The notes below the pieces were generated by a model that saw only the letters and a list, made by a program, of their open reading frames with translations, had not been told where the DNA came from and searched no databases. Positions 1 to 64,000 of a stretch of 64,000 nucleotides of DNA are shown piece after piece; position 1 is the first letter of the stretch; every line of letters starts with the position of its first letter. The DNA is from Nitrospiraceae bacterium. Its GTDB lineage: Bacteria > Nitrospirota > Nitrospiria > Nitrospirales > Nitrospiraceae. The position numbers were made by a program, and so were the translations under genes. The stretch lies in NCBI GenBank assembly GCA_035454865.1, contig DATIGF010000102.1, positions 16,513-80,512 on the forward strand, in the 5' to 3' direction.

Positions 1-264
1 ACCGAGCACGACGATCGGCGCGTTGATACCGGCCTGCCGCAGCGTGATCCCTTCATCAATCGAGACGACGGCAACGCGAGAGATGCCCTGGCGAATCAGC
101 GCCTTTGCCGTTTCCGCGGATCCGTGACCGTAGGCATTGGCTTTGACGACGGCCATGACGTCGCACCCGGGGGAGAGGATGCGGCGGAATTGCGCCAGAT
201 TGTAGGCGAGGGCTGTGAGATCGACGGACGCGCAGGTCGGTGAGAATGTCGAGGTGGTTGGCAC
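1..264 (-). CDS. alr: Alanine racemase (N-terminal part; runs off window edge)
   Basis: Manual minus-strand translation from GTG at 264 gives ...VDLTALAYNLAQF...VMAVVKANAYGHG, the PLP-lysine motif of Alr. Confidence 0.9.
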   Translation of the reverse strand, partial: MPTTSTFSPTCASVDLTALAYNLAQFRRILSPGCDVMAVVKANAYGHGSAETAKALIRQGISRVAVVSIDEGITLRQAGINAPIVVLG

Positions 265-292
265 GCGATGAGGACGGGTCTGGAAGCCTGGT

Positions 293-856
293 TCAGACCT
301 CCATGATCTCCTGTTCCTTTTTCTTAATCACATCGTCGATCTTTTGACCGTATTGCTCGGTGAGCTTTTGGGTTTCCTGTTCCGCCTTCCGCAGCTCGTC
401 TTCGGTGAGCTTCGCATCTTTTTGGAGTTTCTTCAACTCTTCGTTCGCATCGCGGCGGAATCCCCGGATCTGCACTTTGGTTTCTTCGCCGTGCTTCTTG
501 CAAATCTTGGTCAATTCTTTCCGGCGCTCTTCGGTGAGCGGGGGAAGGGGCACGCGAATCATCTTGCCGTCGTTCGACGGGTTCACGCCCAACCCCGAGT
601 TGGCCAGCGCCTTTTCTATTTCTTTGATCAGATTGGGTTCCCAGGGCTGAACGGTGATGAGCCGCGCTTCGGGCGTGGAAATGTTGGAGATCTGCTTCAG
701 CGGCGTCATGGTGCCGTAGTAGTCGACCCGAATTCCGTCGAGGAGGGCGACAGAGGCCCGACCGGTCCGGAGACCGGCCAAGTCGCGTTTCAAGTGTTCA
801 ACAGCCTGATCCATCTGCGCGGTGAGTTTCTGTCGGACTGGTGCGGCGTTGGACAT
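293..856 (-). CDS. frr: Ribosome recycling factor
   Basis: LRTGRAS, VDYYG, PPLTEERRKEL motifs; next to pyrH. Confidence 0.97.
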   Translation of the reverse strand: MSNAAPVRQKLTAQMDQAVEHLKRDLAGLRTGRASVALLDGIRVDYYGTMTPLKQISNISTPEARLITVQPWEPNLIKEIEKALANSGLGVNPSNDGKMIRVPLPPLTEERRKELTKICKKHGEETKVQIRGFRRDANEELKKLQKDAKLTEDELRKAEQETQKLTEQYGQKIDDVIKKKEQEIMEV

Positions 857-876
857 GACAACACTCCGTGATCGGA

Positions 877-1602
877 TTAACGATTGCCGAGAGTGACCAA
901 GGTTCCGATCGGTTCACCTAAGGCCACCCGTTTGAAATTGCCCTTCACTTTGAGGTTGAACACGATGAGTGGAAGGTTGTTATCCATGCAGAGACTGATC
1001 GCCGTGGAATCCATGACCTTGAGGTTCTGGTTCAAGATCGACATGAAGGGAATCTCCGCATACTTCTTCGCCGTCGGATTCTTCATGGGGTCGGAATCGT
1101 AAATGCCGTCCACCTTTGTGCCCTTCATGATGACCTGGGCCCCGATTTCCATCGCCCGGAGCGCGGCGGCGGTATCGGTTGAGAAGTAGGGGTTGCCTGT
1201 GCCGCCGGCAAAGATCACCACCCGCTTCTTCTCCAGATGTCGGATGGCCCTCCGGCGGATGTAGCCCTCCGCCAGTTGGCGCATTTCGATGGCGGACTGC
1301 ACGCGGGTCATAACCCCGGCGCGCTCCAGGGCATTCTGCAGGGCGAGCGCGTTGAGCACGGTGGCCAGCATGCCCATGTAGTCGGCCGAAGCGCGTTCCA
1401 TGCCGGACGCGCTGGCGGCAATGCCGCGAAAGATATTGCCGCCGCCGATGACGACGGCGACCTGGATATCGAGGGCGATGACGGAGGCGATTTCCTCTGC
1501 GAGGCCTTCGAGGATGGAGGGTTGGATCCCGTATCCCTGCTCACCGGCCAACATCTCCCCGCTGACTTTCAGAAGGAGGCGCCGGTATTTCGCAGAGCTC
1601 AT
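877..1602 (-). CDS. pyrH: Uridylate kinase
   Basis: [34 protein letters not shown] motifs. Confidence 0.97.
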
Positions 1603-2195
1603 GCTTCGCCTAGTTGGTAGCGGGTGAACCGGCGGATGTTCATGTTTTCGCCGATCTTGGAAATTCTCTGCGCCAGGAGGTCCTTGATGGTCACGGCCGG
1701 GTCCTTGATGAACGATTGTTCCATCAGGCAGTTCTCTTGAAAAAACTTTTCGAGCTTGCCTTCGACGATCTTGGGCCAGGCAGCGGGGGGCTTGCCCATT
1801 TCCTTGGCTTGCCCTTCGTAGATCGATTTTTCCTTCTCAACGACGTCGGCCGGGATGTCTTCCCGCCTCACGAACGAAGGTTTTGCTGCGGCGACTTGAA
1901 GCGACAGATCGTTGACGAACGCCTTGAACTCTTCGTTGCGTGCGACGAAATCCGTTTCGCAGTTGACCTCGATCAGGACACCGATTTTTCCACCCATGTG
2001 GATGTAGGCATGGACGAGGCCCTGGTTGGTTTCGCGCCCGGCTTTCTTGGCAGCGGCCGCGAGGCCCTTCTGACGGAGATAGTCGATCGACTTCTCGATG
2101 TCGTCGCCGTTTTCGGTGAGGGCTTTCTGGCAATCCAGAATCCCCGCGCCTGTTTTCTCTCGAAGCTCTTTGACTAGCTGACTTGATCCTGCCAT
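1599..2195 (-). CDS. tsf: Elongation factor Ts (short 198-aa form)
   Basis: [25 protein letters not shown] motifs; rpsB-tsf-pyrH-frr synteny. Confidence 0.97.
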
Positions 2196-2256
2196 GGTCC
2201 GTTATCCTTCACCGTATGAAAAGGGAGGTGCCGAAAATGGAATCGACTGTGAAACG

Positions 2257-3030
2257 TTATGACGCCGGGACGCCTTCAAGGCTCAGGGCCGGCTTCTTTT
2301 CTCCGGCGGCGGGAGCAGCCTGAAATTCGGCTTCATCGCGCTGGGTCTTGAGATGGGCGCCTTCGATGCAGGCATCGGCGATCTTGGATGTAATGAGCTT
2401 GATCGAACGAATCGCGTCGTCATTGCCGGGAATCGGATAGGTGATGTGATCGGGATCACAGTTGCTGTCCAAGATGGCGATAACCGGAATATCCAGCCGG
2501 GTAGCCTCCTGCACGGCGATCTTTTCGATTCTGGTATCGAGGATGAACACGGCGCCGGGAAGACTTCGCATGTTCTTGATGCCGGAGAGGTATTTTTGAA
2601 GTTTGACGATATCCTTCTGCATGAGAAGGATTTCCTTCTTCTTCAACCCGTGCTCGCTGGGATTCAGCAGGGTCGCTTCCATCTTCTTCATCTTGTCGAT
2701 GCTGCGACGAATGGTCTGGAAGTTGGTCAGCATGCCGCCGAGCCAGCGCTGGTTGACGAAAAACATGTTGGCCCGCTTGGATTCTTCTTCGAGGATTTCC
2801 GCTGCCTGTCGCTTGGTGCCGACAAAGAGGACGGATTCGCCCGCTGCGACGGTATCCCGGACGAAGGCATACGCCTGTTCCATCCTGGTCAGTGTCTGCT
2901 GGAGATCGATGATGTAAATGCCGTTCCGTTCACCGAAGAGAAACTTTTTCATCTTCGGATTCCAGCGGTTCGTCTGGTGTCCAAAGTGAACGCCAGCTTC
3001 CAATAGTTCCTTGATCGCCACCACTCCCAT
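2257..3030 (-). CDS. rpsB: 30S ribosomal protein S2
   Basis: [27 protein letters not shown]; start set at ATG 3030 behind a GGAGGT RBS. Confidence 0.97.
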
Positions 3031-3130
3031 GCCTTCACCTCCCCTCAAGGCTTGCAGAGCACCCGCGTTGCGGGTGAGGGGAACCAGTCCCCTTATTCTC
3101 AAGCCGAGCAGCGTGTGTATACGCTGATGT
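3031..3130 (-). promoter_or_regulatory. Putative rpsB leader (t44-like autoregulatory RNA)
   Basis: 5' UTR of rpsB contains ACACAC and GGGUGC segments plus hairpins, as in S2 leaders; not checked with a covariance model. Confidence 0.4.
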
Positions 3131-3253
3131 CAATTTTGGATAATAACCTGTTCAGACCAATAGTATAAACAGGGCTGTCTTGTGCAACCCCTAAAGCCTC
3201 GGCACGCTATCACAGTCTCAATGCGATTTCAAGCGGTTGGGGGAGATACCCGG

Positions 3254-4462
3254 CTACGACCGATAGCTGGCGTTAATGCGCACGTAGTCGTACGACAGGT
3301 CGGTCGTCCACATGTGGGCCTGAGCCTGTCCCTGCCCGAGATTCACGGCGATCGTAAACTCGTTTCGTTTGAAGACCCGCGCTATTTTTCGTTCCGCCGC
3401 GAAGCCCACCCCCATGCCGCGTTTGACCATCACGACATCGTCAAAACGCACCGTCAGTTTGTCGGGATCGATGGCGACGCCGGACCGGCCGATGGCCCCC
3501 ATGACTCTGCCCCAGTTGGCGTCTTCTCCAAACAGCGCAGTCTTGACAAGATTGGATGTGGCGATCGTGGAGGCCACGCGCTTGGCTGCCGCCGCGGTCG
3601 CTGCTCCATCCACGACGATCTTCACGACTTTGGTGACGCCTTCGCCGTCCCGGCAGATCGCCATGGCGAGCGCCCGGGAGGCTTCGGTCAGCAGTTGCTC
3701 GAACCGGCGATAGTGTCGGGTGCCCTGTCGGATCGGCGGATTCTTTGCCAAGCCATTGGCGAGGCAGAGCACCGTATCATTGGTGCTGGTGTCACCGTCC
3801 ACGGTAATACAGTTGAAGGATTGATCCACGGCGGACTTCAGCGCCCGTTGAAGCGCCGAGGGCGCGATCGCGGCATCGGTCGTGAGATAAGCCAGCATGG
3901 TGGCCATATTCGGGTGGATCATGCCGGAGCCCTTGGCCATGCCCCCGATGGTAACGATTCGGCCGCCGATCCTGGCTCGAACCGCGACGGTCTTCGGCCG
4001 TAGGTCGGTTGTGAGAATGGCTTGGGCGGTCTGGCGGCCGCCTCGAGCGCTCAGGCGGGAAATGAGCGTCGCGATTCCCGCCTTGACTCGATCGATGGGT
4101 AGCACCCGCCCGATGACGCCCGTTGATCCTACGAAGATCTGATGCACCGGAACGGAGAGCCCCCGTGCGATGGCGGAGGCCATGACGTTTGCGGCCGCCA
4201 GTCCCGCTGCGCCCGTGCAGGCATTGGCGTTCCCGCTGTTCACGATGATGGCTCGGCCGCGCTGGTACCGGAGGTGGCGACGGTCGAGAATGACCGGAGC
4301 GGCGGCGACGCGATTCTTGGTAAAGACGCCTGCAATCGGCCCGCTGACGGTCGACACAATCAACGCCAGATCGAGAATCCCTGGTTTCTTGATCCCGCAA
4401 TGTATGCCGGACGCCTCAAAACCCAGGGGCGCGGTCACGCCCGATGTTTCTCTCTTCATCAC
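3254..4462 (-). CDS. argJ: Bifunctional ornithine acetyltransferase/N-acetylglutamate synthase
   Basis: NSGNANACTG, KGSGMIHPNMATML, DGDTSTND, DGEG motifs. Confidence 0.96.
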   Translation of the reverse strand: MMKRETSGVTAPLGFEASGIHCGIKKPGILDLALIVSTVSGPIAGVFTKNRVAAAPVILDRRHLRYQRGRAIIVNSGNANACTGAAGLAAANVMASAIARGLSVPVHQIFVGSTGVIGRVLPIDRVKAGIATLISRLSARGGRQTAQAILTTDLRPKTVAVRARIGGRIVTIGGMAKGSGMIHPNMATMLAYLTTDAAIAPSALQRALKSAVDQSFNCITVDGDTSTNDTVLCLANGLAKNPPIRQGTRHYRRFEQLLTEASRALAMAICRDGEGVTKVVKIVVDGAATAAAAKRVASTIATSNLVKTALFGEDANWGRVMGAIGRSGVAIDPDKLTVRFDDVVMVKRGMGVGFAAERKIARVFKRNEFTIAVNLGQGQAQAHMWTTDLSYDYVRINASYRS

Positions 4463-4516
4463 GCAAATCTCTTTGAGGAGGTTAGGATGAACGTGGCGGT
4501 TCTCGACAGTTCGTGC

Positions 4517-5569
4517 TCAGGGGTAGCTGCCCGGCGCGGTGAGTCCGGTGTCTTCGGGGATGCCCATCATCAGATTCATGGCCTGGATGGCCTGACCTGC
4601 GGCCCCCTTCACGAGATTGTCTACGGCGGCAACCGTCACCACCCATCCGGCGCGGGCATCCGTATACACGCCGACATCGCAAAAGTTGGACCCTCTGATG
4701 TACCGGGGATTGGGTATAAGGTCCTCATAGAGACGGACAAACCGTTCACCTTTATAGAAGTCCCGGTACAAGGCTCGGAGGTCGGGGAGGGGGATCTCTT
4801 GCGTCAGCCTGCAATAGGCCGTACTCAGGATCCCCCGATTCATCGGTACGAGATGGGGCGTGAATGCGACCGTAACCGCTCCGGGCTTGCCCATTACGCC
4901 GGACAGTTCCTGCTCGATTTCCGGGATATGCCGGTGTTGACCGATCTTGTAGGGCTCGAGCGATTCGTGGGCTTCCGGAAAGTGATAGGGCAATGCCGGG
5001 CTTCGTCCCGCTCCGGAGATTCCGGATTTCGCGTCGATCACAATGGTGCCGGGTTGTACGAGATCTTTGGCGAGAAGCGGCGCCAACTGCAGAATCGCGG
5101 CAGTCGGATAGCATCCCGGTGAGGCTGCCAGCCGTGCCTTCAACAGGGCGCTCCGATGCAGTTCAGGAAGCCCGTACACGGCTTCGCGCAGCAGGTGTGG
5201 ATGCGCGTGAGGAGTCTGGTACCACTTTTCATAGGCGGCGACATCCTTGAGCCGGTAGTCTGCGCTCAGGTCCACGACCAGCTTGCCGGCTTTCATGCAC
5301 AGCGCGACCGGGTCCTGCGACTTGGTATGGGGAAGGGCGAGAAACACGGCATCCGCCCGTTCCGCCAGTGCCTCGGGCGCCAATGCTTCGAAGATGTGAT
5401 GCACGGTTCCGGCCAGGCTGGGGAAAACGGATGAGACCGATTGACCGGCCGATTTCTCCGACGTGACCGCAGTGAGTTCGTAATGGGGGTGTGCGACGGC
5501 GAGACGAACGAGCTCTGCGCCGGCATATCCGCTGGCTCCTGCAATTGCGATTCGAAACTTCTTGGTCAT
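4517..5569 (-). CDS. argC: N-acetyl-gamma-glutamyl-phosphate reductase
   Basis: GASGYAG, PGCYPT, DAKSGISGAG, DNLVKGAAGQA; start at MTKK. Confidence 0.96.
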   Translation of the reverse strand: MTKKFRIAIAGASGYAGAELVRLAVAHPHYELTAVTSEKSAGQSVSSVFPSLAGTVHHIFEALAPEALAERADAVFLALPHTKSQDPVALCMKAGKLVVDLSADYRLKDVAAYEKWYQTPHAHPHLLREAVYGLPELHRSALLKARLAASPGCYPTAAILQLAPLLAKDLVQPGTIVIDAKSGISGAGRSPALPYHFPEAHESLEPYKIGQHRHIPEIEQELSGVMGKPGAVTVAFTPHLVPMNRGILSTAYCRLTQEIPLPDLRALYRDFYKGERFVRLYEDLIPNPRYIRGSNFCDVGVYTDARAGWVVTVAAVDNLVKGAAGQAIQAMNLMMGIPEDTGLTAPGSYP

Positions 5570-5617
5570 GGTGCGCGACCCGATAAGACCGGTTTCCGGT
5601 AACCTGTGTATGGGCAC

Positions 5618-5647
5618 AAAAAAGGGAAGGCGAGGAGCCTTCCCTTT
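5618..5647 (-). terminator. Intrinsic terminator after rpsI
   Basis: Minus strand AAAGGGAAGGC-tcctc-GCCTTCCCTTT followed by a T run. Confidence 0.75.
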
Positions 5648-5670
5648 CTCGATCTCTTGGCTCCTGCAGC

Positions 5671-6063
5671 CTAGCGCTTGGAGTATTGGAAGCGCTTGCG
5701 GGCACCCTTCTGTCCGTATTTCTTTCGTTCCTTCACGCGAGAGTCGCGTGTGAGCAGGCCCTCTTTCTTGAGGGGAGGACGCACCGAGGGGCTCATCGCG
5801 ACGAGCGCACGCGCAATGGCGTGGCGGAGGGCGCCGGCCTGACCGGTTGGTCCACCGCCGTACACGGTGGCCTTGATCGAATACTTGCCGGTCGCACCGG
5901 CCATTTCAAGGGGAAGCTGGATGATCTGTCTCAGCGTGAGGCGAGGGAAGGCCTTTTCCAGAGGCTTTTCATTCACCGTGATTTCGCCCGTCGTCCCTGT
6001 GACCCAGGCCCTCGCGATTGCACATTTTCTCCGACCCGTTGCATACTGTGTCACCGCTGCCAT
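5671..6063 (-). CDS. rpsI: 30S ribosomal protein S9
   Basis: TGRRK, GGG.TGQAGA, ERKKYG..GARKRFQYSKR. Confidence 0.97.
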   Translation of the reverse strand: MAAVTQYATGRRKCAIARAWVTGTTGEITVNEKPLEKAFPRLTLRQIIQLPLEMAGATGKYSIKATVYGGGPTGQAGALRHAIARALVAMSPSVRPPLKKEGLLTRDSRVKERKKYGQKGARKRFQYSKR

Positions 6064-6097
6064 GCGACTCGCCTCCTTCTAATTCTGAAAAGATGTC

Positions 6098-6526
6098 TTA
6101 GAGTGAAATCGGTTCCGGTCGTTGAGCCTGATGCGGATGGTTGGGCCCGACGTAGACACGGAGTTTCTTTGCCATACCGTTGCCGAGAGGGTTCTTGGGG
6201 AGCATGCCCTCAATGGCCATTGTGAGTAATTGCGTCGGGTCCTTCCGGAACAGATGCTCGGCTGTCGCAGTCTTCAACCCTCCCGGATAACCGGAATGGT
6301 GACGATAGAGCTTGGTTTCCATCTTGTTGCCGGTCAGCTGAATCTTCTCGGCGTTGATGATGACCACATGGTCGCCCATATCAACGTTCGGTGTAAACGT
6401 GGGACGGTGTTTTCCTCTCAGGATGCTCGCGACGCGTGCGGCCAAGCGTCCCAGGGTTTTCCCCTCGGCGTTCACAAGATGCCAGGTTTCCTTCACATCG
6501 GCTGGTTTTTCGAGATACGTCATCAT
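6098..6526 (-). CDS. rplM: 50S ribosomal protein L13
   Basis: LGRLA, LRGKHRP.FTP, HSGYPGG, GMLPKN. Confidence 0.97.
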   Translation of the reverse strand: MMTYLEKPADVKETWHLVNAEGKTLGRLAARVASILRGKHRPTFTPNVDMGDHVVIINAEKIQLTGNKMETKLYRHHSGYPGGLKTATAEHLFRKDPTQLLTMAIEGMLPKNPLGNGMAKKLRVYVGPNHPHQAQRPEPISL

Positions 6527-6570
6527 CGTTCTTCTCCACTCCTCGCAACAATTAACTTCTCATTGAACCG

Positions 6571-7059
6571 CTATACTTCTTGGGTGCCAATATCCTTCGT
6601 TTCCAGCTTGGTCAACCAGGCATCCAGATTTTGACCGCTGCGCCTTCTCCAGACATCCTGCGTCACGAAGATGGGGGTCTGGCAGCGAAGTGCCAAGGCA
6701 ATCGCATCGCTGGGCCTGGCATCGATGGTCCGCACGACCCCTTTATTTTCCAGGTACACGGTGGCGTAGTAGGCGTCGTTTTTAAAGTCCGTCAGGACGA
6801 CTCGCTCCGTCTTGATTCCAAAGTGCTCTCCGAAGCTCTTGATCAAGTCATGACTCATGGGCCTCGGAGTGACGGCGGTATCCAAGGCCCGCCGGATGGA
6901 CTCGCCCTCCGGTGCCCCGACCCACACCTTGAACGTTTCGGCACCTCCGTCGGTGCGTGCGAGTACGATGATCCTCGTGTCCGTATTCGGGTCTTCAACG
7001 ACCCGATTAACGGTAAGCTCGATCAGAGGCTCTGTTGACTGAAGTGTCTGCTCGCCCAT
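6571..7059 (-). CDS. Bifunctional nuclease family protein (DUF151/BFN), copy 2
   Basis: PRPMSHDL and IDARPSDAIALALR motifs. Confidence 0.85.
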   Translation of the reverse strand: MGEQTLQSTEPLIELTVNRVVEDPNTDTRIIVLARTDGGAETFKVWVGAPEGESIRRALDTAVTPRPMSHDLIKSFGEHFGIKTERVVLTDFKNDAYYATVYLENKGVVRTIDARPSDAIALALRCQTPIFVTQDVWRRRSGQNLDAWLTKLETKDIGTQEV

Positions 7060-7077
7060 AAAGATTAGCGCCGCGTC

Positions 7078-7533
7078 CTAGGAGTCCAGTTTCCCGAAAT
7101 CTTCCGGCTTCAAATTTTCCAGCCACTGCTCGAGTTCATCCGAGCTCTGTTTCCGGATGACCGACTCGCTCGCAAAAATCGGAGCCTGTGATCGGAGCGC
7201 GAGCGCAATCGCATCGCTGGGCCGCGAGTCGACCGTGTATTCCGAATCTTCGTACGTCAAATGCACCTTGGCAAAGTACGTGTTCTCGTTCAAATCTGTG
7301 ATCACCACGCTGATGACTTTGGCATTGAACGCGTCGAGATACGACTTCATGAAATCGTGCGTCATCGGCCGGGGCGGCGCCACATTCTCGAGCGCCAGGC
7401 TGATCGAGCTCGCTTCCGACTTGCCGACCCAGATGGGCAGCATGTCCGCCTGATCCTCGTCCCGAAGAATAACAATATAGGCGTTGTTATAGGGGTCGAA
7501 CATCAACCCCTTGACCTGCATTTGCGTAATCAT
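7078..7533 (-). CDS. Bifunctional nuclease family protein (DUF151/BFN), copy 1
   Basis: LPIWVG..EA, PRPMTHD, DSRPSDAIALALR; start at ATG 7533 behind a GGAGG RBS. Confidence 0.88.
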   Translation of the reverse strand: MITQMQVKGLMFDPYNNAYIVILRDEDQADMLPIWVGKSEASSISLALENVAPPRPMTHDFMKSYLDAFNAKVISVVITDLNENTYFAKVHLTYEDSEYTVDSRPSDAIALALRSQAPIFASESVIRKQSSDELEQWLENLKPEDFGKLDS

Positions 7534-7723
7534 GACAAATTCCTCCGCTCCTTTCTTTTTTCTGCGGATTTGAGTGAAAGGGCTGCGGAGAATGGAGGAC
7601 TTTAGCACTACTGAATTCGTGATGTCAACGAAGCCGGCGACAACACAGGGAAATCCCTGCGGGCCGATGCCGTCAGACCACAGAACAGGCACCTTTGCCG
7701 GTGCGCTCGAAACTCCTGCCCGG

Positions 7724-8005
7724 CTAGCTGCTCGGTGGACGATAGTTCTCGGCAATCTTCGAAGAGTCGGCTTGCTCGCCCAACTTCAGAAACGCTTTCA
7801 TCTGCTTGCGCACCAACTCGCGTCCGCTTTCATCGCCTAGGTTCACCTGATATTCGTTAATGACCATCACCCGCATGCCTTCCCACTTCTTCCAGCAGCT
7901 TGTGCAGACCTTGGCCTTGATCTCGGCTTCGAGCTTTCCCAGAAAGAGGGGAGCAGTAATCGCTTCTCCCGTTTGTCCACAGGTGACACATGCTATCTCT
8001 GCCAT
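7724..8005 (-). CDS. YggX-like Fe(II)-trafficking/oxidative damage protection protein
   Basis: W..W.....MVINEY..NL and R..V..QM..FL pattern of YggX; start MAEIAC. Confidence 0.75.
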   Translation of the reverse strand: MAEIACVTCGQTGEAITAPLFLGKLEAEIKAKVCTSCWKKWEGMRVMVINEYQVNLGDESGRELVRKQMKAFLKLGEQADSSKIAENYRPPSS

Positions 8006-8195
8006 ATCCGCGAGGCTCCTTTGTCTGGTCGTTTGGGACTGAAGCATCAGGCCCGGTCTTGAACCGAAGCCTGCACAAAAGCGGGCGCATTCTACCAGAC
8101 GCATTCCTATGAAGAAAAGAGGCGATGCCGATTGACCCTCCGGAGGCTTCATGTTAGAAGTGCATCCCGCTACGAAACCTTCATCATGAGGTTAC

Positions 8196-8282
8196 GCCCG
8201 GATGGCGGAACTGGCAGACGCGCCGGACTCAAAATCCGGTTCTCGCGAGAGAGTGGGAGTTCGACCCTCCCTCCGGGCACCA
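8196..8282 (+). tRNA. tRNA-Leu(CAA)
   Basis: Cloverleaf with GCCCGGA/TCCGGGC acceptor stem, CCGGA-CTCAAAA-TCCGG anticodon arm, long variable arm, TTCGA loop, encoded CCA. Confidence 0.96.
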
Positions 8283-8351
8283 CGTCATTGCAGGCACATG
8301 CGATGGTAGGCCTGAGCCTTTCCGGAGCCCAAATAATGGGGGCAACCCCTC

Positions 8352-8380
8352 TTGACAGGCCCTTGACGTTGGCCTATAGT
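8352..8380 (+). promoter_or_regulatory. Near-consensus sigma70 promoter
   Basis: TTGACA-N17-TATAGT about 100 nt upstream of the ATG at 8480. Confidence 0.75.
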
Positions 8381-8479
8381 GCCGCGGTCATTAGAACTAA
8401 CTCATGTTCGAGATCACGCAAGGAATCATGTTGTTCGTCATCTCTACACTTTATCTTTTAACTCACAAGGAGGCAGCAC

Positions 8480-9226
8480 ATGCGTAAGGTGTTGGCACTA
8501 GGAGCCACAATTCTTTTTGTCGGCTCTGTGAGTGTTGCAGGAGCTCAGGAGCGTCTGCAGCAGTCGGCTGGTGGGTCTGCGATGGGCGTGGGAACTGGGG
8601 TTGGCGACATTTCCGGAAGTGCAAATCGCGTCCAGGCCTTCGATCGGAACGCATTCCTGGATCGGCTGTCACAGCCTGAAACCACGCACGGGCGTGTGAT
8701 CGGCGTCGATCTTCCGGGAAAGAAGATTCATTTAGAGGGCGGCGGGAGTTCACATGATGAGGGCCGTGCGGGTGGCGGTGCGATGAACTACCGTACCTAC
8801 TACTTCGACGACCGGACCAACATGGATCAGATTCGCGTCATCGAATCCGGGGATGACGTGACCATCCAAGCGATCGAAGAAACATCGAACGCCCAGCCAT
8901 ATGGGACAGGACGGAAGATCGTTCGTGAAGTCACCGTACTCCGGGGGAATGAAAAGCTCGCCGGGTTTGGTGGCTTGGGTCAACGGCCCAACCCGATGAC
9001 CGAGCGTGCAATCGAGACCAACAGCGGCAGCACCACTGGTGGTGTGGCCGGTTCCGCTCTTCCGGGCAAGCTTGACTCCGGGATCACGAGTCCTGTGGGC
9101 GAGTATACCGGTGCTGCTCCCTGCTGGCAGTGTGAACCGCAGCCGGGCTGGGGCAACAACGTCGGCAACAAGTCCGATTACGGGACCGATACCGCCAAGC
9201 CAAACCTGGTCAAGGGGTTGAACTAG
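8480..9226 (+). CDS. Exported hypothetical protein with OB-fold-like core and C-terminal CWQC motif
   Basis: AAGGAGG RBS, Sec signal ending AGA, own promoter and terminator. Confidence 0.8.
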   Translation: MRKVLALGATILFVGSVSVAGAQERLQQSAGGSAMGVGTGVGDISGSANRVQAFDRNAFLDRLSQPETTHGRVIGVDLPGKKIHLEGGGSSHDEGRAGGGAMNYRTYYFDDRTNMDQIRVIESGDDVTIQAIEETSNAQPYGTGRKIVREVTVLRGNEKLAGFGGLGQRPNPMTERAIETNSGSTTGGVAGSALPGKLDSGITSPVGEYTGAAPCWQCEPQPGWGNNVGNKSDYGTDTAKPNLVKGLN

Positions 9227-9256
9227 ACTGTACCGGGCTTAGACAGCAATGTCAGG

Positions 9257-9287
9257 AAAGGGGCAGCTTCGACTGCCCCTTTTTTTT
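9257..9287 (+). terminator. Intrinsic terminator
   Basis: AAGGGGCAG-cttcga-CTGCCCCTT followed by a T run. Confidence 0.85.
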
Positions 9288-9386
9288 GTCCAACTGCCGT
9301 ACTCGTGCTTGCCCGGTTCAGGTTTCCTTGGTAGGCTGACTCCGTTCAACGAGGTGTCCCGGATCAGGTGCGACGTGAGGTTTGAT

Positions 9387-9653
9387 GTGAGCGAGAATCA
9401 CGAGCAGTCAACGGCTCCAGCGTCTGATGTGGAGCTGGATCTTCGGGGGGTGATCTGCCCCTACAACTTTGTCAAAACGAAGCTCAAACTTGAGACGATG
9501 AAGCAGGGCCAGGTGCTTTCGGTCTTGCTGGACGACGGCGATCCGATCAAGAATGTTCCTCGCAGTGTGGAGAACGAAGGCCACACAGTTGTAGCGCAAG
9601 AACGGGTCGATCACGCCTACCGTGTGCTGATTCGCCGAGGGGTCAGCGACTAA
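9387..9653 (+). CDS. TusA/SirA-family sulfur carrier protein
   Basis: LDLRGVICPYNFVKTK (CPx motif); GTG start at 9387 chosen. Confidence 0.85.
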   Translation: MSENHEQSTAPASDVELDLRGVICPYNFVKTKLKLETMKQGQVLSVLLDDGDPIKNVPRSVENEGHTVVAQERVDHAYRVLIRRGVSD

Positions 9654-9654
9654 G

Positions 9655-10398
9655 TCAGTCCTTCCTTTTCGATTTCATCCCCGGACGTCTATTCCCGATC
9701 TTCCCCCCCGCCGAGAGCATAATCGTGACGTCCTGACCAGCTCCCATGTGCGCCAGCCTCTCTTGCACCTGACGCGCGGTTCCCCTGATGATCAACTCCT
9801 CCCGTCTTGTGAGATCGCATGCAACCACAATGAACCGTCGAGGGGCCATCCCGGCGATGGTTTTCAAGACGTGCGTGAGTGATCGTGCTGTGCAGAATGC
9901 AACGGTCTGGACCTGGCTCTTGAGACATCTGGCAAGGCAGCGTCTCATGCCATCTTTGGTTTCCGGGAGTCTGCCTTGAAAGAAGAATGAGTCACAGGAG
10001 AGTCCTGCAGCGGCCACGGCGGCCGTGAGCGCTGAGGGACCGGGAACCGAGATCACCCGGATTCCACGATCGTGGGCTGATGCCACAAGGAGGCAGCCGG
10101 GATCGGCGAGGACCGGAGATCCACAGTCCGATACCAGCGCGATCCGGGCGCCTCGTTGCAATCGCTCAATAAGGACTGCCACCTTTTCCTTAAGGTTCGT
10201 GGGGCCATAGCTCGTCAGTGCCGTCTCAATGTCATGATGGGAGAGAAGCCGCCGGGTGGCTGCGGGGTTTTCCGAGGCGATGAGATCGGCATCGCGAAGG
10301 GTTCGGATGGCCCGCAGCGTGATATCGTCCAGATGTCCTATGGGCACACCGACCACATAGAGAATGCCGGGCTTGGTCGGCCGATCCTCGGAAGTCAT
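9655..10398 (-). CDS. rsmI: RsmI-like tetrapyrrole-methylase-family methyltransferase (divergent)
   Basis: LYVVGVPIG.LDDITLRA, SD.G.P..ADPG, VPGPSA; several canonical residues altered. Confidence 0.7.
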   Translation of the reverse strand: MTSEDRPTKPGILYVVGVPIGHLDDITLRAIRTLRDADLIASENPAATRRLLSHHDIETALTSYGPTNLKEKVAVLIERLQRGARIALVSDCGSPVLADPGCLLVASAHDRGIRVISVPGPSALTAAVAAAGLSCDSFFFQGRLPETKDGMRRCLARCLKSQVQTVAFCTARSLTHVLKTIAGMAPRRFIVVACDLTRREELIIRGTARQVQERLAHMGAGQDVTIMLSAGGKIGNRRPGMKSKRKD

Positions 10399-10416
10399 TC
10401 CAACACCAGCGTTTTG

Positions 10417-10446
10417 TTGACTCTGTTCTCTCCGCATCGATATAAT
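10417..10446 (+). promoter_or_regulatory. sigma70 promoter of the hem operon
   Basis: TTGACT-N18-TATAAT upstream of ATG 10502. Confidence 0.6.
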
Positions 10447-10501
10447 TTCGACTTATCTCGTCGGACACGGCCTCTAACCACACGCGGCAGGGTCAGCCCC
10501 T

Positions 10502-11305
10502 ATGGCAGCAGTCTGCTTCATGGTCACCATGGTCCTGTATTTCGTGGCCACGGTATCATTTCTTGCCTATTTACTGCGGCGTTCCGAAGCCCTGTCAAAA
10601 GTGTCGCTGGGGATTACCGCCGCCGGATTCGTGTCTCATACCATTGCGCTGGTCATGAGGATGGTGGCCGCGTCGTCGCCATCGCCTCCCAGTTTCCACG
10701 AAGCGCTCTCTTTTTTCTCCTGGATGCTGATCCTCGTCTTTCTCGCCGTCGAGTTTCGCCATCGGATTCATGTACTCGGATCCTTTATGGTCCCCTTGGC
10801 GCTGGTTTCGCTGGTGTCGGCCGCGGCGCTCCCCGAGACCGTGCCCACCCTCAAGCCCGTGTTCAAGACCCTCTGGTTCCACGTCACGCTCAGCATGTTG
10901 GGGACCGTCGGTTTCGCGGTCGCCTTCGTTGCAGGTGTGATGTATCTGATTCAAGAGCGCCTTCTCAAGTCGAAACGGTTCAACGTGCTCTACAGCAAAC
11001 TGCCCGCGCTCGACTTCCTCGACCATCTGAATCAGCAGTCCATCGTGCTGGGATTCCCGCTGTTGACGCTGGGGATCGTGACCGGAGCGATCTCGGCTGA
11101 ATTTGCGCGCGGATCGTACGTGAGTTGGAATCCCGAGCAGACGTGGGCTCTCGTGACCTGGCTCTTCTATTTTGTGGTGCTGCTGGGTCGGTTGACGGTG
11201 GGATGGCGGGCCAAGCGAGCGGCCTATCTGACGGTGATCGGATTTGCCTGCGTGATCCTCACGTTGGTGGGAGTGGTGCTCAAAGGCCACGGAGCCCTGT
11301 CGTGA
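10502..11305 (+). CDS. CcsA/HemX-family membrane protein
   Basis: About 8 TM helices, WFHV His, degenerate WWD motif SWNPEQTWALVTW; 1 nt upstream of hemA. Confidence 0.85.
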   Translation: MAAVCFMVTMVLYFVATVSFLAYLLRRSEALSKVSLGITAAGFVSHTIALVMRMVAASSPSPPSFHEALSFFSWMLILVFLAVEFRHRIHVLGSFMVPLALVSLVSAAALPETVPTLKPVFKTLWFHVTLSMLGTVGFAVAFVAGVMYLIQERLLKSKRFNVLYSKLPALDFLDHLNQQSIVLGFPLLTLGIVTGAISAEFARGSYVSWNPEQTWALVTWLFYFVVLLGRLTVGWRAKRAAYLTVIGFACVILTLVGVVLKGHGALS

Positions 11306-11306
11306 T

Positions 11307-12698
11307 ATGCATCTGATCGTTGTCGGGCTCAGCCATAAAACGGCCCCGGTCGAGATTCGCGAGAAACTGGCCGTTCCTGAAAGCCGATTGGGCGAGGCAT
11401 TGAGCCGGCTCTGTTCCTATCCCGGGGTGAAGGAAGGCGTTCTGCTGTCGACCTGCAACCGGGTTGAAGTCTACTCGGTGGTCGAGGAGGTTGAAGCCGG
11501 ATACGGGCGTATCCAGGAGTTTCTTGCCGATACCCATCTCGCCCTGTCTTCTGAACAGCTCACCCCCCATCTCTACTGGCATACCGGGGATCGGGCGATC
11601 GCCCATCTATTCAGGGTGGCCGCGAGCCTTGATTCGATGATCATCGGAGAGTCGCAGATCCTCGGGCAGCTCAAGGATGCGTTCGAAGTTGCGCTCGCGC
11701 ATAAGACGACCGGCGTGATTATGAATAAGGTGGTGAAGAAGGCCATCTCGGTTGCCAAGCGTGTGCGGACCGAAACGAAAATTGCGGAAATGGCGGTGTC
11801 GGTCAGCTATGCCGCCGTGGAACTGGCCAAGAAGATTTTCTCGAACCTCGACGAGAAGACCGTGTTGCTCGTCGGTGCGGGTGAAATGGCCAAGCTGGCG
11901 GCGCGACATTTGATCGCGCAAGGCGTCCGTCACGTTCGCATTACGACCAGGACTCCGCAACATGCGATTGATCTTGCTGCCAAGTTCGGCGGGACGCCTG
12001 TTCCCTTCGATCAGTTCAAGGATGAGATGGCCTCGGCGGACATCGTGCTGGTGTCCACCGGCGCAGCGCACTATCTGATCAGTGCCGAGGATGTGCACCG
12101 TGCGGTGAAAGAGCGCATGAATCGGCCCATGTTCCTGATCGATATCTCCGTTCCACGGAACATCGATCCGGCCGTTCGTCATGTCGACAATGCCTATCTA
12201 TTCGATATTGACGATCTGAAGCATCGGGTGGAGCAGAACCGCGCGGAGCGGGTTCAGGAAGCGGAAAAGGCCGAACGAATGGTGGTCGAAGAAGTGGGGA
12301 TCATGCTCGAATGGATGAAGTCGCTGGAGGTGACGCCCACCATCGTCTCCTTGCGGAACCGCGTCGATGAAATCAAACGGGCAGAAGTGGAAAAAGCTCT
12401 CGGCCGTCTAGCGCATCTCTCCCCGCAGGATCGGGATCTGGTCGAAGGCATGGCCTCTTCCATTGTGAACAAATTGATCCATCGCACGATGGTGACGCTC
12501 AAGACCGAGGTCAATTCTTCAAGCGGGCCCGCCTTTGTCGAAGCGGCCCGGCGTTTCTTTAACCTCGACCAGCCGTCGTCTCCGGGCCAACAGACAGAAG
12601 ACTACGCGGAACGGCCGCGCTGTCTCGCGCATGACCCCGACGAATCGGAGCATGAAGAACCGGCGCAGGGGACGTCGATTCGCAAGCGGGCCCCCTGA
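11307..12698 (+). CDS. hemA: Glutamyl-tRNA reductase
   Basis: GLSHKTAP, LSTCNRVE, GESQILGQ, GAGEM, DISVPRNI. Confidence 0.97.
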   Translation: MHLIVVGLSHKTAPVEIREKLAVPESRLGEALSRLCSYPGVKEGVLLSTCNRVEVYSVVEEVEAGYGRIQEFLADTHLALSSEQLTPHLYWHTGDRAIAHLFRVAASLDSMIIGESQILGQLKDAFEVALAHKTTGVIMNKVVKKAISVAKRVRTETKIAEMAVSVSYAAVELAKKIFSNLDEKTVLLVGAGEMAKLAARHLIAQGVRHVRITTRTPQHAIDLAAKFGGTPVPFDQFKDEMASADIVLVSTGAAHYLISAEDVHRAVKERMNRPMFLIDISVPRNIDPAVRHVDNAYLFDIDDLKHRVEQNRAERVQEAEKAERMVVEEVGIMLEWMKSLEVTPTIVSLRNRVDEIKRAEVEKALGRLAHLSPQDRDLVEGMASSIVNKLIHRTMVTLKTEVNSSSGPAFVEAARRFFNLDQPSSPGQQTEDYAERPRCLAHDPDESEHEEPAQGTSIRKRAP

Positions 12699-12733
12699 CT
12701 GGCCCCGGCAAAGAACGCAGGAAGGAAGTACGC

Positions 12734-13681
12734 GTGTCTACACCGACCGGTCAACGCCCGACCCTGGTGCTCGGAACGAGGGGAAGTAAGCTGGCGTTGC
12801 AGCAAAGCGAGTGGTTTCAGTCCAGAGTGCATGCGGTGGCTCCCGAAGTCCGGGTCACGTTGCGGAAGATTCAGACCTCCGGCGACAAGATTATCGACGT
12901 GCCGCTGGCCAAGATCGGCGGCAAAGGCCTCTTCGTCAAGGAAATAGAGGAAGCTCTGCTTGCCGGCGAAATTGATTTCGCTGTCCACAGCATGAAGGAT
13001 GTCCCGGCGCAATTGCCCGGGGGGCTTGAGATTCTCTGCATACCGCCGCGCGAGGACGCACGCGATGCGCTGATCAGCCGCAACGGGCGTTCATTCAAGG
13101 ATCTTCCGCAAGGGGCGCGGATCGGCACGGCGAGCCTTCGTCGACAGGCGCAACTGCTGAATGCCAGGCCCGACCTCCGGATCGAAATGTTGCGGGGTAA
13201 TCTTGATACGCGGCTCAGAAAACTCAAGGAAGGGCAATTTGATGCCATCGTGCTGGCTGCGGCAGGGTTGCGCCGTCTGGCGTGGGGGCAGGAGATTACA
13301 GAATATCTTGATCCGGTCGTGAGTCTTCCCGCGATCGGACAAGGGGCGTTAGGCATTGAAGGGCGCAGCAACGATCAGTTCGTGCGGTCCATCCTGGATC
13401 GGCTCAACGATCAGGCCACCCAGACCACTGTGACAGCGGAGCGGGCGCTCCTCCATCGGCTGGAGGGCGGGTGTCAGGTTCCGATCGCCGCGTATGCCAT
13501 TTTGGCCGGGGAGCAGCTGCAGCTGGAAGGACTTGTGGCCAGCGTGGACGGCAAGACCGTCCTCCGTGACCGCATCGAGGGACCTACTCAGGAGGCGCAT
13601 GCGCTTGGAGTGCAACTGGCCGAACGGCTGCTGGCGAGAGGCGCCGACAAGATCCTTCGGGAAATCTACGGAAGAGCCTGA
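12734..13681 (+). CDS. hemC: Hydroxymethylbilane synthase
   Basis: GTRGSKLAL.Q, GGKGLFVKEIE, VHSMKD, LEGGCQVPI. Confidence 0.97.
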   Translation: MSTPTGQRPTLVLGTRGSKLALQQSEWFQSRVHAVAPEVRVTLRKIQTSGDKIIDVPLAKIGGKGLFVKEIEEALLAGEIDFAVHSMKDVPAQLPGGLEILCIPPREDARDALISRNGRSFKDLPQGARIGTASLRRQAQLLNARPDLRIEMLRGNLDTRLRKLKEGQFDAIVLAAAGLRRLAWGQEITEYLDPVVSLPAIGQGALGIEGRSNDQFVRSILDRLNDQATQTTVTAERALLHRLEGGCQVPIAAYAILAGEQLQLEGLVASVDGKTVLRDRIEGPTQEAHALGVQLAERLLARGADKILREIYGRA

Positions 13682-15243
13682 TGGCGGGTCGACGGGCAAG
13701 AGGCAAAGTCTACCTCGTCGGGGCCGGTCCCGGCGATCCTAAACTCCTGACCATTCGCGGGAAGGAATGTCTTGAGCAGGCAGAAGTGGTCCTGTACGAT
13801 TATCTCGCGAATCCCGCGCTGTTGTCGCATGCGCCGGACCGGGCCGAGCGTATCTATGTCGGGCGGCGCGGCAAAGGGAAGTATCCGGCGCAAGACGAAA
13901 TCAATCGCCTGTTGATCGAGCGGGCGCGGGACGGGAAAGTCGTCGTGCGGCTGAAGGGCGGGGATCCGTTTGTGTTCGGTCGCGGGGGGGAAGAAGCGGA
14001 AGTGTTGGCATCAGCGGGGATCGAGTTCGAAGTGGTTCCCGGTGTGACGGCTGCGGTTGCGGCGCCTGCCTATGCCGGTATCCCCGTGACCCATCGGACC
14101 CTGGCGTCTTCGGTGACAATCGTGACCGGACACGAAGATCCGGACAAGTCAACGTCTGCGCTGGAATGGCCGAAGCTCGCAAGCAGCCATGGCACGCTGG
14201 TGTTTCTCATGGGGATGAAAAATCTCCCGGCGATCGTGGCGCACCTGACGGCCGAAGGGCGATCCCCGACCACGCCGGTGGCGGTGATTCGGTGGGGGAC
14301 AAGGGCGTCTCAGCAAACCGTCGTCGGCACCTTATCCGATATCGTGGGGAAGGCCGAAGCGGCCCATATGGAGCCGCCGACAGTGATTGTCGTGGGTGAA
14401 GTTGTCCGGCTCAGACCGCAACTGAACTGGTTCGAGCAGCGCCCGTTGTTCGGCAAGCGGGTGTTGATGACTCGGGCCAAGGAACAGGCCGAAGAACTGG
14501 CCACGTTGCTCACTGCGTATGGAGCCGATCCTGTGGAAGCCCCGACTATCCGGATTGTCCCCCCGGCCGATTGGTCTCTCGTCGATCAGGCGATCGGGGC
14601 CATGGCCACCTATGATTGGGTGATTTTTACCAGCGTGAATGGCGTAGCCCGGTTCATGACGCGGTTGTGGGCGAACGGCTTGGATGCCCGCAATCTGGCC
14701 GGGCGCGGGATCTGTTGTATCGGACCCCGCACGGCACAAGAGCTTGAGAAGTTCGGCGTGAAGGCAGATGTGATTCCCGCGGACTATCAGGCCGAAGGCA
14801 TCTTAATGATGCTGGGAAGCCGGGATCTGCGGAAAGCCCGTGTGCTCATTCCACGCGCGGAAGTCGCCCGCGAATTGCTGCCGGACGAACTCCGCGCGCG
14901 TGGCGCCCATGTCGATGTCGTCCCGGTGTATCGAACGCTCGTACCAAGCGGGGACGGCGAGGAGTGGCGCCAGGAACTCGCGGGCGGCCGGATTCAAGTG
15001 GTGACCTTTACGAGTTCATCGACGGTTCGCAATTTTGTCGATATCCTCGGGGGAGCCGATGCGGTGCGGGCAGCCTTGAAGGCGGTCACGATTGCCTGCA
15101 TCGGGCCGATCACGGCGAAGACGGTTGAAGAATATGGTTTGACGGTATCGATCGTACCGAGCGAGAATACAATTCCGGCGCTGGTTGATGCGATCACGCA
15201 GTATTACGGCAGTCGGGAGCAGATGGCGGCGGGAACGAAGTAG
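13681..15243 (+). CDS. cobA: Fused uroporphyrinogen-III C-methyltransferase / uroporphyrinogen-III synthase (CobA-HemD)
   Basis: VGAGPGDP, RLKGGDPFVFGRGGEE; C-terminal FTSVNGV and FTSSSTV HemD motifs. Confidence 0.95.
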   Translation: MAGRRARGKVYLVGAGPGDPKLLTIRGKECLEQAEVVLYDYLANPALLSHAPDRAERIYVGRRGKGKYPAQDEINRLLIERARDGKVVVRLKGGDPFVFGRGGEEAEVLASAGIEFEVVPGVTAAVAAPAYAGIPVTHRTLASSVTIVTGHEDPDKSTSALEWPKLASSHGTLVFLMGMKNLPAIVAHLTAEGRSPTTPVAVIRWGTRASQQTVVGTLSDIVGKAEAAHMEPPTVIVVGEVVRLRPQLNWFEQRPLFGKRVLMTRAKEQAEELATLLTAYGADPVEAPTIRIVPPADWSLVDQAIGAMATYDWVIFTSVNGVARFMTRLWANGLDARNLAGRGICCIGPRTAQELEKFGVKADVIPADYQAEGILMMLGSRDLRKARVLIPRAEVARELLPDELRARGAHVDVVPVYRTLVPSGDGEEWRQELAGGRIQVVTFTSSSTVRNFVDILGGADAVRAALKAVTIACIGPITAKTVEEYGLTVSIVPSENTIPALVDAITQYYGSREQMAAGTK

Positions 15244-15282
15244 AGCAGAAGGCAGGTTGACACGTAAAGGGAGGAGACAGGC

Positions 15283-15675
15283 ATGGTTCCGGTGAAGTCA
15301 TTCATGATTCCACGAGAGAAGTTTGTGACGGTGCCACGGGATACGGATGCGCAGACGGCCGCCCGCATCATGCGCGATCGCGGGATCGGCAGTTTGTTCG
15401 TGACGAATGATCGGGAGATTATCGGGATTCTGACGGATACGGACATGATGCGTCGCGTGGTCGCGGCCGGGGCTGATGCGACCAAGACCACGGTCGAGCA
15501 GATCATGTCGGCTCCCATTATGACCATTGAAGAGGGCAAGACGCTGCTGGACGCCAACGACCTGATGGCCCAGTCCCATCTCCGTCATCTCGGGGTGACG
15601 CGTGACAGCAAGCTGGTCGGGATGATCTCCGTTCGCGACCTCGTCGTCTTCTTGACGAATCTTCCCAGGAAGTAG
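15283..15675 (+). CDS. CBS domain pair protein
   Basis: Two CBS repeats (IIGILTDTD, LVGMISVRD); GGAGG RBS. Confidence 0.88.
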   Translation: MVPVKSFMIPREKFVTVPRDTDAQTAARIMRDRGIGSLFVTNDREIIGILTDTDMMRRVVAAGADATKTTVEQIMSAPIMTIEEGKTLLDANDLMAQSHLRHLGVTRDSKLVGMISVRDLVVFLTNLPRK

Positions 15676-15681
15676 GGCGGC

Positions 15682-16653
15682 ATGGCGTTTCCGATTCAGC
15701 GACTGCGGCGGTTGCGGCAACATGAATCGCTCCGGCGGATGGTGCGGGAGACGGGATTGTCTCCCGACGATTTCATTTATCCGTTGTTCGTGGTCGAAGG
15801 ACGGGATCGACGTGAAGAAATCGCTTCGATGCCGGGCCAGTTCCGGTTGTCGATCGATCTGCTGATCAAGGAAGCCGGCGAAATTAAGGCGCTGGGGATT
15901 CCAGCGATCATCCTGTTCGGAATTCCGGCGCAGAAGGACGAACGCGGAAGCTCCGGCTTGGACCCGAACGGCATCGTGCAGCGGGCGATCAAAGCCGTGA
16001 AGGACCATGTGCCGGGTCTGATGGTCATTACCGATGTCTGCATCGATGAGTACACCAGTCACGGCCATTGCGGCATCGTGCGGGACGGGAAGATTATCAA
16101 CGATGAGACGCTCGACTGCCTGAGGACCATGGCTCGCACTCATGCAGAGGCCGGGGCCGACATGGTGGCGCCCTCCGATATGATGGACGGCCGGGTGGCG
16201 GCGATCCGGGGCGAATTAGACCGGGCCGGCTATTCCGAGTTGCCCATCATGGCCTATGCCGCAAAATTCTCCTCCTGTTTCTACGCTCCGTTCCGTGACG
16301 CTGCGTTCTCCAGTCCCCAGTTCGGCGATCGACAGTCGTATCAAATGGATCCCGCGAACGCGCGCGAAGCGCTTCGTGAGATCGACCTGGATATCGAAGA
16401 AGGGGCCGACATCGTAATGGTGAAGCCTGCCTTGCCCTATCTGGACATTATTGCGACTGCCCGCAGCCGAACCCTCCTTCCCATTGCCGCCTACCAGGTG
16501 AGCGGTGAATACAGCATGATCAAGGCTGCGGCGAAGGCCGGCTGGCTTGATGAATCGCGCGCGGTGATGGAATCGCTGCTGGCGATCAAGCGGGCGGGAG
16601 CCGACGTAATTCTCTCCTATTTCGCCAAAGACGCCGTCCGGCAGCTTCATTGA
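15682..16653 (+). CDS. hemB: Porphobilinogen synthase
   Basis: DVCIDEYTSHGHCG Zn site, APSDMMDGRV, MVKPA, AYQVSGEY. Confidence 0.97.
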   Translation: MAFPIQRLRRLRQHESLRRMVRETGLSPDDFIYPLFVVEGRDRREEIASMPGQFRLSIDLLIKEAGEIKALGIPAIILFGIPAQKDERGSSGLDPNGIVQRAIKAVKDHVPGLMVITDVCIDEYTSHGHCGIVRDGKIINDETLDCLRTMARTHAEAGADMVAPSDMMDGRVAAIRGELDRAGYSELPIMAYAAKFSSCFYAPFRDAAFSSPQFGDRQSYQMDPANAREALREIDLDIEEGADIVMVKPALPYLDIIATARSRTLLPIAAYQVSGEYSMIKAAAKAGWLDESRAVMESLLAIKRAGADVILSYFAKDAVRQLH

Positions 16654-16661
16654 TCGTGTCC

Positions 16662-17609
16662 ATGAAGGTTACCCGCGGATATCTGGGCGAGACCGTGCGG
16701 CCCTATCCTGTGGCGACGATCGGCAATTTCGACGGGCATCATGTCGGTCACCGCGCGCTCTTGCAAACGGTGGTGCAGACGGCGCGCAAGGCTCACGGCA
16801 CAGCCATGGTGCTGACCTTCGATCCGCATCCGGTGAAAATACTGGCGTCACACGTGGATCTGCGATTCCTGACCAGCCCGGAGGAAAAACTCGCCCGATT
16901 TGAAGAGGCGGGCATCGATGAAGTTGTCCTGCTGGAATTCAGCGAGGCCTTTGCGGGGCTGTCTCCGGAGGCCTTTGCAGAGCAGGTCCTCGCTCGCGGG
17001 CTCCGGCTCAACGAGATCTTCGTCGGAGAACATTTCGCCTTTGGGCACAAGCGTGCGGGGAAGATTGCGGATCTGATTGCCTTGGGCGGCCGGTTCGGGT
17101 TCGTTGTGCATCCGCTCGCCCCGGTCATGGTTGACGGGGGAGTGGTCAGCTCGACGAGAATCCGTCAACTCATTCAAGCCGGGCAGGTCGGTCAGGCGGC
17201 GCTCCTGCTGGGTCGGCCCTATGCCATTACGGGTGTGGTAGCACCCGGCGCACAGCGGGGACAGACATTGGGGTGGCCGACAGCCAACCTTCGGTTGCCG
17301 CCTGAACGGGTGATCCCTCCCGATGGGGTCTATGCGGCCGTGACGGCCGTGAACCGGCAACGGTATGATTCGATCGCGTATATCGGAACGAGGCCCACGT
17401 TTGATGCAGGGGAACGGTTACTCGAAGTCTATCTGTTGGACGGAGCCCACGAACTCTACGGACAAATGATCGCCGTCGATCTTGTCGAACGCGTACGGGG
17501 TGACGTGCAGTTTGCCGGAGGGGATGCGTTGAGCCGTCAGATTGCGCTGGATGTGGAGTCGGCCAGGAGAATGCTGCGCAGGCACCATGAGGCCATTGGA
17601 GAGCGATGA
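16662..17609 (+). CDS. ribF: Bifunctional riboflavin kinase/FAD synthetase
   Basis: IGNFDGHH.GH, VSSTRIR, G.PTAN, GTRPTF. Confidence 0.95.
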   Translation: MKVTRGYLGETVRPYPVATIGNFDGHHVGHRALLQTVVQTARKAHGTAMVLTFDPHPVKILASHVDLRFLTSPEEKLARFEEAGIDEVVLLEFSEAFAGLSPEAFAEQVLARGLRLNEIFVGEHFAFGHKRAGKIADLIALGGRFGFVVHPLAPVMVDGGVVSSTRIRQLIQAGQVGQAALLLGRPYAITGVVAPGAQRGQTLGWPTANLRLPPERVIPPDGVYAAVTAVNRQRYDSIAYIGTRPTFDAGERLLEVYLLDGAHELYGQMIAVDLVERVRGDVQFAGGDALSRQIALDVESARRMLRRHHEAIGER

Positions 17610-19078
17610 CCATTGAGGCACCGGCGATGGTGAAAAGAAGTAGCCGGCGGGCGTGGCCGGCGTTGCTGCATCGGGTCGTGAGAACGATTCGTTCGAAGGG
17701 GCTTGTCGAGCGCGGGCAGCACCTCCTGGTGGCGGTTTCCGGTGGGCCGGATTCGGTGGCGCTGTTGTCGCTCTTGCATCGGCTGCGCACGCCCTGGTCA
17801 CTGACCCTGACCGCCGTCCATTTCAACTATGGACTGCGCGGGGCTGAGTCCGAGGGCGATCAGGAGTTTGTGGCGGCCTTCTGCCGCGAACTTGGGATTC
17901 CGCTCGTTACCAGGCGACTTGAAGTCCGGGGTCGCGCGCATCGGACATCATTACAAGAGGCCGCGCGCGACCTCCGCTATCGCGCGATGAAGGAACTGGC
18001 CAAGGAGTACGGGGCGGATCGCATTGCCCTTGGTCATACAGCCGATGATCAGGCCGAGACGGTCTTGTTATGGATGCTTCGGGGCGCGGGATTGACCGGT
18101 CTCTCCGGGATGCCGGCTATTCGCGACGGCGACATCGTTCGCCCTCTGTACGAGACGAAGAGGCAGGACATTCTTGCTTATCTGAAACAGGCGGGACTGG
18201 CGTTCCGGCGCGACTCCAGCAACAGCAAGCCGCTCTATATGCGGAACCGGGTCAGACAGGAGGTCATGCCGGTTCTGAATCGACTGGTGCCGTCCGCCGT
18301 GGACGCCCTGTGTCGGCTGGCGGATCTCTGCCGCGAAGATGATCAGTATCTCGATGAGCATCTCGTCGCGCTGTGCTCGGCCAGAGTCCGCCCGGAAATC
18401 GACGGGGGATGGTCGATTGATCGGGCATGGGTCCGGGCGCTTCCCCGCGCATTGCAGCGTCGGCTGGTGCGAAATCTCCTGCGCCGGTGTGAAGAGCAGC
18501 TTAAGCCGCCCAGCCTCCGTAGCGTTGAGCGCGTCCTTCAGTCTGTGACAGGCAAGGGACCGTTCCAGGGAATGGCGACGCAGTCGACCCGACTGGTCGT
18601 TGAAAATGACCTCGTGCGCTTCATTCCGTCGGGACCCCGAGATCCGGCTCATGAACGCAGCGAGCAGCTGGTCCCTCAAATTCTGGCGGTGCCGTCCCAG
18701 ATCATGTGGGCTGGAACGGGCCAGACAATTCGGGTACAACGGTTGTCGCGGAGCCATGTTCGGTCCGCGGATCAAGTAAGGAACCGGATTGTGGTGGATG
18801 CCGATCGCATTTCCGGGCCGCTGGTGGTGCGATCCTGGCAGCCCGGCGACCGGTTTCATCCCCTCGGCATGAAGGGGCGCTCGAAGAAGCTTCAGGACTT
18901 TTTCACGGATCTCAAAGTTCCGGTGGCCCTCCGACGGCTGGTCCCGGTGGTCGCGGCGCCGGAGGGGATCGTGTGGGTCGTAGGACATCGACAGGATGAA
19001 CGATGGACTCTGACCGCTGCCACGCAACGTTGCCTGGTGCTGACGGCGGGTGAGGAGTCGACAGGGGAAGGAGTTTAG
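17606..19078 (+). CDS. tilS: tRNA(Ile)-lysidine synthetase
   Basis: VSGGPDS PP-loop, GHTADDQAET, RNRVR; upstream of hpt-ftsH. Confidence 0.95.
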   Translation: MTIEAPAMVKRSSRRAWPALLHRVVRTIRSKGLVERGQHLLVAVSGGPDSVALLSLLHRLRTPWSLTLTAVHFNYGLRGAESEGDQEFVAAFCRELGIPLVTRRLEVRGRAHRTSLQEAARDLRYRAMKELAKEYGADRIALGHTADDQAETVLLWMLRGAGLTGLSGMPAIRDGDIVRPLYETKRQDILAYLKQAGLAFRRDSSNSKPLYMRNRVRQEVMPVLNRLVPSAVDALCRLADLCREDDQYLDEHLVALCSARVRPEIDGGWSIDRAWVRALPRALQRRLVRNLLRRCEEQLKPPSLRSVERVLQSVTGKGPFQGMATQSTRLVVENDLVRFIPSGPRDPAHERSEQLVPQILAVPSQIMWAGTGQTIRVQRLSRSHVRSADQVRNRIVVDADRISGPLVVRSWQPGDRFHPLGMKGRSKKLQDFFTDLKVPVALRRLVPVVAAPEGIVWVVGHRQDERWTLTAATQRCLVLTAGEESTGEGV

Positions 19079-19083
19079 CGGGG

Positions 19084-19626
19084 ATGGAACGTATGTTCGG
19101 GCGTCCGATTGTTACGCAGGAGCAAATGCGGGCCCGCATCCGGGAGTTGGGACGGCAAATCAGCGCCGACTATGCGGGCAAAGATCTGGTGCTCGTCGGT
19201 GTGTTGAAAGGCGCCTATGCCTTTTATGCCGATTTGGCGCGGGCGATCCGGATTCCGATACGGGTCGACTTCATTGTGGTGACGAGCTACGGATCAGGGG
19301 CCAAGACCTCCGGGAAGGTCAAACTGGTGACTGAGTTGACCGAAGAAATCAAAGGCAAGGATGTCCTGCTGGTGGAGGACATCGTCGATTCGGGGTTAAC
19401 AGTTCAGCAGTTGATGAAGTCGCTCTCCAAGAAGAAACCCCGGAGCATCAAGGTCTGTACGCTCTTGAGCAAACCGGAGCGTCGTGCCGTCGATGTGCAG
19501 GTCGAGTACGTCGGGTTCAAGATTCCCAATCAGTACGTCGTGGGCTACGGGCTCGATTATCAGCAGAAGTATCGCAATCTTCCGTACCTTGCAGTCCTGG
19601 ACCAGATGGATGATCAGGAGGAGTAG
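19084..19626 (+). CDS. hpt: Hypoxanthine phosphoribosyltransferase
   Basis: VLKGA, LLVEDIVDSGLT, VVGYGLDY. Confidence 0.96.
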   Translation: MERMFGRPIVTQEQMRARIRELGRQISADYAGKDLVLVGVLKGAYAFYADLARAIRIPIRVDFIVVTSYGSGAKTSGKVKLVTELTEEIKGKDVLLVEDIVDSGLTVQQLMKSLSKKKPRSIKVCTLLSKPERRAVDVQVEYVGFKIPNQYVVGYGLDYQQKYRNLPYLAVLDQMDDQEE

Positions 19627-19728
19627 CCTTTGGGGTTGCTGTTGTCAGCTTGAACGGGGCTATGTTAACATCACCCAGATTTATGAAGAGGTTGTGTCTA
19701 AGCGTAACGCTTTCATAAGGAGATCTGG

Positions 19729-21540
19729 ATGAATTCCAGGGTCAAGAACTTGCTCTTTTGGGTCGTAGTCGGCTTGTTCATGATTCTGCTCTTTAATCTG
19801 TTCAGCGTGCCGACTCACGCGCCCGAAGAAGAGGTCATCTTCAGTGATTTCATGGCGAAGCTCGATAAAGGCGATATCGAGAAAGTCATCATTAAAGCCA
19901 ATCATATCAGCGGGGTTCTGAAGGACAAGACGCGCATCCGCACCTATTCGGCGGATTATCCTGATCTCGTCAAGGTTCTGCGCGAAAAGGACGTCCAGAT
20001 TGAAGTCAAGCCGCCGGACGAAAGCCCCTGGTACATTACGTTTCTCGTGACGTGGGGACCGTTCATTCTCTTCCTCGGTCTCTGGTTCTTCCTCATGCGT
20101 CAGATGCAGATCGGCGGGAATAAGGCTTTGTCCTTCGGGAAGAGCCGTGCCCGCATGCTGACCGAAGAGCGGAAGAAGGTGACCTTCTCCGACGTAGCCG
20201 GTGTGGATGAGGCCAAAGAGGAAGTCCTTGAGATCATTGAGTTCCTGAAAGATCCCCGGAAGTTCCAGAAGCTTGGCGGACGTATTCCCAAGGGGGTGCT
20301 GATCGTGGGCCCTCCGGGAACCGGAAAGACGCTGCTGGCGAAAGCGATTGCCGGAGAAGCCGGGGTTCCGTTTTTCAGCATCAGCGGGTCGGACTTCGTG
20401 GAAATGTTCGTCGGGGTCGGGGCGTCGCGGGTGCGCGATTTGTTTGAGCAGGGCAAGAAGCACGCGCCCTGCATCATCTTTATCGATGAGATCGACGCGG
20501 TCGGTCGTCTGCGAGGCGCGGGACTCGGCGGCGGACATGATGAACGTGAGCAGACGCTGAATCAGTTGCTGGTGGAGATGGACGGGTTTGATACGACCGA
20601 GGGCGTGATTCTGATCGCGGCGACGAATCGACCGGATGTCCTCGATCCCGCGCTGCTCCGGCCGGGCCGGTTTGATCGGCAGGTTGTCGTGAATCGACCT
20701 GACCTTCGCGGACGTTCGGAGATTCTGAAAGTCCATACGAAGAAGGTGCCAGTCGCGGCCAATGTGGAACTGGAAAAGATTGCACGCGGGACGCCTGGAT
20801 TTTCGGGCGCCGACCTTGAAAATCTCGTGAATGAGGCCGCGCTGTGGGCGGCTCGTCAGAACAAAAAGGAAGTTGAGGTCGTGGACTTCGAAATGGCGAA
20901 GGACAAGGTCCTCATGGGGGCCGAACGCAAGAGCATGATTCTGAGCGATGAGGAAAAGCGGGTCACGGCCTACCATGAGGCCGGGCACGCATTGATGGCG
21001 AAATTGCTGCCGGGAACGGACCCGGTTCACAAAGTCACGATCATTCCGCGAGGTCGGGCACTCGGCGTCACCATGCAGCTGCCGACCGACGACCGGCACA
21101 ACTACTCCAAAGAGTTCTTGTACAACACGCTGGCCATTCTCATGGGCGGCCGTGTCGCGGAAGAACTCGTGTTCAAACACATTACGACCGGCGCGGGCAA
21201 TGATTTGGAGCGGGCAACGGATCTAGCCAGAAAGATGGTCTGTGAATGGGGGATGAGCGAGAAGTTGGGACCGTTGACGTTCGGGCGGAAAGAGGAAGAA
21301 ATCTTCCTGGGACGGGAAATTGCAACCAAGCGGGATTTCAGCGAACAGGTCGCGCTGGAGATTGATCTTGAGATTAAACGCCTTGTCACAGAGAACTACG
21401 AACGTGCCAAGCGCGTGCTGACCGAACAGATGACCAGTTTGAAGGCATTGGCCGAGGCGCTCTTGGAAAAAGAAGTGCTGGATGCGCCGGAGATCGATCA
21501 GATTCTATTACAGTCCTCCTCACAAACGGTTCCTGCCTAG
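19729..21540 (+). CDS. ftsH: ATP-dependent zinc metalloprotease FtsH
   Basis: Two TM segments, GPPGTGKT Walker A, IFIDEID, HEAGH zinc motif. Confidence 0.98.
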
Positions 21541-21553
21541 TCCGATCGCGATA

Positions 21554-21591
21554 CACAGCAGCCCCCTTTCCGGGGCACGGGGGCTGCTGTG
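21554..21591. repeat. 13-bp inverted repeat after ftsH (no T tract)
   Basis: CACAGCAGCCCCC...GGGGGCTGCTGTG. Confidence 0.65.
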
Positions 21592-21682
21592 ACAGTACTA
21601 CGTGAACAAGGGCCGATCAGTCGGGCGCTCGGTATTGTGCGCCCGGCCTGATGCAGCTCTGTCGGGAATAACTTCTTGTGAT

Positions 21683-22591
21683 GTGATCGACGTGGACGCG
21701 TCTTCGTTGCCGATATCATCCCCGCGAGACTGGTTCCTGGCCAAGGGGCTGGAAATCCGGTGCGACCGACGCCCGCTGCTCATGGGCATTGTGAACGTCA
21801 CACCGGATTCATTCTATGACGGAGGACAATACGCCAAGCCCGAGCAGGCTGTCGCACATGCGCTCAAGTTGGTCGAGCAGGGGGCGGATATCCTCGATAT
21901 CGGTGCGGAGTCAACCAGACCCGGGGCCCGCCCGGTGAGTGAACAGGATGAGCTTGCGCGCGTGATACCGGTGGTTGCGGAACTTGCCCGCCGCGTCACG
22001 GTACCGATTTCGGTGGACACCACCAAGTCGACAGTGGCCCGGCAGGCCTTGGATGCCGGGGCGTCCATCATCAATGATGTGAGCGCACTGCGGTTTGATG
22101 GTGAGATGGCGACGGTGATTGCCCGGTCCGGCGCGGGGGTTGTCCTGATGCATATGCAAGGCACTCCTCAGACGATGCAGAAATCGCCGCACTATGAGAA
22201 TGTGGTGGAGGAAGTCGGGCGCTTTCTCGATGAACGCATGCAGGCGGCTCAACAGGCGGGCATTGCCAGAACGAACATCGTCCTTGATCCGGGCCTCGGT
22301 TTTGGTAAGCTGCTGGTACATAATCTCGACCTATTGAATCACCTGTCATCCTTTGACATGTTAAACCGCCCACTGCTCATCGGTCTGTCACGCAAGGCCT
22401 TTATCGGACAGATTGTCGATCGGCCTGTCGAGCAGCGGGAGTGGGGAACGGCTGGGGCTATTGCGCTGGCGGTCGAACGAGGCGCGCAGATTCTGCGCGT
22501 CCATGATGTGGCGATGATGGCGGATGTCGTGAAAGTGGCGGCTGCTGTGAAAGCGCGCGCGGCTTCAGCCAGGCAGGAGCACTATGCGTAA
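21683..22591 (+). CDS. folP: Dihydropteroate synthase (start uncertain)
   Basis: [41 protein letters not shown]. Confidence 0.95.
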
Positions 22592-23933
22592 GTTGTTCGG
22601 AACCGACGGCGTCCGGGGCGTGGCCAATCTCGATCCCATGACCAGTGAAATGGCGATGCAGTTGGGTCGGGCGGCTGCGCACATCTTCATGCGGCGGGCC
22701 GGTCGGCATCAAATTGTCATCGGCAAGGATACCCGCATTTCCGGCTACATGCTGGAGTCCGCCTTGACGGCAGGGATCTGTTCCATGGGTGTCGATGTGC
22801 TGTTGGTCGGACCGATGCCGACTCCGGCCATCGCCTTCTTGACCCGCAGTCTGCGGGCGGATGCCGGAGTGGTGATTTCGGCGTCGCACAACCCCTATCA
22901 GGACAACGGGATCAAATTCTTTTCGAACGACGGTTTCAAATTGCCCGACGAGGTGGAGGCTCGAATCGAAGAGTTGATCGTCTCGGATGAGATCAGCCAC
23001 CTCCGGCCCACCGCCGATTTGATCGGGAAGGCGTACCGACTGGATGATGCGGAGGGACGGTATATCGAATTTGCCAAGCGCTCACTGCCCAAAGATCTTG
23101 ATTTTCAAGGGCTCAAACTCGTCGTCGATTGCGCGAATGGTGCGGCCTACAAAGTGGCGCCGACAGTCCTCAGGGAACTAGGGGCGAAGGTCGAGGTGAT
23201 TGGAAACAAGCCGGACGGCATGAACATCAATGCGGGCTGCGGGGCCGTCCATCCTGAACAACTCCAGGAAGCGGTATGTCATCACCAAGCCGACATCGGG
23301 ATCGCCCTGGACGGCGATGCCGACCGGGCGATCTTCGTGTGCGAACAGGGAACGATTGTGGATGGGGATCACGTAATGGCGGCCCTGGGACTCGATCTCC
23401 ACCATCACGGACAGCTGGCCAAGCAGACGCTGGTCGGGACTGTGATGAGCAACTTCGGGCTGGAACTCGCGATGGCCAAGGCCGGAATCAAGCTGGTGCG
23501 GACTCCGGTCGGCGATCGCTACCTGCTGGAGCGTATGCTGACCGATGGCTATAACTTCGGCGGGGAACAATCGGGTCACTTTATCTTTCTCGACCACAAT
23601 ACGACCGGGGATGGGCTCATTTCCGCCCTGCAAATACTGTCTCTCATCAAGCGGACGAAAAAGCCCTTGTCAGAATTGGCCAAAGCGATGTCCGCCGTGC
23701 CGCAAGTGTTGCTGAACGTGAAGGTCAAGGAGAAGCCGGACCTGGAGTCGATTCCGGATATTGATCGGGCCATTCGAGAGTGCGAACGTCGCCTCAACGG
23801 CAGCGGACGCGTGGTCGTTCGGTATTCGGGGACGGAGCCGTTGTTGCGGATCATGGTGGAAGGGGAGAAAGACGCCGTGATCAACGAAGTGGCCGAGAAT
23901 CTTGCCCGCGTCGTGCGGGCTCATATCGGATAA
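22584..23933 (+). CDS. glmM: Phosphoglucosamine mutase
   Basis: [34 protein letters not shown]. Confidence 0.97.
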
Positions 23934-23959
23934 CTGTCCCTCCCGCATGAGGGAGGCTC

Positions 23960-26509
23960 ATGCTGCCATCCCTCACAGTCGCATTTCTCCTTGGCCTCGT
24001 CTCCGGGTCACAGATCCCCTTCTTCCCCGTAGTCTCATTCGGCCTGCTGGCGGTCATCGCCATCGGGTTGAGTCTTCTCGAACGCGCCGGCCTCCTCGAC
24101 TCACGACACGCGCTGATTTTGTACGCGTCACTCTTATCCGGAGTGTTCTACTGGAGCGCAGCCACGCCGCGTCAAGCCGTTCATCAGACTCCTCCGAATC
24201 GTCGTGACATCAACCAGGTGGAACTCGTCGGCCTCGTAACGGCCCCGGTTCAGCATGGGCCCGGTCGGCAGACAGTCGTGGTCGAAGCAACTGAGGGCAT
24301 TCCGCAATCGGGGAAAGTGCGGCTGGTGTGGCGCGAACCGGGCAGCACTCTGCATCAGGGGGATCGCATTGCGTTCCGTGCGAAGGTCCATCCCCCCAGC
24401 GGATCGTTGAACCCCGGAGGATTTGACTACGCGACCTATCTGGAACGGCAAGGGATTGATCTTGTAGCGACCATTACGGGCCCGGACGCGGTGCATGTTC
24501 TGGAGTCGGGTGCCGGATCATGGCGTTGGCTCGCCTGGAATCGGATCGATCGCTGGAGAGCGATGATTCGGGATGCTGCGATCCACACTCTGGACCAGCC
24601 GGCGCTCGGGATCTTTCTCGGCATCGTTATCGGGGAACGAGGATTTCTTCAGCAGGAGCTTCAAGAATGGTTCATGGTGACGGGCACCGTTCACCTCCTG
24701 TCGATCTCAGGGTCACATCTTGGTCTCGTGGCCCTGGTCGTCTTCTGGATGGGAAAGCGCCTCGTTCTGTGGCTTCCCGCTGAACTACTGTTGGCGGTGT
24801 CTCGGAAACTCACTCCATCGAGGATTGCGATCCTCCTGACCTGGCCGACGGTGGCGCTGTATGCGCTGCTGGCCGGAGCCGAACTGGCGACCATCCGCTC
24901 ACTGGTCATGATTACGCTGGCTTTAGTCGCCGTGTGGCTCGGGCACGACCGGCATCTGCATCATGCCATGGCGGTGGCGGCGCTGTTGATTGTGGTGCAC
25001 GACCCCCGTGCGATCTACGATATTTCGTTTCAACTGTCGTTTCTTTCGGTGCTCGTCATCGTGCAAACCGCCTGGTGGCTCACGCAATGGCACGAGCGAA
25101 GCTCTGATATCGTGAAGAGTACGGCGCAGTCCATCCTCGAATACGGTCGTGATGCGCTGTTGATGAGCGGTGCTGTGACCCTGGCCACCCTTCCCGTGGT
25201 CGCCATCTACTTCAATCAGGTTCCCTGGCTGGGTGTGTTGACGAATCTCATCGCCATTCCTTTCACGGGGTTTGTCCTGGTGCCGCTGGGATTGCTCGCG
25301 GCAGCGTGGACCGTTCTGACCGGGGCCGGGGACTTGGTGATGGGAAGAGGTCTTGAGCAGTCGCTCAACTGGATGGTTCAGGGACTTCGCTGGTGCGCCG
25401 GAGTTCCCGGAGGGGAGTGGCATATCGCTGCCCCGGCGATACCGGCGGTCGTCCTGTTCTACGCCGGACTTCTTCTGGCAAGCGCCAGTGTTGCGGGGCG
25501 CCGGCTCCGCGTAGTCGGCGCGGGTCTGGTGCTTCTCTTGGCGTGCTGGTGGGTGCTGTCCCCTCGATGGGGGGTGGACGGCGATCGCTGGCGGGTGACA
25601 TTTCTTGACGTAGGGCAGGGGGACAGCGCGGTGATCGAATTGCCTGATGGTCAAACGGTTCTGATCGACGGCGGAGCCAGGTATGAGCGATTTGACATGG
25701 GGCGCGGAGTTGTGGCGCCGTTTCTATGGAATCGGGGAATTCGTCACCTAGATCACGTCGTGGGAACTCATCAACAACTGGATCATGTCGGCGGGTTGAT
25801 CTGGATCCTGCGGCATCTCTCCGTGGGACAATATTGGGGAACCGGCGTTGAGCGGTCCGAACAATTCGTCGCCGATTTAAGGGCCGCATTAAACGAGAAG
25901 CAGAGGCACGAACAGATTGCACATCGCGGTGATGACCTGTTGCGATCTGGTCCCTGTCGATTGATGATTCTTAATCCGTCGGCGGAAGGGAGGGTCCAGC
26001 CGGTGGGCCGGCCTCGCGGTGGGACGTCCCTGAATGACGAGTCGATCGTTTCGCGACTGCAGTGCGGCGCCCACTCGATTCTGTTTGGAGCGGATATCGA
26101 GGTCGATGGCTTGCGCCGGCTGAGTGAGGAGGGTCGTCAGCCGGTGACGCTGTTGAAAGTACCCCATCACGGAGCGCGCAGTTCGCTGGACCGTGACTGG
26201 ATCAGGCAGATCCGTCCGCAGTACGCGGTGATATCGGTGGGCCGGGCGAATCCGTACGGACATCCCGTGCAGGCGGTGCTCCAGGCCTATGCCGAGCAGC
26301 ATGTGGCGGTGTCCCGCACGGATCTCGATGGGGCCGTCTGGGTCACGGGTCGTCTCTCACGTTCAGACGTGGTCTTGACCCGCATGCGCGAGTTGATTCC
26401 ACGTCCGGTTGAAGCTCGCCGGTGTTTCTGGAGTTGCGAGCAAGAGAACTGGCATCGACTGTGGCTCCAGTTCGTCGAGCGCGACGGCCTTCCTTTGGTT
26501 CGTTCCTAG
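23960..26509 (+). CDS. comEC: DNA uptake channel ComEC/Rec2
   Basis: NPGGFDY, HLLSISGSH, SFQLSF competence domain; DVGQGD and KVPHHG metallo-beta-lactamase domain. Confidence 0.93.
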   Translation: MLPSLTVAFLLGLVSGSQIPFFPVVSFGLLAVIAIGLSLLERAGLLDSRHALILYASLLSGVFYWSAATPRQAVHQTPPNRRDINQVELVGLVTAPVQHGPGRQTVVVEATEGIPQSGKVRLVWREPGSTLHQGDRIAFRAKVHPPSGSLNPGGFDYATYLERQGIDLVATITGPDAVHVLESGAGSWRWLAWNRIDRWRAMIRDAAIHTLDQPALGIFLGIVIGERGFLQQELQEWFMVTGTVHLLSISGSHLGLVALVVFWMGKRLVLWLPAELLLAVSRKLTPSRIAILLTWPTVALYALLAGAELATIRSLVMITLALVAVWLGHDRHLHHAMAVAALLIVVHDPRAIYDISFQLSFLSVLVIVQTAWWLTQWHERSSDIVKSTAQSILEYGRDALLMSGAVTLATLPVVAIYFNQVPWLGVLTNLIAIPFTGFVLVPLGLLAAAWTVLTGAGDLVMGRGLEQSLNWMVQGLRWCAGVPGGEWHIAAPAIPAVVLFYAGLLLASASVAGRRLRVVGAGLVLLLACWWVLSPRWGVDGDRWRVTFLDVGQGDSAVIELPDGQTVLIDGGARYERFDMGRGVVAPFLWNRGIRHLDHVVGTHQQLDHVGGLIWILRHLSVGQYWGTGVERSEQFVADLRAALNEKQRHEQIAHRGDDLLRSGPCRLMILNPSAEGRVQPVGRPRGGTSLNDESIVSRLQCGAHSILFGADIEVDGLRRLSEEGRQPVTLLKVPHHGARSSLDRDWIRQIRPQYAVISVGRANPYGHPVQAVLQAYAEQHVAVSRTDLDGAVWVTGRLSRSDVVLTRMRELIPRPVEARRCFWSCEQENWHRLWLQFVERDGLPLVRS

Positions 26510-26715
26510 GCCGCCCAGCTTCCCCCTGATCCCTCTCGGTCATTCGTACAATGCCGGTCAAGAGTGACCGTTTTTGTCGTTCTCAGGCAGGAATGCTGAT
26601 GGGACGCAGCACGAGTAGTAGGAATTCCGCACTCTTAGCAAAATGCTAGCAGGGCATAGCATGTGCAGACTCGGCATGCCTGCAGGCACCATTGCGCCCA
26701 AAGGGAGTCATAATC

Positions 26716-26892
26716 ATGTCCAAGCTTGTTCGTATCGTCATTCAGCTTCCCGTTGAGTTGAAAGAGCAGCTCGATGCACTCAAGCAGCAGGGCTACACCA
26801 CAAGCGGCTTCATCCGGGCCACGTTGGAGAGGGAGCTTGGCAAATTGGGACCGGATTCACAGCCCCGGATGCGAAAGGTTGTGAACAAGTAG
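26716..26892 (+). CDS. Small ribbon-helix-helix (CopG-like) protein
   Basis: 58 aa: RIVIQLP strand, then two amphipathic helices (ELKEQLDAL, SGFIRATLEREL); GGGAG RBS. Confidence 0.65.
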   Translation: MSKLVRIVIQLPVELKEQLDALKQQGYTTSGFIRATLERELGKLGPDSQPRMRKVVNK

Positions 26893-27055
26893 ATCCGTTG
26901 TGCTGTCCGGTGCCGGACAATGGACGGCATGACGCGTGGTCTTGCCCTTGTCTAGGCCGGGTAGATGGCCGCGATAATCACGCTGCTGGAATGCACCGGC
27001 CGTCGGCAGCAGTAATGACTTGCACTCTCCCTTCGTTCCCGCTAGAAGATCCCCC

Positions 27056-28087
27056 ATGGTTCCAACCGTTGAATGGAAAGACGGCACGGTTCGCCTGCTG
27101 GATCAAAGCCGGCTTCCGGGGGCCGTCGAGTTTCTCACCTGTCGAGACTATCAGACAGTCGCCGACGCGATTCGAACGCTGAAGGTCCGGGGCGCGCCGG
27201 CCATCGGTGTGACGGCGGCACTTGGCGTGGCCTTGGGCGCGCAATCCGTCAACGCGACCGATTATCCGGCCTTTGCCCAGGCGGTTCTGACCATTTGTGA
27301 TCGTCTCGCGGCGACCAGACCGACCGCCGTCAATCTGTTTTGGGCGATCGAGCGGATGAAGCGGAAACTCGAATCGCTGCGCAGCCAGCCGGTCCCGTCA
27401 ATCAAACAGGCCCTCATCACGGAGGCCCAGGCCATTCTCGATGAAGACATTGCACTCTGTAAGGCCATGGGGCGCTACGGTGCAGAGCTGATCAAGGACG
27501 GGCAGACGGTGTTGACTCACTGCAATGCGGGGGCTCTCGCAACAGCCGGCTATGGGACGGCGTTGGGAGTCATCCGGGCCGCATGGGAGCAGGGGAAGAA
27601 GATCCAGGTCATTGCCGACGAAACCAGACCGGTCTTACAAGGCGCCAGGCTCACGGCATGGGAACTGATGCAGGATCATATCCCCGTCACGCTGATTACT
27701 GACAACATGGCAGGCTCATTGATGCGGGAGGGGAAGATTCACCTCTGTGTCGTGGGCGCGGATCGCATTGCGGCGAACGGGGACGTGGCCAATAAAATCG
27801 GCACCTATTCGGTGGCCGTGTTGGCCAAGGCGCACGGTATTCCGTTTTTCGTGGCCGCGCCTTATTCGACAATCGATCTGAAGACAAAGTCAGGGGCCGA
27901 CATTCCCATCGAACAGCGTAATCCAGTGGAAGTCACGACCATTCACGGCAGCCACCCCGTCGCGCCGAAGGATGTGGCGGTGTACAACCCCGCATTCGAT
28001 GTCACCCCGGCCGCACTCATCACCGGCATCATCACCGAACGGGGCGTTTTCAAGCCCGACGAGCTGGCCAAACACTTTTCCTCTTGA
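27056..28087 (+). CDS. mtnA: Methylthioribose-1-phosphate isomerase
   Basis: [42 protein letters not shown]. Confidence 0.96.
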
Positions 28088-28096
28088 ACTGAGGGA

Positions 28097-28534
28097 GTGG
28101 ATATGGAAGAGCTCCGGAACGATCTCCTTCTCAAGGAACTCAAACGGATCAAGTGGCTGCTGGTGCTGATCGCCTGCGGGCTGCTTTTGTTGCCATTCTC
28201 TCTGATGTACGTTGGATGGCAAGTGGCCTCAACGCTGGTGCAAGAGTCGACTGACGAAGATAGAGAAGACAGCTTTGAAACGGTCGCTGAAGATTTATTT
28301 CAATCAGGAAAGCTCGACGAACTCGACATGCTCATCGAGCGGCGGAAGAGAGATCATCCTAACGACGCCACTGTGTTTTGGTACCGGGGGCGCATAGCGG
28401 TGGAGCGAGGAAATTGGGAGCTGGCCTTGCATGAACTTGAAAAAGCCGAGCAACTCGCGCCCAACTGGAAGCAGGAATATACAGGGCCGCTACTGGAAAA
28501 GGTGCGCGCCAAACTGCCCCGCCCGCAACGATGA
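28097..28534 (+). CDS. Membrane-anchored TPR-like hypothetical protein
   Basis: One N-terminal TM; HPNDATVFWYRGRIA...ELALHELEKAEQLAPN is TPR-like. Confidence 0.65.
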   Translation: MDMEELRNDLLLKELKRIKWLLVLIACGLLLLPFSLMYVGWQVASTLVQESTDEDREDSFETVAEDLFQSGKLDELDMLIERRKRDHPNDATVFWYRGRIAVERGNWELALHELEKAEQLAPNWKQEYTGPLLEKVRAKLPRPQR

Positions 28535-28633
28535 ACCTCGATGGCTGAGATGCAGACAGGTCGTGCAAATGTCCTGATGTAATCTGGGGTGATCTCCATT
28601 CGAGAGCAATCGTGTGCGGCCAAGGGAGCAGGC

Positions 28634-28662
28634 TTGCAAGCCACAAGTTGGCTACTTATAAT
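28634..28662 (+). promoter_or_regulatory. sigma70 promoter of ndk
   Basis: TTGCAA-N17-TATAAT. Confidence 0.65.
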
Positions 28663-28716
28663 GCGCGCACCAGTCTTCAATGTATTGTTTAACTGTTTGG
28701 AGGAACCGTAAGGACA

Positions 28717-29136
28717 ATGAGCGAACGAACCTTAGCGATCATTAAGCCGGATGCCGTGAAAAAGAATGTGATGGGCGATATTCTGAGCCGATATGAAAAG
28801 GCAGGATTGAAGCCCGTGGCTGTGAAACTCATGCAGATGTCCAGGCCGACGGCAGAGGGATTTTATGCCGTGCATAAAGCCCGGCCGTTCTTTGATAGCC
28901 TTTGTTCGTTCATGTGTTCCGGCCCTTCGCTGGTGCTGGTGTTGCAGGGCGACAACGCTATCAAGAAGAACCGTGAGTTAATGGGCGCAACGGATCCGGC
29001 TAAGGCCGACGCCGGCACGATTCGGAAGGTTCACGGGGCGAATATCGAATTCAACGCCGTACACGGATCGGATTCCCCTGAAACCGCGGCTTTTGAGATC
29101 GGTTACTTTTTCCCGGGCATGGAAATCTTCGGTTAG
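28717..29136 (+). CDS. ndk: Nucleoside diphosphate kinase
   Basis: [26 protein letters not shown]. Confidence 0.97.
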
Positions 29137-29137
29137 C

Positions 29138-29260
29138 AGGAATACTGAAAAAGTCCGTCAGCTTCGTTCCCGCCGCACTCAGAGGCTCAAGGTACGGCCA
29201 GGAGTACGATTCGCCTCTTCGCTTGCTGCGGCCTTGCTGGATGGATTTTTTGAGCGTCCT
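29138..29260. mobile_element. MITE-like intergenic element with imperfect terminal inverted repeats
   Basis: Left end AGGAATACTGAAAAAGTCCGTCAGC; reverse complement of right end AGGACGCTCAAAAAATCCATCCAGC; no convincing coding capacity. Confidence 0.6.
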
Positions 29261-29310
29261 TCAGGTTCAGGCATTCATTCTCTGGATTTAGACTCACACC
29301 TCGGAGGGCG

Positions 29311-30726
29311 GTGATTCTATTGCCCTTCACGCTCCGTCAGCTTCGGAAGACCGGAGGGAAGGCACTTGTCCTTTCCCTCTGCCTTGTATTGTCCTCTTGC
29401 GCTCCGCGGGCCAGTCAACTTCCGGCGATTCTTCCATCAGATGATGCAACGCACGATGATCCGGCTCGCGATGCACAGTCGCGTCTCCTCCAGGAGGCGT
29501 ATCGGGCATTCGTTCAAGAGCGCTATCCGACGGCCGTGCTGTTCTTTCGACGATTTGTCGATGTCGCGCGTGATTCTCCACGCATCGCTGAAGCGCGCTG
29601 GTGGTTGGGGCGCGCCTATGAACAGCTCGGTGATTACCGCGCGGCCATGGCGCAATATCGTGTGGTGGCAACCGGCCAGCTGTCGCAACAGGTGAACGGA
29701 CCGCTTTACGAAGGCCACGCGCTTCACAGGTTGGATGAGTTGCGGCAGCTCCATGCCGGTCAGCTTAATGGACAAACCGGACAGGTGGCACTCCGAGTCA
29801 CACCGGGACAACTTCCTTCCTCCGCGGGTCTCATGGCGTGGCTTCAAGACTTGGTACAAGGAGGGGTGACGACGTTGGTGGTTGAGCCTGCTCAGGCGCC
29901 GACGGCCGGTCGCGAGGGACTCAACTTTGAAGCGCTGAGTCGAATTGTGGCCGAGAGTCACCGTCTCGATCTCCGGCTGTGGGTCGCACTGAACCTGCAT
30001 CAGGGGAAGGGACTCGACCTCAAGCCGGGGTGGGTCACGACCACTGTCACCGGTGCCGTCCCCGGGGAAACAGCAATGCTCGATATCGCGAATCCTGACT
30101 ACCAGTTGGCTATCGAAGAATACGTCCGGGTACTCGCCCGTACAGGCTGCGACGGGCTATTGCTGATGGCGAGGCCGGTGACCGGATTTGCGGGAGAATT
30201 TTCGATCGATTCGTTTCGGGGGTTTGCCACCTCCTTTGGGATGAGTCTCTCTCCTGAGCAGGTATTCGCGGTGAGTCAATTGCCGGAGGCGCAGGCTCAG
30301 GAGCGAGCCGAGGTTTACTGGCGATGGGTAGGCTGGAAATCATTCAGTTATGCGAAGCTGGTGGCACGACTGCGCAAGGCGCTGCGGGAATCGAATCCGA
30401 CCGCCATGACTCTGGTTGAAGTGCACCAGGTTACGTTGAGTGCGCCACTCCAGGGTCTTGAGCAGTACGGTGAGGATCTGGCCGAGCTGGCGCCACGGAC
30501 CGGCGGTTCGGTGGTGGTGCGGCGTGAGGGGGAAGGCGGGGAGGCACTTCTCGAAAAGCTAGGGCAGCAGTTGGGGACGATGAATCGCGTGTGGATGGGA
30601 GTTCCTATGAAGGTGGCAGCCATTCCTCTCTCGATGGGCGAGCTGAAGCAGTCGCTTTCGGAAATTTCCGATTCTGCCCGATGGAACATGTTGATTCTGC
30701 CCGATTCAGCCCGGTCAGTTCCTTGA
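29311..30726 (+). CDS. Lipoprotein with TPR pair and degenerate PgaB-like glycoside hydrolase TIM-barrel
   Basis: LSSC lipobox; EARWWLGRAYEQLGDY TPR; DIANP...LAR..DGLLL and YWRWVGWK segments resemble the PgaB C-terminal domain. Confidence 0.6.
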   Translation: MILLPFTLRQLRKTGGKALVLSLCLVLSSCAPRASQLPAILPSDDATHDDPARDAQSRLLQEAYRAFVQERYPTAVLFFRRFVDVARDSPRIAEARWWLGRAYEQLGDYRAAMAQYRVVATGQLSQQVNGPLYEGHALHRLDELRQLHAGQLNGQTGQVALRVTPGQLPSSAGLMAWLQDLVQGGVTTLVVEPAQAPTAGREGLNFEALSRIVAESHRLDLRLWVALNLHQGKGLDLKPGWVTTTVTGAVPGETAMLDIANPDYQLAIEEYVRVLARTGCDGLLLMARPVTGFAGEFSIDSFRGFATSFGMSLSPEQVFAVSQLPEAQAQERAEVYWRWVGWKSFSYAKLVARLRKALRESNPTAMTLVEVHQVTLSAPLQGLEQYGEDLAELAPRTGGSVVVRREGEGGEALLEKLGQQLGTMNRVWMGVPMKVAAIPLSMGELKQSLSEISDSARWNMLILPDSARSVP

Positions 30727-30751
30727 CAAAACCTGGTAGGTCCCACTACGA
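30723..30751 (+). promoter_or_regulatory. sigma70 promoter of gcvH
   Basis: TTGACA-N17-TACGAT. Confidence 0.65.
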
Positions 30752-30801
30752 TCCGTCCGCATTAACCGTGCAGGGAGTTATTGAAACCTGATGAGGAGTC
30801 T

Positions 30802-31188
30802 ATGATTCCATCGGATTTGCGCTATCACAAAGAGCACGAGTGGGTTCGACTCAGCGGGAAGCAGGCCACCGTGGGGATCAGTCATTTTGCCCAGGATGCC
30901 TTGGGCGACATTGTGTTCTTGGATCTTCCCAAGGCGGGCGCTGTGGTGAAGGCAGGGCAGCAGATCGGCGAGGTGGAATCGACGAAAACGACCTCCACGA
31001 TCTATACGCCGGTGAGTGGCACAGTGGCGAAGATCAATACCGACTTGAAAGATCATCCGGAAGTCGTGAACTCGGATCCATACGGCAAGGGATGGATTGC
31101 GGTCATCGATCTCGCCAACCCGGTCGAAGTCGACCAATTGATGACTGCGGCACAGTACGAAGCGTTCCTCGCCTCTCAGAAACATTGA
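30802..31188 (+). CDS. gcvH: Glycine cleavage system H protein (lipoyl carrier)
   Basis: Y.KEHEWV, FAQDALGDIVF, EVESTK lipoyl lysine, NSDPYG.GW. Confidence 0.95.
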   Translation: MIPSDLRYHKEHEWVRLSGKQATVGISHFAQDALGDIVFLDLPKAGAVVKAGQQIGEVESTKTTSTIYTPVSGTVAKINTDLKDHPEVVNSDPYGKGWIAVIDLANPVEVDQLMTAAQYEAFLASQKH

Positions 31189-31272
31189 ACCATTTGAACG
31201 ATTGAATTGTTGGGCCATTGGTTCAGGGCAGGGAAATCAAAGTCCAATGAATCAATGAGTCAATGATGCAAT
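31184..31272. repeat. Degenerate 8-bp tandem repeats arranged as two inverted arms
   Basis: ATTGAACC-type units at 31184-31221; CAATGAAT CAATGAGT CAATGATG CAAT at 31245-31272. Confidence 0.6.
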
Positions 31273-31278
31273 CCACGC

Positions 31279-32712
31279 ATGGCTAGCTCCAAACACATCG
31301 CCATTCTTGGCGCCGGACCCGGCGGATATGTCGCTGCGATCCGTGCCGCTCAGCTCGGCGCGCGTGTGACGGTCGTTGAGCGGCAGGCGCTCGGCGGCGT
31401 GTGTTTGAACTGGGGCTGCATTCCAAGCAAAGCGCTCCTCTCCGTCATCGAACTCGGCGACAAGTTAAAAAAAGCGGACGATCTCGGTCTGATCCTGCCG
31501 GGGCCTGCTCGGTATGACCTCGCTCGGATGGTCGCGCGCAAAAACAAAGTGGTGGCGACTCTGGTTAAGGGTATCGCGACCCTCTTCAAAGCCTGGAATA
31601 TCGAGGTGGTGGAAGGGATAGGGGAGTTGCTGGACGCCCGGACGCTCGGGATCACCGGATCGGATGGCGCACAGCGGAAGGTTCAGGCCGATGCGATCAT
31701 TATTGCCACCGGCTCATCCTGGCCTCAGTTGCCGCAGTTCCCCATTGACGGCACGCAGATCATCACCAGCAAACAGGCCCTGGATCTGGAGGCCATCCCA
31801 AAGCGGATGGTTATTCTCGGAGCGGGTGTGGAAGGCTGCGAGTGCGCATCGCTTTTCAGCGGACTCGGGACCGTGGTTACCGTGGTTGAACTGCAACCGC
31901 GGGTGCTTCCACTGGAGGATGAAGAAGTCTCGACAATGATGGAGCGGGAACTGAAGAAACGCGGGGTCGACGTGAAGACCGGGACGACGATTAAGACGGT
32001 CGATCGCACAGCCGGCGCGTTGGCCGTGGGAATCGCGGACGGCACGCTAGTTGAGACGGATGTGCTGCTCATTTCCATCGGGCGCGGGTTTCATTCGCAG
32101 GGAATCGGGCTCGATCGCGTCGGTGTTGCGCTCGGGAAGCGCGGTGAAGTGATTGTCGATGAGCGAATGGAAACCAACATTCCCGGCATCTATGCCATTG
32201 GGGATGTGGTCGGCAAGGCGATGCTGGCTCATGTGGCGTCGGCTCAGGGAAAGGCCGCGGTGGAGAATGCCCTCGGCCATCCTGCGAGCATCAACTATGA
32301 TGTGATTCCAGCCGGCATCTTCACGCTGCCGGAAGTCGGTCGGGTCGGGTTGACGGAAACTCAGGCCCGGGAGCAGGCCCAGGCCGCTGGCGTGGACCCT
32401 GATAGTGCCGTGCGTGTCGGGCGGTTTCGCTATGCGGCGCTGGGCAAGGCGCAAGCGACCGGCGATATCACCGGCCTGTTTAAGGTTGTTGCAGACGCAG
32501 TGAGCGGAAAGATCCTGGGCGCTCACATCGTGGGCGCGCATGCTGCCGATTTGATTCACGAAGCGGCGCTGGCCATGGAATGCGGTGTGACGGTGGCACA
32601 GATGGCCAGGATGATCCATGCCCATCCCACGCTCGCTGAAGGAATGATGGAAGCGCTCGAGGACGTCGAGGGCGCTGCGATTCACCAAGTGCGGAAGAAG
32701 GCGGGCGCATGA
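31279..32712 (+). CDS. lpdA: Dihydrolipoamide dehydrogenase
   Basis: GAGPGGY, GGVCLNWGCIPSK, HAHPTLAE. Confidence 0.95.
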   Translation: MASSKHIAILGAGPGGYVAAIRAAQLGARVTVVERQALGGVCLNWGCIPSKALLSVIELGDKLKKADDLGLILPGPARYDLARMVARKNKVVATLVKGIATLFKAWNIEVVEGIGELLDARTLGITGSDGAQRKVQADAIIIATGSSWPQLPQFPIDGTQIITSKQALDLEAIPKRMVILGAGVEGCECASLFSGLGTVVTVVELQPRVLPLEDEEVSTMMERELKKRGVDVKTGTTIKTVDRTAGALAVGIADGTLVETDVLLISIGRGFHSQGIGLDRVGVALGKRGEVIVDERMETNIPGIYAIGDVVGKAMLAHVASAQGKAAVENALGHPASINYDVIPAGIFTLPEVGRVGLTETQAREQAQAAGVDPDSAVRVGRFRYAALGKAQATGDITGLFKVVADAVSGKILGAHIVGAHAADLIHEAALAMECGVTVAQMARMIHAHPTLAEGMMEALEDVEGAAIHQVRKKAGA

Positions 32713-33194
32713 TGCAGTCGCTCCTCCTGAAGCTCGGCATGCTGGCCATGACGATAGGAGTGGTGTTCTGGATCGGCTGGCAGGCGCCGCAGGCTGTGGT
32801 AAAAGACCTTGCTCCCGTGGACGGTGCGGATGGGAGCGCTCTGCCCGCGGAGGTTCCGACCGAGGCGGAAGAGACACCGGTCGACCGATCTGATCAGAGT
32901 GTCATGTCTGCGAAGGCTTCTGTTGAGGCGACGGTCACACGATCTGATGTGTCTCAACGCGGGTTGTTGGATCTCAATCTCGCCGGTCCGGAAGATCTGG
33001 AATCGTTGCCGGGCATTGGAGCCGTGCTGGCCCAGCGGGTGATTGCCTACAGGAAATCCGTGGGGAGATTCCATGCAGTCGAAGAGCTACGCGAGGTGAA
33101 GGGAATCGGCTCGAAGAAATTCGATCGACTCAAACCATTCGTGACAGTGGCCGCTTCAGGTACGAAGGGAAAGGCGGAGAAGCGGCCATCATGA
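32709..33194 (+). CDS. comEA: ComEA-family helix-hairpin-helix DNA receptor
   Basis: N-terminal TM; [17 protein letters not shown] and EVKGIG HhH motifs. Confidence 0.85.
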
Positions 33195-34402
33195 ACGACG
33201 TGAAACAGCAACTGGAACTGATACTACGCGGTGCAGTGGAGGTGATTCAGCAGACTGAACTGGAGGCGAAGCTCACGCGGGCGCTCAAGGAGCAGCGGCC
33301 GTTACGGATCAAGGCCGGGTTTGATCCCACTGCCCCTGATCTCCACCTCGGGCACACCGTATTGATTCACAAGTTGAAGCATTTTCAGGATCTCGGCCAC
33401 CATGCAATCTTTTTGATCGGCGATTTTACGGGAATGATCGGCGATCCGACGGGCGTGTCGGAAACGCGCAGAGCATTGACGAAGGAGCAGGTGCTGGAGA
33501 ATGCCAAGACTTACCAGCGCCAGATCTTTAAGATTCTCGACCCGGCCAAAACGATCATCGAGTTCAATAGCCGATGGATGGGACCAATGACCGCTGAGGG
33601 GCTTATTCAGCTTGCCGCCCACTATCGGGTGGCGCGGATGATGGAGCGCGATGACTTCCATAAGCGCTATCATGAACAGAAGCCGATTAGCGTGCATGAG
33701 TTTTTATACCCGCTGGTGCAGGGGTACGATTCAGTCGCCTTGAAGGCGGATGTGGAGCTGGGTGGCACCGATCAGAAGTTCAACCTCCTTGTGGGGCGTG
33801 AACTGCAGCGGGATTTCGGCCAGGAGTCGCAGGTTGTGATCACCATGCCGTTGCTCGAAGGAACGGACGGCGTCAAGAAGATGAGCAAGAGCCTCGGAAA
33901 CTACATCGCACTGGAGGATAAACCGGGCGACATGTTCGGCAAGGTGATGTCGATCAGCGACGCGCTGATGCACCGTTATTATGAGCTGCTTACGACGGAG
34001 GACCTCGGTCGAGTGAAAGGACTGCATCCGATGGAAGCCAAACAGCTGCTGGCCGAGTTAATCGTCGGACGCTACCACGGAGCCGAAGCCGGCCGGCAGG
34101 CGAGAGCCGAGTTCCAACAGAAGTTTCAGGAGCGCGAATTTCCCGATGAGCCTGACGTACGGTTGAAACTGACCGCGCAAGACCTCCGCGATGGGCAGGG
34201 GATGGGTTTGGTGGATCTGGTCGCGAAGACCGGGCTGGTACCCAGTAAGAGCGAGGCACGCCGCCTGATTATTCAAGGCGGTGTCGAGGTCAACGGGCAA
34301 AAGCAGAACGATGCCAACACGGTGGTGACCATCACCGCCGGTCGGCAGTACCGACTCAAGGTCGGGCGTCGGAAGTTTGCTATCGTCGAGCGAGTCCAAT
34401 AG
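33191..34402 (+). CDS. tyrS: Tyrosine--tRNA ligase
   Basis: [27 protein letters not shown]-terminal S4 domain. Confidence 0.97.
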
Positions 34403-34455
34403 CGCTGCGTTCCTTGACTTGGTATAGAAGCCCGGCGTAGGATTCGATTGAGCGA

Positions 34456-34530
34456 GCGGGCGTAGCTCAGTGGTAGAGTCCTTGCTTCCCAAGCAAGTTG
34501 TCGTGGGTTCAAATCCCATCGCCCGCTCCA
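34456..34530 (+). tRNA. tRNA-Gly(CCC)
   Basis: GCGGGCG/CGCCCGC acceptor stem, CTTGC-TTCCCAA-GCAAG anticodon arm, TTCAA loop, encoded CCA; upstream TTGACT-N18-TAGGAT. Confidence 0.96.
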
Positions 34531-34580
34531 ATTAGAAAACGTGAAACCTCAAACGTAATGTGTCATACGTTAGTGGGGAG

Positions 34581-34615
34581 GACTTGAGAGCTGCCAGGCT
34601 TTCAAGTCTTTTTTT
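34581..34615 (+). terminator. Intrinsic terminator after tRNA-Gly
   Basis: GACTTGAGAG...CTTTCAAGTC followed by a T run. Confidence 0.7.
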
Positions 34616-34716
34616 GTTTCAGAAAAGGGCGGTGCGGTGCTTCCTGTAGGCGAAGACATCGAGAAATTGACGCTAAGCATCTAGTGGTTTGGCGAAATCT
34701 TACGAAAGGATACCTT

Positions 34717-35031
34717 GTGAAATCAAAACGATTTCTTCTGCTTCTTGGAGCAGCGTTCTTCGGAGGATTGGTCGGCGGTGTGCTGAGTGACCAGGTCTTT
34801 TCGACCAAGTCCGCTCAGGCGCAAAAAGCCAATGGGGTAAATGCTGAGGAGTTCTTGCTCCTCGATTCAGGGGGGAAAGCCAGAGCCGGTCTGGGTTTGG
34901 ATGCGAATGGCGAGGTCGGGCTGGTGCTCACGAGCAAAGACGGCAGCCGTACCTTGACCCTCTCCCCCGATGATCGATCGGCGATCAAGTTAGTCGAGAG
35001 GGGGGGACGGATTCTGTGGGGAGCGCCGTAA
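34717..35031 (+). CDS. Small exported/membrane-anchored hypothetical protein
   Basis: AAGGA RBS with GTG start; N-terminal hydrophobic helix; beta-rich repeats (LLDSGGKARAGL, LTSKDGSRTL). Confidence 0.7.
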   Translation: MKSKRFLLLLGAAFFGGLVGGVLSDQVFSTKSAQAQKANGVNAEEFLLLDSGGKARAGLGLDANGEVGLVLTSKDGSRTLTLSPDDRSAIKLVERGGRILWGAP

Positions 35032-35056
35032 GTGCTTGGGGAAAACGGAGGGGGTG

Positions 35057-35248
35057 CTAGACCGCCTTCTTAACCAACCCTGAACGCAAGCAACGGGTAC
35101 ACACACGAATTCGCTTGTGGGCACCATCGACAACCGCGCGAACCGTTTGAATATTCGGGTTAAATACCCGTCTGGTCTTATTGTTCGCGTGACTGACGTT
35201 GTTCCCGGACTGATGCTTCTTTTGACAGAGATCACACATAAAGGCCAC
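35057..35248 (-). CDS. rpmB: 50S ribosomal protein L28 (Cys-containing)
   Basis: CDLC.K....[25 protein letters not shown]. Confidence 0.96.
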
Positions 35249-35578
35249 GGTAACGCTCCTTCCGAGTAAGTCGATGCCGGTATAAACGCCGTGATGCTAC
35301 CATAGGTTGACGGACGGTGACAAGCGCCTTGCGAGCCAGGACTGTCGGGGTTCTTTTCGGAGAGGCAGGGCGAGGGAGCTTGTGGAGTCGGTAAGGAAAT
35401 CTGATTTCCATCCCGAACGCCAACTACGCGAGTGTTTCGGCCTACGTTTCAGCAGGCAGGGAATACGCATATCTCCGGAACGAAGCTAAACTCGCTTCGA
35501 TTTCTCACATTGAACTACTCTGGCAGGTGTGAGGGACGCCCAGTTGCAGGAGTCCGCTGAGGAGCCCCCATGTCGGTA

Positions 35579-36988
35579 TTACCGTCGAGCCGAATGTGCT
35601 CCGGTCGTTGATGGCGAATCCATCGCTAGGGTGAGCGGCACGCTGATGTCGAAGGTGGGATCGCCCCCGTCATCCAAGCCATCTTTTCCGACGCTGTAGA
35701 GCTTTTTCTGAGTCGGACTCCACAACATTGGGAAGCCCGTGAACGGATCGAAAAACATCGATCCCACTTCTGCCAGTCGGGTGGGGATAGTGACTGTCGC
35801 CGTCGGTTGCCTCATTAAGATTTGCAGGGCGACCAAGCGCAGTCGTGCATCGGTTTCGACGAGTCGTTGGCTGAAGGGTTCCCAATTCGGCGAAAACTCC
35901 AGCGGGTTGATGATTCTCTCCAGCACGGTCAGCGGGGAATGGCGTGCGACGTCATGCAACTTGGGGAGCGGGCTGTGTACGGACTCCGCCGCCTTGATGG
36001 TCGCGTCGTAGAATGCGGCATAGGTATCCCAAGTCCGTTGCGACGAGGTCGAAAGACCGAGGATGTTTCGCATGCGGGGGTGTTCAATGGCCCGGAACAT
36101 TTCCGGTTGTAGACGGGCTGCGTGAGCCAGCGATTCTTTCGTCGGCCCATCCGTATCGTCTTGAGGGAGGAGGTCGCGGTCAATTTGTTGCCCCTGCGTG
36201 TAACCCAGCACGAACTGGCTTTGAACGGGCCAGCGAAGTGAGTACTCGCTGGAGGTCAAGGGCTGGAGAAGATTCAACCCGCGGGTCAACACGGCTCGGT
36301 CGACTGTCTTATGATTTAGGATGCGAGAGAGGAGACGCACGTCGTCCTCCAGCATAATCACGGCCAGGAGTTTCATCGGCAACGCGCGTGCCTCACGGAG
36401 CAATATCCGCCATCGACCCATATCGGTCGTCAGTCGTTCCAGTCCTATCTTGGTCTGTTGTCTGAAGCCCTCGGCGATATAGAGACGGTGTGTTCCCAAG
36501 AGTTCTTCGATGCGCGGCACGCCCCGGTGTGCGTAGCCCCAGTCTTCGAAACGCATCTGTAGCCATCGTTCGTATCGCTTGAGCAGTGTGTTGTATCGCG
36601 CGAGCGAGGTCCTAAAGAGCGCATCGCGCCGCTGAAAGTCTTCAACGGGATCAGGCGAGTTCCATTCAGGGAGTACTTGATCGAGTGCGATGGGAATTCG
36701 GAGCTCTGATCTGCCCGGTTTGTTGAGGTCGAACCCTTGCCGGCCTGATTGGGTGTCTGATTCCAGCCAGATGTCGTAGCCGGATTGAACAGGGTCTGAG
36801 CTCGGGGACGATGCAAACCCTAGGAGAAGAAAGTATCCGTTCTCGAGGGGGTTTTCGATTGACCGAGCCGGTGGCTCCGACAGTTTCAAGAATGTTTCGC
36901 TTGGCTTGTCCTTTTTCGAAGACCAGATCAGTCCGGATACCTCGAGGAAGAGCCCAGCGATGCAGAGACCGATAATTATGTTACGCAT
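35579..36988 (-). CDS. Membrane-anchored/exported hypothetical protein
   Basis: 469-aa ORF with N-terminal TM; C-terminal DPFTG.P...LYSVGKDGLDDGG motif. Confidence 0.75.
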   Translation of the reverse strand: MRNIIIGLCIAGLFLEVSGLIWSSKKDKPSETFLKLSEPPARSIENPLENGYFLLLGFASSPSSDPVQSGYDIWLESDTQSGRQGFDLNKPGRSELRIPIALDQVLPEWNSPDPVEDFQRRDALFRTSLARYNTLLKRYERWLQMRFEDWGYAHRGVPRIEELLGTHRLYIAEGFRQQTKIGLERLTTDMGRWRILLREARALPMKLLAVIMLEDDVRLLSRILNHKTVDRAVLTRGLNLLQPLTSSEYSLRWPVQSQFVLGYTQGQQIDRDLLPQDDTDGPTKESLAHAARLQPEMFRAIEHPRMRNILGLSTSSQRTWDTYAAFYDATIKAAESVHSPLPKLHDVARHSPLTVLERIINPLEFSPNWEPFSQRLVETDARLRLVALQILMRQPTATVTIPTRLAEVGSMFFDPFTGFPMLWSPTQKKLYSVGKDGLDDGGDPTFDISVPLTLAMDSPSTTGAHSARR

Positions 36989-37097
36989 AAGCTACGCTCT
37001 ACCTTTGCTTCGGATTCTCACCAGGCCGACCATCGACCAGTGGTTGACGGTCACTTTGCTCACTGCCCATCGAACGAGACGGTCATTCTTGGGTTGA

Positions 37098-37113
37098 GCA
37101 AGCCTCGTGCCGA
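37098..37113 (-). promoter_or_regulatory. sigma54 (-24/-12) promoter
   Basis: Minus strand TCGGCACGAGGCTTGC matches GG-N10-GC / TGGCACG-N4-TTGC, about 110 nt upstream of the ATG at 36988. Confidence 0.65.
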
Positions 37114-37265
37114 ATGGCACTTCCAAGACCCCTTATTCGATAAGCAGTTCTGTCCTGCGCAGCGATCGAAATGTGTCTGAAAGGTGATGGTGGCGCCCCG
37201 GGTCGGACATTATTGAACTTGACAAGTTTTGTCACTCTCTCCTATTGTGCCCCCACATCAGTGCT

Positions 37266-37429
37266 GATCCTGAGTGACGGGAAGGGGGTGAGAATCCCTC
37301 GCGGTCCCGCCGCTGTATAGGGGACGAACCCCGCAAATGCCACTGTCCTCGCGGGAGGATGGGAAGGTGCGGGAAGTAGATCGGTGGTCAAGCCACCGGT
37401 CCCCTGAGCCAGAAGACCTCCTCAGGATC
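37266..37429 (+). ncRNA. Cobalamin riboswitch 1
   Basis: GGGAA..GGTG.AATCC, CCCGCCGCTGT, GCCACTG, GGGAAGG, GAGCCAGAAGACC; closing stem GATCCTGAG/CTCAGGATC; upstream of btuFCD. Confidence 0.9.
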
Positions 37430-37462
37430 TTGTTAATCTCTCCCTCGTGGGCTGGGGAGGGG

Positions 37463-38506
37463 ATGAGGATGAGTATGCGGGTGCAATCCTCAGGGTGTCT
37501 GCCCTGGGGATTTTTTATTTTGAGCCGAATCCTTACCAGCCGGTGGGTTGCGACGGTGAGTGTTGTGCTCATGTCGCTGTGGTTAGGCGGCATTGCCTGG
37601 GCGGCGACCATTGGAGATGTGTCGGATATGAAACGGCGTCAGCAGGGAATTCTTACCGGCATGCCGTTCATGGCTCATGTTTCGCAACGCAGTTTCGTCG
37701 ACGATCTTGGCCGGCGCATTTATCTGGCCAAGCCTCCCGTTCGCATCGTTTCGCTGGCTCCGAGCGTCACGGAGACACTCTTTGCGCTTGGTGCAGGAGA
37801 GCAGATCGTCGGAGTCACCCAGTTCTGCGACTATCCGGCTGAGGCCCAAGCAAAGCCGAAGGTCGGATACGCTCGTCCCAACCTCGAAGCCTTGGTGGCG
37901 TTGCAACCCGACCTCATTCTAGCCCCGCAGGAATTTATTCAGCGGGACGTCCTCGCGAAGCTGGAGCATTTGAAGATTTCCGTCTTTGTGATCGACGCCA
38001 AGACAATCGAAGACATCGTGACGCACGTGACCACTGTCGGACGCATGTTGGAGCGAACTGTTGCGGCCAACGACCTGACTGCGCGTATCCGGCAACGGGT
38101 TGTCGAAATCAAGGCACGCACGAGCGTGTTTGCCAAGCGGCGTGTCCTTTACGTACTGAATAGCGAACCGCTGATGACGGTCGGCCCGGGCAGCTTTATC
38201 CATCAGATGATCGAGGTCGCCGGGGGCGTAAATGTCGCCGCTCAATCCAGCGTGCCCTATCCACGGATTAGTTTGGAGGAAGTCCTCAAGCAGGATCCCG
38301 AGGTCATTCTGTTTCCCATCGGGAAGGCTGAGACGGTGTCTGATGAAGAGCAGCAGACATGGCGTCGCTGGACGACCATGAGCGCGGTCAAACAGGATCG
38401 TTTTGCCAACATACCAACCGACTTGGTGAATCGCCCGGGACCGCGCATTGGGGAAGGGTTGGACGCATTGGCTCGAGCCATTCATCCTGAAGCCTTCGCT
38501 CCATGA
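37463..38506 (+). CDS. btuF: Cobalamin-binding periplasmic protein (start uncertain, may be 37520-37628)
   Basis: RIVSLAPSVTE.LFALG, VGVT.FCDYP, RPGPRI; downstream of a B12 riboswitch. Confidence 0.88.
   Translation: MRMSMRVQSSGCLPWGFFILSRILTSRWVATVSVVLMSLWLGGIAWAATIGDVSDMKRRQQGILTGMPFMAHVSQRSFVDDLGRRIYLAKPPVRIVSLAPSVTETLFALGAGEQIVGVTQFCDYPAEAQAKPKVGYARPNLEALVALQPDLILAPQEFIQRDVLAKLEHLKISVFVIDAKTIEDIVTHVTTVGRMLERTVAANDLTARIRQRVVEIKARTSVFAKRRVLYVLNSEPLMTVGPGSFIHQMIEVAGGVNVAAQSSVPYPRISLEEVLKQDPEVILFPIGKAETVSDEEQQTWRRWTTMSAVKQDRFANIPTDLVNRPGPRIGEGLDALARAIHPEAFAP
37485..37520 (+). terminator. Terminator-like hairpin downstream of riboswitch 1
   Basis: AATCCTCAGGG-tgtctg-CCCTGGGGATT followed by TTTTATTT. 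Confidence 0.6.
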
Positions 38507-39675
38507 TTCCGTCAATAACACCATTGCCCAGTCAAACCCAGGATATGAGGAGATCCGGAGGCTCCGAGCCTTCCGCCAACGGGGAAACTCCGATTGTCTT
38601 GCCACAAGGGTGGCCGGGGGCTTCGCATGAATCTCTTCCGGCGTCATCGCGGTGGGTTGCCACGATGTTGGTTCTGGTGGGGATGAGTTTCGTGGTTTTA
38701 GCCGGGTGTTTGCGTTTCGGGGCCGAACCGGTTTCATTCGGCGACGCTGCACGGATTCTATTCAGCGCTCTGCGAGGTGACCCCGCTGAACGCGAAACTG
38801 CGGGTCCGGCGACCGTCATTCTACTTCAGATCAGGTTGCCGCGCGTGTTGTTGAGTTGTCTAGTCGGCGGAAGCCTCGCCGTCGTCGGTGCCGTCCTGCA
38901 GGCGTTGCTGCGCAACCCTTTAGCGGACCCTTACGTCCTCGGGATTTCCAGCGGCGCTGCTTTCGGGGCGGGCCTTGCGATACTGCTCGGGATCGGGACA
39001 ACGCTCTGGGCCTTGGCTGCGCTTCCTCTCTTCGCGTTTGCCGGCGGGCTTCTGGCTCTGCTCGTTGTGTATCTCATTACGAGGGTTGACGGACAATTGC
39101 CGGTGTCGGTGTTGTTGCTTGCCGGTGTAATTCTCAACGCCATCTTCTCTGCATGCCTCATGTTCGTGACGTCAATCATGGAACCAAACCGATCCTTCGG
39201 GATGATGACGTGGTTGATGGGAACTTTGACGGCGCCAACGTATCAATCGTTGTTGGTTCTCGCCTTGTATCTGTCGACGGGGAGTATTCTCCTGGTGCGC
39301 TTCGCTCGACCACTGAATCTCCTGGCCTTGGGTGAGCAGGCCGCGCGCTCGTTGGGTGTGGAAGTAGAGCAGGTCAAACATCGAGTGTTCGTGATCAGTG
39401 CGCTTATGACAGGAGTTGTGGTGTCGGTAAGCGGGATGATCGGGTTTGTGGGCATGGTAATTCCTCATGCGGTACGAATGGTGCTGGGAGCGGATCATCG
39501 GCTTCTGTTGCCGGCCGCGTTCTTCGCCGGGGCGATGTTTCTCATGATCGCAGATACGATTGCGCGGACTATCCTGGCGCCGGCAGAAATTCCAGTCGGT
39601 ATCGTTACTGCGCTTGCCGGTGGACCGTTTTTCATCTACCTGCTGATATCCCAAAAGGGAGCGATGACCAGGTGA
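38503..39675 (+). CDS. btuC: Cobalamin ABC transporter permease (FecCD family)
   Basis: IRLPRV, LLRNPLADPYVLGISSGA, GMIGFVG, EIPVGIVT. Confidence 0.88.
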   Translation: MIPSITPLPSQTQDMRRSGGSEPSANGETPIVLPQGWPGASHESLPASSRWVATMLVLVGMSFVVLAGCLRFGAEPVSFGDAARILFSALRGDPAERETAGPATVILLQIRLPRVLLSCLVGGSLAVVGAVLQALLRNPLADPYVLGISSGAAFGAGLAILLGIGTTLWALAALPLFAFAGGLLALLVVYLITRVDGQLPVSVLLLAGVILNAIFSACLMFVTSIMEPNRSFGMMTWLMGTLTAPTYQSLLVLALYLSTGSILLVRFARPLNLLALGEQAARSLGVEVEQVKHRVFVISALMTGVVVSVSGMIGFVGMVIPHAVRMVLGADHRLLLPAAFFAGAMFLMIADTIARTILAPAEIPVGIVTALAGGPFFIYLLISQKGAMTR

Positions 39676-40535
39676 CGTCACCCGTGTATCACGTGACGGA
39701 CGTGCGGTTTCGTCACAACCACAATCGATCAGCAGCGAAGAATTGGGTGTTTGAGGGGTTGAGCTTTGCCGTGAGCCCGGGTGAGTTCATCGGCATTCTT
39801 GGACCCAACGGATCGGGAAAGACGTCGCTTCTGAATTTACTGGCCCGATTGAAGCACCCCCAAGCGGGCACGATCCGGCTATTTGGCGAGAACCTGGTGC
39901 AACTGAAGCAGGACGCGATTGCCCGCACCGTTGCTCTGGTTCCCCAGGACTATCTTCCCACGTTTCCATTTTCGGTTGAAGAAAGCGTCCTGATGGGGCG
40001 GTTCCCTCACCAGCGATCCGATACTTTCTTTTCCCTGTTGTCGGGCATGGGATGGGAAAGCGACGTTGATCGGAAGATTGCATGGTCGGCCATGCAAGAA
40101 ACGAATGTGGCCCATCTGGCAACCCGTTCCATTGAGGCAGTCTCGGGCGGCGAGCGGCAGCGGGTGTTGATAGCCCGGGCGCTGACACAAGAGCCGCGTG
40201 TCATGCTCCTGGATGAACCAACCGCCCATCTCGATCTTCATCACCAGATGGAAACCTGTCGCCTGCTGCGGAGGTTGAATGACGATCGCGGGTTGACGGT
40301 GATCCTTGTGTCACATGACTTGAATCTTGCCAGCCAGTATTGTGATCGCTTGCTGTTACTGGATCATGGGCGGATTGTGGCTTTGGGCACGCCTCATGAA
40401 GTGCTGCGTGCCGAGACTTTGCGTGCCGTGTATGGTTGCGACGTTCTTGTCGATCAGCACCCGGCCTCAGGTCTGCCGCGAATTACGATACCGGGCCGTG
40501 TGAATGCGGGCGGTAGTCCGATGCAGAGCATCTGA
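39672..40535 (+). CDS. btuD: Cobalamin ABC transporter ATP-binding protein
   Basis: GPNGSGKT, SGGERQRV, LLDEPT, SHD. Confidence 0.88.
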   Translation: MTSPVYHVTDVRFRHNHNRSAAKNWVFEGLSFAVSPGEFIGILGPNGSGKTSLLNLLARLKHPQAGTIRLFGENLVQLKQDAIARTVALVPQDYLPTFPFSVEESVLMGRFPHQRSDTFFSLLSGMGWESDVDRKIAWSAMQETNVAHLATRSIEAVSGGERQRVLIARALTQEPRVMLLDEPTAHLDLHHQMETCRLLRRLNDDRGLTVILVSHDLNLASQYCDRLLLLDHGRIVALGTPHEVLRAETLRAVYGCDVLVDQHPASGLPRITIPGRVNAGGSPMQSI

Positions 40536-40622
40536 ATAGACCGATAGCCGGATGGGCCCGTACCCGGTCCTCCGGTGAGGGAGATAGGGTACATATTAAT
40601 AGTGGAGGGAGTTCTCGGGAAT

Positions 40623-40774
40623 CACGCGTCAGCGCCGGGGAAGACGGTGCAAGTCCGTCACGGTGCCGCCACTGTAAGCGGGGAGTGACTCTGCACACAG
40701 CCACTGCGCGGGAGACCGTGCGGGAAGGCGCAGAGGAGCGACAATCCGCAAGTCAGGAGACTCAGCTGACGTGG
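40623..40774 (+). ncRNA. Cobalamin riboswitch 2
   Basis: GGGAA..CGGTGCAAGTCCG, GCCGCCACTGT, GCCACTG, GGGAAGGC, AAGTCAGGAGAC; closing stem CGTCAGC/GCTGACG; upstream of a TonB-dependent receptor. Confidence 0.9.
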
Positions 40775-40813
40775 TCATTCAACTCACCCCTTCGAGCATG
40801 AGGGAGGTTTATT

Positions 40814-42931
40814 GTGTACCATCGTTCAGCCGCATTTTGCTTGTGCGTCGGTCTCAGTTGGCTTCTTGGCGTCAATCCCATTCCTGTCCAGGCTCAGTCT
40901 GAAGAACCGCTGGAGGTGAAGGAAGTCGTGGTCAGCAGCACCCGGCTACCAGACGCTCCGGTCGATGCCCGTACGCTTCCGGCGAAAGTGAATGTCATTA
41001 CGGCTGAAGACATCCGCAAGTCCGGCGCAAAGACTGTGCAGGAGGCGATTCAGTGGGCCAACAACATCGTCATGTATGATCAACTTGGAAATGCCTTTCA
41101 ACAGACCATCGACTTGCGCGGGTTCAGCGGCCAGCCGGTTCCTTCCACCAGCGTTTTTGTGGACGGCCAACGTATCAATGAGCCGGATTTCAACACCATC
41201 AACTTTGACCTGATCCCTTTTGACACGATCGAGCGGATTGAAATTATTCCCGGTCCTGCCACGATCTATGGAAAGAATGCAATGGGTGGTGTGATCAATA
41301 TCATCACCAAACGCGGCGGCGAGAAGCGTCAGGTCACGGGCGAGGCCATGGGCGGCAGTTGGGGACGCCAGCGCTACAGCATCAATGCGAGCGGGCCTAT
41401 CGGGAAGATCGACTACTATCTCAACCTCGCCAAAGAGACGGAAGACGGATACCGCGATTCCTCTGCCGCCAACATCTCGCGCGTCTATGGGAGAGTTGGC
41501 TATCGGCCGACCGAAGAGACTGATCTCGCGCTTTCGTATACCTTCGTGAAGGATAAACTTGAGCAGGCCGGCGTGTTGCCGTTGAGTGTCGAAGCAATCA
41601 ATCGGCGAGCAAGTTTCACTCCCGGCGATTTCGTAGATCACGATACGAACGTAGTCAGGCTGACCGGTCGTCAGGGACTACCGTGGGGATTCTCGCTCAA
41701 CGTCAACGGGTTCTATCGAAATCTGGACGAGCAGCTATTCGGGGTCGGGCAGCCTGCCTTTCCGGGGTCGATCCTGTCCACCGCCCAGACGAATTCTACG
41801 ACTCAGTCCTGGGGCGGCACCGTGCAGTTGACACAAGGCAGCCCAATTTTCGGACATCAGAACAGTCTCGTTATTGGCACCGACATCCAGCGAAACGAGT
41901 TTGGAAGTCGCCTCATGTCAACGTCAGGCTTCGGGCCGTTCAATAGCCAAACGGACACCAATGAGAACATTCTCGGACTGTATGCCCAGGACATGCTGAG
42001 TCTGTTCCCGAACCTCATATTGACCGCCGGGGTTCGGTATGATCAGGATACGATCCAGACAAATTTTGAAGACAGCTTTACTCCGCCTGGCGTCGGGAAG
42101 AGGACCTTCTATCGAACCAACCCGCGCGCCGGTTTGACTTATCTGGTTGCTCCCACCTCCAGCTTGTATTTCAACTTCAGCCAGGGGTTTCGAGTGCCTA
42201 CATTCTTTGAGCTCTTTCCGGTCGTGGGCCTGTCCAACCCAAACTTGAAGTCCGTCACCTCCGACAATTTTGAGATAGGTGGCAAGACCGGGCTCTGGAA
42301 TTGGGGAGAAGCCAGTGTGGCACTCTTCAACTCCAATGTTCAGAACGAAATATATTTTACTTGCACGAACTGTGACGTCTTCAGCGCCGGATTTGACGGG
42401 CTCAATCGCAATATCGACAGCACGCGTCGCCGAGGGATAGAGGCCAGCTTCAAGGGCCGGTACAATGAGTACTTCGACGGGATGATTAACTACACGTTCA
42501 CTGAGGCTACATTTCAGTCCATGTTCAACATCTCTACGACGAAAACGGTTATGCCCGGTGATACTATTCCGTCCGTTCCCAAGAATCGACTCAGCGTGAC
42601 CGGCAATGTTCACCCGGTGGATGGTTTAACGCTGACCTTAATCGGATTGTACGTCAGCGCGCAGTTTTACCAGAACGACGAAACGAACTCCCAACCGCGT
42701 CTGCCCGGATACTTCCTGCTCAATGGCCGTCTGGCTTATGAACGGAAGGTTCCAGGCGGGCGGCTCACGGGATTTCTCATGGTCAATAATATACTCAACC
42801 AGAAATATTCCACCTTCGGAACGATTGCGAACAACACTCTCACAGGAGGAGGCGCCCAGGAGCAGTTTGTTTCTCCTGCTCCAACGCTGGCGATCTACGG
42901 CGGTCTCAGTTATCGTTTTGAGGGATTGTGA
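40814..42931 (+). CDS. btuB: TonB-dependent receptor, probable cobalamin transporter (BtuB-like)
   Basis: Signal peptide, EVVVSSTR TonB box, plug motif IERIEII.GP..IYG.NAMGGVINIITK; riboswitch context. Confidence 0.82.
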   Translation: MYHRSAAFCLCVGLSWLLGVNPIPVQAQSEEPLEVKEVVVSSTRLPDAPVDARTLPAKVNVITAEDIRKSGAKTVQEAIQWANNIVMYDQLGNAFQQTIDLRGFSGQPVPSTSVFVDGQRINEPDFNTINFDLIPFDTIERIEIIPGPATIYGKNAMGGVINIITKRGGEKRQVTGEAMGGSWGRQRYSINASGPIGKIDYYLNLAKETEDGYRDSSAANISRVYGRVGYRPTEETDLALSYTFVKDKLEQAGVLPLSVEAINRRASFTPGDFVDHDTNVVRLTGRQGLPWGFSLNVNGFYRNLDEQLFGVGQPAFPGSILSTAQTNSTTQSWGGTVQLTQGSPIFGHQNSLVIGTDIQRNEFGSRLMSTSGFGPFNSQTDTNENILGLYAQDMLSLFPNLILTAGVRYDQDTIQTNFEDSFTPPGVGKRTFYRTNPRAGLTYLVAPTSSLYFNFSQGFRVPTFFELFPVVGLSNPNLKSVTSDNFEIGGKTGLWNWGEASVALFNSNVQNEIYFTCTNCDVFSAGFDGLNRNIDSTRRRGIEASFKGRYNEYFDGMINYTFTEATFQSMFNISTTKTVMPGDTIPSVPKNRLSVTGNVHPVDGLTLTLIGLYVSAQFYQNDETNSQPRLPGYFLLNGRLAYERKVPGGRLTGFLMVNNILNQKYSTFGTIANNTLTGGGAQEQFVSPAPTLAIYGGLSYRFEGL

Positions 42932-42974
42932 GGGCGGACAATGGCAGTTCGAACGTCAAAGGGATGGGGGGAGC

Positions 42975-43568
42975 ATGCGCATCACAAAAGTTTATACTAA
43001 AACCGGCGACAAGGGGAAAACCCGTCTCGCCGGAGGGCAGCCGGTCTGGAAAGACTGCATACGCGTTGAGTCGTATGGCACGGTTGACGAACTCAATGCG
43101 TCGTTGGGGATTGTGCGTGCGCTATGGATGGCGGAGGCCAAGGGACATACCCGAAGACAGGTGGAACGCGAGTTGCGATGGATCCAAAACAAATTGTTTG
43201 ACATTGGTGGCCTGCTGGCGACGGCACCGGGGCAGTCGTTCCAGAATATGCCGAGCATCCGAGCTGAGGATGTCTCCCGGCTGGAGAGGCTTATTGATGG
43301 GTGGCAGGAGGATCTTCTGCCTCTGAAGGAATTTATTCTGCCGGGGGGCGGGCCGATCGCCGGCTCGGTTCATTTGGCGCGAACCATTTGCCGGAGAGCG
43401 GAGCGTCGCTGTGTCAGCCTGATGCGGAAAGAGGCGGTAGAAGCTAATATTGTTACGTATCTGAACCGTCTGAGTGACGCGCTGTTCGTGCTGGCCCGGT
43501 GGGTGGCGCATCGTCTTGGCGAGAAAGAAATATTGTGGGAACGCACGCCACCCCACAGTGGTAAGTAA
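42975..43568 (+). CDS. PduO-type ATP:cob(I)alamin adenosyltransferase
   Basis: YTKTGDKG.T, YGTVDELN, FILPGG, RTICRRAER, LNRLSD. Confidence 0.93.
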   Translation: MRITKVYTKTGDKGKTRLAGGQPVWKDCIRVESYGTVDELNASLGIVRALWMAEAKGHTRRQVERELRWIQNKLFDIGGLLATAPGQSFQNMPSIRAEDVSRLERLIDGWQEDLLPLKEFILPGGGPIAGSVHLARTICRRAERRCVSLMRKEAVEANIVTYLNRLSDALFVLARWVAHRLGEKEILWERTPPHSGK

Positions 43569-43909
43569 ATTGACTCATTCAAAGGGCGAAGGGTGACGGT
43601 CTTCCATCTTGTCCCTGCCAGCAATCGCTTCATGATCCTTCTCTCTCAAAAATAGTGCGGAGTGTCTTCTCTCCTGATCCGGCAGTAGCGCCGATGGACA
43701 GGTGCGTATTCGTATGGAATGACGATTGCGCGCGGGTTGAATCGTTTCCTCAGACAAGAATTGTTACGTATTGCACAACAGTGCACAAAACCACGCAGAG
43801 TGTTCAGGTAGATGGTATCTGCGGGTGGGTCCACCAATTCGTACGTAGTTGACAGCATTTTGATCCACTTTGAGTCAAATGAAAATCTTGTGTCAGGACC
43901 GCGGGCATG

Positions 43910-43926
43910 TCGGCACAAAAGTTGCC
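43910..43926 (+). promoter_or_regulatory. sigma54 (-24/-12) promoter of the chemosensory operon
   Basis: TCGGCACAAAAGTTGCC with GG at 43912-13 and GC at 43924-25; palindrome TGCAC-N4-GTGCA at 43772-43785 upstream. Confidence 0.6.
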
Positions 43927-44107
43927 ATGGCTTGGTCTTGGAAATTGTCCGGTCGTTCAGGTTCTGCTGCGCATAGGCTGAAACCCTGGTTGAGTGCGGG
44001 AGCATCAGCTGTTGTCGAAATTCACGGTTTCCTTGCTAACCACTAACAAGTCGCTACACTTGCGTGAGAACACAGACCAGTTGGTCCTGATAAGGAGGAG
44101 GAGCGCT

Positions 44108-44842
44108 ATGAAGGTGCGGATGTCATCACTGATTGTGGGAGCAGGCCTCTGTGCCTTGGTGATAGGAATGCCTTCTTATGCCAGAGCGGGCGATGAAGCG
44201 GAGACCGCGGAATTACTCATCGCCTTGCTCAAATCCGGTCGAGCCGTGGTGTCCGAACACCAGGCGTTAATCAATGATGCATCAAAAGGCAATAAGGGAT
44301 TCACGGATGAGTTCGTGGCTCACGAAATTATCGAAAAGTTCAAGGCAAAGACCCGTGTCGATCTGAGTCGTCCAAGCGGCATTCCCCAAAGGGACTTGTT
44401 ACTCGCGTTACTGGAGTCCGAACGCGAAGTGGTGCTTGAGGGACAGCCGGTTATTAACAAACAGGGCGTTGCCTTCAAAGGGTTTATCCCCGCCGTGTTT
44501 GCCCGAAAGGCGGGGGAAAAATTTTACAGGAAAACCGGCATCAAGCTGAAGCTGACCGGTGCTGATTATCGGTTTCCAGGCAATAAGCCGGATGACTTTG
44601 AGGCCGAAGTGCTCCGCATGTTTGCCGATCCTCGTCATCCGAAAGGGCAGCAATATGCGAAGGCAACCATGGTGAATGGCAAACCGGTGATGCGGGTGAT
44701 GGACCCCGAATATGCCGGAGCTACGTGCCTTACCTGCCATGGCGGTCCCAAGGGAGAGCGCGATATCACGGGGATGAAGAAAGAAGGATGGAAGGAAGGC
44801 GAGTTGGCCGGTGCGATCAGCATTGTGATGCCGATGCGCTAA
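44108..44842 (+). CDS. Exported c-type heme protein, DUF3365/Tll0287-like
   Basis: AAGGAGG RBS, signal peptide ending ARA, R.P.N.PD.FE, CLTCH, G.LAGAISI motifs. Confidence 0.85.
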   Translation: MKVRMSSLIVGAGLCALVIGMPSYARAGDEAETAELLIALLKSGRAVVSEHQALINDASKGNKGFTDEFVAHEIIEKFKAKTRVDLSRPSGIPQRDLLLALLESEREVVLEGQPVINKQGVAFKGFIPAVFARKAGEKFYRKTGIKLKLTGADYRFPGNKPDDFEAEVLRMFADPRHPKGQQYAKATMVNGKPVMRVMDPEYAGATCLTCHGGPKGERDITGMKKEGWKEGELAGAISIVMPMR

Positions 44843-44881
44843 GGGTGCATGTAATTCTTAACGAACGAGAGGAAGGAACTC

Positions 44882-45244
44882 ATGAGCAAGATTGTGGTTG
44901 TTGATGATTCGTATGCGGAGTTGCAGGTGATTGAGTCGTATCTCAAAGCGGCCAGCCATACGGTGGTGTCTTTCCCAAACACGGAAAAGCTGGAAGAGAA
45001 GATTGCTGCGGAGAAGCCGGACCTCATCGTCATGGATGTGGTGATGCCGGGCCGGAACGGGTTCCAGGCATGCCGAGACTTGAAGAATGATGACCGGTTC
45101 AAAGGGATTCCAATTGTGCTGTGCACATCCAAGGGGCAGGAAAGCGACAAGTTCTGGGGGCAGCAACAGGGTGCCAATGGACACGTGGTGAAGCCCTTTA
45201 AGTCAGAAGACCTGCTGGCTGCCGTGAAGCGCGCGCTGGGATAA
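44882..45244 (+). CDS. Single-domain response regulator, PilH/CheY-like
   Basis: VDDS, MDVVMPG.NGFQACR, TSK...SDKFWG..QGA, KPF. Confidence 0.9.
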   Translation: MSKIVVVDDSYAELQVIESYLKAASHTVVSFPNTEKLEEKIAAEKPDLIVMDVVMPGRNGFQACRDLKNDDRFKGIPIVLCTSKGQESDKFWGQQQGANGHVVKPFKSEDLLAAVKRALG

Positions 45245-45284
45245 TGGAATCGGTGGAGCCTGGCCTGTCACCCGGCTGGAGATA

Positions 45285-45782
45285 ATGGAACCAACGCTTG
45301 AACTGCCACAATCGAGTGCCTCCCAGGGATCTGAACACGTACGATCCGCCGTTCCCTCGCGGATCTGCCTCATTACGATAGGAGGGGAGCTTTTTGCCAT
45401 TGATCTCCGCCACGTTCGTGAGGTGTTTGAGCTCGAATCGATCACCCCGGTTCCCGGGATGCCCGCCTCATTAGTCGGTGTCGCCAACCTTCGCGGGACT
45501 GTGGTCCCGCTGGCTGATTTGCGGCCGTCATTGGGCGTGGCAAGCTCGGCTGCGCCGAAGTATGCCGTGGTCGTGCGACATGGCGCTCAACAGGTCGGTA
45601 TCCTCATCGATGATGTTCCTGAAATTCGGACCATCCATCAGGACGACATGTTGGCGGCATCGACCCGCGGTGTGACCGATGGCCGCCCGTTTCTGTCAGG
45701 TCTTGTGAAAATTGAGAACCGGATGAGCGGGATGGTGGAGGTCTCCAGACTGTTGGCCTCTGTTGAGGGGACAATGAATTAG
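45285..45782 (+). CDS. cheW: CheW-family coupling protein
   Basis: ITPVPG.P...VGVANLRG.VVP..DL. Confidence 0.92.
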   Translation: MEPTLELPQSSASQGSEHVRSAVPSRICLITIGGELFAIDLRHVREVFELESITPVPGMPASLVGVANLRGTVVPLADLRPSLGVASSAAPKYAVVVRHGAQQVGILIDDVPEIRTIHQDDMLAASTRGVTDGRPFLSGLVKIENRMSGMVEVSRLLASVEGTMN

Positions 45783-45885
45783 TCAAACAGCATGAACGGG
45801 CGCGCATGGGACAAGCGAGCGACGGAAACATCACGATCCTAGAGAGGGTATCCATCTATCCCGAGGGGTGAGGAGGAGGAAAGTC

Positions 45886-47775
45886 ATGGCGAGGCACAGC
45901 AAATCGACGACATGGTCAGTTCAATCGTGGTTCCAAAATCTGAAGACTTTGCCCAAGCTGATTGTCGGGTTCTCCGCCGTCGGCGCCATCATGATCATGG
46001 TCGGGTTGGTCGGTCTGATCGGTCTCAACAAGCTCAAAGGTGAGTTGCAGTCGATTTACGACGGATCGACCTTGGCCCTCTCAAACACGGGAGTCAGCAG
46101 CACCAACCTCGGCCTGTACCACGACGCCCTCCTGAGCGTCGCCCGGCAGACAAGAAAGAGCGACTTCGAAGATGCTATTGCCCCGCTCGCCGACTTGAAG
46201 AGGCAGACACTCGCACCCCTCGAGGCCTACCAAGCGTCCGAGTTACACGAGTCGTCGACCGGCCGCAATGAAGGTAAAGACCTGCTGGCTCTTCGCACAG
46301 CGCTACAGGATTATTTCCTGGCTTCGGAAGGCGCCGTCGGCGCCTTCGCCGACAGCTTCGGTTCTTCGCTCTCGGATGATCAAAAGCAGGCGATGAAAGA
46401 TCTCGGTAACCTCGCCTTGTCCGTCGAAGTGGCAAACAAATACAACACAGCCACACTCCGTGTTCGAGAGCTGATGACCACCATTCGAGAAATCGCAAAG
46501 GAATTAAACGACAACGGACAAGCGGAGGCATCCTATCGCACCAACGTTGTGTTAATCGGAGGAATCCTGGCCCTTGTTCTCGGAGGCGCCATCGGGTATT
46601 TCCTCGCCAGATATATTGCTCGGAACATCGTCCATGTGGCCGACGTCGCCGAACAGGCCGCTGCCGGGAATCTGCAAGCGCGAGCCAAGCTGGAGAGCGA
46701 CGATGAAGTCGGTCACATGGCCAAGGCGTTCAATGCCATGTTGGACCGGATCACGGCTCTCGTGTCGACGGAAGAAGAGCGAGACACGATGCAAAAGCGC
46801 CTCATGCAGTTTCTCGTGCTGGTGTCGGACGTCGGTAAAGGAGACCTGACGAAGCGTGGCGAAGTGACGGCCGACATGTTCGGAAACCTGGCCGACGGTT
46901 TCAATCTCATGATTCAACGATTTGCCCAGTTGATGAAGCAAGTCCGCGAATCAGCCGACCGCGTCAATAAGTCGGCCGGAGCGTTGCGGGATAACGCCGG
47001 ACAAATGGCTGGAACCGCCAAACACCAAGCGGACGAATCGGTGAAAACGCTCGGCGCGGTCGAACAGCTGGCGGCCTCGATGCGTCAGGTGGCAGAAACT
47101 GCAGGAGCATCATCGGAATCGGCCCGCCAGGTGCTCCAAGCCACTGAGCGTGGTCGTGTTGCGGTGCAGGAAACCGTCCAGGACATGCAAAGCATCCGGT
47201 CTGCGGTGCAACGCATGTCGAAGCAGGTCAAAGCACTCGGCGATCGTTCGTTAGAAATTTCGCAAATCGTGTCGACCATTCGTGAAATCGCCAACCAGAC
47301 CAACCTGCTCGCGCTGAACGCCGCCATCGAGGCGGCCGGCGCCGGTGAAGCCGGGGCGCGATTCGCCGTCGTCGCCGACCAGGTGCGAAAACTGGCCGAA
47401 AGCTCCACGCAAGCAACGCGGGAAATTGCGGACCTGGTGAAGGTCATTCAGAGCGAAACTCAGGATGCGGTCGTCGCGATGGAACATGAAACGCAAGCCG
47501 TGGAAGCGGGGTCCGCATCCGCGCTTCGTACCGGCGATGTGTTCAAAGAAATTTCAACGATTGCCCAGCGGTCCGCCGAGTTGGCCCAGACCATCGCCTC
47601 ATCGGCGGCCAACCAGACTGCCTCGACAGATCAAGTGGGTCGCTCGATTAAGGACTTCACCGGCGGTGCCGTGGCGACGCAGAAAGCAACCGACTCAGCT
47701 CGTGCGACAGTCGAAGACATGGCGAAGCTCGCCGAAAGTCTGACGGCGTCAGTGTCGCAATTCAAGTTGGCTTAA
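45886..47775 (+). CDS. Methyl-accepting chemotaxis protein (PilJ-like; helical periplasmic domain, HAMP, signalling domain)
   Basis: Two TM segments, [31 protein letters not shown]. Confidence 0.93.
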
Positions 47776-47829
47776 AGATAGCAATGACCCGGAGAAGGCT
47801 TGTGCTTCTCTGGGCATAAAGGGGCACGG

Positions 47830-50800
47830 ATGAGCTCGGAATTCGACCAGCAAAATCTCGTTGCCATTTTTGTCGCCGAAGCGACGGATGGGATGACGGC
47901 ACTCACCAGCGTCCTGCATCCTCCTGATGAGAGCGTTCCTACGCCGCTGCAACTTCAGGGACAGTACATAGTCGCCCACAAGATTCGCGGAGCCGCCGCT
48001 CTGTACGGGTATAGCGCAGTCGCTCAGCTGGCTGAACGGCTGGAGGCAGTGCTTGAACAGGCGTTGAGTGTCCCTGATGCCGAGTGGCCGCGAGCGGTCG
48101 GTGCGATGCGGGAGATGGTTCAAGGAATCCAATCGCTCATTCAGTCAATCGGGCAGGGTGGGACTGAAGACGCAGGTGTAGTGGAACGGTGTCTGGCGTC
48201 CTCGGAGGGGTTGGTTCCGGAGGCGTCGGGCGGAGAGTCTTCCGTGCCGGCTGAATCGTCAACGAGCCCGGAATATATCAATCCTGAACTCGATGCCGAG
48301 GTGCTGTCGTATTTTGCGCCGGAAGCGCAGGAATACCTCGATACGATAGATGGGTTGGTTCAGGAACTGCAGACCAATCCGAGCGATGAAGATGCGAGCT
48401 ATCGGCTCTTTCGAACGGCGCATACACTCAAGGGGTCGGCCTATACTGTCGGCTTTCAAGTCATCGGAGACATTGCCCATCCGATGGAGGATTGCATGGT
48501 CGCAGTTCGGGAAGGACGCATTCAGCTGAGTCGCGAACTTCTGGAAGTGATTGCGCAGGCCGGTGGGATTATCCGACTCATTCTTCGACGCGATCCGGTC
48601 AATGTGGGCCGATTGCAGGAAGAGGTGCCCAGGGTTAGTCGTATTCTGAGCCAATTACGCGAGGGGCAGGCGGTGATACTGTCACCCACGCAGACTGCCA
48701 CGGCGATCGACACTCCTGAGGCGGCCGCTGTCTCGTCTCCTGCGCTGACGACGACAGTCGCCGATGTGAAACCGGATCTGCCGGCAACCCTGACGGACGA
48801 TTACTTGGTTCCCCATCTGGATCCTGAAGTCTTGTCGTATTTCGCACCGGAGGCCCAAGAGTATCTCGAGACCCTTGAGGCCAATCTACTGCGCTTGGAC
48901 AAGGACCCCGAGAATAAGGAACTGATCAATCAGCTCTTTCGGACCGCGCACACATTGAAAGGCTCGGCCTACACAGTAGGTTTCGCATCCATTGGAGATC
49001 TTGTTCACCACGTCGAAGATTTCATGGGCGCTGTTCGCGACAATCGCCTGAAAGTTCTGCCGGGGCACACGGATCTGCTGCTTAGATCGGTAGACGTGGT
49101 CCGAGTCCTCATGCGGAGAGATCCGAGCATGTTGGCCGGGACGAGACTCCGGTTTGAGGCCGCCATGTCAGAGCTGAAGCGGTTGGAACAGGGTGAGGCG
49201 CCTGCATCGGCGAGCCCGTCTCAGAGCGTGTCGGCTCCTCTATCAAGTGTCGAACAGAACGCAGGTATCGGAGATGATCAGACGCTAGGCAGGGCGACAG
49301 ACGGGAAGCCGGTGGAGGAGCGGGAAGTCATCCGCGTCAGTCGCGACCGGTTGGAGCGGCTACTGAACCTCGTCGGCGAGCTTGTGATCGGACGAGGACG
49401 TCTTGAACAGCGTCTGCGGGTTTTGGAGCAGCTGTCGCAGCAGGTATTGGCGTGCAAGAGCCGCTTGGTCGATTCCGTCCAATCCTTCGAGGAAAAGCAT
49501 ACGTTTACTTTCCAAGCCGCACCAAGCACTTCGGCTGAACCGGCTACCCAAGGATTTCCCGGTTCGAGCGATTTCGGCAGTCTCGAGCTCGATAAGTACG
49601 ACGATTTTAATATCTTGGCCCGTCGAATCAGTGAGGTTACCGCCGATATTAGTGAATCGATGTCGCAATTGAGTGGGTCCATCCGGCGATCTCACGAAGA
49701 CATGAGCCAATTGCAGCATTTAACGTTGGGAATGCGAGACGAAATTGCGCGGGCGCGCATGGTCCCTGTTGGAACTCCCTTTACCCGATTCCGCCGTGCC
49801 ATTCGTGAAATCGCTCGCGCATCCAATAAAGAAGTATCCTTGGTCACCTCGGGTGAACATACGGAAGTCGATACGGGAGTCGTCGAACGATTGGTGGATC
49901 CCTTGGTCCATTTGGTCCGGAACGCGGTTTATCACGGCATTGAGCCGTCAGCCGAGCGGATCTCCAAGGGCAAACCTGCCGTTGGAACGGTCTATCTCCA
50001 TGCGGCTCATCGTGGAAACTCGATCATCATAGAAGTTGAAGATGACGGTGCGGGCCTCGACCTGACGAAAATACGCGCGAAAGCCGTGAAGCTTGGACTG
50101 GTGCGGTCAGACCAAGTTCAGGCGATGTCCGAAGCGGAAGCGCTCAAGTTTATCTTTGCACCGGGGTTTTCGACGGCTGACAAGATTGGAGACCAGGCCG
50201 GCCGCGGCGTTGGCCTTGATGTGGTCAAGCGAGTTATCGAAGGGATGAACGGTCATATCAATGTCGAGTCCGTTCCCGGCGTCGGAACAAAGTTTACGTT
50301 GGATTTGCCCCTGACTCTTCTCATTGCCACGGCCTTGCTGGTACGAGCCGGCAATGAGCGTTACGCCATTCCTTTGCCGAGTGTGCGCGAAGTAACCATG
50401 TCGACAGCCGCATCGCTGCAACAGATGGGAGACCGTGCAGTGTTGCATCTAGGCGAGGAAGCCATCGAGGTGCAGTCACTGCGCCACATTCTTCGACATG
50501 AAGTCGGGGCGGTCGATTACACGATGCCGATCGTGATCGTGAGAACGGTGGCCGGCCCTGTTGGACTCGCGGTAGACGAGTTGCTGGGTCGACAGGAAAT
50601 TGTGATTAAATCGCTCGGCTCATTGAAGCCGCTTGAACGATCCGTCTTCGGGGGGGCGACAATTGATCCTGAGGGCCGGGTGGTGCTGGTGATCGATCCC
50701 AGCCGCCTGATGGCCCGCGAATCGAACGAATCCATGGCCGCGCCGGCAGCTCAAGATGCCGCATTGTCGGGGAGCGGCACAACGGGACAAGATGACGAGC

Positions 50801-51198
50801 AAGGCGAAAGAGCGGGAGCCCCTATTCTCCTGATTGATGACTCGCTAAGCATTCGCAAATTTGTCGGGAGGATGTTGGAGAATGCGGGTTATCAAGTCGA
50901 TACGGCGGTGGATGGAGAGGACGGGTTGAGAAAAGCCTCCGCGCAATCCTATCGCTTGATTTTTACAGACCTGGAGATGCCGAAGTTGAACGGGTTTGAG
51001 GTGATTCAGGCTCTGCGGAGCCGTCCGCAAACACAGCAAACGCCGGTTGTAGTCATGACGACAAGGGCGGGGGACAAGCATCGCCAAATGGCCATCAGTA
51101 TCGGAGCCAGTTCCTACGTGGCCAAACCGGTGGAAGAGCGGGCACTACTCCAAGAAGTCGAGCGATGGGTCGGCCGTGTGCCAGCAACCAGGAAATAA
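47830..51198 (+). CDS. cheA: Hybrid CheA/ChpA-like kinase (3 Hpt, dimerisation, HATPase, CheW, REC)
   Basis: AHKIRG and two AHTLKGSA Hpt motifs; HLVRNAVYHGIE, DDGAG, GRGVGLDVV; C-terminal DDS/DLEMP/KP. Confidence 0.94.
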   Translation: MSSEFDQQNLVAIFVAEATDGMTALTSVLHPPDESVPTPLQLQGQYIVAHKIRGAAALYGYSAVAQLAERLEAVLEQALSVPDAEWPRAVGAMREMVQGIQSLIQSIGQGGTEDAGVVERCLASSEGLVPEASGGESSVPAESSTSPEYINPELDAEVLSYFAPEAQEYLDTIDGLVQELQTNPSDEDASYRLFRTAHTLKGSAYTVGFQVIGDIAHPMEDCMVAVREGRIQLSRELLEVIAQAGGIIRLILRRDPVNVGRLQEEVPRVSRILSQLREGQAVILSPTQTATAIDTPEAAAVSSPALTTTVADVKPDLPATLTDDYLVPHLDPEVLSYFAPEAQEYLETLEANLLRLDKDPENKELINQLFRTAHTLKGSAYTVGFASIGDLVHHVEDFMGAVRDNRLKVLPGHTDLLLRSVDVVRVLMRRDPSMLAGTRLRFEAAMSELKRLEQGEAPASASPSQSVSAPLSSVEQNAGIGDDQTLGRATDGKPVEEREVIRVSRDRLERLLNLVGELVIGRGRLEQRLRVLEQLSQQVLACKSRLVDSVQSFEEKHTFTFQAAPSTSAEPATQGFPGSSDFGSLELDKYDDFNILARRISEVTADISESMSQLSGSIRRSHEDMSQLQHLTLGMRDEIARARMVPVGTPFTRFRRAIREIARASNKEVSLVTSGEHTEVDTGVVERLVDPLVHLVRNAVYHGIEPSAERISKGKPAVGTVYLHAAHRGNSIIIEVEDDGAGLDLTKIRAKAVKLGLVRSDQVQAMSEAEALKFIFAPGFSTADKIGDQAGRGVGLDVVKRVIEGMNGHINVESVPGVGTKFTLDLPLTLLIATALLVRAGNERYAIPLPSVREVTMSTAASLQQMGDRAVLHLGEEAIEVQSLRHILRHEVGAVDYTMPIVIVRTVAGPVGLAVDELLGRQEIVIKSLGSLKPLERSVFGGATIDPEGRVVLVIDPSRLMARESNESMAAPAAQDAALSGSGTTGQDDEQGERAGAPILLIDDSLSIRKFVGRMLENAGYQVDTAVDGEDGLRKASAQSYRLIFTDLEMPKLNGFEVIQALRSRPQTQQTPVVVMTTRAGDKHRQMAISIGASSYVAKPVEERALLQEVERWVGRVPATRK

Positions 51199-51257
51199 AT
51201 TGCAGAACGCAGGTTGCACAAGAGTATTCAGAACACCTATGGAATCCAGGTAATAGT

Positions 51258-51788
51258 ATGAGTTTGCGGGGTCGTCAAGCCAGGGTGACATCGCTTGCAC
51301 CTGTCTGTCGGTTTCTGATCGTTACCGTAGGCGGTTTGCATTTCGCCCTGCCGGCTGAACGCATACAGGGGTTGTTGACAATTGAAGAAGCCGGTTCAGC
51401 CGGATTGTTGACGGTGCAAAATGTCACCTATACCAGCATTGATCTGGCCGGGGGTCTTCAACTTCCCGCAGATGCCGAGGGGCCGGAGACGAGAGCGGTG
51501 CTTCTTTCTCATGGGAATGCTAGGGGCAATATCCGTGTCGCTCAGGTTCATGGACTGAGAGAGCTTGAGCAATCCCGGGTGCTCCCGCTGCCAGGGCATT
51601 TTCAAGGTGAGGAACAGACGTGGTATCAAGGGATGGTGCTGTTTGAGGATGGTATCGCGTTGATCCTGAATCCGGCCTGGTTATTGGAGGGGTGTGGGCA
51701 CGGTCGGGCCTCAGGAATGGTCAACGAAAACGATGCAGCCACACAGCTCCTTCCCGCGCGACCGGCGTTGGCCGGAGGGCAGGTCTAG
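51258..51788 (+). CDS. Divergent CheW-like protein
   Basis: FLIVTVGG..FALP...IQGL, V.QVHG, LILNP..LL pattern; operon position. Confidence 0.7.
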   Translation: MSLRGRQARVTSLAPVCRFLIVTVGGLHFALPAERIQGLLTIEEAGSAGLLTVQNVTYTSIDLAGGLQLPADAEGPETRAVLLSHGNARGNIRVAQVHGLRELEQSRVLPLPGHFQGEEQTWYQGMVLFEDGIALILNPAWLLEGCGHGRASGMVNENDAATQLLPARPALAGGQV

Positions 51789-51790
51789 AC

Positions 51791-52234
51791 ATGCTCAGAC
51801 CGTCTCTTTTGCGGAAACAGGAATCAGGATCCCGGTCCTGTCCGTTGCTCATCTTCTCGGTCGGCGGGCGCCGCGTGGCGGTGAAAACCGACGAGGTAGC
51901 CGGTATTTCAGTGTGGAAAAAGAGCACCCCCGTTCCCAGCCGGACGAAGTATGTGTCGGCAGTGGTGCGGAAGGACGATGAAGTGTTTCCTGTCTTCGAC
52001 TTGGCCGGGCTACTTCGCGTAAAGGTCGAAGGTGATGAGTTGTTGTGTCTGACGGCCAAACACCACCGGGGTGCCATGGCCATTTGTATTGATCAGGACA
52101 TGCCGGTGCTTCACACTCTGGATATCGCTGCCATACAGCCTTATCGAGGAGGGGAGTTTGATGCGACCGGGAGTTTTTCGAGCGGCCTTGAGCAGATTCC
52201 GATCATTTCATTGGCCAAGCTCGGCTCGGCGTAG
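51791..52234 (+). CDS. Divergent CheW-like protein
   Basis: LLIFSVGG...AV....V, TPVP, VFPVFDLA.LL. Confidence 0.75.
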   Translation: MLRPSLLRKQESGSRSCPLLIFSVGGRRVAVKTDEVAGISVWKKSTPVPSRTKYVSAVVRKDDEVFPVFDLAGLLRVKVEGDELLCLTAKHHRGAMAICIDQDMPVLHTLDIAAIQPYRGGEFDATGSFSSGLEQIPIISLAKLGSA

Positions 52235-52276
52235 GCCGGGAAGAAATATGACTGGAATGGATAGAAGGGAGTAGGT

Positions 52277-53602
52277 ATGCGGAAGATTTTAGTGGCCGAC
52301 GACAGTATCGCAGTACGAAAAGTCGCGGAGCGACTGCTGACCGAAGCGGGACTTGGAGTTGCGCTGGCGGCAAACGGAGAAGAGGCTCTTGCATATCTAT
52401 CGAAGGAGCGGCCGGATGTCGTGGTGTCCGATGTCATCATGCCCGACAAGAGCGGCTATGAGGTGTGCGCGTTTGTTCGTGGCAACGCCATGCTCGCCAC
52501 CACGCCAGTTCTTCTCATCTCCGGCATTGTTAATGATGAAGTCACGAAACAAGCTGAGATTTGCCATGCCGATGGAGTTCTGAAGAAGCCGTTTCAAGGA
52601 ACTTCTCTGAAAGACCGTGTCATGGAACTCCTGGCTAAGCGCCAGGAATCTGCTCCGGTTGCGGCGCCGGCGCCGGCTCCAAAGCCAGCGCCAGCTCCCG
52701 CACCCGCAGCAGCAATGAAGGCACCGAGCGTCGAAGCCGCAAGCGGATCGCGTGCTACGGAAGAACAGCTCGATGCTCTTCGCCAGGCCGGCGCGAGGCT
52801 CAAGGAGTTGGAGGCACAGCTGCAAGCGGCACAGAGTCGCTCTGAAGGGTTCGAAAAGCAAGTGGCTGCGCTGAAGGGAGATTCGACACGTGTGCGTGAG
52901 TTGGAGGCGTTGTTGGAGACTGAGCGGCACCGATCCACTGAACTTGCTAATCACGTACAGGAGAAAGAGCAACGTCTGACGGCGCTGCAAGAGGTGGAGC
53001 GGGCATTGAAATTGGAGCAGGATCGCAATGCGACCCTCACGCAGGAAGCCCGGGAACTTCAGAAAGCCGCGCAGAAAGTTGCCGAACTCGACGCAACCCT
53101 CAATGCCGAGCGGGAGGCTGCGGCGCAACTGGTTCAGCAGCTCACCGGCCTGGAAGCAGTTGCGGCACGAGCGAAGGAATTGGAAACGCAGCTTGTCCGG
53201 GAAGAACACCGAGCCGCGGACTTTGAGCGAAAGGTGAAGGAAATAGAATCCGGATTGGCGGCTGAACAGGCCCGCGCGGGCGAACTGAGCAAGAAACTGG
53301 CAGAGGCTGAGCGATACCGTCAGCGCACAACCGAGCTCGAGGGGCAGTTGGCGGAGGAACAGAAGAAGGGAGCTGAGATCGTGCGTCGGCTGAGTGAGCT
53401 GGAGCAGGCGGCGCTAAAACTGCAGGAGACGGAAGCACTTCTGGCGACGGAGCGGGATCGCAACGGACTGCTAACCCGTCGCGTGACGGAAACTGAGCAA
53501 GCGGCCGAAAATGCAACCAAGCGATTTGAGGATATGGCCCGCAAACTCGGAGAAATCGCCGGGTTGGCTTCACAGCTCGGGAATGGGAAGGGGCGGTCCT
53601 GA
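52277..53602 (+). CDS. Response regulator with Pro/Ala linker and long coiled coil
   Basis: Intact REC (ADDS, SDVIMP, KPF), APAPAPKPAPAPAP linker, ~280 aa E/A/L/R heptad-rich tail. Confidence 0.88.
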   Translation: MRKILVADDSIAVRKVAERLLTEAGLGVALAANGEEALAYLSKERPDVVVSDVIMPDKSGYEVCAFVRGNAMLATTPVLLISGIVNDEVTKQAEICHADGVLKKPFQGTSLKDRVMELLAKRQESAPVAAPAPAPKPAPAPAPAAAMKAPSVEAASGSRATEEQLDALRQAGARLKELEAQLQAAQSRSEGFEKQVAALKGDSTRVRELEALLETERHRSTELANHVQEKEQRLTALQEVERALKLEQDRNATLTQEARELQKAAQKVAELDATLNAEREAAAQLVQQLTGLEAVAARAKELETQLVREEHRAADFERKVKEIESGLAAEQARAGELSKKLAEAERYRQRTTELEGQLAEEQKKGAEIVRRLSELEQAALKLQETEALLATERDRNGLLTRRVTETEQAAENATKRFEDMARKLGEIAGLASQLGNGKGRS

Positions 53603-53656
53603 TTCAGAACGTGAGACGATCTGTATGATCGGGTGTTTCCTGAGGGACCAAGACCG

Positions 53657-54595
53657 ATGGCCGCCGAACCAGAAGACGCATTCCAAAGAGAACTGATCGA
53701 GCTCTTTGTTCAAGAGGCACAGGAGTGGCTCCAACAAATTCACGTTGCGCTGGATGAACTGCAGCAAGGGCCCGCTCCCGATCGCCATCAAAAACTCGCC
53801 CAAACGATTAGGGCCGGCCTCGCCAATCTGGGCGGCTCTGCCGCTACGATCAGCCTGAGCGACGTCGAGCGGGCGAGTTTTTCCGCGCTTCCCTTCGTGG
53901 AAGCCGTTCAAGATCCTGCCGGGAAGATTTCTGCCAACGACTTTGTCCTGCTCTGTAAACAATTGGGGCATATTCACACGGCTCTTACCCGGGCAACGGG
54001 TGTGACGTTCGATGCTGAGAGTCCGGCCGCTTCGGTTGTAAGCCCTCCCGTCACCATTCCGACGAATGATCTGCTCGCGGCGCTTCGGGAACTCCAGCAG
54101 CGTCAAGCCGGGGCCAGCTCCGTCCACCGGAACCTTGTTCAGACGGTGATTGCCCAGGTCGAAGGGCTCATCAACAGCGGCGTGGGGCAATGCGACGTGA
54201 CCTCCATGCGCGAATTCCTTGACCGGTTCTCAAAAGGAGAGGAAGAATTTCTTCGGCTGGTGCAGCTGCTGCTTCCACGCCTGGCAGCTGAACTCGGGCT
54301 GCTCAAGGCGGGGGGAGGGGGCCCAGGGCAGTCTACTGAACGAATTGAGGCGGTCGTTGAACAAGTAGCGCACTTATGGTCGGCGGCTCAGCAGGTCAAT
54401 GCATCCCAGGCCATGACTTTCTTCATGGGGTTGCACAGTTTTCTCACCATTGTGCTACAAAATCGGGTTGTCGTGGCGGCCAAGAAATACGAGGTGGTGG
54501 AGACCCGCTTACGAGACATATTGAAGACCATTCAAGAGTGGGTGGAGACTGGACGAACGGAGCGCATGGCCATCGGTAGTATGCTCCCCGGTTGA
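53657..54595 (+). CDS. Stand-alone Hpt-like protein lacking the phospho-His
   Basis: ELIELFVQEAQEWLQQI Hpt helix A; ANLGGSA in place of HTLKGSA. Confidence 0.75.
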   Translation: MAAEPEDAFQRELIELFVQEAQEWLQQIHVALDELQQGPAPDRHQKLAQTIRAGLANLGGSAATISLSDVERASFSALPFVEAVQDPAGKISANDFVLLCKQLGHIHTALTRATGVTFDAESPAASVVSPPVTIPTNDLLAALRELQQRQAGASSVHRNLVQTVIAQVEGLINSGVGQCDVTSMREFLDRFSKGEEEFLRLVQLLLPRLAAELGLLKAGGGGPGQSTERIEAVVEQVAHLWSAAQQVNASQAMTFFMGLHSFLTIVLQNRVVVAAKKYEVVETRLRDILKTIQEWVETGRTERMAIGSMLPG

Positions 54596-54681
54596 ACAGG
54601 TCCTCCGATTACCCCCCTGGAGTGGAGATGCGGCCGGATATTTCCAGCCAGTGGACAACGAGAGAAGGGTTGTAAGCGCAC

Positions 54682-56766
54682 ATGAATTGGTATCGTGAGG
54701 CAGAGCGAGAGCTGACCGATGTGGCGGGCGCCGTTCAGAGCCAACGGCCCCTTCGCATGGAGCGGCTTGAGGACCTGGCAGCGGGACTGGTGTCGTCGTT
54801 GAAGCAAAACGATGAGCTGGTCGTGGAGGCGCTGTCCGGGCCGACCGGATCATCACTCATCACGAATCTGATCAATGTCGGGATTCTCGGCAGCAAAGTC
54901 GGGATTGGCCTGGGATACTACGGGAAGGAATTGGAGCGGCTGGCGCTTGCCGGATTGGTCCATGACATCGGATTGTTCGCCGTTCCCCAGTCGCTGCTCA
55001 CAAAGGCCGGGCGTCTGACGCAGGAGGAGCGGACGTTGATCGAGCAACACCCTGAACTGGGGTATCAAGTCATCCTACGAACCGGGACGGACTACCAGTG
55101 GCTGGCGCAATTGACTCGTCAGGCCCACGAGCGTTTCAACGGGCAGGGGTATCCCAACCGGCTCAAAGGGCGGCAGATCAGTGAGATGGCGCAGATTCTC
55201 GGCGTCGTTGACGTGTTCGATGCGCTCGTGAGCGAGCGCCCCTACCGTCGTCGTCTGCTTCCGCACGAAGCCGTCAAGGAGCTGCTTGTGACGGAGCGGG
55301 CGACGTTTCCCCGTGAGATTCTGAAGGGGCTGGTGGAACAGCTCTCGGTATATCCGTTGGGGACAACCGTGCGATTGACGACGGGAGAGGTGGGAACGGT
55401 GGTGGGGGTAAACAGCCGGTACCCGCTTCGTCCGGTGGTGAAGATCAATGAGGAGGGCGGTAACGGCGGGCTGGGATTACGGGAGGTCGATTTGAGCCTG
55501 ACTCCATTAGTCTCGATTATTGAGACGCTCAAACCTCCGGTCGTGGGACGAGTGACGTTTTCAAATGCGCCGCTCAAGGTCGTCGAATCTCCCGCACCCG
55601 GGATTGCCTCCGATCAGTTCACGTCGCTTCTCGAGAGTCTTGACGCCATCGCCTCCGCGATTCAGGGAGTCGTGGAGACCCGGATAGTCACGCCGCAGGA
55701 AGCGGAGCCTTCAGAAGGCGAGTCCGGAGTGATATCGCCGACAGGGAATCGGCTGCCGGACGGGAGCGATCTCCCCTTTCGAAAAGAAATCATTGGGTTG
55801 TTTGCTCTTGAAGCCCGCGAATGGCTGGCCCAAATCCAAACCGCGCTCACAAAGCTCGGGTCTGGTGCCGAGGGGCCGGTACGTTCGAAGCTGTACGGGT
55901 TCATTTTAAACGGAATTACCAATCTGGCCAGATCGGCGTCTACGATTCAGCTTGCCGACATCGAAGCCATGGCATCCAATCTCCTGCCGATTCTCCGCGA
56001 TGTCGGAGGGGCCGGAGTCGAGTCGAGGTCGGAGACGATTCGTTCACTCCACGTCGGGCTTGATCGAATTGCGACAGCCGTGCAGCGTCTGGCAGGAGAG
56101 TACACTGATGTCGAGAAGCATCTGGACCACGCCGAATGGCTCGATCGGTCCTCCGAAGCGCCGGCTTCCCTGTCCCCAACGCAAAACCATGCGAAGGTAC
56201 CAACTCTGGGGACGCCGGAGCGGGTCGCCTCGTCCATCCCGTTGTTGAGGGCGTTACGGGAATTGCAGCAAGCTCGCGCACGATCGGTTCAGCCTGCGCG
56301 AGATGTGTTAGAAGCAGTCATCCATCGCGCCGAGCAGGAAGTCGGGGGGCAGCAGGACCAGATAGATGTTGCGACCGTTGAGCGCATTCTTCGCGATCTC
56401 GATCAACTGGATGAAGAGTTTCTACGGGAAGTACATGAACGAGTGCCTGCAATGACAGGGATGCTTGTCCATTTGCATGGGGAGGGCATGCCCGATTTTG
56501 TGACCGCTTCTCAGCTGGACCCGATTCTGGCTCACGTCGAAGCGCTGCATGATCTTTCGAAGTCGATTCAAGCCGCGACAATCTCGATGTTTCTTCAAGG
56601 GATCAAGTCTTTTCTCACCGAGACTGCCTATCGAAAAGAAGCAACCTTGCCTCAGCGATTGGAGGCGGTTGAAGAACGACTTCAGGCGTTGGTTCCCATG
56701 GCCGAGCAGTGGGTCACGCTTGGCCGTCTCGAACGGACTGCCATTGAAGAAATCCTCCCTGTGTAA
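54682..56766 (+). CDS. Degenerate HD-GYP domain fused to a pseudo-Hpt module
   Basis: HDIG, HERFNGQGYP, DVFDALVSERPYR; C-terminal ~330 aa is paralogous to 53657..54595. Confidence 0.85.
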   Translation: MNWYREAERELTDVAGAVQSQRPLRMERLEDLAAGLVSSLKQNDELVVEALSGPTGSSLITNLINVGILGSKVGIGLGYYGKELERLALAGLVHDIGLFAVPQSLLTKAGRLTQEERTLIEQHPELGYQVILRTGTDYQWLAQLTRQAHERFNGQGYPNRLKGRQISEMAQILGVVDVFDALVSERPYRRRLLPHEAVKELLVTERATFPREILKGLVEQLSVYPLGTTVRLTTGEVGTVVGVNSRYPLRPVVKINEEGGNGGLGLREVDLSLTPLVSIIETLKPPVVGRVTFSNAPLKVVESPAPGIASDQFTSLLESLDAIASAIQGVVETRIVTPQEAEPSEGESGVISPTGNRLPDGSDLPFRKEIIGLFALEAREWLAQIQTALTKLGSGAEGPVRSKLYGFILNGITNLARSASTIQLADIEAMASNLLPILRDVGGAGVESRSETIRSLHVGLDRIATAVQRLAGEYTDVEKHLDHAEWLDRSSEAPASLSPTQNHAKVPTLGTPERVASSIPLLRALRELQQARARSVQPARDVLEAVIHRAEQEVGGQQDQIDVATVERILRDLDQLDEEFLREVHERVPAMTGMLVHLHGEGMPDFVTASQLDPILAHVEALHDLSKSIQAATISMFLQGIKSFLTETAYRKEATLPQRLEAVEERLQALVPMAEQWVTLGRLERTAIEEILPV

Positions 56767-56810
56767 ACACAGCCACCCGATCCCTTCCTTCCCTGTGCGG
56801 GGCAGACTTC

Positions 56811-57015
56811 TAACTGCTTGATTTCACTGAAGCTGCGCAACAGGTTGTGGCTGGCGATGCTTCGATACCTATCGGATCTAAGTCCTCGTAACGGTTAGTG
56901 AAATCATGCCTAATTAATAGGCAGAGTGGTTGAAATCGCCCTATGACAGGACGCTCATGGTCAATCCACATGGATATCCACAAGTCGCACACAGATTTTG
57001 TGGACACGGTGGAAG
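56811..57015. promoter_or_regulatory. IHF site plus cluster of DnaA-box-like 9-mers
   Basis: Reverse AATCAAGCAGTTA (WATCAANNNNTTR) at 56811-56823; CAATCCACA 56962, ATATCCACA 56974, inverted TGTGGACAC 56999. Confidence 0.5.
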
Positions 57016-57365
57016 GATGGCCATATTGCAGAAAGGCGAATGTGCTGAATTGAGAAGGGGAGACGTCATCAAGAATGAGATTTTCATCTTCAGGAGCCAT
57101 CATGAAACAACATTATTGAGTTTCTTCACGAATGAGAAGCAGAAAGTCGTCTGAAAAACGAAAGTCATGCGCGCAGACGGGTCCTACGTGTTTTCGAAAT
57201 TGAAACGGCGCATCTACTTGGCAAAAAAGCGCATCGATCTGAGTTGAAAGAATGCGCGCCGCATCCCGCTCGAGCATTGTGCAATGTTGTACGGTTTGAA
57301 CTCTTGAGGCGGACCGCTATAATGCCGCGGGAGAAATAACTTGTTCCATCTTCAGAGAGGCGTCA

Positions 57366-57887
57366 GTGGCTAGGCTCATAACGGTTCGTCGTCCCGAACA
57401 GATCACGCAGCAGGCACATGAGTATGTGAAATCGTACATCCTGTTTCCATCAGGTCTTGTGGGGTTGATCTGTCTCATCGGTGGAGTCGGAGGGTTGGGA
57501 TATCAACTGATTGCTACAGAGAGCTATACCTGGGACACGTTTTATCAGAGCTCAGGTCTCATCGCCCTGGGGGTGGTCATGGGCGTGGGACAAACCCGGT
57601 ATCACCAGTATCTGTTGAGGCGGTTTCCGGAAGTCCTGGCCGCCCGTATGAGACAGGCATCTACCAAGCGTGGAGCAAAGGCGAAAAAAGAAGCGCAGCC
57701 TGTGACCATCGACCATCCCGGGCGCCCGTTCATTCCGGTGGCCTATGTGGCCGGTACGGCGATTCTTGTGGGAAGCGGCATGATGGCCTACCTGTACGGA
57801 CAGGTGAGCATTGTTCCCGCTATCTTGATGCCGTGGGCAGGGTTCTATTGGGCACGGTTGTTTTTCTGGCGCAGCGTCGTCAAGTAG
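57366..57887 (+). CDS. Hypothetical membrane protein (about 4 TM)
   Basis: GAGG RBS with GTG start; two hydrophobic hairpins; upstream TTGAAC-N16-TATAAT. Confidence 0.75.
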   Translation: MARLITVRRPEQITQQAHEYVKSYILFPSGLVGLICLIGGVGGLGYQLIATESYTWDTFYQSSGLIALGVVMGVGQTRYHQYLLRRFPEVLAARMRQASTKRGAKAKKEAQPVTIDHPGRPFIPVAYVAGTAILVGSGMMAYLYGQVSIVPAILMPWAGFYWARLFFWRSVVK

Positions 57888-57900
57888 GGGCGCAAGCGGC

Positions 57901-59001
57901 TCATTTCTTTCCGAGATTGGGCTTCTTGTTTCTGGCAGATTGCGCCGGCGCGTTCTTCAACTGCTCTTCAAGAGTCGCCACCCGCTGTTCGAGATTTCGC
58001 ACGAGCTGCCTCAACTCCGGCAGACGGGGAATGACGGCTTGAGCCTTCATCCAGGTTTCATGCGGCATCACCGGGGCTCCTGAGACGATCTGATTCGGTT
58101 CGAGGCTCCGATTCACTCCCGCCCTGGCGGCAATCATCACCTGATCTCCGATTTGGATATGGTCGGCGAGGCCGGCCTGACCGCCGATCATCACATGATG
58201 ACCGATGGCGGTACTGCCGGCGATGCCCACCTGGGCGACGACGATTGAATGTTCGCCGATAGATACGTTGTGGGCGATTTGAACCAGGTTATCGACTTTG
58301 GTGCCCTGCTTGATGATGGTAGCGCCGAGCGTGGCGCGGTCGATGGTGACATTGGCACCCAGTTCAACGTCATCCTCAATGACCACTCCGCCGAGCTGCG
58401 GAATTTTCTGATGGCGACCCCGATGCTGCACGTATCCGAAGCCGTCTGAGCCAATCACGGTGCCGCTGTGCACGATCACTCGCGCGCCGAGCGAGCAGCC
58501 TTCCCGGACGACGACGTTGGGATACAAGACGGAATCGTCACCGATCGTGGAATCCGGTCCGATGAAGACTCCGGGATATAACGTGACTCGCGCCCCGATT
58601 GTGACGCGGTCGCCAAGGGTCACAAAGGGCCAGATCGAGGGATTGGGACCAATTCGGACATCAGCCCCTTGGGTTATGTCCTCGGCAATGCCGCGAGGAG
58701 CGGCAGGGTGGACAAAGAATCTCTGCGCGACTTGGGCGAAGGCCAGGAGGGGATTGCCTACCACGATTTGAGGGATCGCGAGTTCCGGCAGATGGCGATG
58801 AACAAGCAGGGCTCCCGCGCGGAGCTCTTCCGGGGATTTGAGCGCTTTGTCATTGGCGACAAACGACAAGGCCCTGGGATTGGCTTCCCCCAGTCCGGCC
58901 AGTTCCGACACCTTCGTTTGGTCGTTGCCATGAACGGTGCCCCCGACGAGCCGATGAATTTCAGCCAGCGTAATTGGACTCGGGACCTGCGGCGTGGCCA
59001 T
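57901..59001 (-). CDS. lpxD: UDP-3-O-acyl-glucosamine N-acyltransferase
   Basis: Hexapeptide repeats, IGSDGFGY, KIPQLG.V.IEDDVELGAN, DNLVQIAHN. Confidence 0.95.
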   Translation of the reverse strand: MATPQVPSPITLAEIHRLVGGTVHGNDQTKVSELAGLGEANPRALSFVANDKALKSPEELRAGALLVHRHLPELAIPQIVVGNPLLAFAQVAQRFFVHPAAPRGIAEDITQGADVRIGPNPSIWPFVTLGDRVTIGARVTLYPGVFIGPDSTIGDDSVLYPNVVVREGCSLGARVIVHSGTVIGSDGFGYVQHRGRHQKIPQLGGVVIEDDVELGANVTIDRATLGATIIKQGTKVDNLVQIAHNVSIGEHSIVVAQVGIAGSTAIGHHVMIGGQAGLADHIQIGDQVMIAARAGVNRSLEPNQIVSGAPVMPHETWMKAQAVIPRLPELRQLVRNLEQRVATLEEQLKNAPAQSARNKKPNLGKK

Positions 59002-59008
59002 CGATCCG

Positions 59009-59317
59009 TTACCTTTTCTTCTTCTTGGAGATGGGCGCAGACTTCTTGGGGGGACGAGACGGTGCGGGCTTGGCCGGAGCGAGTCGTTGCTGCACGTAGG
59101 CCGCGACCGACCCCACGGTGCTCAGCCCCGGGAGGTCTTGATCGGGGATTTGAATATTGAACGTTTCTTCGATTTTATAGAGCAATTCGATGACAGCCAT
59201 CGAGTCGAGTCCGAGGTCGTCTCGTAGATGATGGGTGTCCTTGATTGAGGCCGCATCGCGTTTCAGATAGTCGGCAAGGGCCTGAATGATCTTGGAGACA
59301 ATCGTGCGGTCCGTCAT
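59009..59317 (-). CDS. Acyl carrier protein with basic Pro/Lys C-terminal tail
   Basis: DDLGLDSM phosphopantetheine motif, IEETFNIQIPD; start ATG 59317 behind GAAGGA. Confidence 0.9.
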   Translation of the reverse strand: MTDRTIVSKIIQALADYLKRDAASIKDTHHLRDDLGLDSMAVIELLYKIEETFNIQIPDQDLPGLSTVGSVAAYVQQRLAPAKPAPSRPPKKSAPISKKKKR

Positions 59318-59360
59318 TGTGGATGGTCCTTCGTGGAAATGAATGTCGTTGGAATGTCGC

Positions 59361-60617
59361 TCACGCCAGAAACTTCTTAAGCACGACCGCCGCATTGTTG
59401 CTTCCAAATCCAAAAGCGTTCAAGAGGGCGGCGCGAATCTTTCGTTCCTGGACGGAGCGACTGATACCGTCCAGGCGGCAGGCCGGGTCAGGATCGTCGT
59501 AGTTGGCTGTAGGATGGATCTGCCCGGTGTGAATCGCGAGAGACGAGGCCACAGCGCCGATGGCTCCCGCCGCGCCTAAGGTATGGCCCACGAGTGACTT
59601 GGTCGCATTGACGGCAATCTTATCCGCGCGGGTCTTGAAAAGGTGTCTGATCGCTTTCGCCTCCACGGCATCGCCGATCGTGGTGGAGGTGGCATGGGCA
59701 TTGATGTAGTCCACCTGTGCCGGAGAGACGTCCGCCGCCTTCAGGGCAAGTTTCATAGTGATGGCGACTTCCTCGCCGTCCTCCCTGGGAATCACCATAT
59801 GATAGGCTTCACTCGTCGCTGCGTATCCGGCGATCTCGGCATAAATTCTGGCTTTTCGCTTCTTCGCGTGTGCCAACGATTCCACAATCAAGGCGCCGGC
59901 ACCTTCACCCATAACAAATCCGTCACGGCCCCGGTCGAAGGGACGGGAGGCCCGCTCCGGGGTATCGTTGAACTTACTGGAGAGCGCTCTCAAAGAGCAG
60001 AATCCCGCAAAGACCAGCGGAGTTATGCTGGCGTCTGCGCCAACCGTGATCACCACATCAGCCTGACCGCTTCGAATACTCTGAAGCGCCTGACCCAGTG
60101 CATGGGCGCTGGAAGAGCAGGCGGTCGAAATCGTGAGATTCGGCCCTTTTGCTCCATACGCCATAGCCACAATGCCGGAGGCGGAATTGAGGGTGATGAC
60201 AGGAATAAAGTTGGGATGAACCCGGTGCGGTTTCAAGGTTTGATAGAGTTGTGTGATCTCCCGCTCTCCCATCACCATCCCGCCCATGCCGGCTCCGACG
60301 ATCACTCCGACACGATGGGCGTCTTCCTTCGCCATGTGAAGATCAGCATCGGCGAGGGCTTCCTTGCTTGCAACCAGGGCAAATTGAGCGTAACGGTCGA
60401 CGCGGTCTCCCTGGCCGGCCGGCAGATATTGTTCCGGTGAAAAATTGTGAATCTGCCCGGCGACTTTCGAGCGGTAGCCGTCCACGGGAAAGGGATCAAA
60501 CGACCGGATGGCTGTGACGCCCGAGCGACCGGCCAGGGCGGCTTTCCAGAATTCGCTGACGCCGATCCCGATGGGAGACACCACCCCGAGACCGGTAATG
60601 ACCACTCGTGAGGACAC
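59361..60617 (-). CDS. fabF: Beta-ketoacyl-ACP synthase II family
   Basis: RVVITGLG, TACSS, INAHAT, GHTLGAAG, NAFGFG; Cys-His-His triad intact. Confidence 0.9.
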   Translation of the reverse strand: MSSRVVITGLGVVSPIGIGVSEFWKAALAGRSGVTAIRSFDPFPVDGYRSKVAGQIHNFSPEQYLPAGQGDRVDRYAQFALVASKEALADADLHMAKEDAHRVGVIVGAGMGGMVMGEREITQLYQTLKPHRVHPNFIPVITLNSASGIVAMAYGAKGPNLTISTACSSSAHALGQALQSIRSGQADVVITVGADASITPLVFAGFCSLRALSSKFNDTPERASRPFDRGRDGFVMGEGAGALIVESLAHAKKRKARIYAEIAGYAATSEAYHMVIPREDGEEVAITMKLALKAADVSPAQVDYINAHATSTTIGDAVEAKAIRHLFKTRADKIAVNATKSLVGHTLGAAGAIGAVASSLAIHTGQIHPTANYDDPDPACRLDGISRSVQERKIRAALLNAFGFGSNNAAVVLKKFLA

Positions 60618-60699
60618 GGCACACTCTCCTTCATGCAAGCAGGGAACGTACTGTACTTACCGGAAGGCCTGAAATCAGTCAACTACGGATCAGGTCGTT

Positions 60700-61791
60700 T
60701 CAATAGCGAACTTTGAGCAGGAGATAGAGCCCGAAGCTGAGAAACAGCAGATTAGCCATCCAGCCGGCCAGCATGGGAGCCAGCACACCTCCGCGACCAA
60801 GCGCTATGGCGATGGAGTGGGTCGTCCAGTAACAGAATCCGACGACGAATGCCTGTCCGATGCCGATGGCCATGCTCCCTCCGCGGACACCGCTTCGTTG
60901 CAGGCTCAGCGCGATCCCGACCAGCACCATGATGATGGTGACCATGGGAAAGGCGAGACGACCGTAGTAATCCGTGAGCAGTCGGGTGAACGCAAATCCT
61001 TCATGCCGGAATCGCCCCACATAGTTGCGGATTTCCCGAAACGTCATGGTTTCGGTGTCGCCTGTGAGCGACGTGGAGAAGTCCTCCGGGATCAGGGGAA
61101 TGTCCACCCGTTGTTCGGTGAAGAGAAGCAGGTCCACGGTATTGTCCGGTTGAAATCGACGTTGATTCCCGTTTAACAGTGTCCAGCCTTCGGGGGTATA
61201 GCGGGCTTCGGCGGCTTCGGTCATTCGATCGAGTCGGAACAAGTGATTGAAATGAAAGAGGCGTATGCCCCGGAGCGTCTCTCCCCCGATGTCAATCTCG
61301 TGGACCTGCATGAGCACGTCGGCGCTGATGCGGGCCCAGGGCTGGGCGGCTTTGACGGTCAGGGGAGCCGGCTTCTTCTCGATCTGGATCAGGCGGATCT
61401 CCTCCGCCTTTTCCGAAGCCAATGGAATGATGGTTGAGCTGAAGGCGAGGAGGACCAAGGCGACACCGGTGGCGAAGAAGAGAAACGGCGAAGTGATCCA
61501 CAGGAGGCTGATCCCGCAACTGCGCATGGCGGTGATCTCATTGCTCCGGGACAGCAAACCGAGAGTCAGCAACGTCGCCATCAGGATGGCCAGGGGAGCG
61601 ATTTGAAATGAAATGTTGGGAAGTTTCAGCGCGAAGTACGCGAGGATGGAAACAAAGCTGGCATCGTAACGGAGAAACCGGCGCACTTTTTCGAAGAAGT
61701 CGATGACCAGATAGATGGTCATCAGGCCGGCGAAACACATCATGAATATCTTGGCGTATTCGCGCAGGATGTAGCGAAAGAGAATCGTCAT
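60700..61791 (-). CDS. lptG: LPS export ABC transporter permease LptG
   Basis: NEITAMRSCGIS YjgP/Q motif, 3+3 TM layout; follows lptF. Confidence 0.9.
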   Translation of the reverse strand: MTILFRYILREYAKIFMMCFAGLMTIYLVIDFFEKVRRFLRYDASFVSILAYFALKLPNISFQIAPLAILMATLLTLGLLSRSNEITAMRSCGISLLWITSPFLFFATGVALVLLAFSSTIIPLASEKAEEIRLIQIEKKPAPLTVKAAQPWARISADVLMQVHEIDIGGETLRGIRLFHFNHLFRLDRMTEAAEARYTPEGWTLLNGNQRRFQPDNTVDLLLFTEQRVDIPLIPEDFSTSLTGDTETMTFREIRNYVGRFRHEGFAFTRLLTDYYGRLAFPMVTIIMVLVGIALSLQRSGVRGGSMAIGIGQAFVVGFCYWTTHSIAIALGRGGVLAPMLAGWMANLLFLSFGLYLLLKVRY

Positions 61792-61796
61792 CGCGG

Positions 61797-62888
61797 TTAC
61801 TGGCGGCTCATTTTGAGAAACGAAAAGACGGTGATGAGGGTAAAGATGCCGTTCGGCAGCCACGCGCCTGCGAAAGGCGGCAGAACGAGCGTCGTCACCA
61901 GAAAATCACAGGCGACATTCAAGACGTAGTACGCCACAACGACCAGCACGCCGACGGCAAATCCTCCGATGCGCCCGGACCGTTTCGACACGATACCGAC
62001 CGGGACGCCGAGGAGGCAAAAGACCAGCGAGGCGGTCGGGAAAGCCAGGTTCTTGTAGTATTCCGTCAGCCGCCGGAGGGCCAGCGGATCCTTGCCGTCC
62101 GACTGCGCGAGTTGCGCCATGATCTGCTCGTAAGACGGGCGTTCTTCGGTGGCGGCATAGCCGCTTTGATTCAGGTTCAACTTGAGGTCGTAGCTGGTAA
62201 AGGAAATTTGCTGATACTGGTCGATCTGATCCGGCCGGCTGTGAATGACCCCGTTCACCAGGCGCATGGCGACCTGGTCGTTCTCCGCATCCATGAGCAC
62301 TTGATACCGTTCCGCCACGATGACTCGCGGCTCATCGGCGGTGCGTTCGTCAGAAACGAAAATGCCTCCCGCGGGCCGGTCATCCCCGTTGTCCGGCACA
62401 TAGATCACCATGCGCGGTATCGGCTCGTTAAATGTTCCTCGCTCCAGCGCCAGGACCAGCTGATCTTTCAGGAGATTGAGCGCAACTTTCTTGAGATTCA
62501 GGGAACTCCACGGCTGTCCCCACTGGGAAAGTACCAGCGTGAGCGTGAATACCGATATGGCAAAGAGCAGCACCGGTGGTGACAGCCGGTAAAGACTCAG
62601 CCCCGCAGCACGCATGGCCACGAGTTCCTTGTCGAACGACAATCGGCCGAAGGCAGTGATCGAAGCGATAATGCCCGCAATCGGAAGGGTCAGGACCAGA
62701 AACGACGGCAGGAGAATAGAAAAGACCTTGAGAACCGACCAGAGCCCCACTCCCTTGGACACGAGGAGTTCGACGAGCCGCAGAAGTTCCCGCGTCAGCA
62801 TGATGAAGCAGAGGGCTCCGAGGCTGAGGCCGAACGGAGAGAGCAGTTCGGTAAAAATGTAGCGATCAAGCAGAGTTCGTAGGATCAC
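61797..62888 (-). CDS. lptF: LPS export ABC transporter permease LptF
   Basis: LDRYIF.E, GRLSFDKELVAMRAAGLS, AWLPN. Confidence 0.9.
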   Translation of the reverse strand: MILRTLLDRYIFTELLSPFGLSLGALCFIMLTRELLRLVELLVSKGVGLWSVLKVFSILLPSFLVLTLPIAGIIASITAFGRLSFDKELVAMRAAGLSLYRLSPPVLLFAISVFTLTLVLSQWGQPWSSLNLKKVALNLLKDQLVLALERGTFNEPIPRMVIYVPDNGDDRPAGGIFVSDERTADEPRVIVAERYQVLMDAENDQVAMRLVNGVIHSRPDQIDQYQQISFTSYDLKLNLNQSGYAATEERPSYEQIMAQLAQSDGKDPLALRRLTEYYKNLAFPTASLVFCLLGVPVGIVSKRSGRIGGFAVGVLVVVAYYVLNVACDFLVTTLVLPPFAGAWLPNGIFTLITVFSFLKMSRQ

Positions 62889-63181
62889 GGGGCTCTTGGA
62901 TTGGAGATCTGAATGACACTATAGGGGAGTCCTTCCCCCTTGTAAACCGCGTGAAGGAATCCTGCCCGCCAAAGAATCGCTTGACAGGGCATCACCCCTA
63001 TGTTACATGCAGCGCGATTTTTATTTTCAAGATGGGTTCCGTGAGCGATGCAACACTCCTGCAGGTGCCCGTCGGTTACGCCCGCCATATTCGTGTCTCA
63101 TCTTCCATTCATTGTTCCGATATACGGCTTATTGGGCCGGCTACGTAACTGCGCGTGGTCGTTGAGGAAAGGAGGGGTTTC

Positions 63182-63400
63182 GTGAAGACAAAAGGGACGG
63201 TGAAGTGGTTTAACGATCGGAAAGGATTCGGGTTTATCCGGCTTGATAGTGGGGAAGACGTCTTCGTCCACTATTCGGCGCTGCAAGGGGAAGGGTTCAA
63301 AACCCTCAAGGAGGGTGAAAACGTCGAGTTTGATATCGTGCAAGGAGCGAAGGGACCTCAAGCGGCCAATGTTTTGAAGTCGGCCGTCGCCGCCTCCTAA
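63182..63400 (+). CDS. Cold-shock protein (CspA family)
   Basis: GTVKWFN..KGFGFI, DVFVHYS, GPQAANV; AAGGAGG RBS with GTG start. Confidence 0.95.
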
Positions 63401-63430
63401 CTCAGAATCACTTTTCGGCTCTCGTGCTTG

Positions 63431-63475
63431 CGGGCCTGTCTTCCAGCAATGGAGGGCAGGCCCGATTTGTTTTTC
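63431..63475 (+). terminator. Intrinsic terminator after the csp gene
   Basis: CGGGCCTGTCTTCC...GGAGGGCAGGCCCG followed by ATTTGTTTTT. Confidence 0.65.
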
Positions 63476-63563
63476 GGTAAGCGGTTGTCTGATTCCGCCA
63501 TTTTCTAGACAAAAACTATTGATACTGTTAGCGTTTGCGTATTCTTGTTGTGCGAGGTATGTC

Positions 63564-64000
63564 TTGGCCGCGGACCGCAGCAAAGTGTTTCAGCAAGCTC
63601 AGCTTTTCGCATCGCGCGGGCAGTATGATGCCGCCATTGCCGAATGGAAAAAGCTGGCAATGGAAGCTCCGGGCGACGGCAGCATCCACAATTCCATCGG
63701 CGATCTCCATCTGAAGCGAAACGTTCCGGCGGACGCCATTACCGCATTCCTACAGGCTGCAGCGGCGTTCCGCGCCGAAGGCGCGACCCTCAAAGCGATC
63801 GCGGCCTACAAGAAAGTCCTCAAGATAGATCCGACCCGCTATGAGGTCTACCGCCATCTGGGCGACCTCAATGCAGAGCGCGGGTTGTTGAGCAGTGCCG
63901 TTCAGGATTACCTGACGCTCGGGAAGTATTACCTCAAAGAGCGAAAGGGAAAAGAAGCGCTTGAGATCTACAAGAAGATCGTCACCCAGGACCCGTCCAA
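63564..64000 (+). CDS. Tetratricopeptide repeat protein (N-terminal part; runs off window edge)
   Basis: Manual translation from TTG 63564: AADRSKVFQQAQLFASRGQYDAAIAEWKKL...IHNSIGDLHLK, TPR pattern, frame open to the edge. Confidence 0.8.
   Translation, partial: MAADRSKVFQQAQLFASRGQYDAAIAEWKKLAMEAPGDGSIHNSIGDLHLKRNVPADAITAFLQAAAAFRAEGATLKAIAAYKKVLKIDPTRYEVYRHLGDLNAERGLLSSAVQDYLTLGKYYLKERKGKEALEIYKKIVTQDPS

Follow-up and report, generated by a model that had tools for sequence, protein, structure and literature searches.

A probable Tfp-class chemosensory cluster with a heme-c protein and histidine-less phosphotransfer look-alikes in Nitrospiraceae

Does a chemosensory core that is accompanied by three unusual extras, namely an exported heme-c protein predicted to dock on the MCP, phosphotransfer look-alikes that lack the histidine and a degenerate HD-GYP domain, represent a new system or a variant of a known one? 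The window (the whole analysed stretch of DNA, 64,000 nt) comes from a lineage II Nitrospira MAG, 76% complete and here called G000. The explanation that we prefer, with a probability of roughly 0.6 as a whole, is a Tfp-class (Pil-Chp-like) system that lacks adaptation enzymes and would operate without methylation-based adaptation. In this system, g1 is the probable periplasmic co-sensor of the MCP, and the pseudo-Hpt proteins would be FimL-like adaptors.

Gene content, promoter region and conservation

The ten co-oriented genes of the original prediction are real. All of them lie on the + strand at intergenic distances of -34 to 86 nt, and Pfam supports each call.

43772-43785, +, palindrome TGCACAACAGTGCA, about 126 nt upstream of the sigma54-type motif; candidate enhancer-binding-protein site
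43912-43926, +, sigma54-type -24/-12 element GGCAC-N5-TTGCC, 182 nt upstream of the g1 start
44032-44060, +, proximal motif CTTGC-N10-CAAG-NNGNTANACT; sigma70-like -35/-10 pair or else an operator
44108-56766, +, ten-gene cluster g1-g10
44108-44842, +, g1, exported stand-alone heme-c Cache protein, sCache_heme / Tll0287-like (PF11845, 85 bits vs cut-off 24)
44882-45244, +, g2, single-domain CheY/PilG/PilH-like receiver (PF00072, 87 bits)
45285-45782, +, g3, canonical CheW, PilI-like (PF01584, 109 bits)
45868-47775, +, g4, transmembrane MCP (Pfam 4HB_MCP_1, HAMP and MCPsignal)
47800-51198, +, g5, ChpA-like CheA (Pfam: three Hpt, H-kinase_dim, HATPase_c, CheW and C-terminal REC)
51165-51788, +, g6, divergent CheW-like protein (PF01584, 45 bits vs cut-off 23.5); probable start 51258
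51791-52234, +, g7, second divergent CheW-like protein (PF01584, 36 bits vs cut-off 23.5)
52277-53602, +, g8, REC-coiled coil (PF00072, 77 bits)
53657-54595, +, g9, free pseudo-phosphotransfer protein of two Hpt-like helical bundles, no acceptor His
54682-56766, +, g10, degenerate HD-GYP plus module copy (HD_5, 102 bits)
54682-55740, +, g10 N-terminal half, degenerate HD-GYP domain (HD_5 102 bits, profile positions ~35-158 only)
55744-56766, +, g10 C-terminal half, second double pseudo-Hpt copy (profile A1 match 5.7e-123)

The promoter region of the operon is conserved. The palindrome is the sole match in the window (0.05 expected), and its position is conserved in L027, L028 and L137, the three closest genomes. 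For GGCAC-N5-TTGC (here at 43912-43925), the window holds 3 matches vs 0.7 expected. Seven other genomes, which represent five genera, have a sigma54-type motif before the heme gene too: GGCAY-N5-TTGCY lies ~160-195 nt upstream in L027, L028, L122, L128, L129 and L137 and ~100 nt upstream in L133. We did not find rpoN in the 76%-complete G000; it is present in 5 out of 5 near-complete relatives. The proximal motif is kept in all 5 aligned upstream regions and occurs at 14 genus-level loci. These include genomes that have lost the heme gene, in which the motif persists upstream of the first remaining che gene.

The core genes point to a pilus-type pathway. The g4 receptor has a 4HB periplasmic domain (approximately residues 54-223) and a 40-heptad signalling domain. 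It can be aligned gap-free over ~296 residues with 6s18, a receptor of the 40H type, and exceeds the 36H Tsr by 27-28 residues. All three Hpt domains of g5, the only CheA that we detected in G000 (76% complete), bear a histidine. P2 is missing, and the dimerisation domain is extended, with ~150 residues between the H-kinase_dim and HATPase_c matches; a long dimerisation insert has been reported for Tfp kinases. JGI names the g5 orthologues 'chemosensory pili system protein ChpA'. Thus, domain content, the 40H length of the MCP and the JGI labels all support the predicted PilH/CheW/MCP/ChpA-like core. G000 also encodes PilT and PilU, both above the curated cut-off, while no flagellin was found in this 76%-complete genome. 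PilT passes the curated cut-off in 44 out of 44 sampled genomes of the order that carry the pseudo-Hpt module (G000 included), and the 12 sampled genomes without PilT all lack the module. No pilus genes lie beside the cluster. As had been noted, the window contains no cheR, cheB or cheD, and CheR, CheB and CheD were undetected across the 76% of the genome that is available.

The small receiver g2 is 74-96% identical across genera. It stands alone before CheW, where a PilG/PilH pair is missing, which counts against the Pil-Chp reading. Orthologue alignments of g6 begin at residue ~29-43. The g7 frame is open from 51692, with an ATG at 51791, 2 nt past the g6 stop, and g7 is retained behind g6 at most loci. 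In g8, a Pro/Ala linker joins a receiver that has the canonical Asp to ~270 residues of coiled coil; the best solved relatives of g8 are CheY proteins, and its gene always adjoins g9, even in the reduced N. inopinata-type cluster. Judging from domain content, the g5 kinase would be controlled by the 40H MCP with CheW (g3) and the divergent g6 and g7. Its three His-bearing Hpt domains would supply phosphate to three receivers, namely that of g5 itself, the CheY-like g2 and that of g8.

The cluster is ancient and vertically inherited within the nitrite-oxidising family Nitrospiraceae. The order g1-g9 is kept at one chromosomal site in at least 15 genera, and cultured genomes of the N. defluvii and N. 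moscoviensis types have the cluster as well. Of the 112 published family genomes with a pseudo-Hpt gene, 81 have the heme gene at the head of the cluster; in 81 published genomes it shares a contig with g9 and is situated 8-10 kb upstream of it. The expected co-conservation of the heme gene and the last three genes with the core therefore holds. The 'new chemosensory system' of the original prediction, on the other hand, is not a new class but probably a Tfp-class variant, whose kinase JGI pipelines already label ChpA.

Pseudo-Hpt proteins, the HD-GYP domain and the output

Of the predicted 'His-less Hpt-like protein' and its second copy, the missing acceptor histidine and the duplication proved correct, but the module comprises two Hpt-like bundles, not one. 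The Hpt match of g9 itself is weak (E 0.0075); its relatives clear the cut-off, and the family profile A1 matches CheA P1 (E 1e-5). In the AF2 model of g9 (pLDDT 81.5), residues 6-117 and 189-300 each resemble Hpt/P1, and the C-terminal bundle aligns with 1tqg over 105 residues (Z 14.1, rmsd 1.9). The acceptor column lacks His in 12 out of 12 sequences: Ala takes this position in g9, and Thr in g10C and most relatives. The C-terminal half of g10 is 29-39% identical to g9 (E 2e-18 and 3e-12) and groups in a tree with the free module that the sister family and other genera have as a single copy.

In concept, FimL of Pseudomonas is a close precedent for these proteins: both of its Hpt-like domains carry Gln in the acceptor position, and it localises to the pole and has a role in second-messenger synthesis and PilG localisation (PMC3019171, PMC12632253). 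A protein-language-model search placed a 'FimL C-terminal/Hpt' cluster among the neighbours of the module (score 0.91, a lead only). Following the FimL example, g9 and g10C, whose bundles have no acceptor His, would be unable to carry phosphate and may act as docking adaptors for receiver domains, most likely that of g8.

The HD-GYP half of g10 is degenerate. The five other HD_5 proteins of G000 cover the profile from 2-10 to 168-170. Compared with PmGH (4mcw), g10 has lost the residues aligned to E185, H189, H276 and K225 and retained HD, H250, H277, D305 and GYP; the same pattern is seen in 19 orthologues. The module copy may tether this catalytically compromised domain, which probably binds a cyclic dinucleotide, to the same complex. 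The gating by a cyclic dinucleotide in the original prediction is a conjecture. The HD-GYP tail is the least conserved and most dispensable part of the cluster: the gene is missing from 6 out of 20 genera-level loci and from the sister family, with the core retained, and 3 more loci lack the fused module.

These data bear on an alternative in which the pathway is of the alternative cellular function (ACF) type, with a Wsp-like logic. In that case it would control the formation of biofilm, flocs or matrix via cyclic-dinucleotide signalling, not pilus movement, with the HD-GYP protein as effector and the pseudo-Hpt coupling the kinase. Multi-Hpt kinases with REC are known from the ACF class too, the cluster ends in an HD-GYP gene in many genera, and the lack of an adjacent pilus gene fits as well. 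Nitrospira typically live in flocs and biofilms. Additionally, the organism has cyclic-di-GMP signalling, given that G000 encodes at least 7 GGDEF and 6 HD_5 proteins. However, the HD-GYP domain is degenerate in every orthologue, and because its gene can be missing while the core persists, it cannot be the essential output. REC-GGDEF, CheR and CheB, all of which Wsp has, were not found here, and among the sampled genomes of the order the module is restricted to PilT-positive ones. We thus regard an ACF-type output as unlikely and favour the Tfp-class assignment.

The heme-c protein and its predicted docking on the MCP

The g1 protein starts with a Sec signal peptide, whose last residues are ARA, and contains a single CLTCH motif. 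C207, C210 and H211 are invariant in 22 orthologues, which share no other conserved Cys. The original prediction saw in this protein the input of the system, and structure prediction supports it as an input to the MCP. The modelled complex of g1 with the g4 periplasmic dimer scored 0.61 vs 0.11 for the best of three controls. Among solved complexes, 58 of 80 attain the mark of 0.61, as do 2 of 110 mismatched pairs. At least 92% of contacts agree between runs, and partner pLDDT is at least 87. The predicted g4 interface (residues 151-187) includes 3 of the 6 invariant periplasmic columns (A159, Q172 and L179). Within it, 20 of 23 heme-positive loci, which represent at least 15 genera, retain LALSV (residues 182-186) either intact or with a single conservative change. 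The motif is altered in the heme-negative N. moscoviensis clade, in the N. inopinata clade and in the sister family, a covariation that represents about three independent loss or absence events, and it is changed as well in two heme-positive genomes, L026 and L029.

Even less probable than the ACF output is that g1 is a periplasmic redox or electron-transfer protein which merely shares the promoter, the MCP sensing otherwise through its own four-helix bundle. According to a preprint on the sCache_heme family, stand-alone members lack genetic association with signalling genes, and the P. putida member has cytochrome-like properties. Two g1 paralogues in G000 adjoin redoxin/WD40 genes and solute-binding/efflux genes, and the pathway persists without the heme gene in the whole N. 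moscoviensis subclade, which has lost it, and in the sister family. The predicted g1 interface is largely family-wide: Q113, V115, I116, N117, G120 and K124 are conserved also in both non-signalling paralogues, so they may be fold or heme-pocket residues, and only P114 and K118 are orthologue-specific. Against this stand the position of g1, first in the operon across at least 15 genera and 81 genomes and only 39 nt from g2, and a docking score far above the controls. Moreover, no part of the g4 periplasmic domain is as conserved as the predicted contact strip, which is altered where the heme gene is missing.

Thus, in the light of the docking model, g1 is probably a co-sensor that assists the MCP in the periplasm. 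Together with the covariation, the model is consistent with g1 binding to the side of the g4 four-helix bundle at the 151-187 strip. We infer a detachable co-sensor whose heme would convey its redox or ligand state to the receptor, in response to NO, O2 or redox poise.

Comparison with known systems

The accessory genes have no gene-for-gene match in Pil-Chp, Wsp or Frz, as had been suggested. Wsp differs by its REC-GGDEF, CheR and CheB, which were not found here in a genome that is 76% complete. In architecture only, g8 resembles FrzS and AglZ of Myxococcus xanthus, which likewise join a receiver to a long coiled coil in a motility-type chemosensory setting. The g8 receiver, however, is CheY-like and retains the phospho-acceptor Asp, and FrzS is not among the 60 best solved relatives of g8.

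With the HD-GYP phosphodiesterases (PmGH, 4mcw; V-cGAP3, 5z7c), g10 shares the HD_5 fold, the HD dyad, GYP and DxFDA...RPYR. It departs from them in 3 of 8 metal ligands and the Lys after HD, replaced in all orthologues, in lacking an N-terminal receiver and in its C-terminal fusion to the double pseudo-Hpt. Like sCache_heme / Tll0287 proteins (DUF3365, PF11845), g1 is an exported, stand-alone, single-domain protein with a single CXXCH near the C-terminus, and it matches the Pfam family well above cut-off. Unlike them, it has no conserved distal Cys. Its strict linkage to a signalling operon and its predicted docking on an MCP also set it apart from those stand-alone members that have been described.

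FimL, an accessory scaffold of P. aeruginosa Pil-Chp, is likened to the module by features, not by sequence: two Hpt-like domains with non-His acceptor positions, derivation from the Hpt region of a ChpA-type kinase, and ties to a Tfp-class pathway and a nucleotide second-messenger enzyme. The module is shorter (~310 vs ~560 residues), is encoded within the che operon and has Thr or Ala in place of Gln. One copy is fused to an HD-GYP domain, whereas FimL acts on an adenylate cyclase in trans.

Compared with Pil-Chp of Pseudomonas aeruginosa (the Tfp class of Wuichet and Zhulin), the cluster lacks PilK (CheR) and ChpB (CheB), has one small receiver in place of PilG and PilH, three Hpt domains in place of eight or nine Xpt domains and a 4HB sensor domain in place of the PilJ type. 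It adds the heme-c Cache, REC-coiled-coil, in-cluster pseudo-Hpt and HD-GYP genes. Both systems share the order receiver, CheW, MCP and multi-Hpt CheA, a CheA with a C-terminal receiver and no P2, additional CheW-like proteins (cf. ChpC), a 40H receptor, co-occurrence with PilT/PilU and a kinase that is automatically annotated as ChpA.

Gene content and control region

Our ORF listing and Pfam scans agreed with the original prediction in placing ten co-oriented, closely spaced genes at 44108-56766 of the window, separated by intergenic distances of -34 to 86 nt.

Genes of the chemosensory cluster (name, window coordinates, strand, product)
g1, 44108-44842, + strand, Tll0287-like heme-c protein (PF11845, 85 bits) with a Sec signal peptide and one CLTCH motif
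g2, 44882-45244, + strand, receiver of 120 residues
g3, 45285-45782, + strand, CheW
g4, 45868-47775, + strand, MCP with two transmembrane segments, a periplasmic 4HB, HAMP and a signalling domain
g5, 47800-51198, + strand, CheA with three His-bearing Hpt domains, a dimerisation domain (insert of ~110 residues), kinase, CheW and a C-terminal receiver
g6, 51165/51258-51788, + strand, CheW match, weak but above threshold
g7, 51791-52234, + strand, CheW match, weak but above threshold
g8, 52277-53602, + strand, receiver with the canonical Asp, followed by a long coiled coil
g9, 53657-54595, + strand, helical protein of 312 residues with a marginal Hpt match
g10, 54682-56766, + strand, HD_5 (HD-GYP) domain joined to another copy of the g9 module

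The flanking genes are unrelated to the che genes. Upstream, at 40814-43568, lie a TonB-dependent receptor and a PduO-type cobalamin adenosyltransferase, and downstream lptF/G are found on the opposite strand. A 173-residue membrane protein without a Pfam family is encoded on the cluster strand at 57366-57887, and its gene is located 3′ of the cluster in all genera examined. A gap of 600 nt separates this gene from the cluster, and a sigma70-like promoter sequence with a good match precedes it at 57296-57323. No Rfam family was detected within 43500-57400, and NCBIfam gave no specific family for g1, g6, g7 or g9.

The sigma54-type motif proposed ahead of the cluster withstood comparison with relatives. 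Seven other genomes, representing five genera, also carry the 43912-43926 element upstream of the heme gene, at a distance of ~160-195 nt in six relatives and ~100 nt in the locus L133. The palindrome at 43772-43785, a plausible candidate for an enhancer-binding site, is the sole match in the window (0.05 expected) and is kept in the three closest genomes. We did not find rpoN in the source MAG, G000 (2.45 Mb, 76% complete). Because all five near-complete relatives tested carry this gene, we read its lack as assembly incompleteness.

A second, proximal motif (CTTGC-N10-CAAG...TANACT, 44032-44060) is kept in every locus of the genus, and where the heme gene has been lost, it fronts the first remaining che gene. 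This retention is the best sequence-level evidence that g1 and the che genes may be transcribed together from one control region. Inside the cluster, a simple promoter and terminator scan did not exceed chance, with 4 hits where 4.4 were expected and 12 where 12.7 were.

A heme-c protein as the putative input

Nitrospira are the main nitrite oxidisers, including complete ammonia oxidisers, of soils, waters and treatment plants. To our knowledge, gradient sensing and aggregation decisions in these bacteria are essentially unstudied. The cluster is the most conserved chemosensory pathway of Nitrospira and the only one found in G000, which makes it a concrete candidate for redox or NO sensing.

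The most far-reaching reading, to which we assign a probability of about 35%, is that the heme-c Cache protein g1 may serve as a detachable periplasmic co-receptor on the 4HB of a pilus-type chemoreceptor. The outcome would be a methylation-free taxis or aggregation response to redox, NO or O2 in nitrite-oxidising Nitrospira, with the signal routed via FimL-like, His-less double-Hpt adaptors, one of which is joined to a pseudo-HD-GYP that would bind a cyclic dinucleotide. If true, this would be the first function for the large stand-alone branch of the sCache_heme family and the first sensory pathway of such a kind described in nitrifiers. What is new here is the family-wide synteny, the promoter footprints, the co-occurrence with PilT, the conserved degeneracy of the HD-GYP domain and the predicted docking of the heme protein on the receptor with covariation.

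The PF11845 score of g1 lies well above the cut-off of 24, and its signal peptide was read from the sequence. Residues C207, C210 and H211 are invariant among 22 orthologues, and no Cys outside CXXCH is conserved among them. In this respect g1 differs from Tll0287, whose axial ligation is Cys/His, although it is spectroscopy that decides ligation. A phmmer search of g1 against PDB sequences returned nothing, Tll0287 included.

A 2026 preprint describes the family as heme-c Cache domains, with fused members acting as NO sensors (10.64898/2026.02.01.703092). Stand-alone members, about half of the family, are reported there to look redox-active and to show no association with signalling genes (10.64898/2026.02.01.703092). 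The operon linkage of g1 is a counter-example to the latter statement, as this stand-alone gene is fixed at the head of the che operon, unlike its two paralogues in G000, which are found in non-signalling contexts. These Tll0287-like paralogues (43-44% identity) are located at G000:C20:4713-5567 and G000:C86:39347-40108 (loci L139 and L140); one is accompanied by redoxin/WD40 genes and the other by solute-binding/efflux genes.

Structure prediction between the components, envisaged in the original prediction, favoured the pairing of g1 with g4. We modelled g1 residues 28-244 with g4 residues 54-223, the periplasmic domain, as a dimer from 22-row alignments and obtained a score of 0.61, against 0.11 for the best of three controls. 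Of 80 solved complexes, 58 reach this mark, as do 2 of 110 mismatched pairs; the calibration is only rough for this set-up. Contact agreement between runs was at least 92%, and the partner pLDDT was at least 87. We know of no solved complex of a heme-c Cache protein with an MCP. The model supports binding of g1 to the periplasmic domain of g4 but does not show it.

The predicted contact strip of g4 (residues 151-187) holds three of the six invariant periplasmic columns. If one conservative change (T or I, at one position only) is tolerated, its LALSV motif is retained in 20 of the 23 heme-positive loci, including loci with as little as 76% cytoplasmic identity. Among the three exceptions, the loci L026 and L029 are clearly changed. 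It differs in the N. moscoviensis clade, which is heme-negative and has 88-89% cytoplasmic identity, as well as in the N. inopinata clade and the sister family. The covariation with the heme gene amounts to approximately three independent events. On the heme-protein side, most contact residues are kept in the paralogues too.

Pseudo-Hpt modules and the degenerate HD-GYP domain

The description of g9 as a His-less Hpt-like protein, with a second copy fused to the HD-GYP domain of g10, was confirmed. In an alignment of 12 module sequences (A1), the acceptor column holds no His at all: Thr occurs in eight sequences, one of them g10C (the C-terminal half of g10), and Ala in three, among them g9; the last has Phe. 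The A1 profile recovers ~100 clusters at E < 1e-30 among 1.8 billion proteins, and beyond those it matches the Hpt repeats of giant ChpA-like kinases. Against PDB it finds CheA P1 at E 1e-5. Designer PPR proteins came out on top of the same search and were discarded as repeat-inflated artefacts with no single significant stretch. Several relatives of g9 exceed the Pfam Hpt cut-off.

The AlphaFold model of g9 (pLDDT 81.5) consists of two bundles. The superposition of the C-terminal bundle (residues 189-300) on T. maritima P1 covers all 105 residues, with Z 14.1 and an rmsd of 1.9. For the N-terminal bundle (residues 6-117), the matches are to other Hpt domains, with Z ~10-11, a range common among helical bundles. 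A Foldseek search of PDB with the complete g9 model had no match at E <= 0.001, and the domain-wise search alone was informative.

FimL is described as having two Hpt-like domains with non-His acceptor sites and a polar localisation; it controls a second-messenger enzyme and is needed for the localisation of PilG (PMC3019171, PMC12632253). Two Hpt-like domains without a phospho-accepting His, the mark of a FimL-like scaffold, are also what we found in the g9 module, a likeness of architecture drawn from descriptions of FimL. A match to FimL itself appeared as an Atlas lead only (score 0.91). This carries the idea of His-less Hpt domains as scaffolds into a further phylum, where a natural fusion links one copy to a second-messenger domain. 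In a midpoint-rooted tree, the fused copies group with free modules that occur as single copies in the sister family and in several genera, while the g9-type copies form a separate clade. This grouping suggests that the module was duplicated and that the older type may then have become fused to HD-GYP.

The HD-GYP half of g10 matches PF13487 (HD_5) at 102 bits and retains the HD dyad and the GYP motif. In comparison with PmGH (4mcw), it keeps HD, H250, H277, D305, GYP and RPYR. The complete set of metal ligands (E185, H189, H221, D222, H250, H276, H277 and D305 in PmGH numbering), together with the Lys that follows HD, is not present in g10. As anticipated, the domain is degenerate: the positions aligned to E185, H189, H276 and K225 hold no ligand residue in the window copy or in any of 18 orthologues taken from other genomes, and the substitutions TNL..NV, HDIG[LI]F and AHER are common to orthologues across genera (n = 19). 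Since the degeneracy itself is conserved, it argues for a retained function that is probably non-catalytic or altered. G000 encodes at least seven GGDEF and at least six HD_5 proteins, and the other HD_5 proteins match the profile over essentially its full length.

Between HD-GYP and the second module, g10 residues ~200-355 (window 55280-55740) have no Pfam match, contain a motif, YPLGTTVRL..GE.G.V, and are conserved among orthologues.

Conservation of the cluster and comparison with known systems

Of 36 sampled genomes of the genus, 34 contain the g9 module, as do all nine of the sister family. Two other families of the same order yielded no such module, and ~250 other Nitrospirota genomes gave no more than Hpt-only matches in kinases. 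All named members of the g9 family belong to Nitrospirota or Nitrospirales; N. moscoviensis, for one, has g9 at 64% identity. The strain NS4 carries a cluster of the g1-g10 type. The paper on this strain lists a full type IV pilus set along with MCP and CheW/Y, with no flagellar genes and without deeper analysis (PMC12542776).

A tblastn search of all ten proteins against 40 fetched loci showed that at least 15 genera share one gene order: adenosyltransferase, g1 to g9, an optional AAA_22 gene, HD-GYP, second module, small membrane protein and lptF/G. A single order at a fixed site indicates vertical inheritance. In several genera, synteny with the cluster extends to the adenosyltransferase. 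In 81 of 112 published g9-bearing genomes (113 with the unpublished genome G402, which is left out of the count of 81), g9 shares a contig with an orthologue of the heme gene 8-10 kb upstream of it, and in about a dozen further genomes the two genes are on separate contigs. Our conclusions do not depend on G402 or on the two further unpublished genomes that came up, G348 and G384. In 10 of 18 sampled genomes of the genus (N. moscoviensis-like), only heme paralogues are left, and a remnant of the heme gene persists at one locus (L031).

The tail of the cluster is its variable part. HD-GYP is absent from six genera-level loci and the sister family, and it occurs without a fused module in three further loci and the N. 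moscoviensis clade. Genomes of the N. inopinata type (loci L018, L019 and L020) carry a reduced cluster of CheW, MCP, a shorter CheA, g8 and g9, which lacks the heme gene, g2, g6, g7 and HD-GYP but shares the chromosomal site and the proximal promoter motif of the full cluster. Thus, the supposed co-conservation of the outer genes with the core holds for the heme gene and for g8 and g9. It does not hold for HD-GYP, which is an accessory part of the system.

In many Nitrospiraceae, a P-loop ATPase gene (AAA_22, ~280 residues) that we read as ExeA/MshM-like lies between the g9 and g10 orthologues (for instance L027:12085-12912 and L014:12038-12907). It is absent at 54596-54681 of the window and was not found elsewhere in G000.

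The system class was assessed from several features. A kinase of the Tfp (pilus-type, Pil-Chp-like) class has multiple Hpt domains, a C-terminal receiver and no P2 (PMC10782961). In g5 we found three Hpt stretches, a REC domain at 1009-1120 and no Pfam match to a P2/CheY-binding domain. The receptor g4 belongs to the 40-heptad class: it aligns without gaps to 6s18 over ~296 residues, exceeds the 36H Tsr by 27-28 residues and extends ~141 residues from the hairpin tip to the C-terminus. JGI names g5 orthologues 'ChpA', which is a proxy for the class and not a class HMM. G000 has one CheA and five T2SSE-type ATPases; two of the latter form an adjacent PilT/PilU pair that scores above the curated PilT cut-off. 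PilT exceeds this cut-off in all 44 module-bearing sampled genomes, G000 among them, and the module is missing from all 12 PilT-negative ones, a co-occurrence confounded by genome relatedness. The multi-Hpt kinase without P2, its extended dimerisation domain, the 40H receptor, the ChpA label and the restriction to PilT-positive genomes point to the Tfp class.

As had been noted for the window, cheR, cheB and cheD are lacking: neither CheR (PF01739), CheB (PF01339), CheD nor flagellin was found across the 76%-complete G000, and no CheR or CheB occurs in the cluster of any relative examined. Cyanobacterial Tfp systems are likewise not known to include CheR or CheB. Their lack therefore argues against identity with Pil-Chp and not against the Tfp class.

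The nearest known system is Pil-Chp of Pseudomonas, which has PilK (CheR) and ChpB (CheB), both missing here. It places PilG and PilH before CheW and the MCP, whereas the Nitrospira cluster has one small receiver there, the 120-residue g2. The second receiver is the coiled-coil-fused g8, which does not stand out as FrzS-like, and all the accessory genes differ. Membership in Frz was rejected, as g4 has two transmembrane segments and a periplasmic 4HB (FrzCD is cytoplasmic) and neither a dual-REC protein (FrzZ) nor CheR or CheB is present. Wsp (class ACF) fails on the lack of REC-GGDEF, CheR and CheB in the cluster and of CheR and CheB in the genome as searched. The cluster matches none of the three gene for gene, and the original prediction was right that its accessory parts fit neither Pil-Chp, Wsp nor Frz. 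The further proposal of a new kind of system was not upheld: the cluster is a real and biologically coherent, lineage-specific elaboration of a known kind of pathway.

Follow-up and report, generated by a model that had tools for sequence, protein, structure and literature searches.

What could an Hpt-like module without its phospho-accepting histidine be doing at the end of a chemosensory gene cluster, encoded both as a free protein and as a fusion to an HD-GYP domain? The question is raised by a stretch of 64,000 nucleotides from a Nitrospiraceae bacterium, analysed here as a whole (the window). In soils and in the treatment of water and wastewater, nitrite is oxidised mainly by Nitrospira, whose growth takes the form of aggregates and biofilms. 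A literature search on Nitrospira HD-GYP proteins and chemotaxis returned nothing on this locus.

A module in free and fused form

The module occurs in two neighbouring proteins. The free form, P0001 (53657..54595, + strand), comprises 312 amino acids counted from M9; its reading frame is 53633/53657-54595, and the ATG at 53657 (M9) was taken as the true start because 121 of 121 close homologues start there. P0002 (54682..56766, + strand; 694 amino acids) is an HD-GYP protein that carries the module at its C terminus (residues 362-693; 55765..56763, + strand). A single BLASTP alignment joins residues 17-319 of P0001 to residues 366-693 of P0002 at 30% identity (E=7e-35), a likeness that, judged on sequence, is far above chance level. 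An end-to-end duplication of a ~310-aa module, free and HD-GYP-fused, had been claimed in a sequence-only reading of this DNA and is borne out: all of the matching blocks listed there fall inside the alignment, and P0002 residue 366 corresponds to nucleotide 55777, as claimed. Homologue searches found both paralogues, free and fused, to be kept across Nitrospira, and the two copies are old paralogues. The family was found to be small and was seen in Nitrospiraceae only.

Predicted fold and ancestry

The sequence-only reading had described one Hpt-like module; its Hpt type stood, its singleness did not, since the module consists of two tandem pseudo-Hpt domains. Structure and profile comparison delimited an N domain (~53657-54007) and a C domain (~54044-54592) on the + strand in P0001, and the corresponding domains begin at ~55777 and ~56215 in P0002. 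In AlphaFold2 (AF2) models, the mean pLDDT was 84 for the whole of P0001, and the C domain modelled by itself reached 89.8. Against T. maritima CheA P1 (1tqg), the N domain gave Z 13.0 (rmsd 2.4 A, 104/105 residues) and the C domain, folded alone, Z 13.9 (rmsd 1.9 A, 105/105 residues), values to be read with care as four-helix bundles are common and unrelated helical bundles can reach ~13. For each domain 1tqg was the top natural solved match, with designed repeat proteins scoring about equal. Foldseek searches of the PDB gave no match at E<=0.001 for either model and placed CheA P1 chains at E 0.16-0.33; despite these values, the N domain matched the P1 chains with TM 0.64-0.79. A predicted fold other than a four-helix Hpt bundle had been named beforehand as the result that would count against the module being Hpt-like, and by their matches to 1tqg the models are P1-like.

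Profiles point the same way as the models. The family profile aligned in register with T. maritima CheA P1 (2ld6, E=5.6e-4; 1tqg, E=1.6e-3) and, at E=3e-19, matched a CheA with five Hpt domains, four of which have His opposite the family Thr. The N and C domains of the module showed weak internal likeness to each other (E 0.003-0.005). P0001 itself scores 16.9 bits with PF01627, below the cut-off of 24.6, and P0002 has no PF01627 match; weak Pfam Hpt matches occur in 78 of 122 family members, and some relatives pass the cut-off (P0260, 36.5 bits; P0245, 48.3 bits). By profile comparison, the N domain is a sequence homologue of CheA P1, and both module copies are, in the models, two helical bundles of the CheA P1 (Hpt) fold.

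The phosphorylation site

The register at H-T-L-K-G-S-A was set by alignment to T. maritima CheA P1, with phmmer and with profiles, and the same register was obtained from the four genuine Hpt domains of the ChpA-like kinase P0380. The phospho-His codon corresponds to Ala64 in the free copy (53822..53824, + strand; CheA P1 and Hpt alignments) and to Thr413 in the fused copy (55918..55920, + strand; pairwise alignment and homologue column), which agrees with the A and T read at this position from the letters alone. Among 242 close homologues and 62 diverse representatives, the column never holds His and always holds T, S or A (T94/A23/S4 in the 121 free homologues, T110/S6/A4 in the fused homologues and T52/A5/S5 in the diverse representatives). 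Two other histidines had been put forward as possible substitutes, and neither is conserved: 108 of the 121 free homologues have Gln in place of H247 (VAHLWSAA), and among the 121 fused homologues the position of H623 (ALHDLS) is occupied by His 77 times, by Gln 25 times and by Tyr 7 times. No column anywhere in the family has His at 30% or more among the 62 representatives. Judging from these alignments, the bundles of the module are no longer able to carry phosphate on histidine.

At the old active site, the motif Thr-Asn-Leu-Gly-Gly-Ser-Ala is strongly conserved. At least 85% conservation is seen at 31 positions, of which 15 belong to helices A and B in the N domain, and a second conserved patch (W303, G307, E310, R311) is located where the C domain ends. 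The conservation of the motif could serve a partner other than a receiver, for example the CheA kinase domain, a point that counts against the receiver-docking reading given below.

A variant HD-GYP domain

The HD-GYP domain of P0002 (54799..55359, + strand; alignment to PmGH, 4mcw) has both signature motifs, H94-D95 (HD) and G156-Y157-P158 (GYP), and five of the eight PmGH metal ligands (E185, H189, H221, D222, H250, H276, H277, D305; the ligands and the effects of their mutation are taken from PMC4159591). Equivalents of H250, H277 and D305 are retained, and the substitutions are E185 to S/P, H189 to N, H276 to A/V and K225 to L, a pattern conserved over 156 homologues (111 fused and 45 HD-GYP-only). 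The PmGH mutants H189A, H276A and K225A have their activity abolished, and RpfG likewise is without equivalents of E185 and H189 (PMC4159591). Taken by its residues, the domain is partly crippled, with a reduced metal site. A domain search found no REC domain in P0002, and NCBIfam gave a NosR-type HD-GYP match alone, under the cut-off.

Gene neighbourhood

The free gene ends a chemosensory cluster on the + strand. The head of the cluster comprises genes for a CheY-like REC protein (44882-45244), a CheW (45285-45782) and an MCP (45868-47775), followed by the CheA P0004 (47800..51198), which has three genuine Hpt, dimerisation, HATPase, CheW-like and REC domains and keeps His in all three of its own Hpt domains. 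Two CheW-like genes come next (51165..52234; ORFs 51165-51788 and 51692-52234), and then P0003 (52277..53602), a REC and long coiled-coil protein encoded directly upstream of the free module gene. The P0003 receiver keeps D8, D9, D52, S82 and K104 and shows 73-94% identity across loci; the coiled coil is ~280 aa long. Most of the Nitrospiraceae genera sampled retain this cluster, and in all loci where the sequence upstream was readable, the REC-coiled-coil gene precedes the free gene.

The HD-GYP gene is less constant. Among the 80 loci of the genome collection it is present in 78, and both exceptions end at a contig edge; it is absent from three deeper lineages that were examined separately. 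The module is fused to it in 28 of the 78. Fusion is restricted to a minority of lineages, and the HD-GYP neighbour is optional. Because the free module is found in lineages without HD-GYP, a cyclic-dinucleotide link would not be its core role. An AAA_22 ATPase gene lies between the free gene and the HD-GYP gene in 46 of the 78 loci and is absent within this window. It was considered as a third copy of the module and rejected, as hhalign showed no similarity; it is a relative of XrtA/PEP-CTERM-type ATPases.

In the genome, which is 76% complete, no CheA-type Hpt locus other than that of P0004 was detected, and FliM was not found; the module is present without FliM in 9 of 30 Nitrospiraceae genomes. 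The gene order matches a Pil-Chp/Tfp-type system, and PilB/PilT-type ATPases are present in the genome.

Comparison with known systems

The Arabidopsis pseudo-Hpt AHP6 is a His-less competitive inhibitor of a phosphorelay. It resembles the Nitrospira module as an Hpt protein without His, but is eukaryotic and single-domain and has no link to a chemosensory array or to cyclic dinucleotides. CheA P1 (PF01627; 1tqg, 1i5n, 3kyj) shares fold and in-register sequence homology with the module, which differs from it in being without His.

FimL, an accessory protein of the Pseudomonas aeruginosa Pil-Chp system, was compared by description only, and it did not come up among the hits of the PDB sequence searches. 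It too is a stand-alone protein with two His-less Hpt-like domains, in which Gln replaces His (PMC3019171), and its pathway is of the Pil-Chp type, as that of the module probably is. FimL shows kinship with the Hpt region of its cognate multi-Hpt CheA, as the Nitrospira module does with a multi-Hpt CheA. PilG is the receiver that FimL recruits (PMC10519157), and FimL couples the pathway to a nucleotide second messenger; the Nitrospira module may do likewise. Several features set the two apart. The site is Gln in FimL and Thr or Ala in Nitrospira; the gene for FimL is not linked to chpA, and FimL acts together with FimV and the cAMP cyclase CyaB, whereas the Nitrospira module lies inside the operon, has a conserved motif of its own (T-N-L-G-G-S-A-A-T) and is fused to HD-GYP in some lineages. 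The Tpt, Spt and other non-phosphorylated Xpt domains of ChpA also combine the Hpt fold with a Thr or Ser residue in place of the His and were unphosphorylated in vitro, and a scaffold role has been proposed for such non-phosphorylated Xpt domains (PMC12632253). They are domains inside the kinase, unlike the Nitrospira modules, which are separate proteins or HD-GYP fusions.

For the fused protein, the nearest comparison is the RpfG family (REC-HD-GYP), in which HD-GYP is under phosphorelay control. P0002 has no fused receiver and ends instead in the pseudo-Hpt tandem, through which it could meet a receiver in trans. HnoD-type inactive HD-GYP regulators show that a degenerate HD-GYP can act via protein contacts. 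The HD-GYP plus pseudo-Hpt architecture is missing from the HD-GYP partner survey of Galperin and Chou, in which Hpt is never mentioned.

Proposed role and alternatives

From the fold, the conservation pattern, the synteny and the FimL precedent, we infer a docking, decoy or adaptor role, or heterodimerisation, as the sequence-only reading had proposed. With a probability of roughly 55%, the module would be a docking adaptor that cannot be phosphorylated, in the manner of FimL and the ChpA Tpt domain, and would couple the variant HD-GYP to the pathway; the free protein is probably a docking adaptor, as FimL is, and not a carrier of phosphate. Through its former phosphotransfer face, the N domain would still dock a receiver of the pathway and take no phosphate, as in FimL-PilG. 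That receiver would most likely be the adjacent REC-coiled-coil protein P0003, or otherwise the CheY-like protein or the receiver of CheA, and the free protein may hold, sequester or position it. In the fused paralogue, the same type of contact would recruit the variant HD-GYP domain to the pathway, and free and fused copies would then address one pool of partners, as competitors or as parallel adaptors. A predicted complex of the P0003 receiver with the whole free module scored 0.01 against a mark of 0.32, which speaks neither for nor against binding.

The same conserved surface could be read differently. It is the P1 helix A/B face, which in CheA contacts P4 as well as CheY, and the N domain is nearest to CheA-type P1 and not to other Hpt classes. 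Both points would suit a pseudo-substrate regulator, in which His-less P1 look-alikes bind the P4 domain of CheA in place of the three real P1s and tune autophosphorylation, the fused copy putting HD-GYP at the kinase. However, the universal neighbour is a receiver protein and the documented precedent, FimL, binds a receiver, and we regard such regulation as distinctly improbable. Alternatively, the Hpt ancestry may be vestigial and the module a helical scaffold whose partner is neither REC nor CheA but, for example, the P0003 coiled coil, a polar hub, the ExeA-like ATPase of many loci or HD-GYP itself. The patch at the C-domain end, the length of the neighbouring coiled coil and the frequent AAA_22 gene are consistent with a scaffold, which we nonetheless consider unlikely: the top-conserved residues are those of the former phosphotransfer site in the N domain, which is hard to explain if that site is a vestige.

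Hardly any weight can be given to the module as a true phosphate carrier, on its conserved Thr/Ser (a 'Tpt') or on another residue. The Lys and Glu that we take, from E. coli CheA, to activate the histidine of CheA P1 correspond to Gly/Ala and Pro in the family, and the site is Ala in this genome's free copy and in 23 of 121 close free homologues. Retention of Thr in 52 of the 62 representatives favours a carrier, as does the presence in ChpA of domains named Tpt and Spt (PMC10896506), but 4 of the 9 ChpA Xpt domains are unphosphorylated in vitro (reviewed in PMC12632253). A rather doubtful further reading concerns the HD-GYP domain, which may be a cyclic-dinucleotide sensor and not a hydrolase; when nucleotide-bound, its pseudo-Hpt tail would occupy the receiver or the kinase, with the free paralogue as a constitutive competitor. 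Such a second-messenger-gated decoy would feed c-di-GMP status into the array, the reverse of the usual direction from array to c-di-GMP.

If the module is a receiver-docking adaptor, it would extend beyond Proteobacteria the FimL principle, by which a phosphotransfer domain that has lost its activity serves anew as a scaffold between a Pil-Chp-type array and a nucleotide second messenger. The loci form a natural series (free module only, free module with a separate HD-GYP, free module with a fused HD-GYP) that could help to dissect the evolution of such wiring.

Existing annotation gives little guidance to the family. Pfam and NCBIfam have no model for the module, and an NCBIfam search found no family for P0001. 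The DUF1631 match of P0001 (15.3 bits) and the DUF7553 matches of many fused copies were dismissed as noise, being far under the cut-off and in helical regions. The JGI label is 'CheA'; the module family is otherwise unannotated and merits a name of its own.

The Hpt-like module occurs free and fused to HD-GYP

The 312-amino-acid protein encoded at 53657–54595 (+) recurs as the C-terminal half of its neighbour, a 694-amino-acid HD-GYP protein (54682–56766, +). BLASTP aligned residues 17–319 of the free protein with residues 366–693 of the HD-GYP protein (30% identity, E=7e-35), bearing out the sequence-only reading that the whole free protein matches the end of the next one; every block quoted there lies inside this alignment at correct coordinates. 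All 121 of 121 close homologues of the free protein start at the Met encoded at 53657, so the GTG at 53633, which looks like the annotated start, is probably not the true one. In a quick maximum-likelihood tree with a midpoint root, which limits further inference, fused modules formed a supported subclade within a large clade of free proteins, and that clade was set apart from the one holding the window's free protein (SH-aLRT 96). On this placement the two copies are old paralogues and not the product of a recent tandem duplication.

Several lines of evidence identify the N-terminal third of the module as a CheA P1-type Hpt domain. Hpt is the sole meaningful Pfam match of the free protein (16.9 bits, below the cut-off of 24.6) and also turns up in 78 of the 122 family members, with a few relatives exceeding the cut-off. 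A profile built from 61 free and 61 fused modules matched PDB entries of Thermotoga maritima CheA P1 along the entire domain (2ld6, E=5.6e-4; 1tqg, E=1.6e-3) and, among 1.84 billion representative proteins, a five-Hpt ChpA-like kinase (E=3e-19), four of whose Hpt domains align in register with their His opposite the family's Thr. The AlphaFold model of the free module (mean pLDDT 84) places a disordered linker between two helical domains. The first superposes on 1tqg (Z 13.0, within reach of unrelated helical bundles; rmsd 2.4 Å, 104/105 residues), followed by other CheA P1 structures, YojN, Ypd1 and plant AHPs, in line with the Hpt bundle expected from sequence.

Modelled alone (pLDDT 89.8, pTM 0.83), the C domain again matches CheA P1 better than any other natural structure (1tqg, rmsd 1.9 Å, 105/105 residues), at a Z of 13.9 that unrelated bundles can likewise reach, so its case rests on fold together with weak sequence signals. 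Its next matches were 1i5n, 2lp4, 3kyj, 2ld6, AHP2 and the ArcB Hpt domain, and profile comparison aligned the N and C halves helix for helix (E 0.003–0.005, low probability). From these matches and this alignment we interpret the module as a tandem of two Hpt-type bundles, of which the second is far more diverged and has two extra N-terminal helices. The Hpt-type fold proposed for the ~310-amino-acid module thus stands, as a pair of bundles in place of a single unit. In P0245, a 420-amino-acid metagenome representative of the family, the N-terminal pseudo-Hpt domain is duplicated ahead of one C domain, with Thr at the His position in both copies.

Loss of the phosphorylatable histidine

As had been noticed by eye, the His of HTLKGSA is replaced in both copies, by Ala64 in the free and Thr413 in the fused protein. 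Thr predominates at this position among 121 close free homologues (T94/A23/S4), 121 close fused homologues (T110/S6/A4) and 62 full-length representatives of 50%-identity clusters (T52/A5/S5). Since the source genome's free copy has Ala, Thr phosphorylation cannot be essential either. The His residues of VAHLWSAA and ALHDLS, suspected earlier as substitute phosphorylation sites, are not conserved among close homologues; H37, H52, H113, H115 and H268 are conserved in close free orthologues and lost from the fused paralogue and the wider family, and no alignment column reaches His in 30% of the 62 representatives. In Escherichia coli CheA P1, a Lys and a Glu activate the phospho-His; the matching family positions read Gly/Ala and Pro. 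The best-conserved part of the protein is nevertheless the old active-site helix, [LIVM]-T-N-L-G-G-S-A-A-T, and N-domain helices A and B hold 15 of the 31 positions conserved at ≥85%. Selection maintains this face for something besides carrying phosphate.

A conserved variant HD-GYP domain

Residues 40–226 of the fused protein (P0002; 54799–55359, +) form a variant HD-GYP domain. Aligned to PmGH (4mcw), it retains HD, H250, H277, E278, GYP, D305 and RPY, with E185 replaced by S/P58, H189 by N62, H276 by A148 (Ala/Val) and K225 by L98; all four replacements are nearly invariant in 156 Nitrospira homologues (111 fused, 45 unfused). PmGH activity is abolished by H189A, H276A and K225A, yet RpfG likewise has no equivalents of E185 and H189 (PMC4159591). 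Taken together, these comparisons mark the domain as a conserved variant whose activity may be weak or absent. There are known cases of HD-GYP domains that lack activity and work through protein contacts.

Gene cluster and distribution

Both genes close a cluster at 44.9–56.8 kb, entirely on the + strand, in a Nitrospira bin (2.45 Mb, 76% complete). It opens with a CheY-like receiver, CheW, MCP and a CheA that combines three genuine Hpt domains with a C-terminal receiver, followed by two CheW-like genes (51165–52234) and RECcc (P0003; 52277–53602), in which a receiver is joined to a long coiled coil, an architecture that recalls FrzS of Myxococcus. The cluster contains neither cheB nor cheR. 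The two CheW-like ORFs as listed overlap by ~97 nt, so at least one listed start probably lies too far upstream. No other protein part of the operon tail is nearly as constrained as the REC domain of P0003 (52277–52651), which shows 82–94% identity across Nitrospira loci where free modules share only 55–77%. The CheY-like gene is immediately preceded by a gene for a Tll0287-like (heme PAS-like) protein (43994–44842, +), which many related loci also have at the head of the cluster. P0394 (57366–57887, +), a predicted 173-amino-acid multi-pass membrane protein without any family match, comes after the cluster in nearly all related loci; the 600-nt gap before it contains a promoter-like site (57296–57323).

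The module family comprises only 356 representative clusters at E≤0.001. Of 200 Nitrospirota genomes sampled, 28 were Nitrospiraceae, and 27 of these carried the module; outside Nitrospiraceae the sample gave only weak matches, to long CheA-sized reading frames. With one genome per genus, 22 of 30 Nitrospiraceae genera carried it (the 30-genome tallies, here and for FliM, include one unpublished genome, G206, on which no conclusion rests). Nearly all of the best 80 of 287 confirmed genome-collection loci were labelled Nitrospira, Nitrospiraceae or Nitrospirota, the other labels being 'uncultured bacterium' (two), an Omnitrophota MAG and 'uncultured Nitrosospira'.

Gene order is conserved as REC, CheW, MCP, CheA, CheW, CheW, RECcc and free module, then an optional AAA_22 ATPase, an optional HD-GYP, a small membrane protein and, on the opposite strand, lpxD. 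The free module directly follows RECcc in all loci with a readable upstream flank. An HD-GYP gene is present in 78 loci; it includes the fused module in 28 and encodes a 336–362-amino-acid HD-GYP protein lacking the module in the other 50. HD-GYP is missing altogether from three deeper lineages (L091, L092, L094) that possess the free module. The AAA_22 gene (~295 amino acids), a below-cut-off relative of the XrtA/PEP-CTERM-system-associated ATPase, separates free module and HD-GYP in 46 of the 78 loci, as in two other Nitrospira (L019:10964–11851; L023:11000–11878); it is absent from the 86-nt gap in the window (54596–54681).

A possible adaptor role

The best reading of the module is a FimL-like adaptor. 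FimL of Pseudomonas aeruginosa shares the tandem His-less Hpt-like domains, with Gln replacing His (PMC3019171); it is homologous to the ChpA N terminus, recruits PilG and is linked to cAMP (PMC3019171, PMC10519157). A scaffold role has been proposed for those ChpA Xpt domains that are not phosphorylated (PMC12632253). Alongside the fold, homology, His loss, conservation pattern and synteny demonstrated here, the binding steps that we infer are that the retained P1 face would dock a receiver without phosphotransfer, adjacent RECcc being the first candidate and the kinase domain a less likely partner, and that the fused paralogue would carry the variant HD-GYP to the partner of the free module. 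Pseudo-Hpt proteins as such are already known. Pfam and NCBIfam have no entry for the family, for its tandem arrangement, for its invariant motif or for the HD-GYP fusion, and none of these appears in the Galperin and Chou survey of HD-GYP architectures or in the literature that could be searched.

No FliM was found in the 76%-complete bin, and across the 30 Nitrospiraceae genomes the module occurs without FliM in nine and FliM without the module in two, so the cluster appears not to be tied to flagella. Such independence would fit a pathway that is Pil-Chp-like or has an alternative function. The bin also contains genes for PilB/PilT-type ATPases and seven GGDEF genes, and the cluster's CheA locus is the only CheA-type Hpt locus detected in it. 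The bin's sole other Hpt match is a stand-alone 108-amino-acid protein outside the window (G000:C99:21335–21574), ~2.4 kb from a GGDEF gene (C99:18425–18895).
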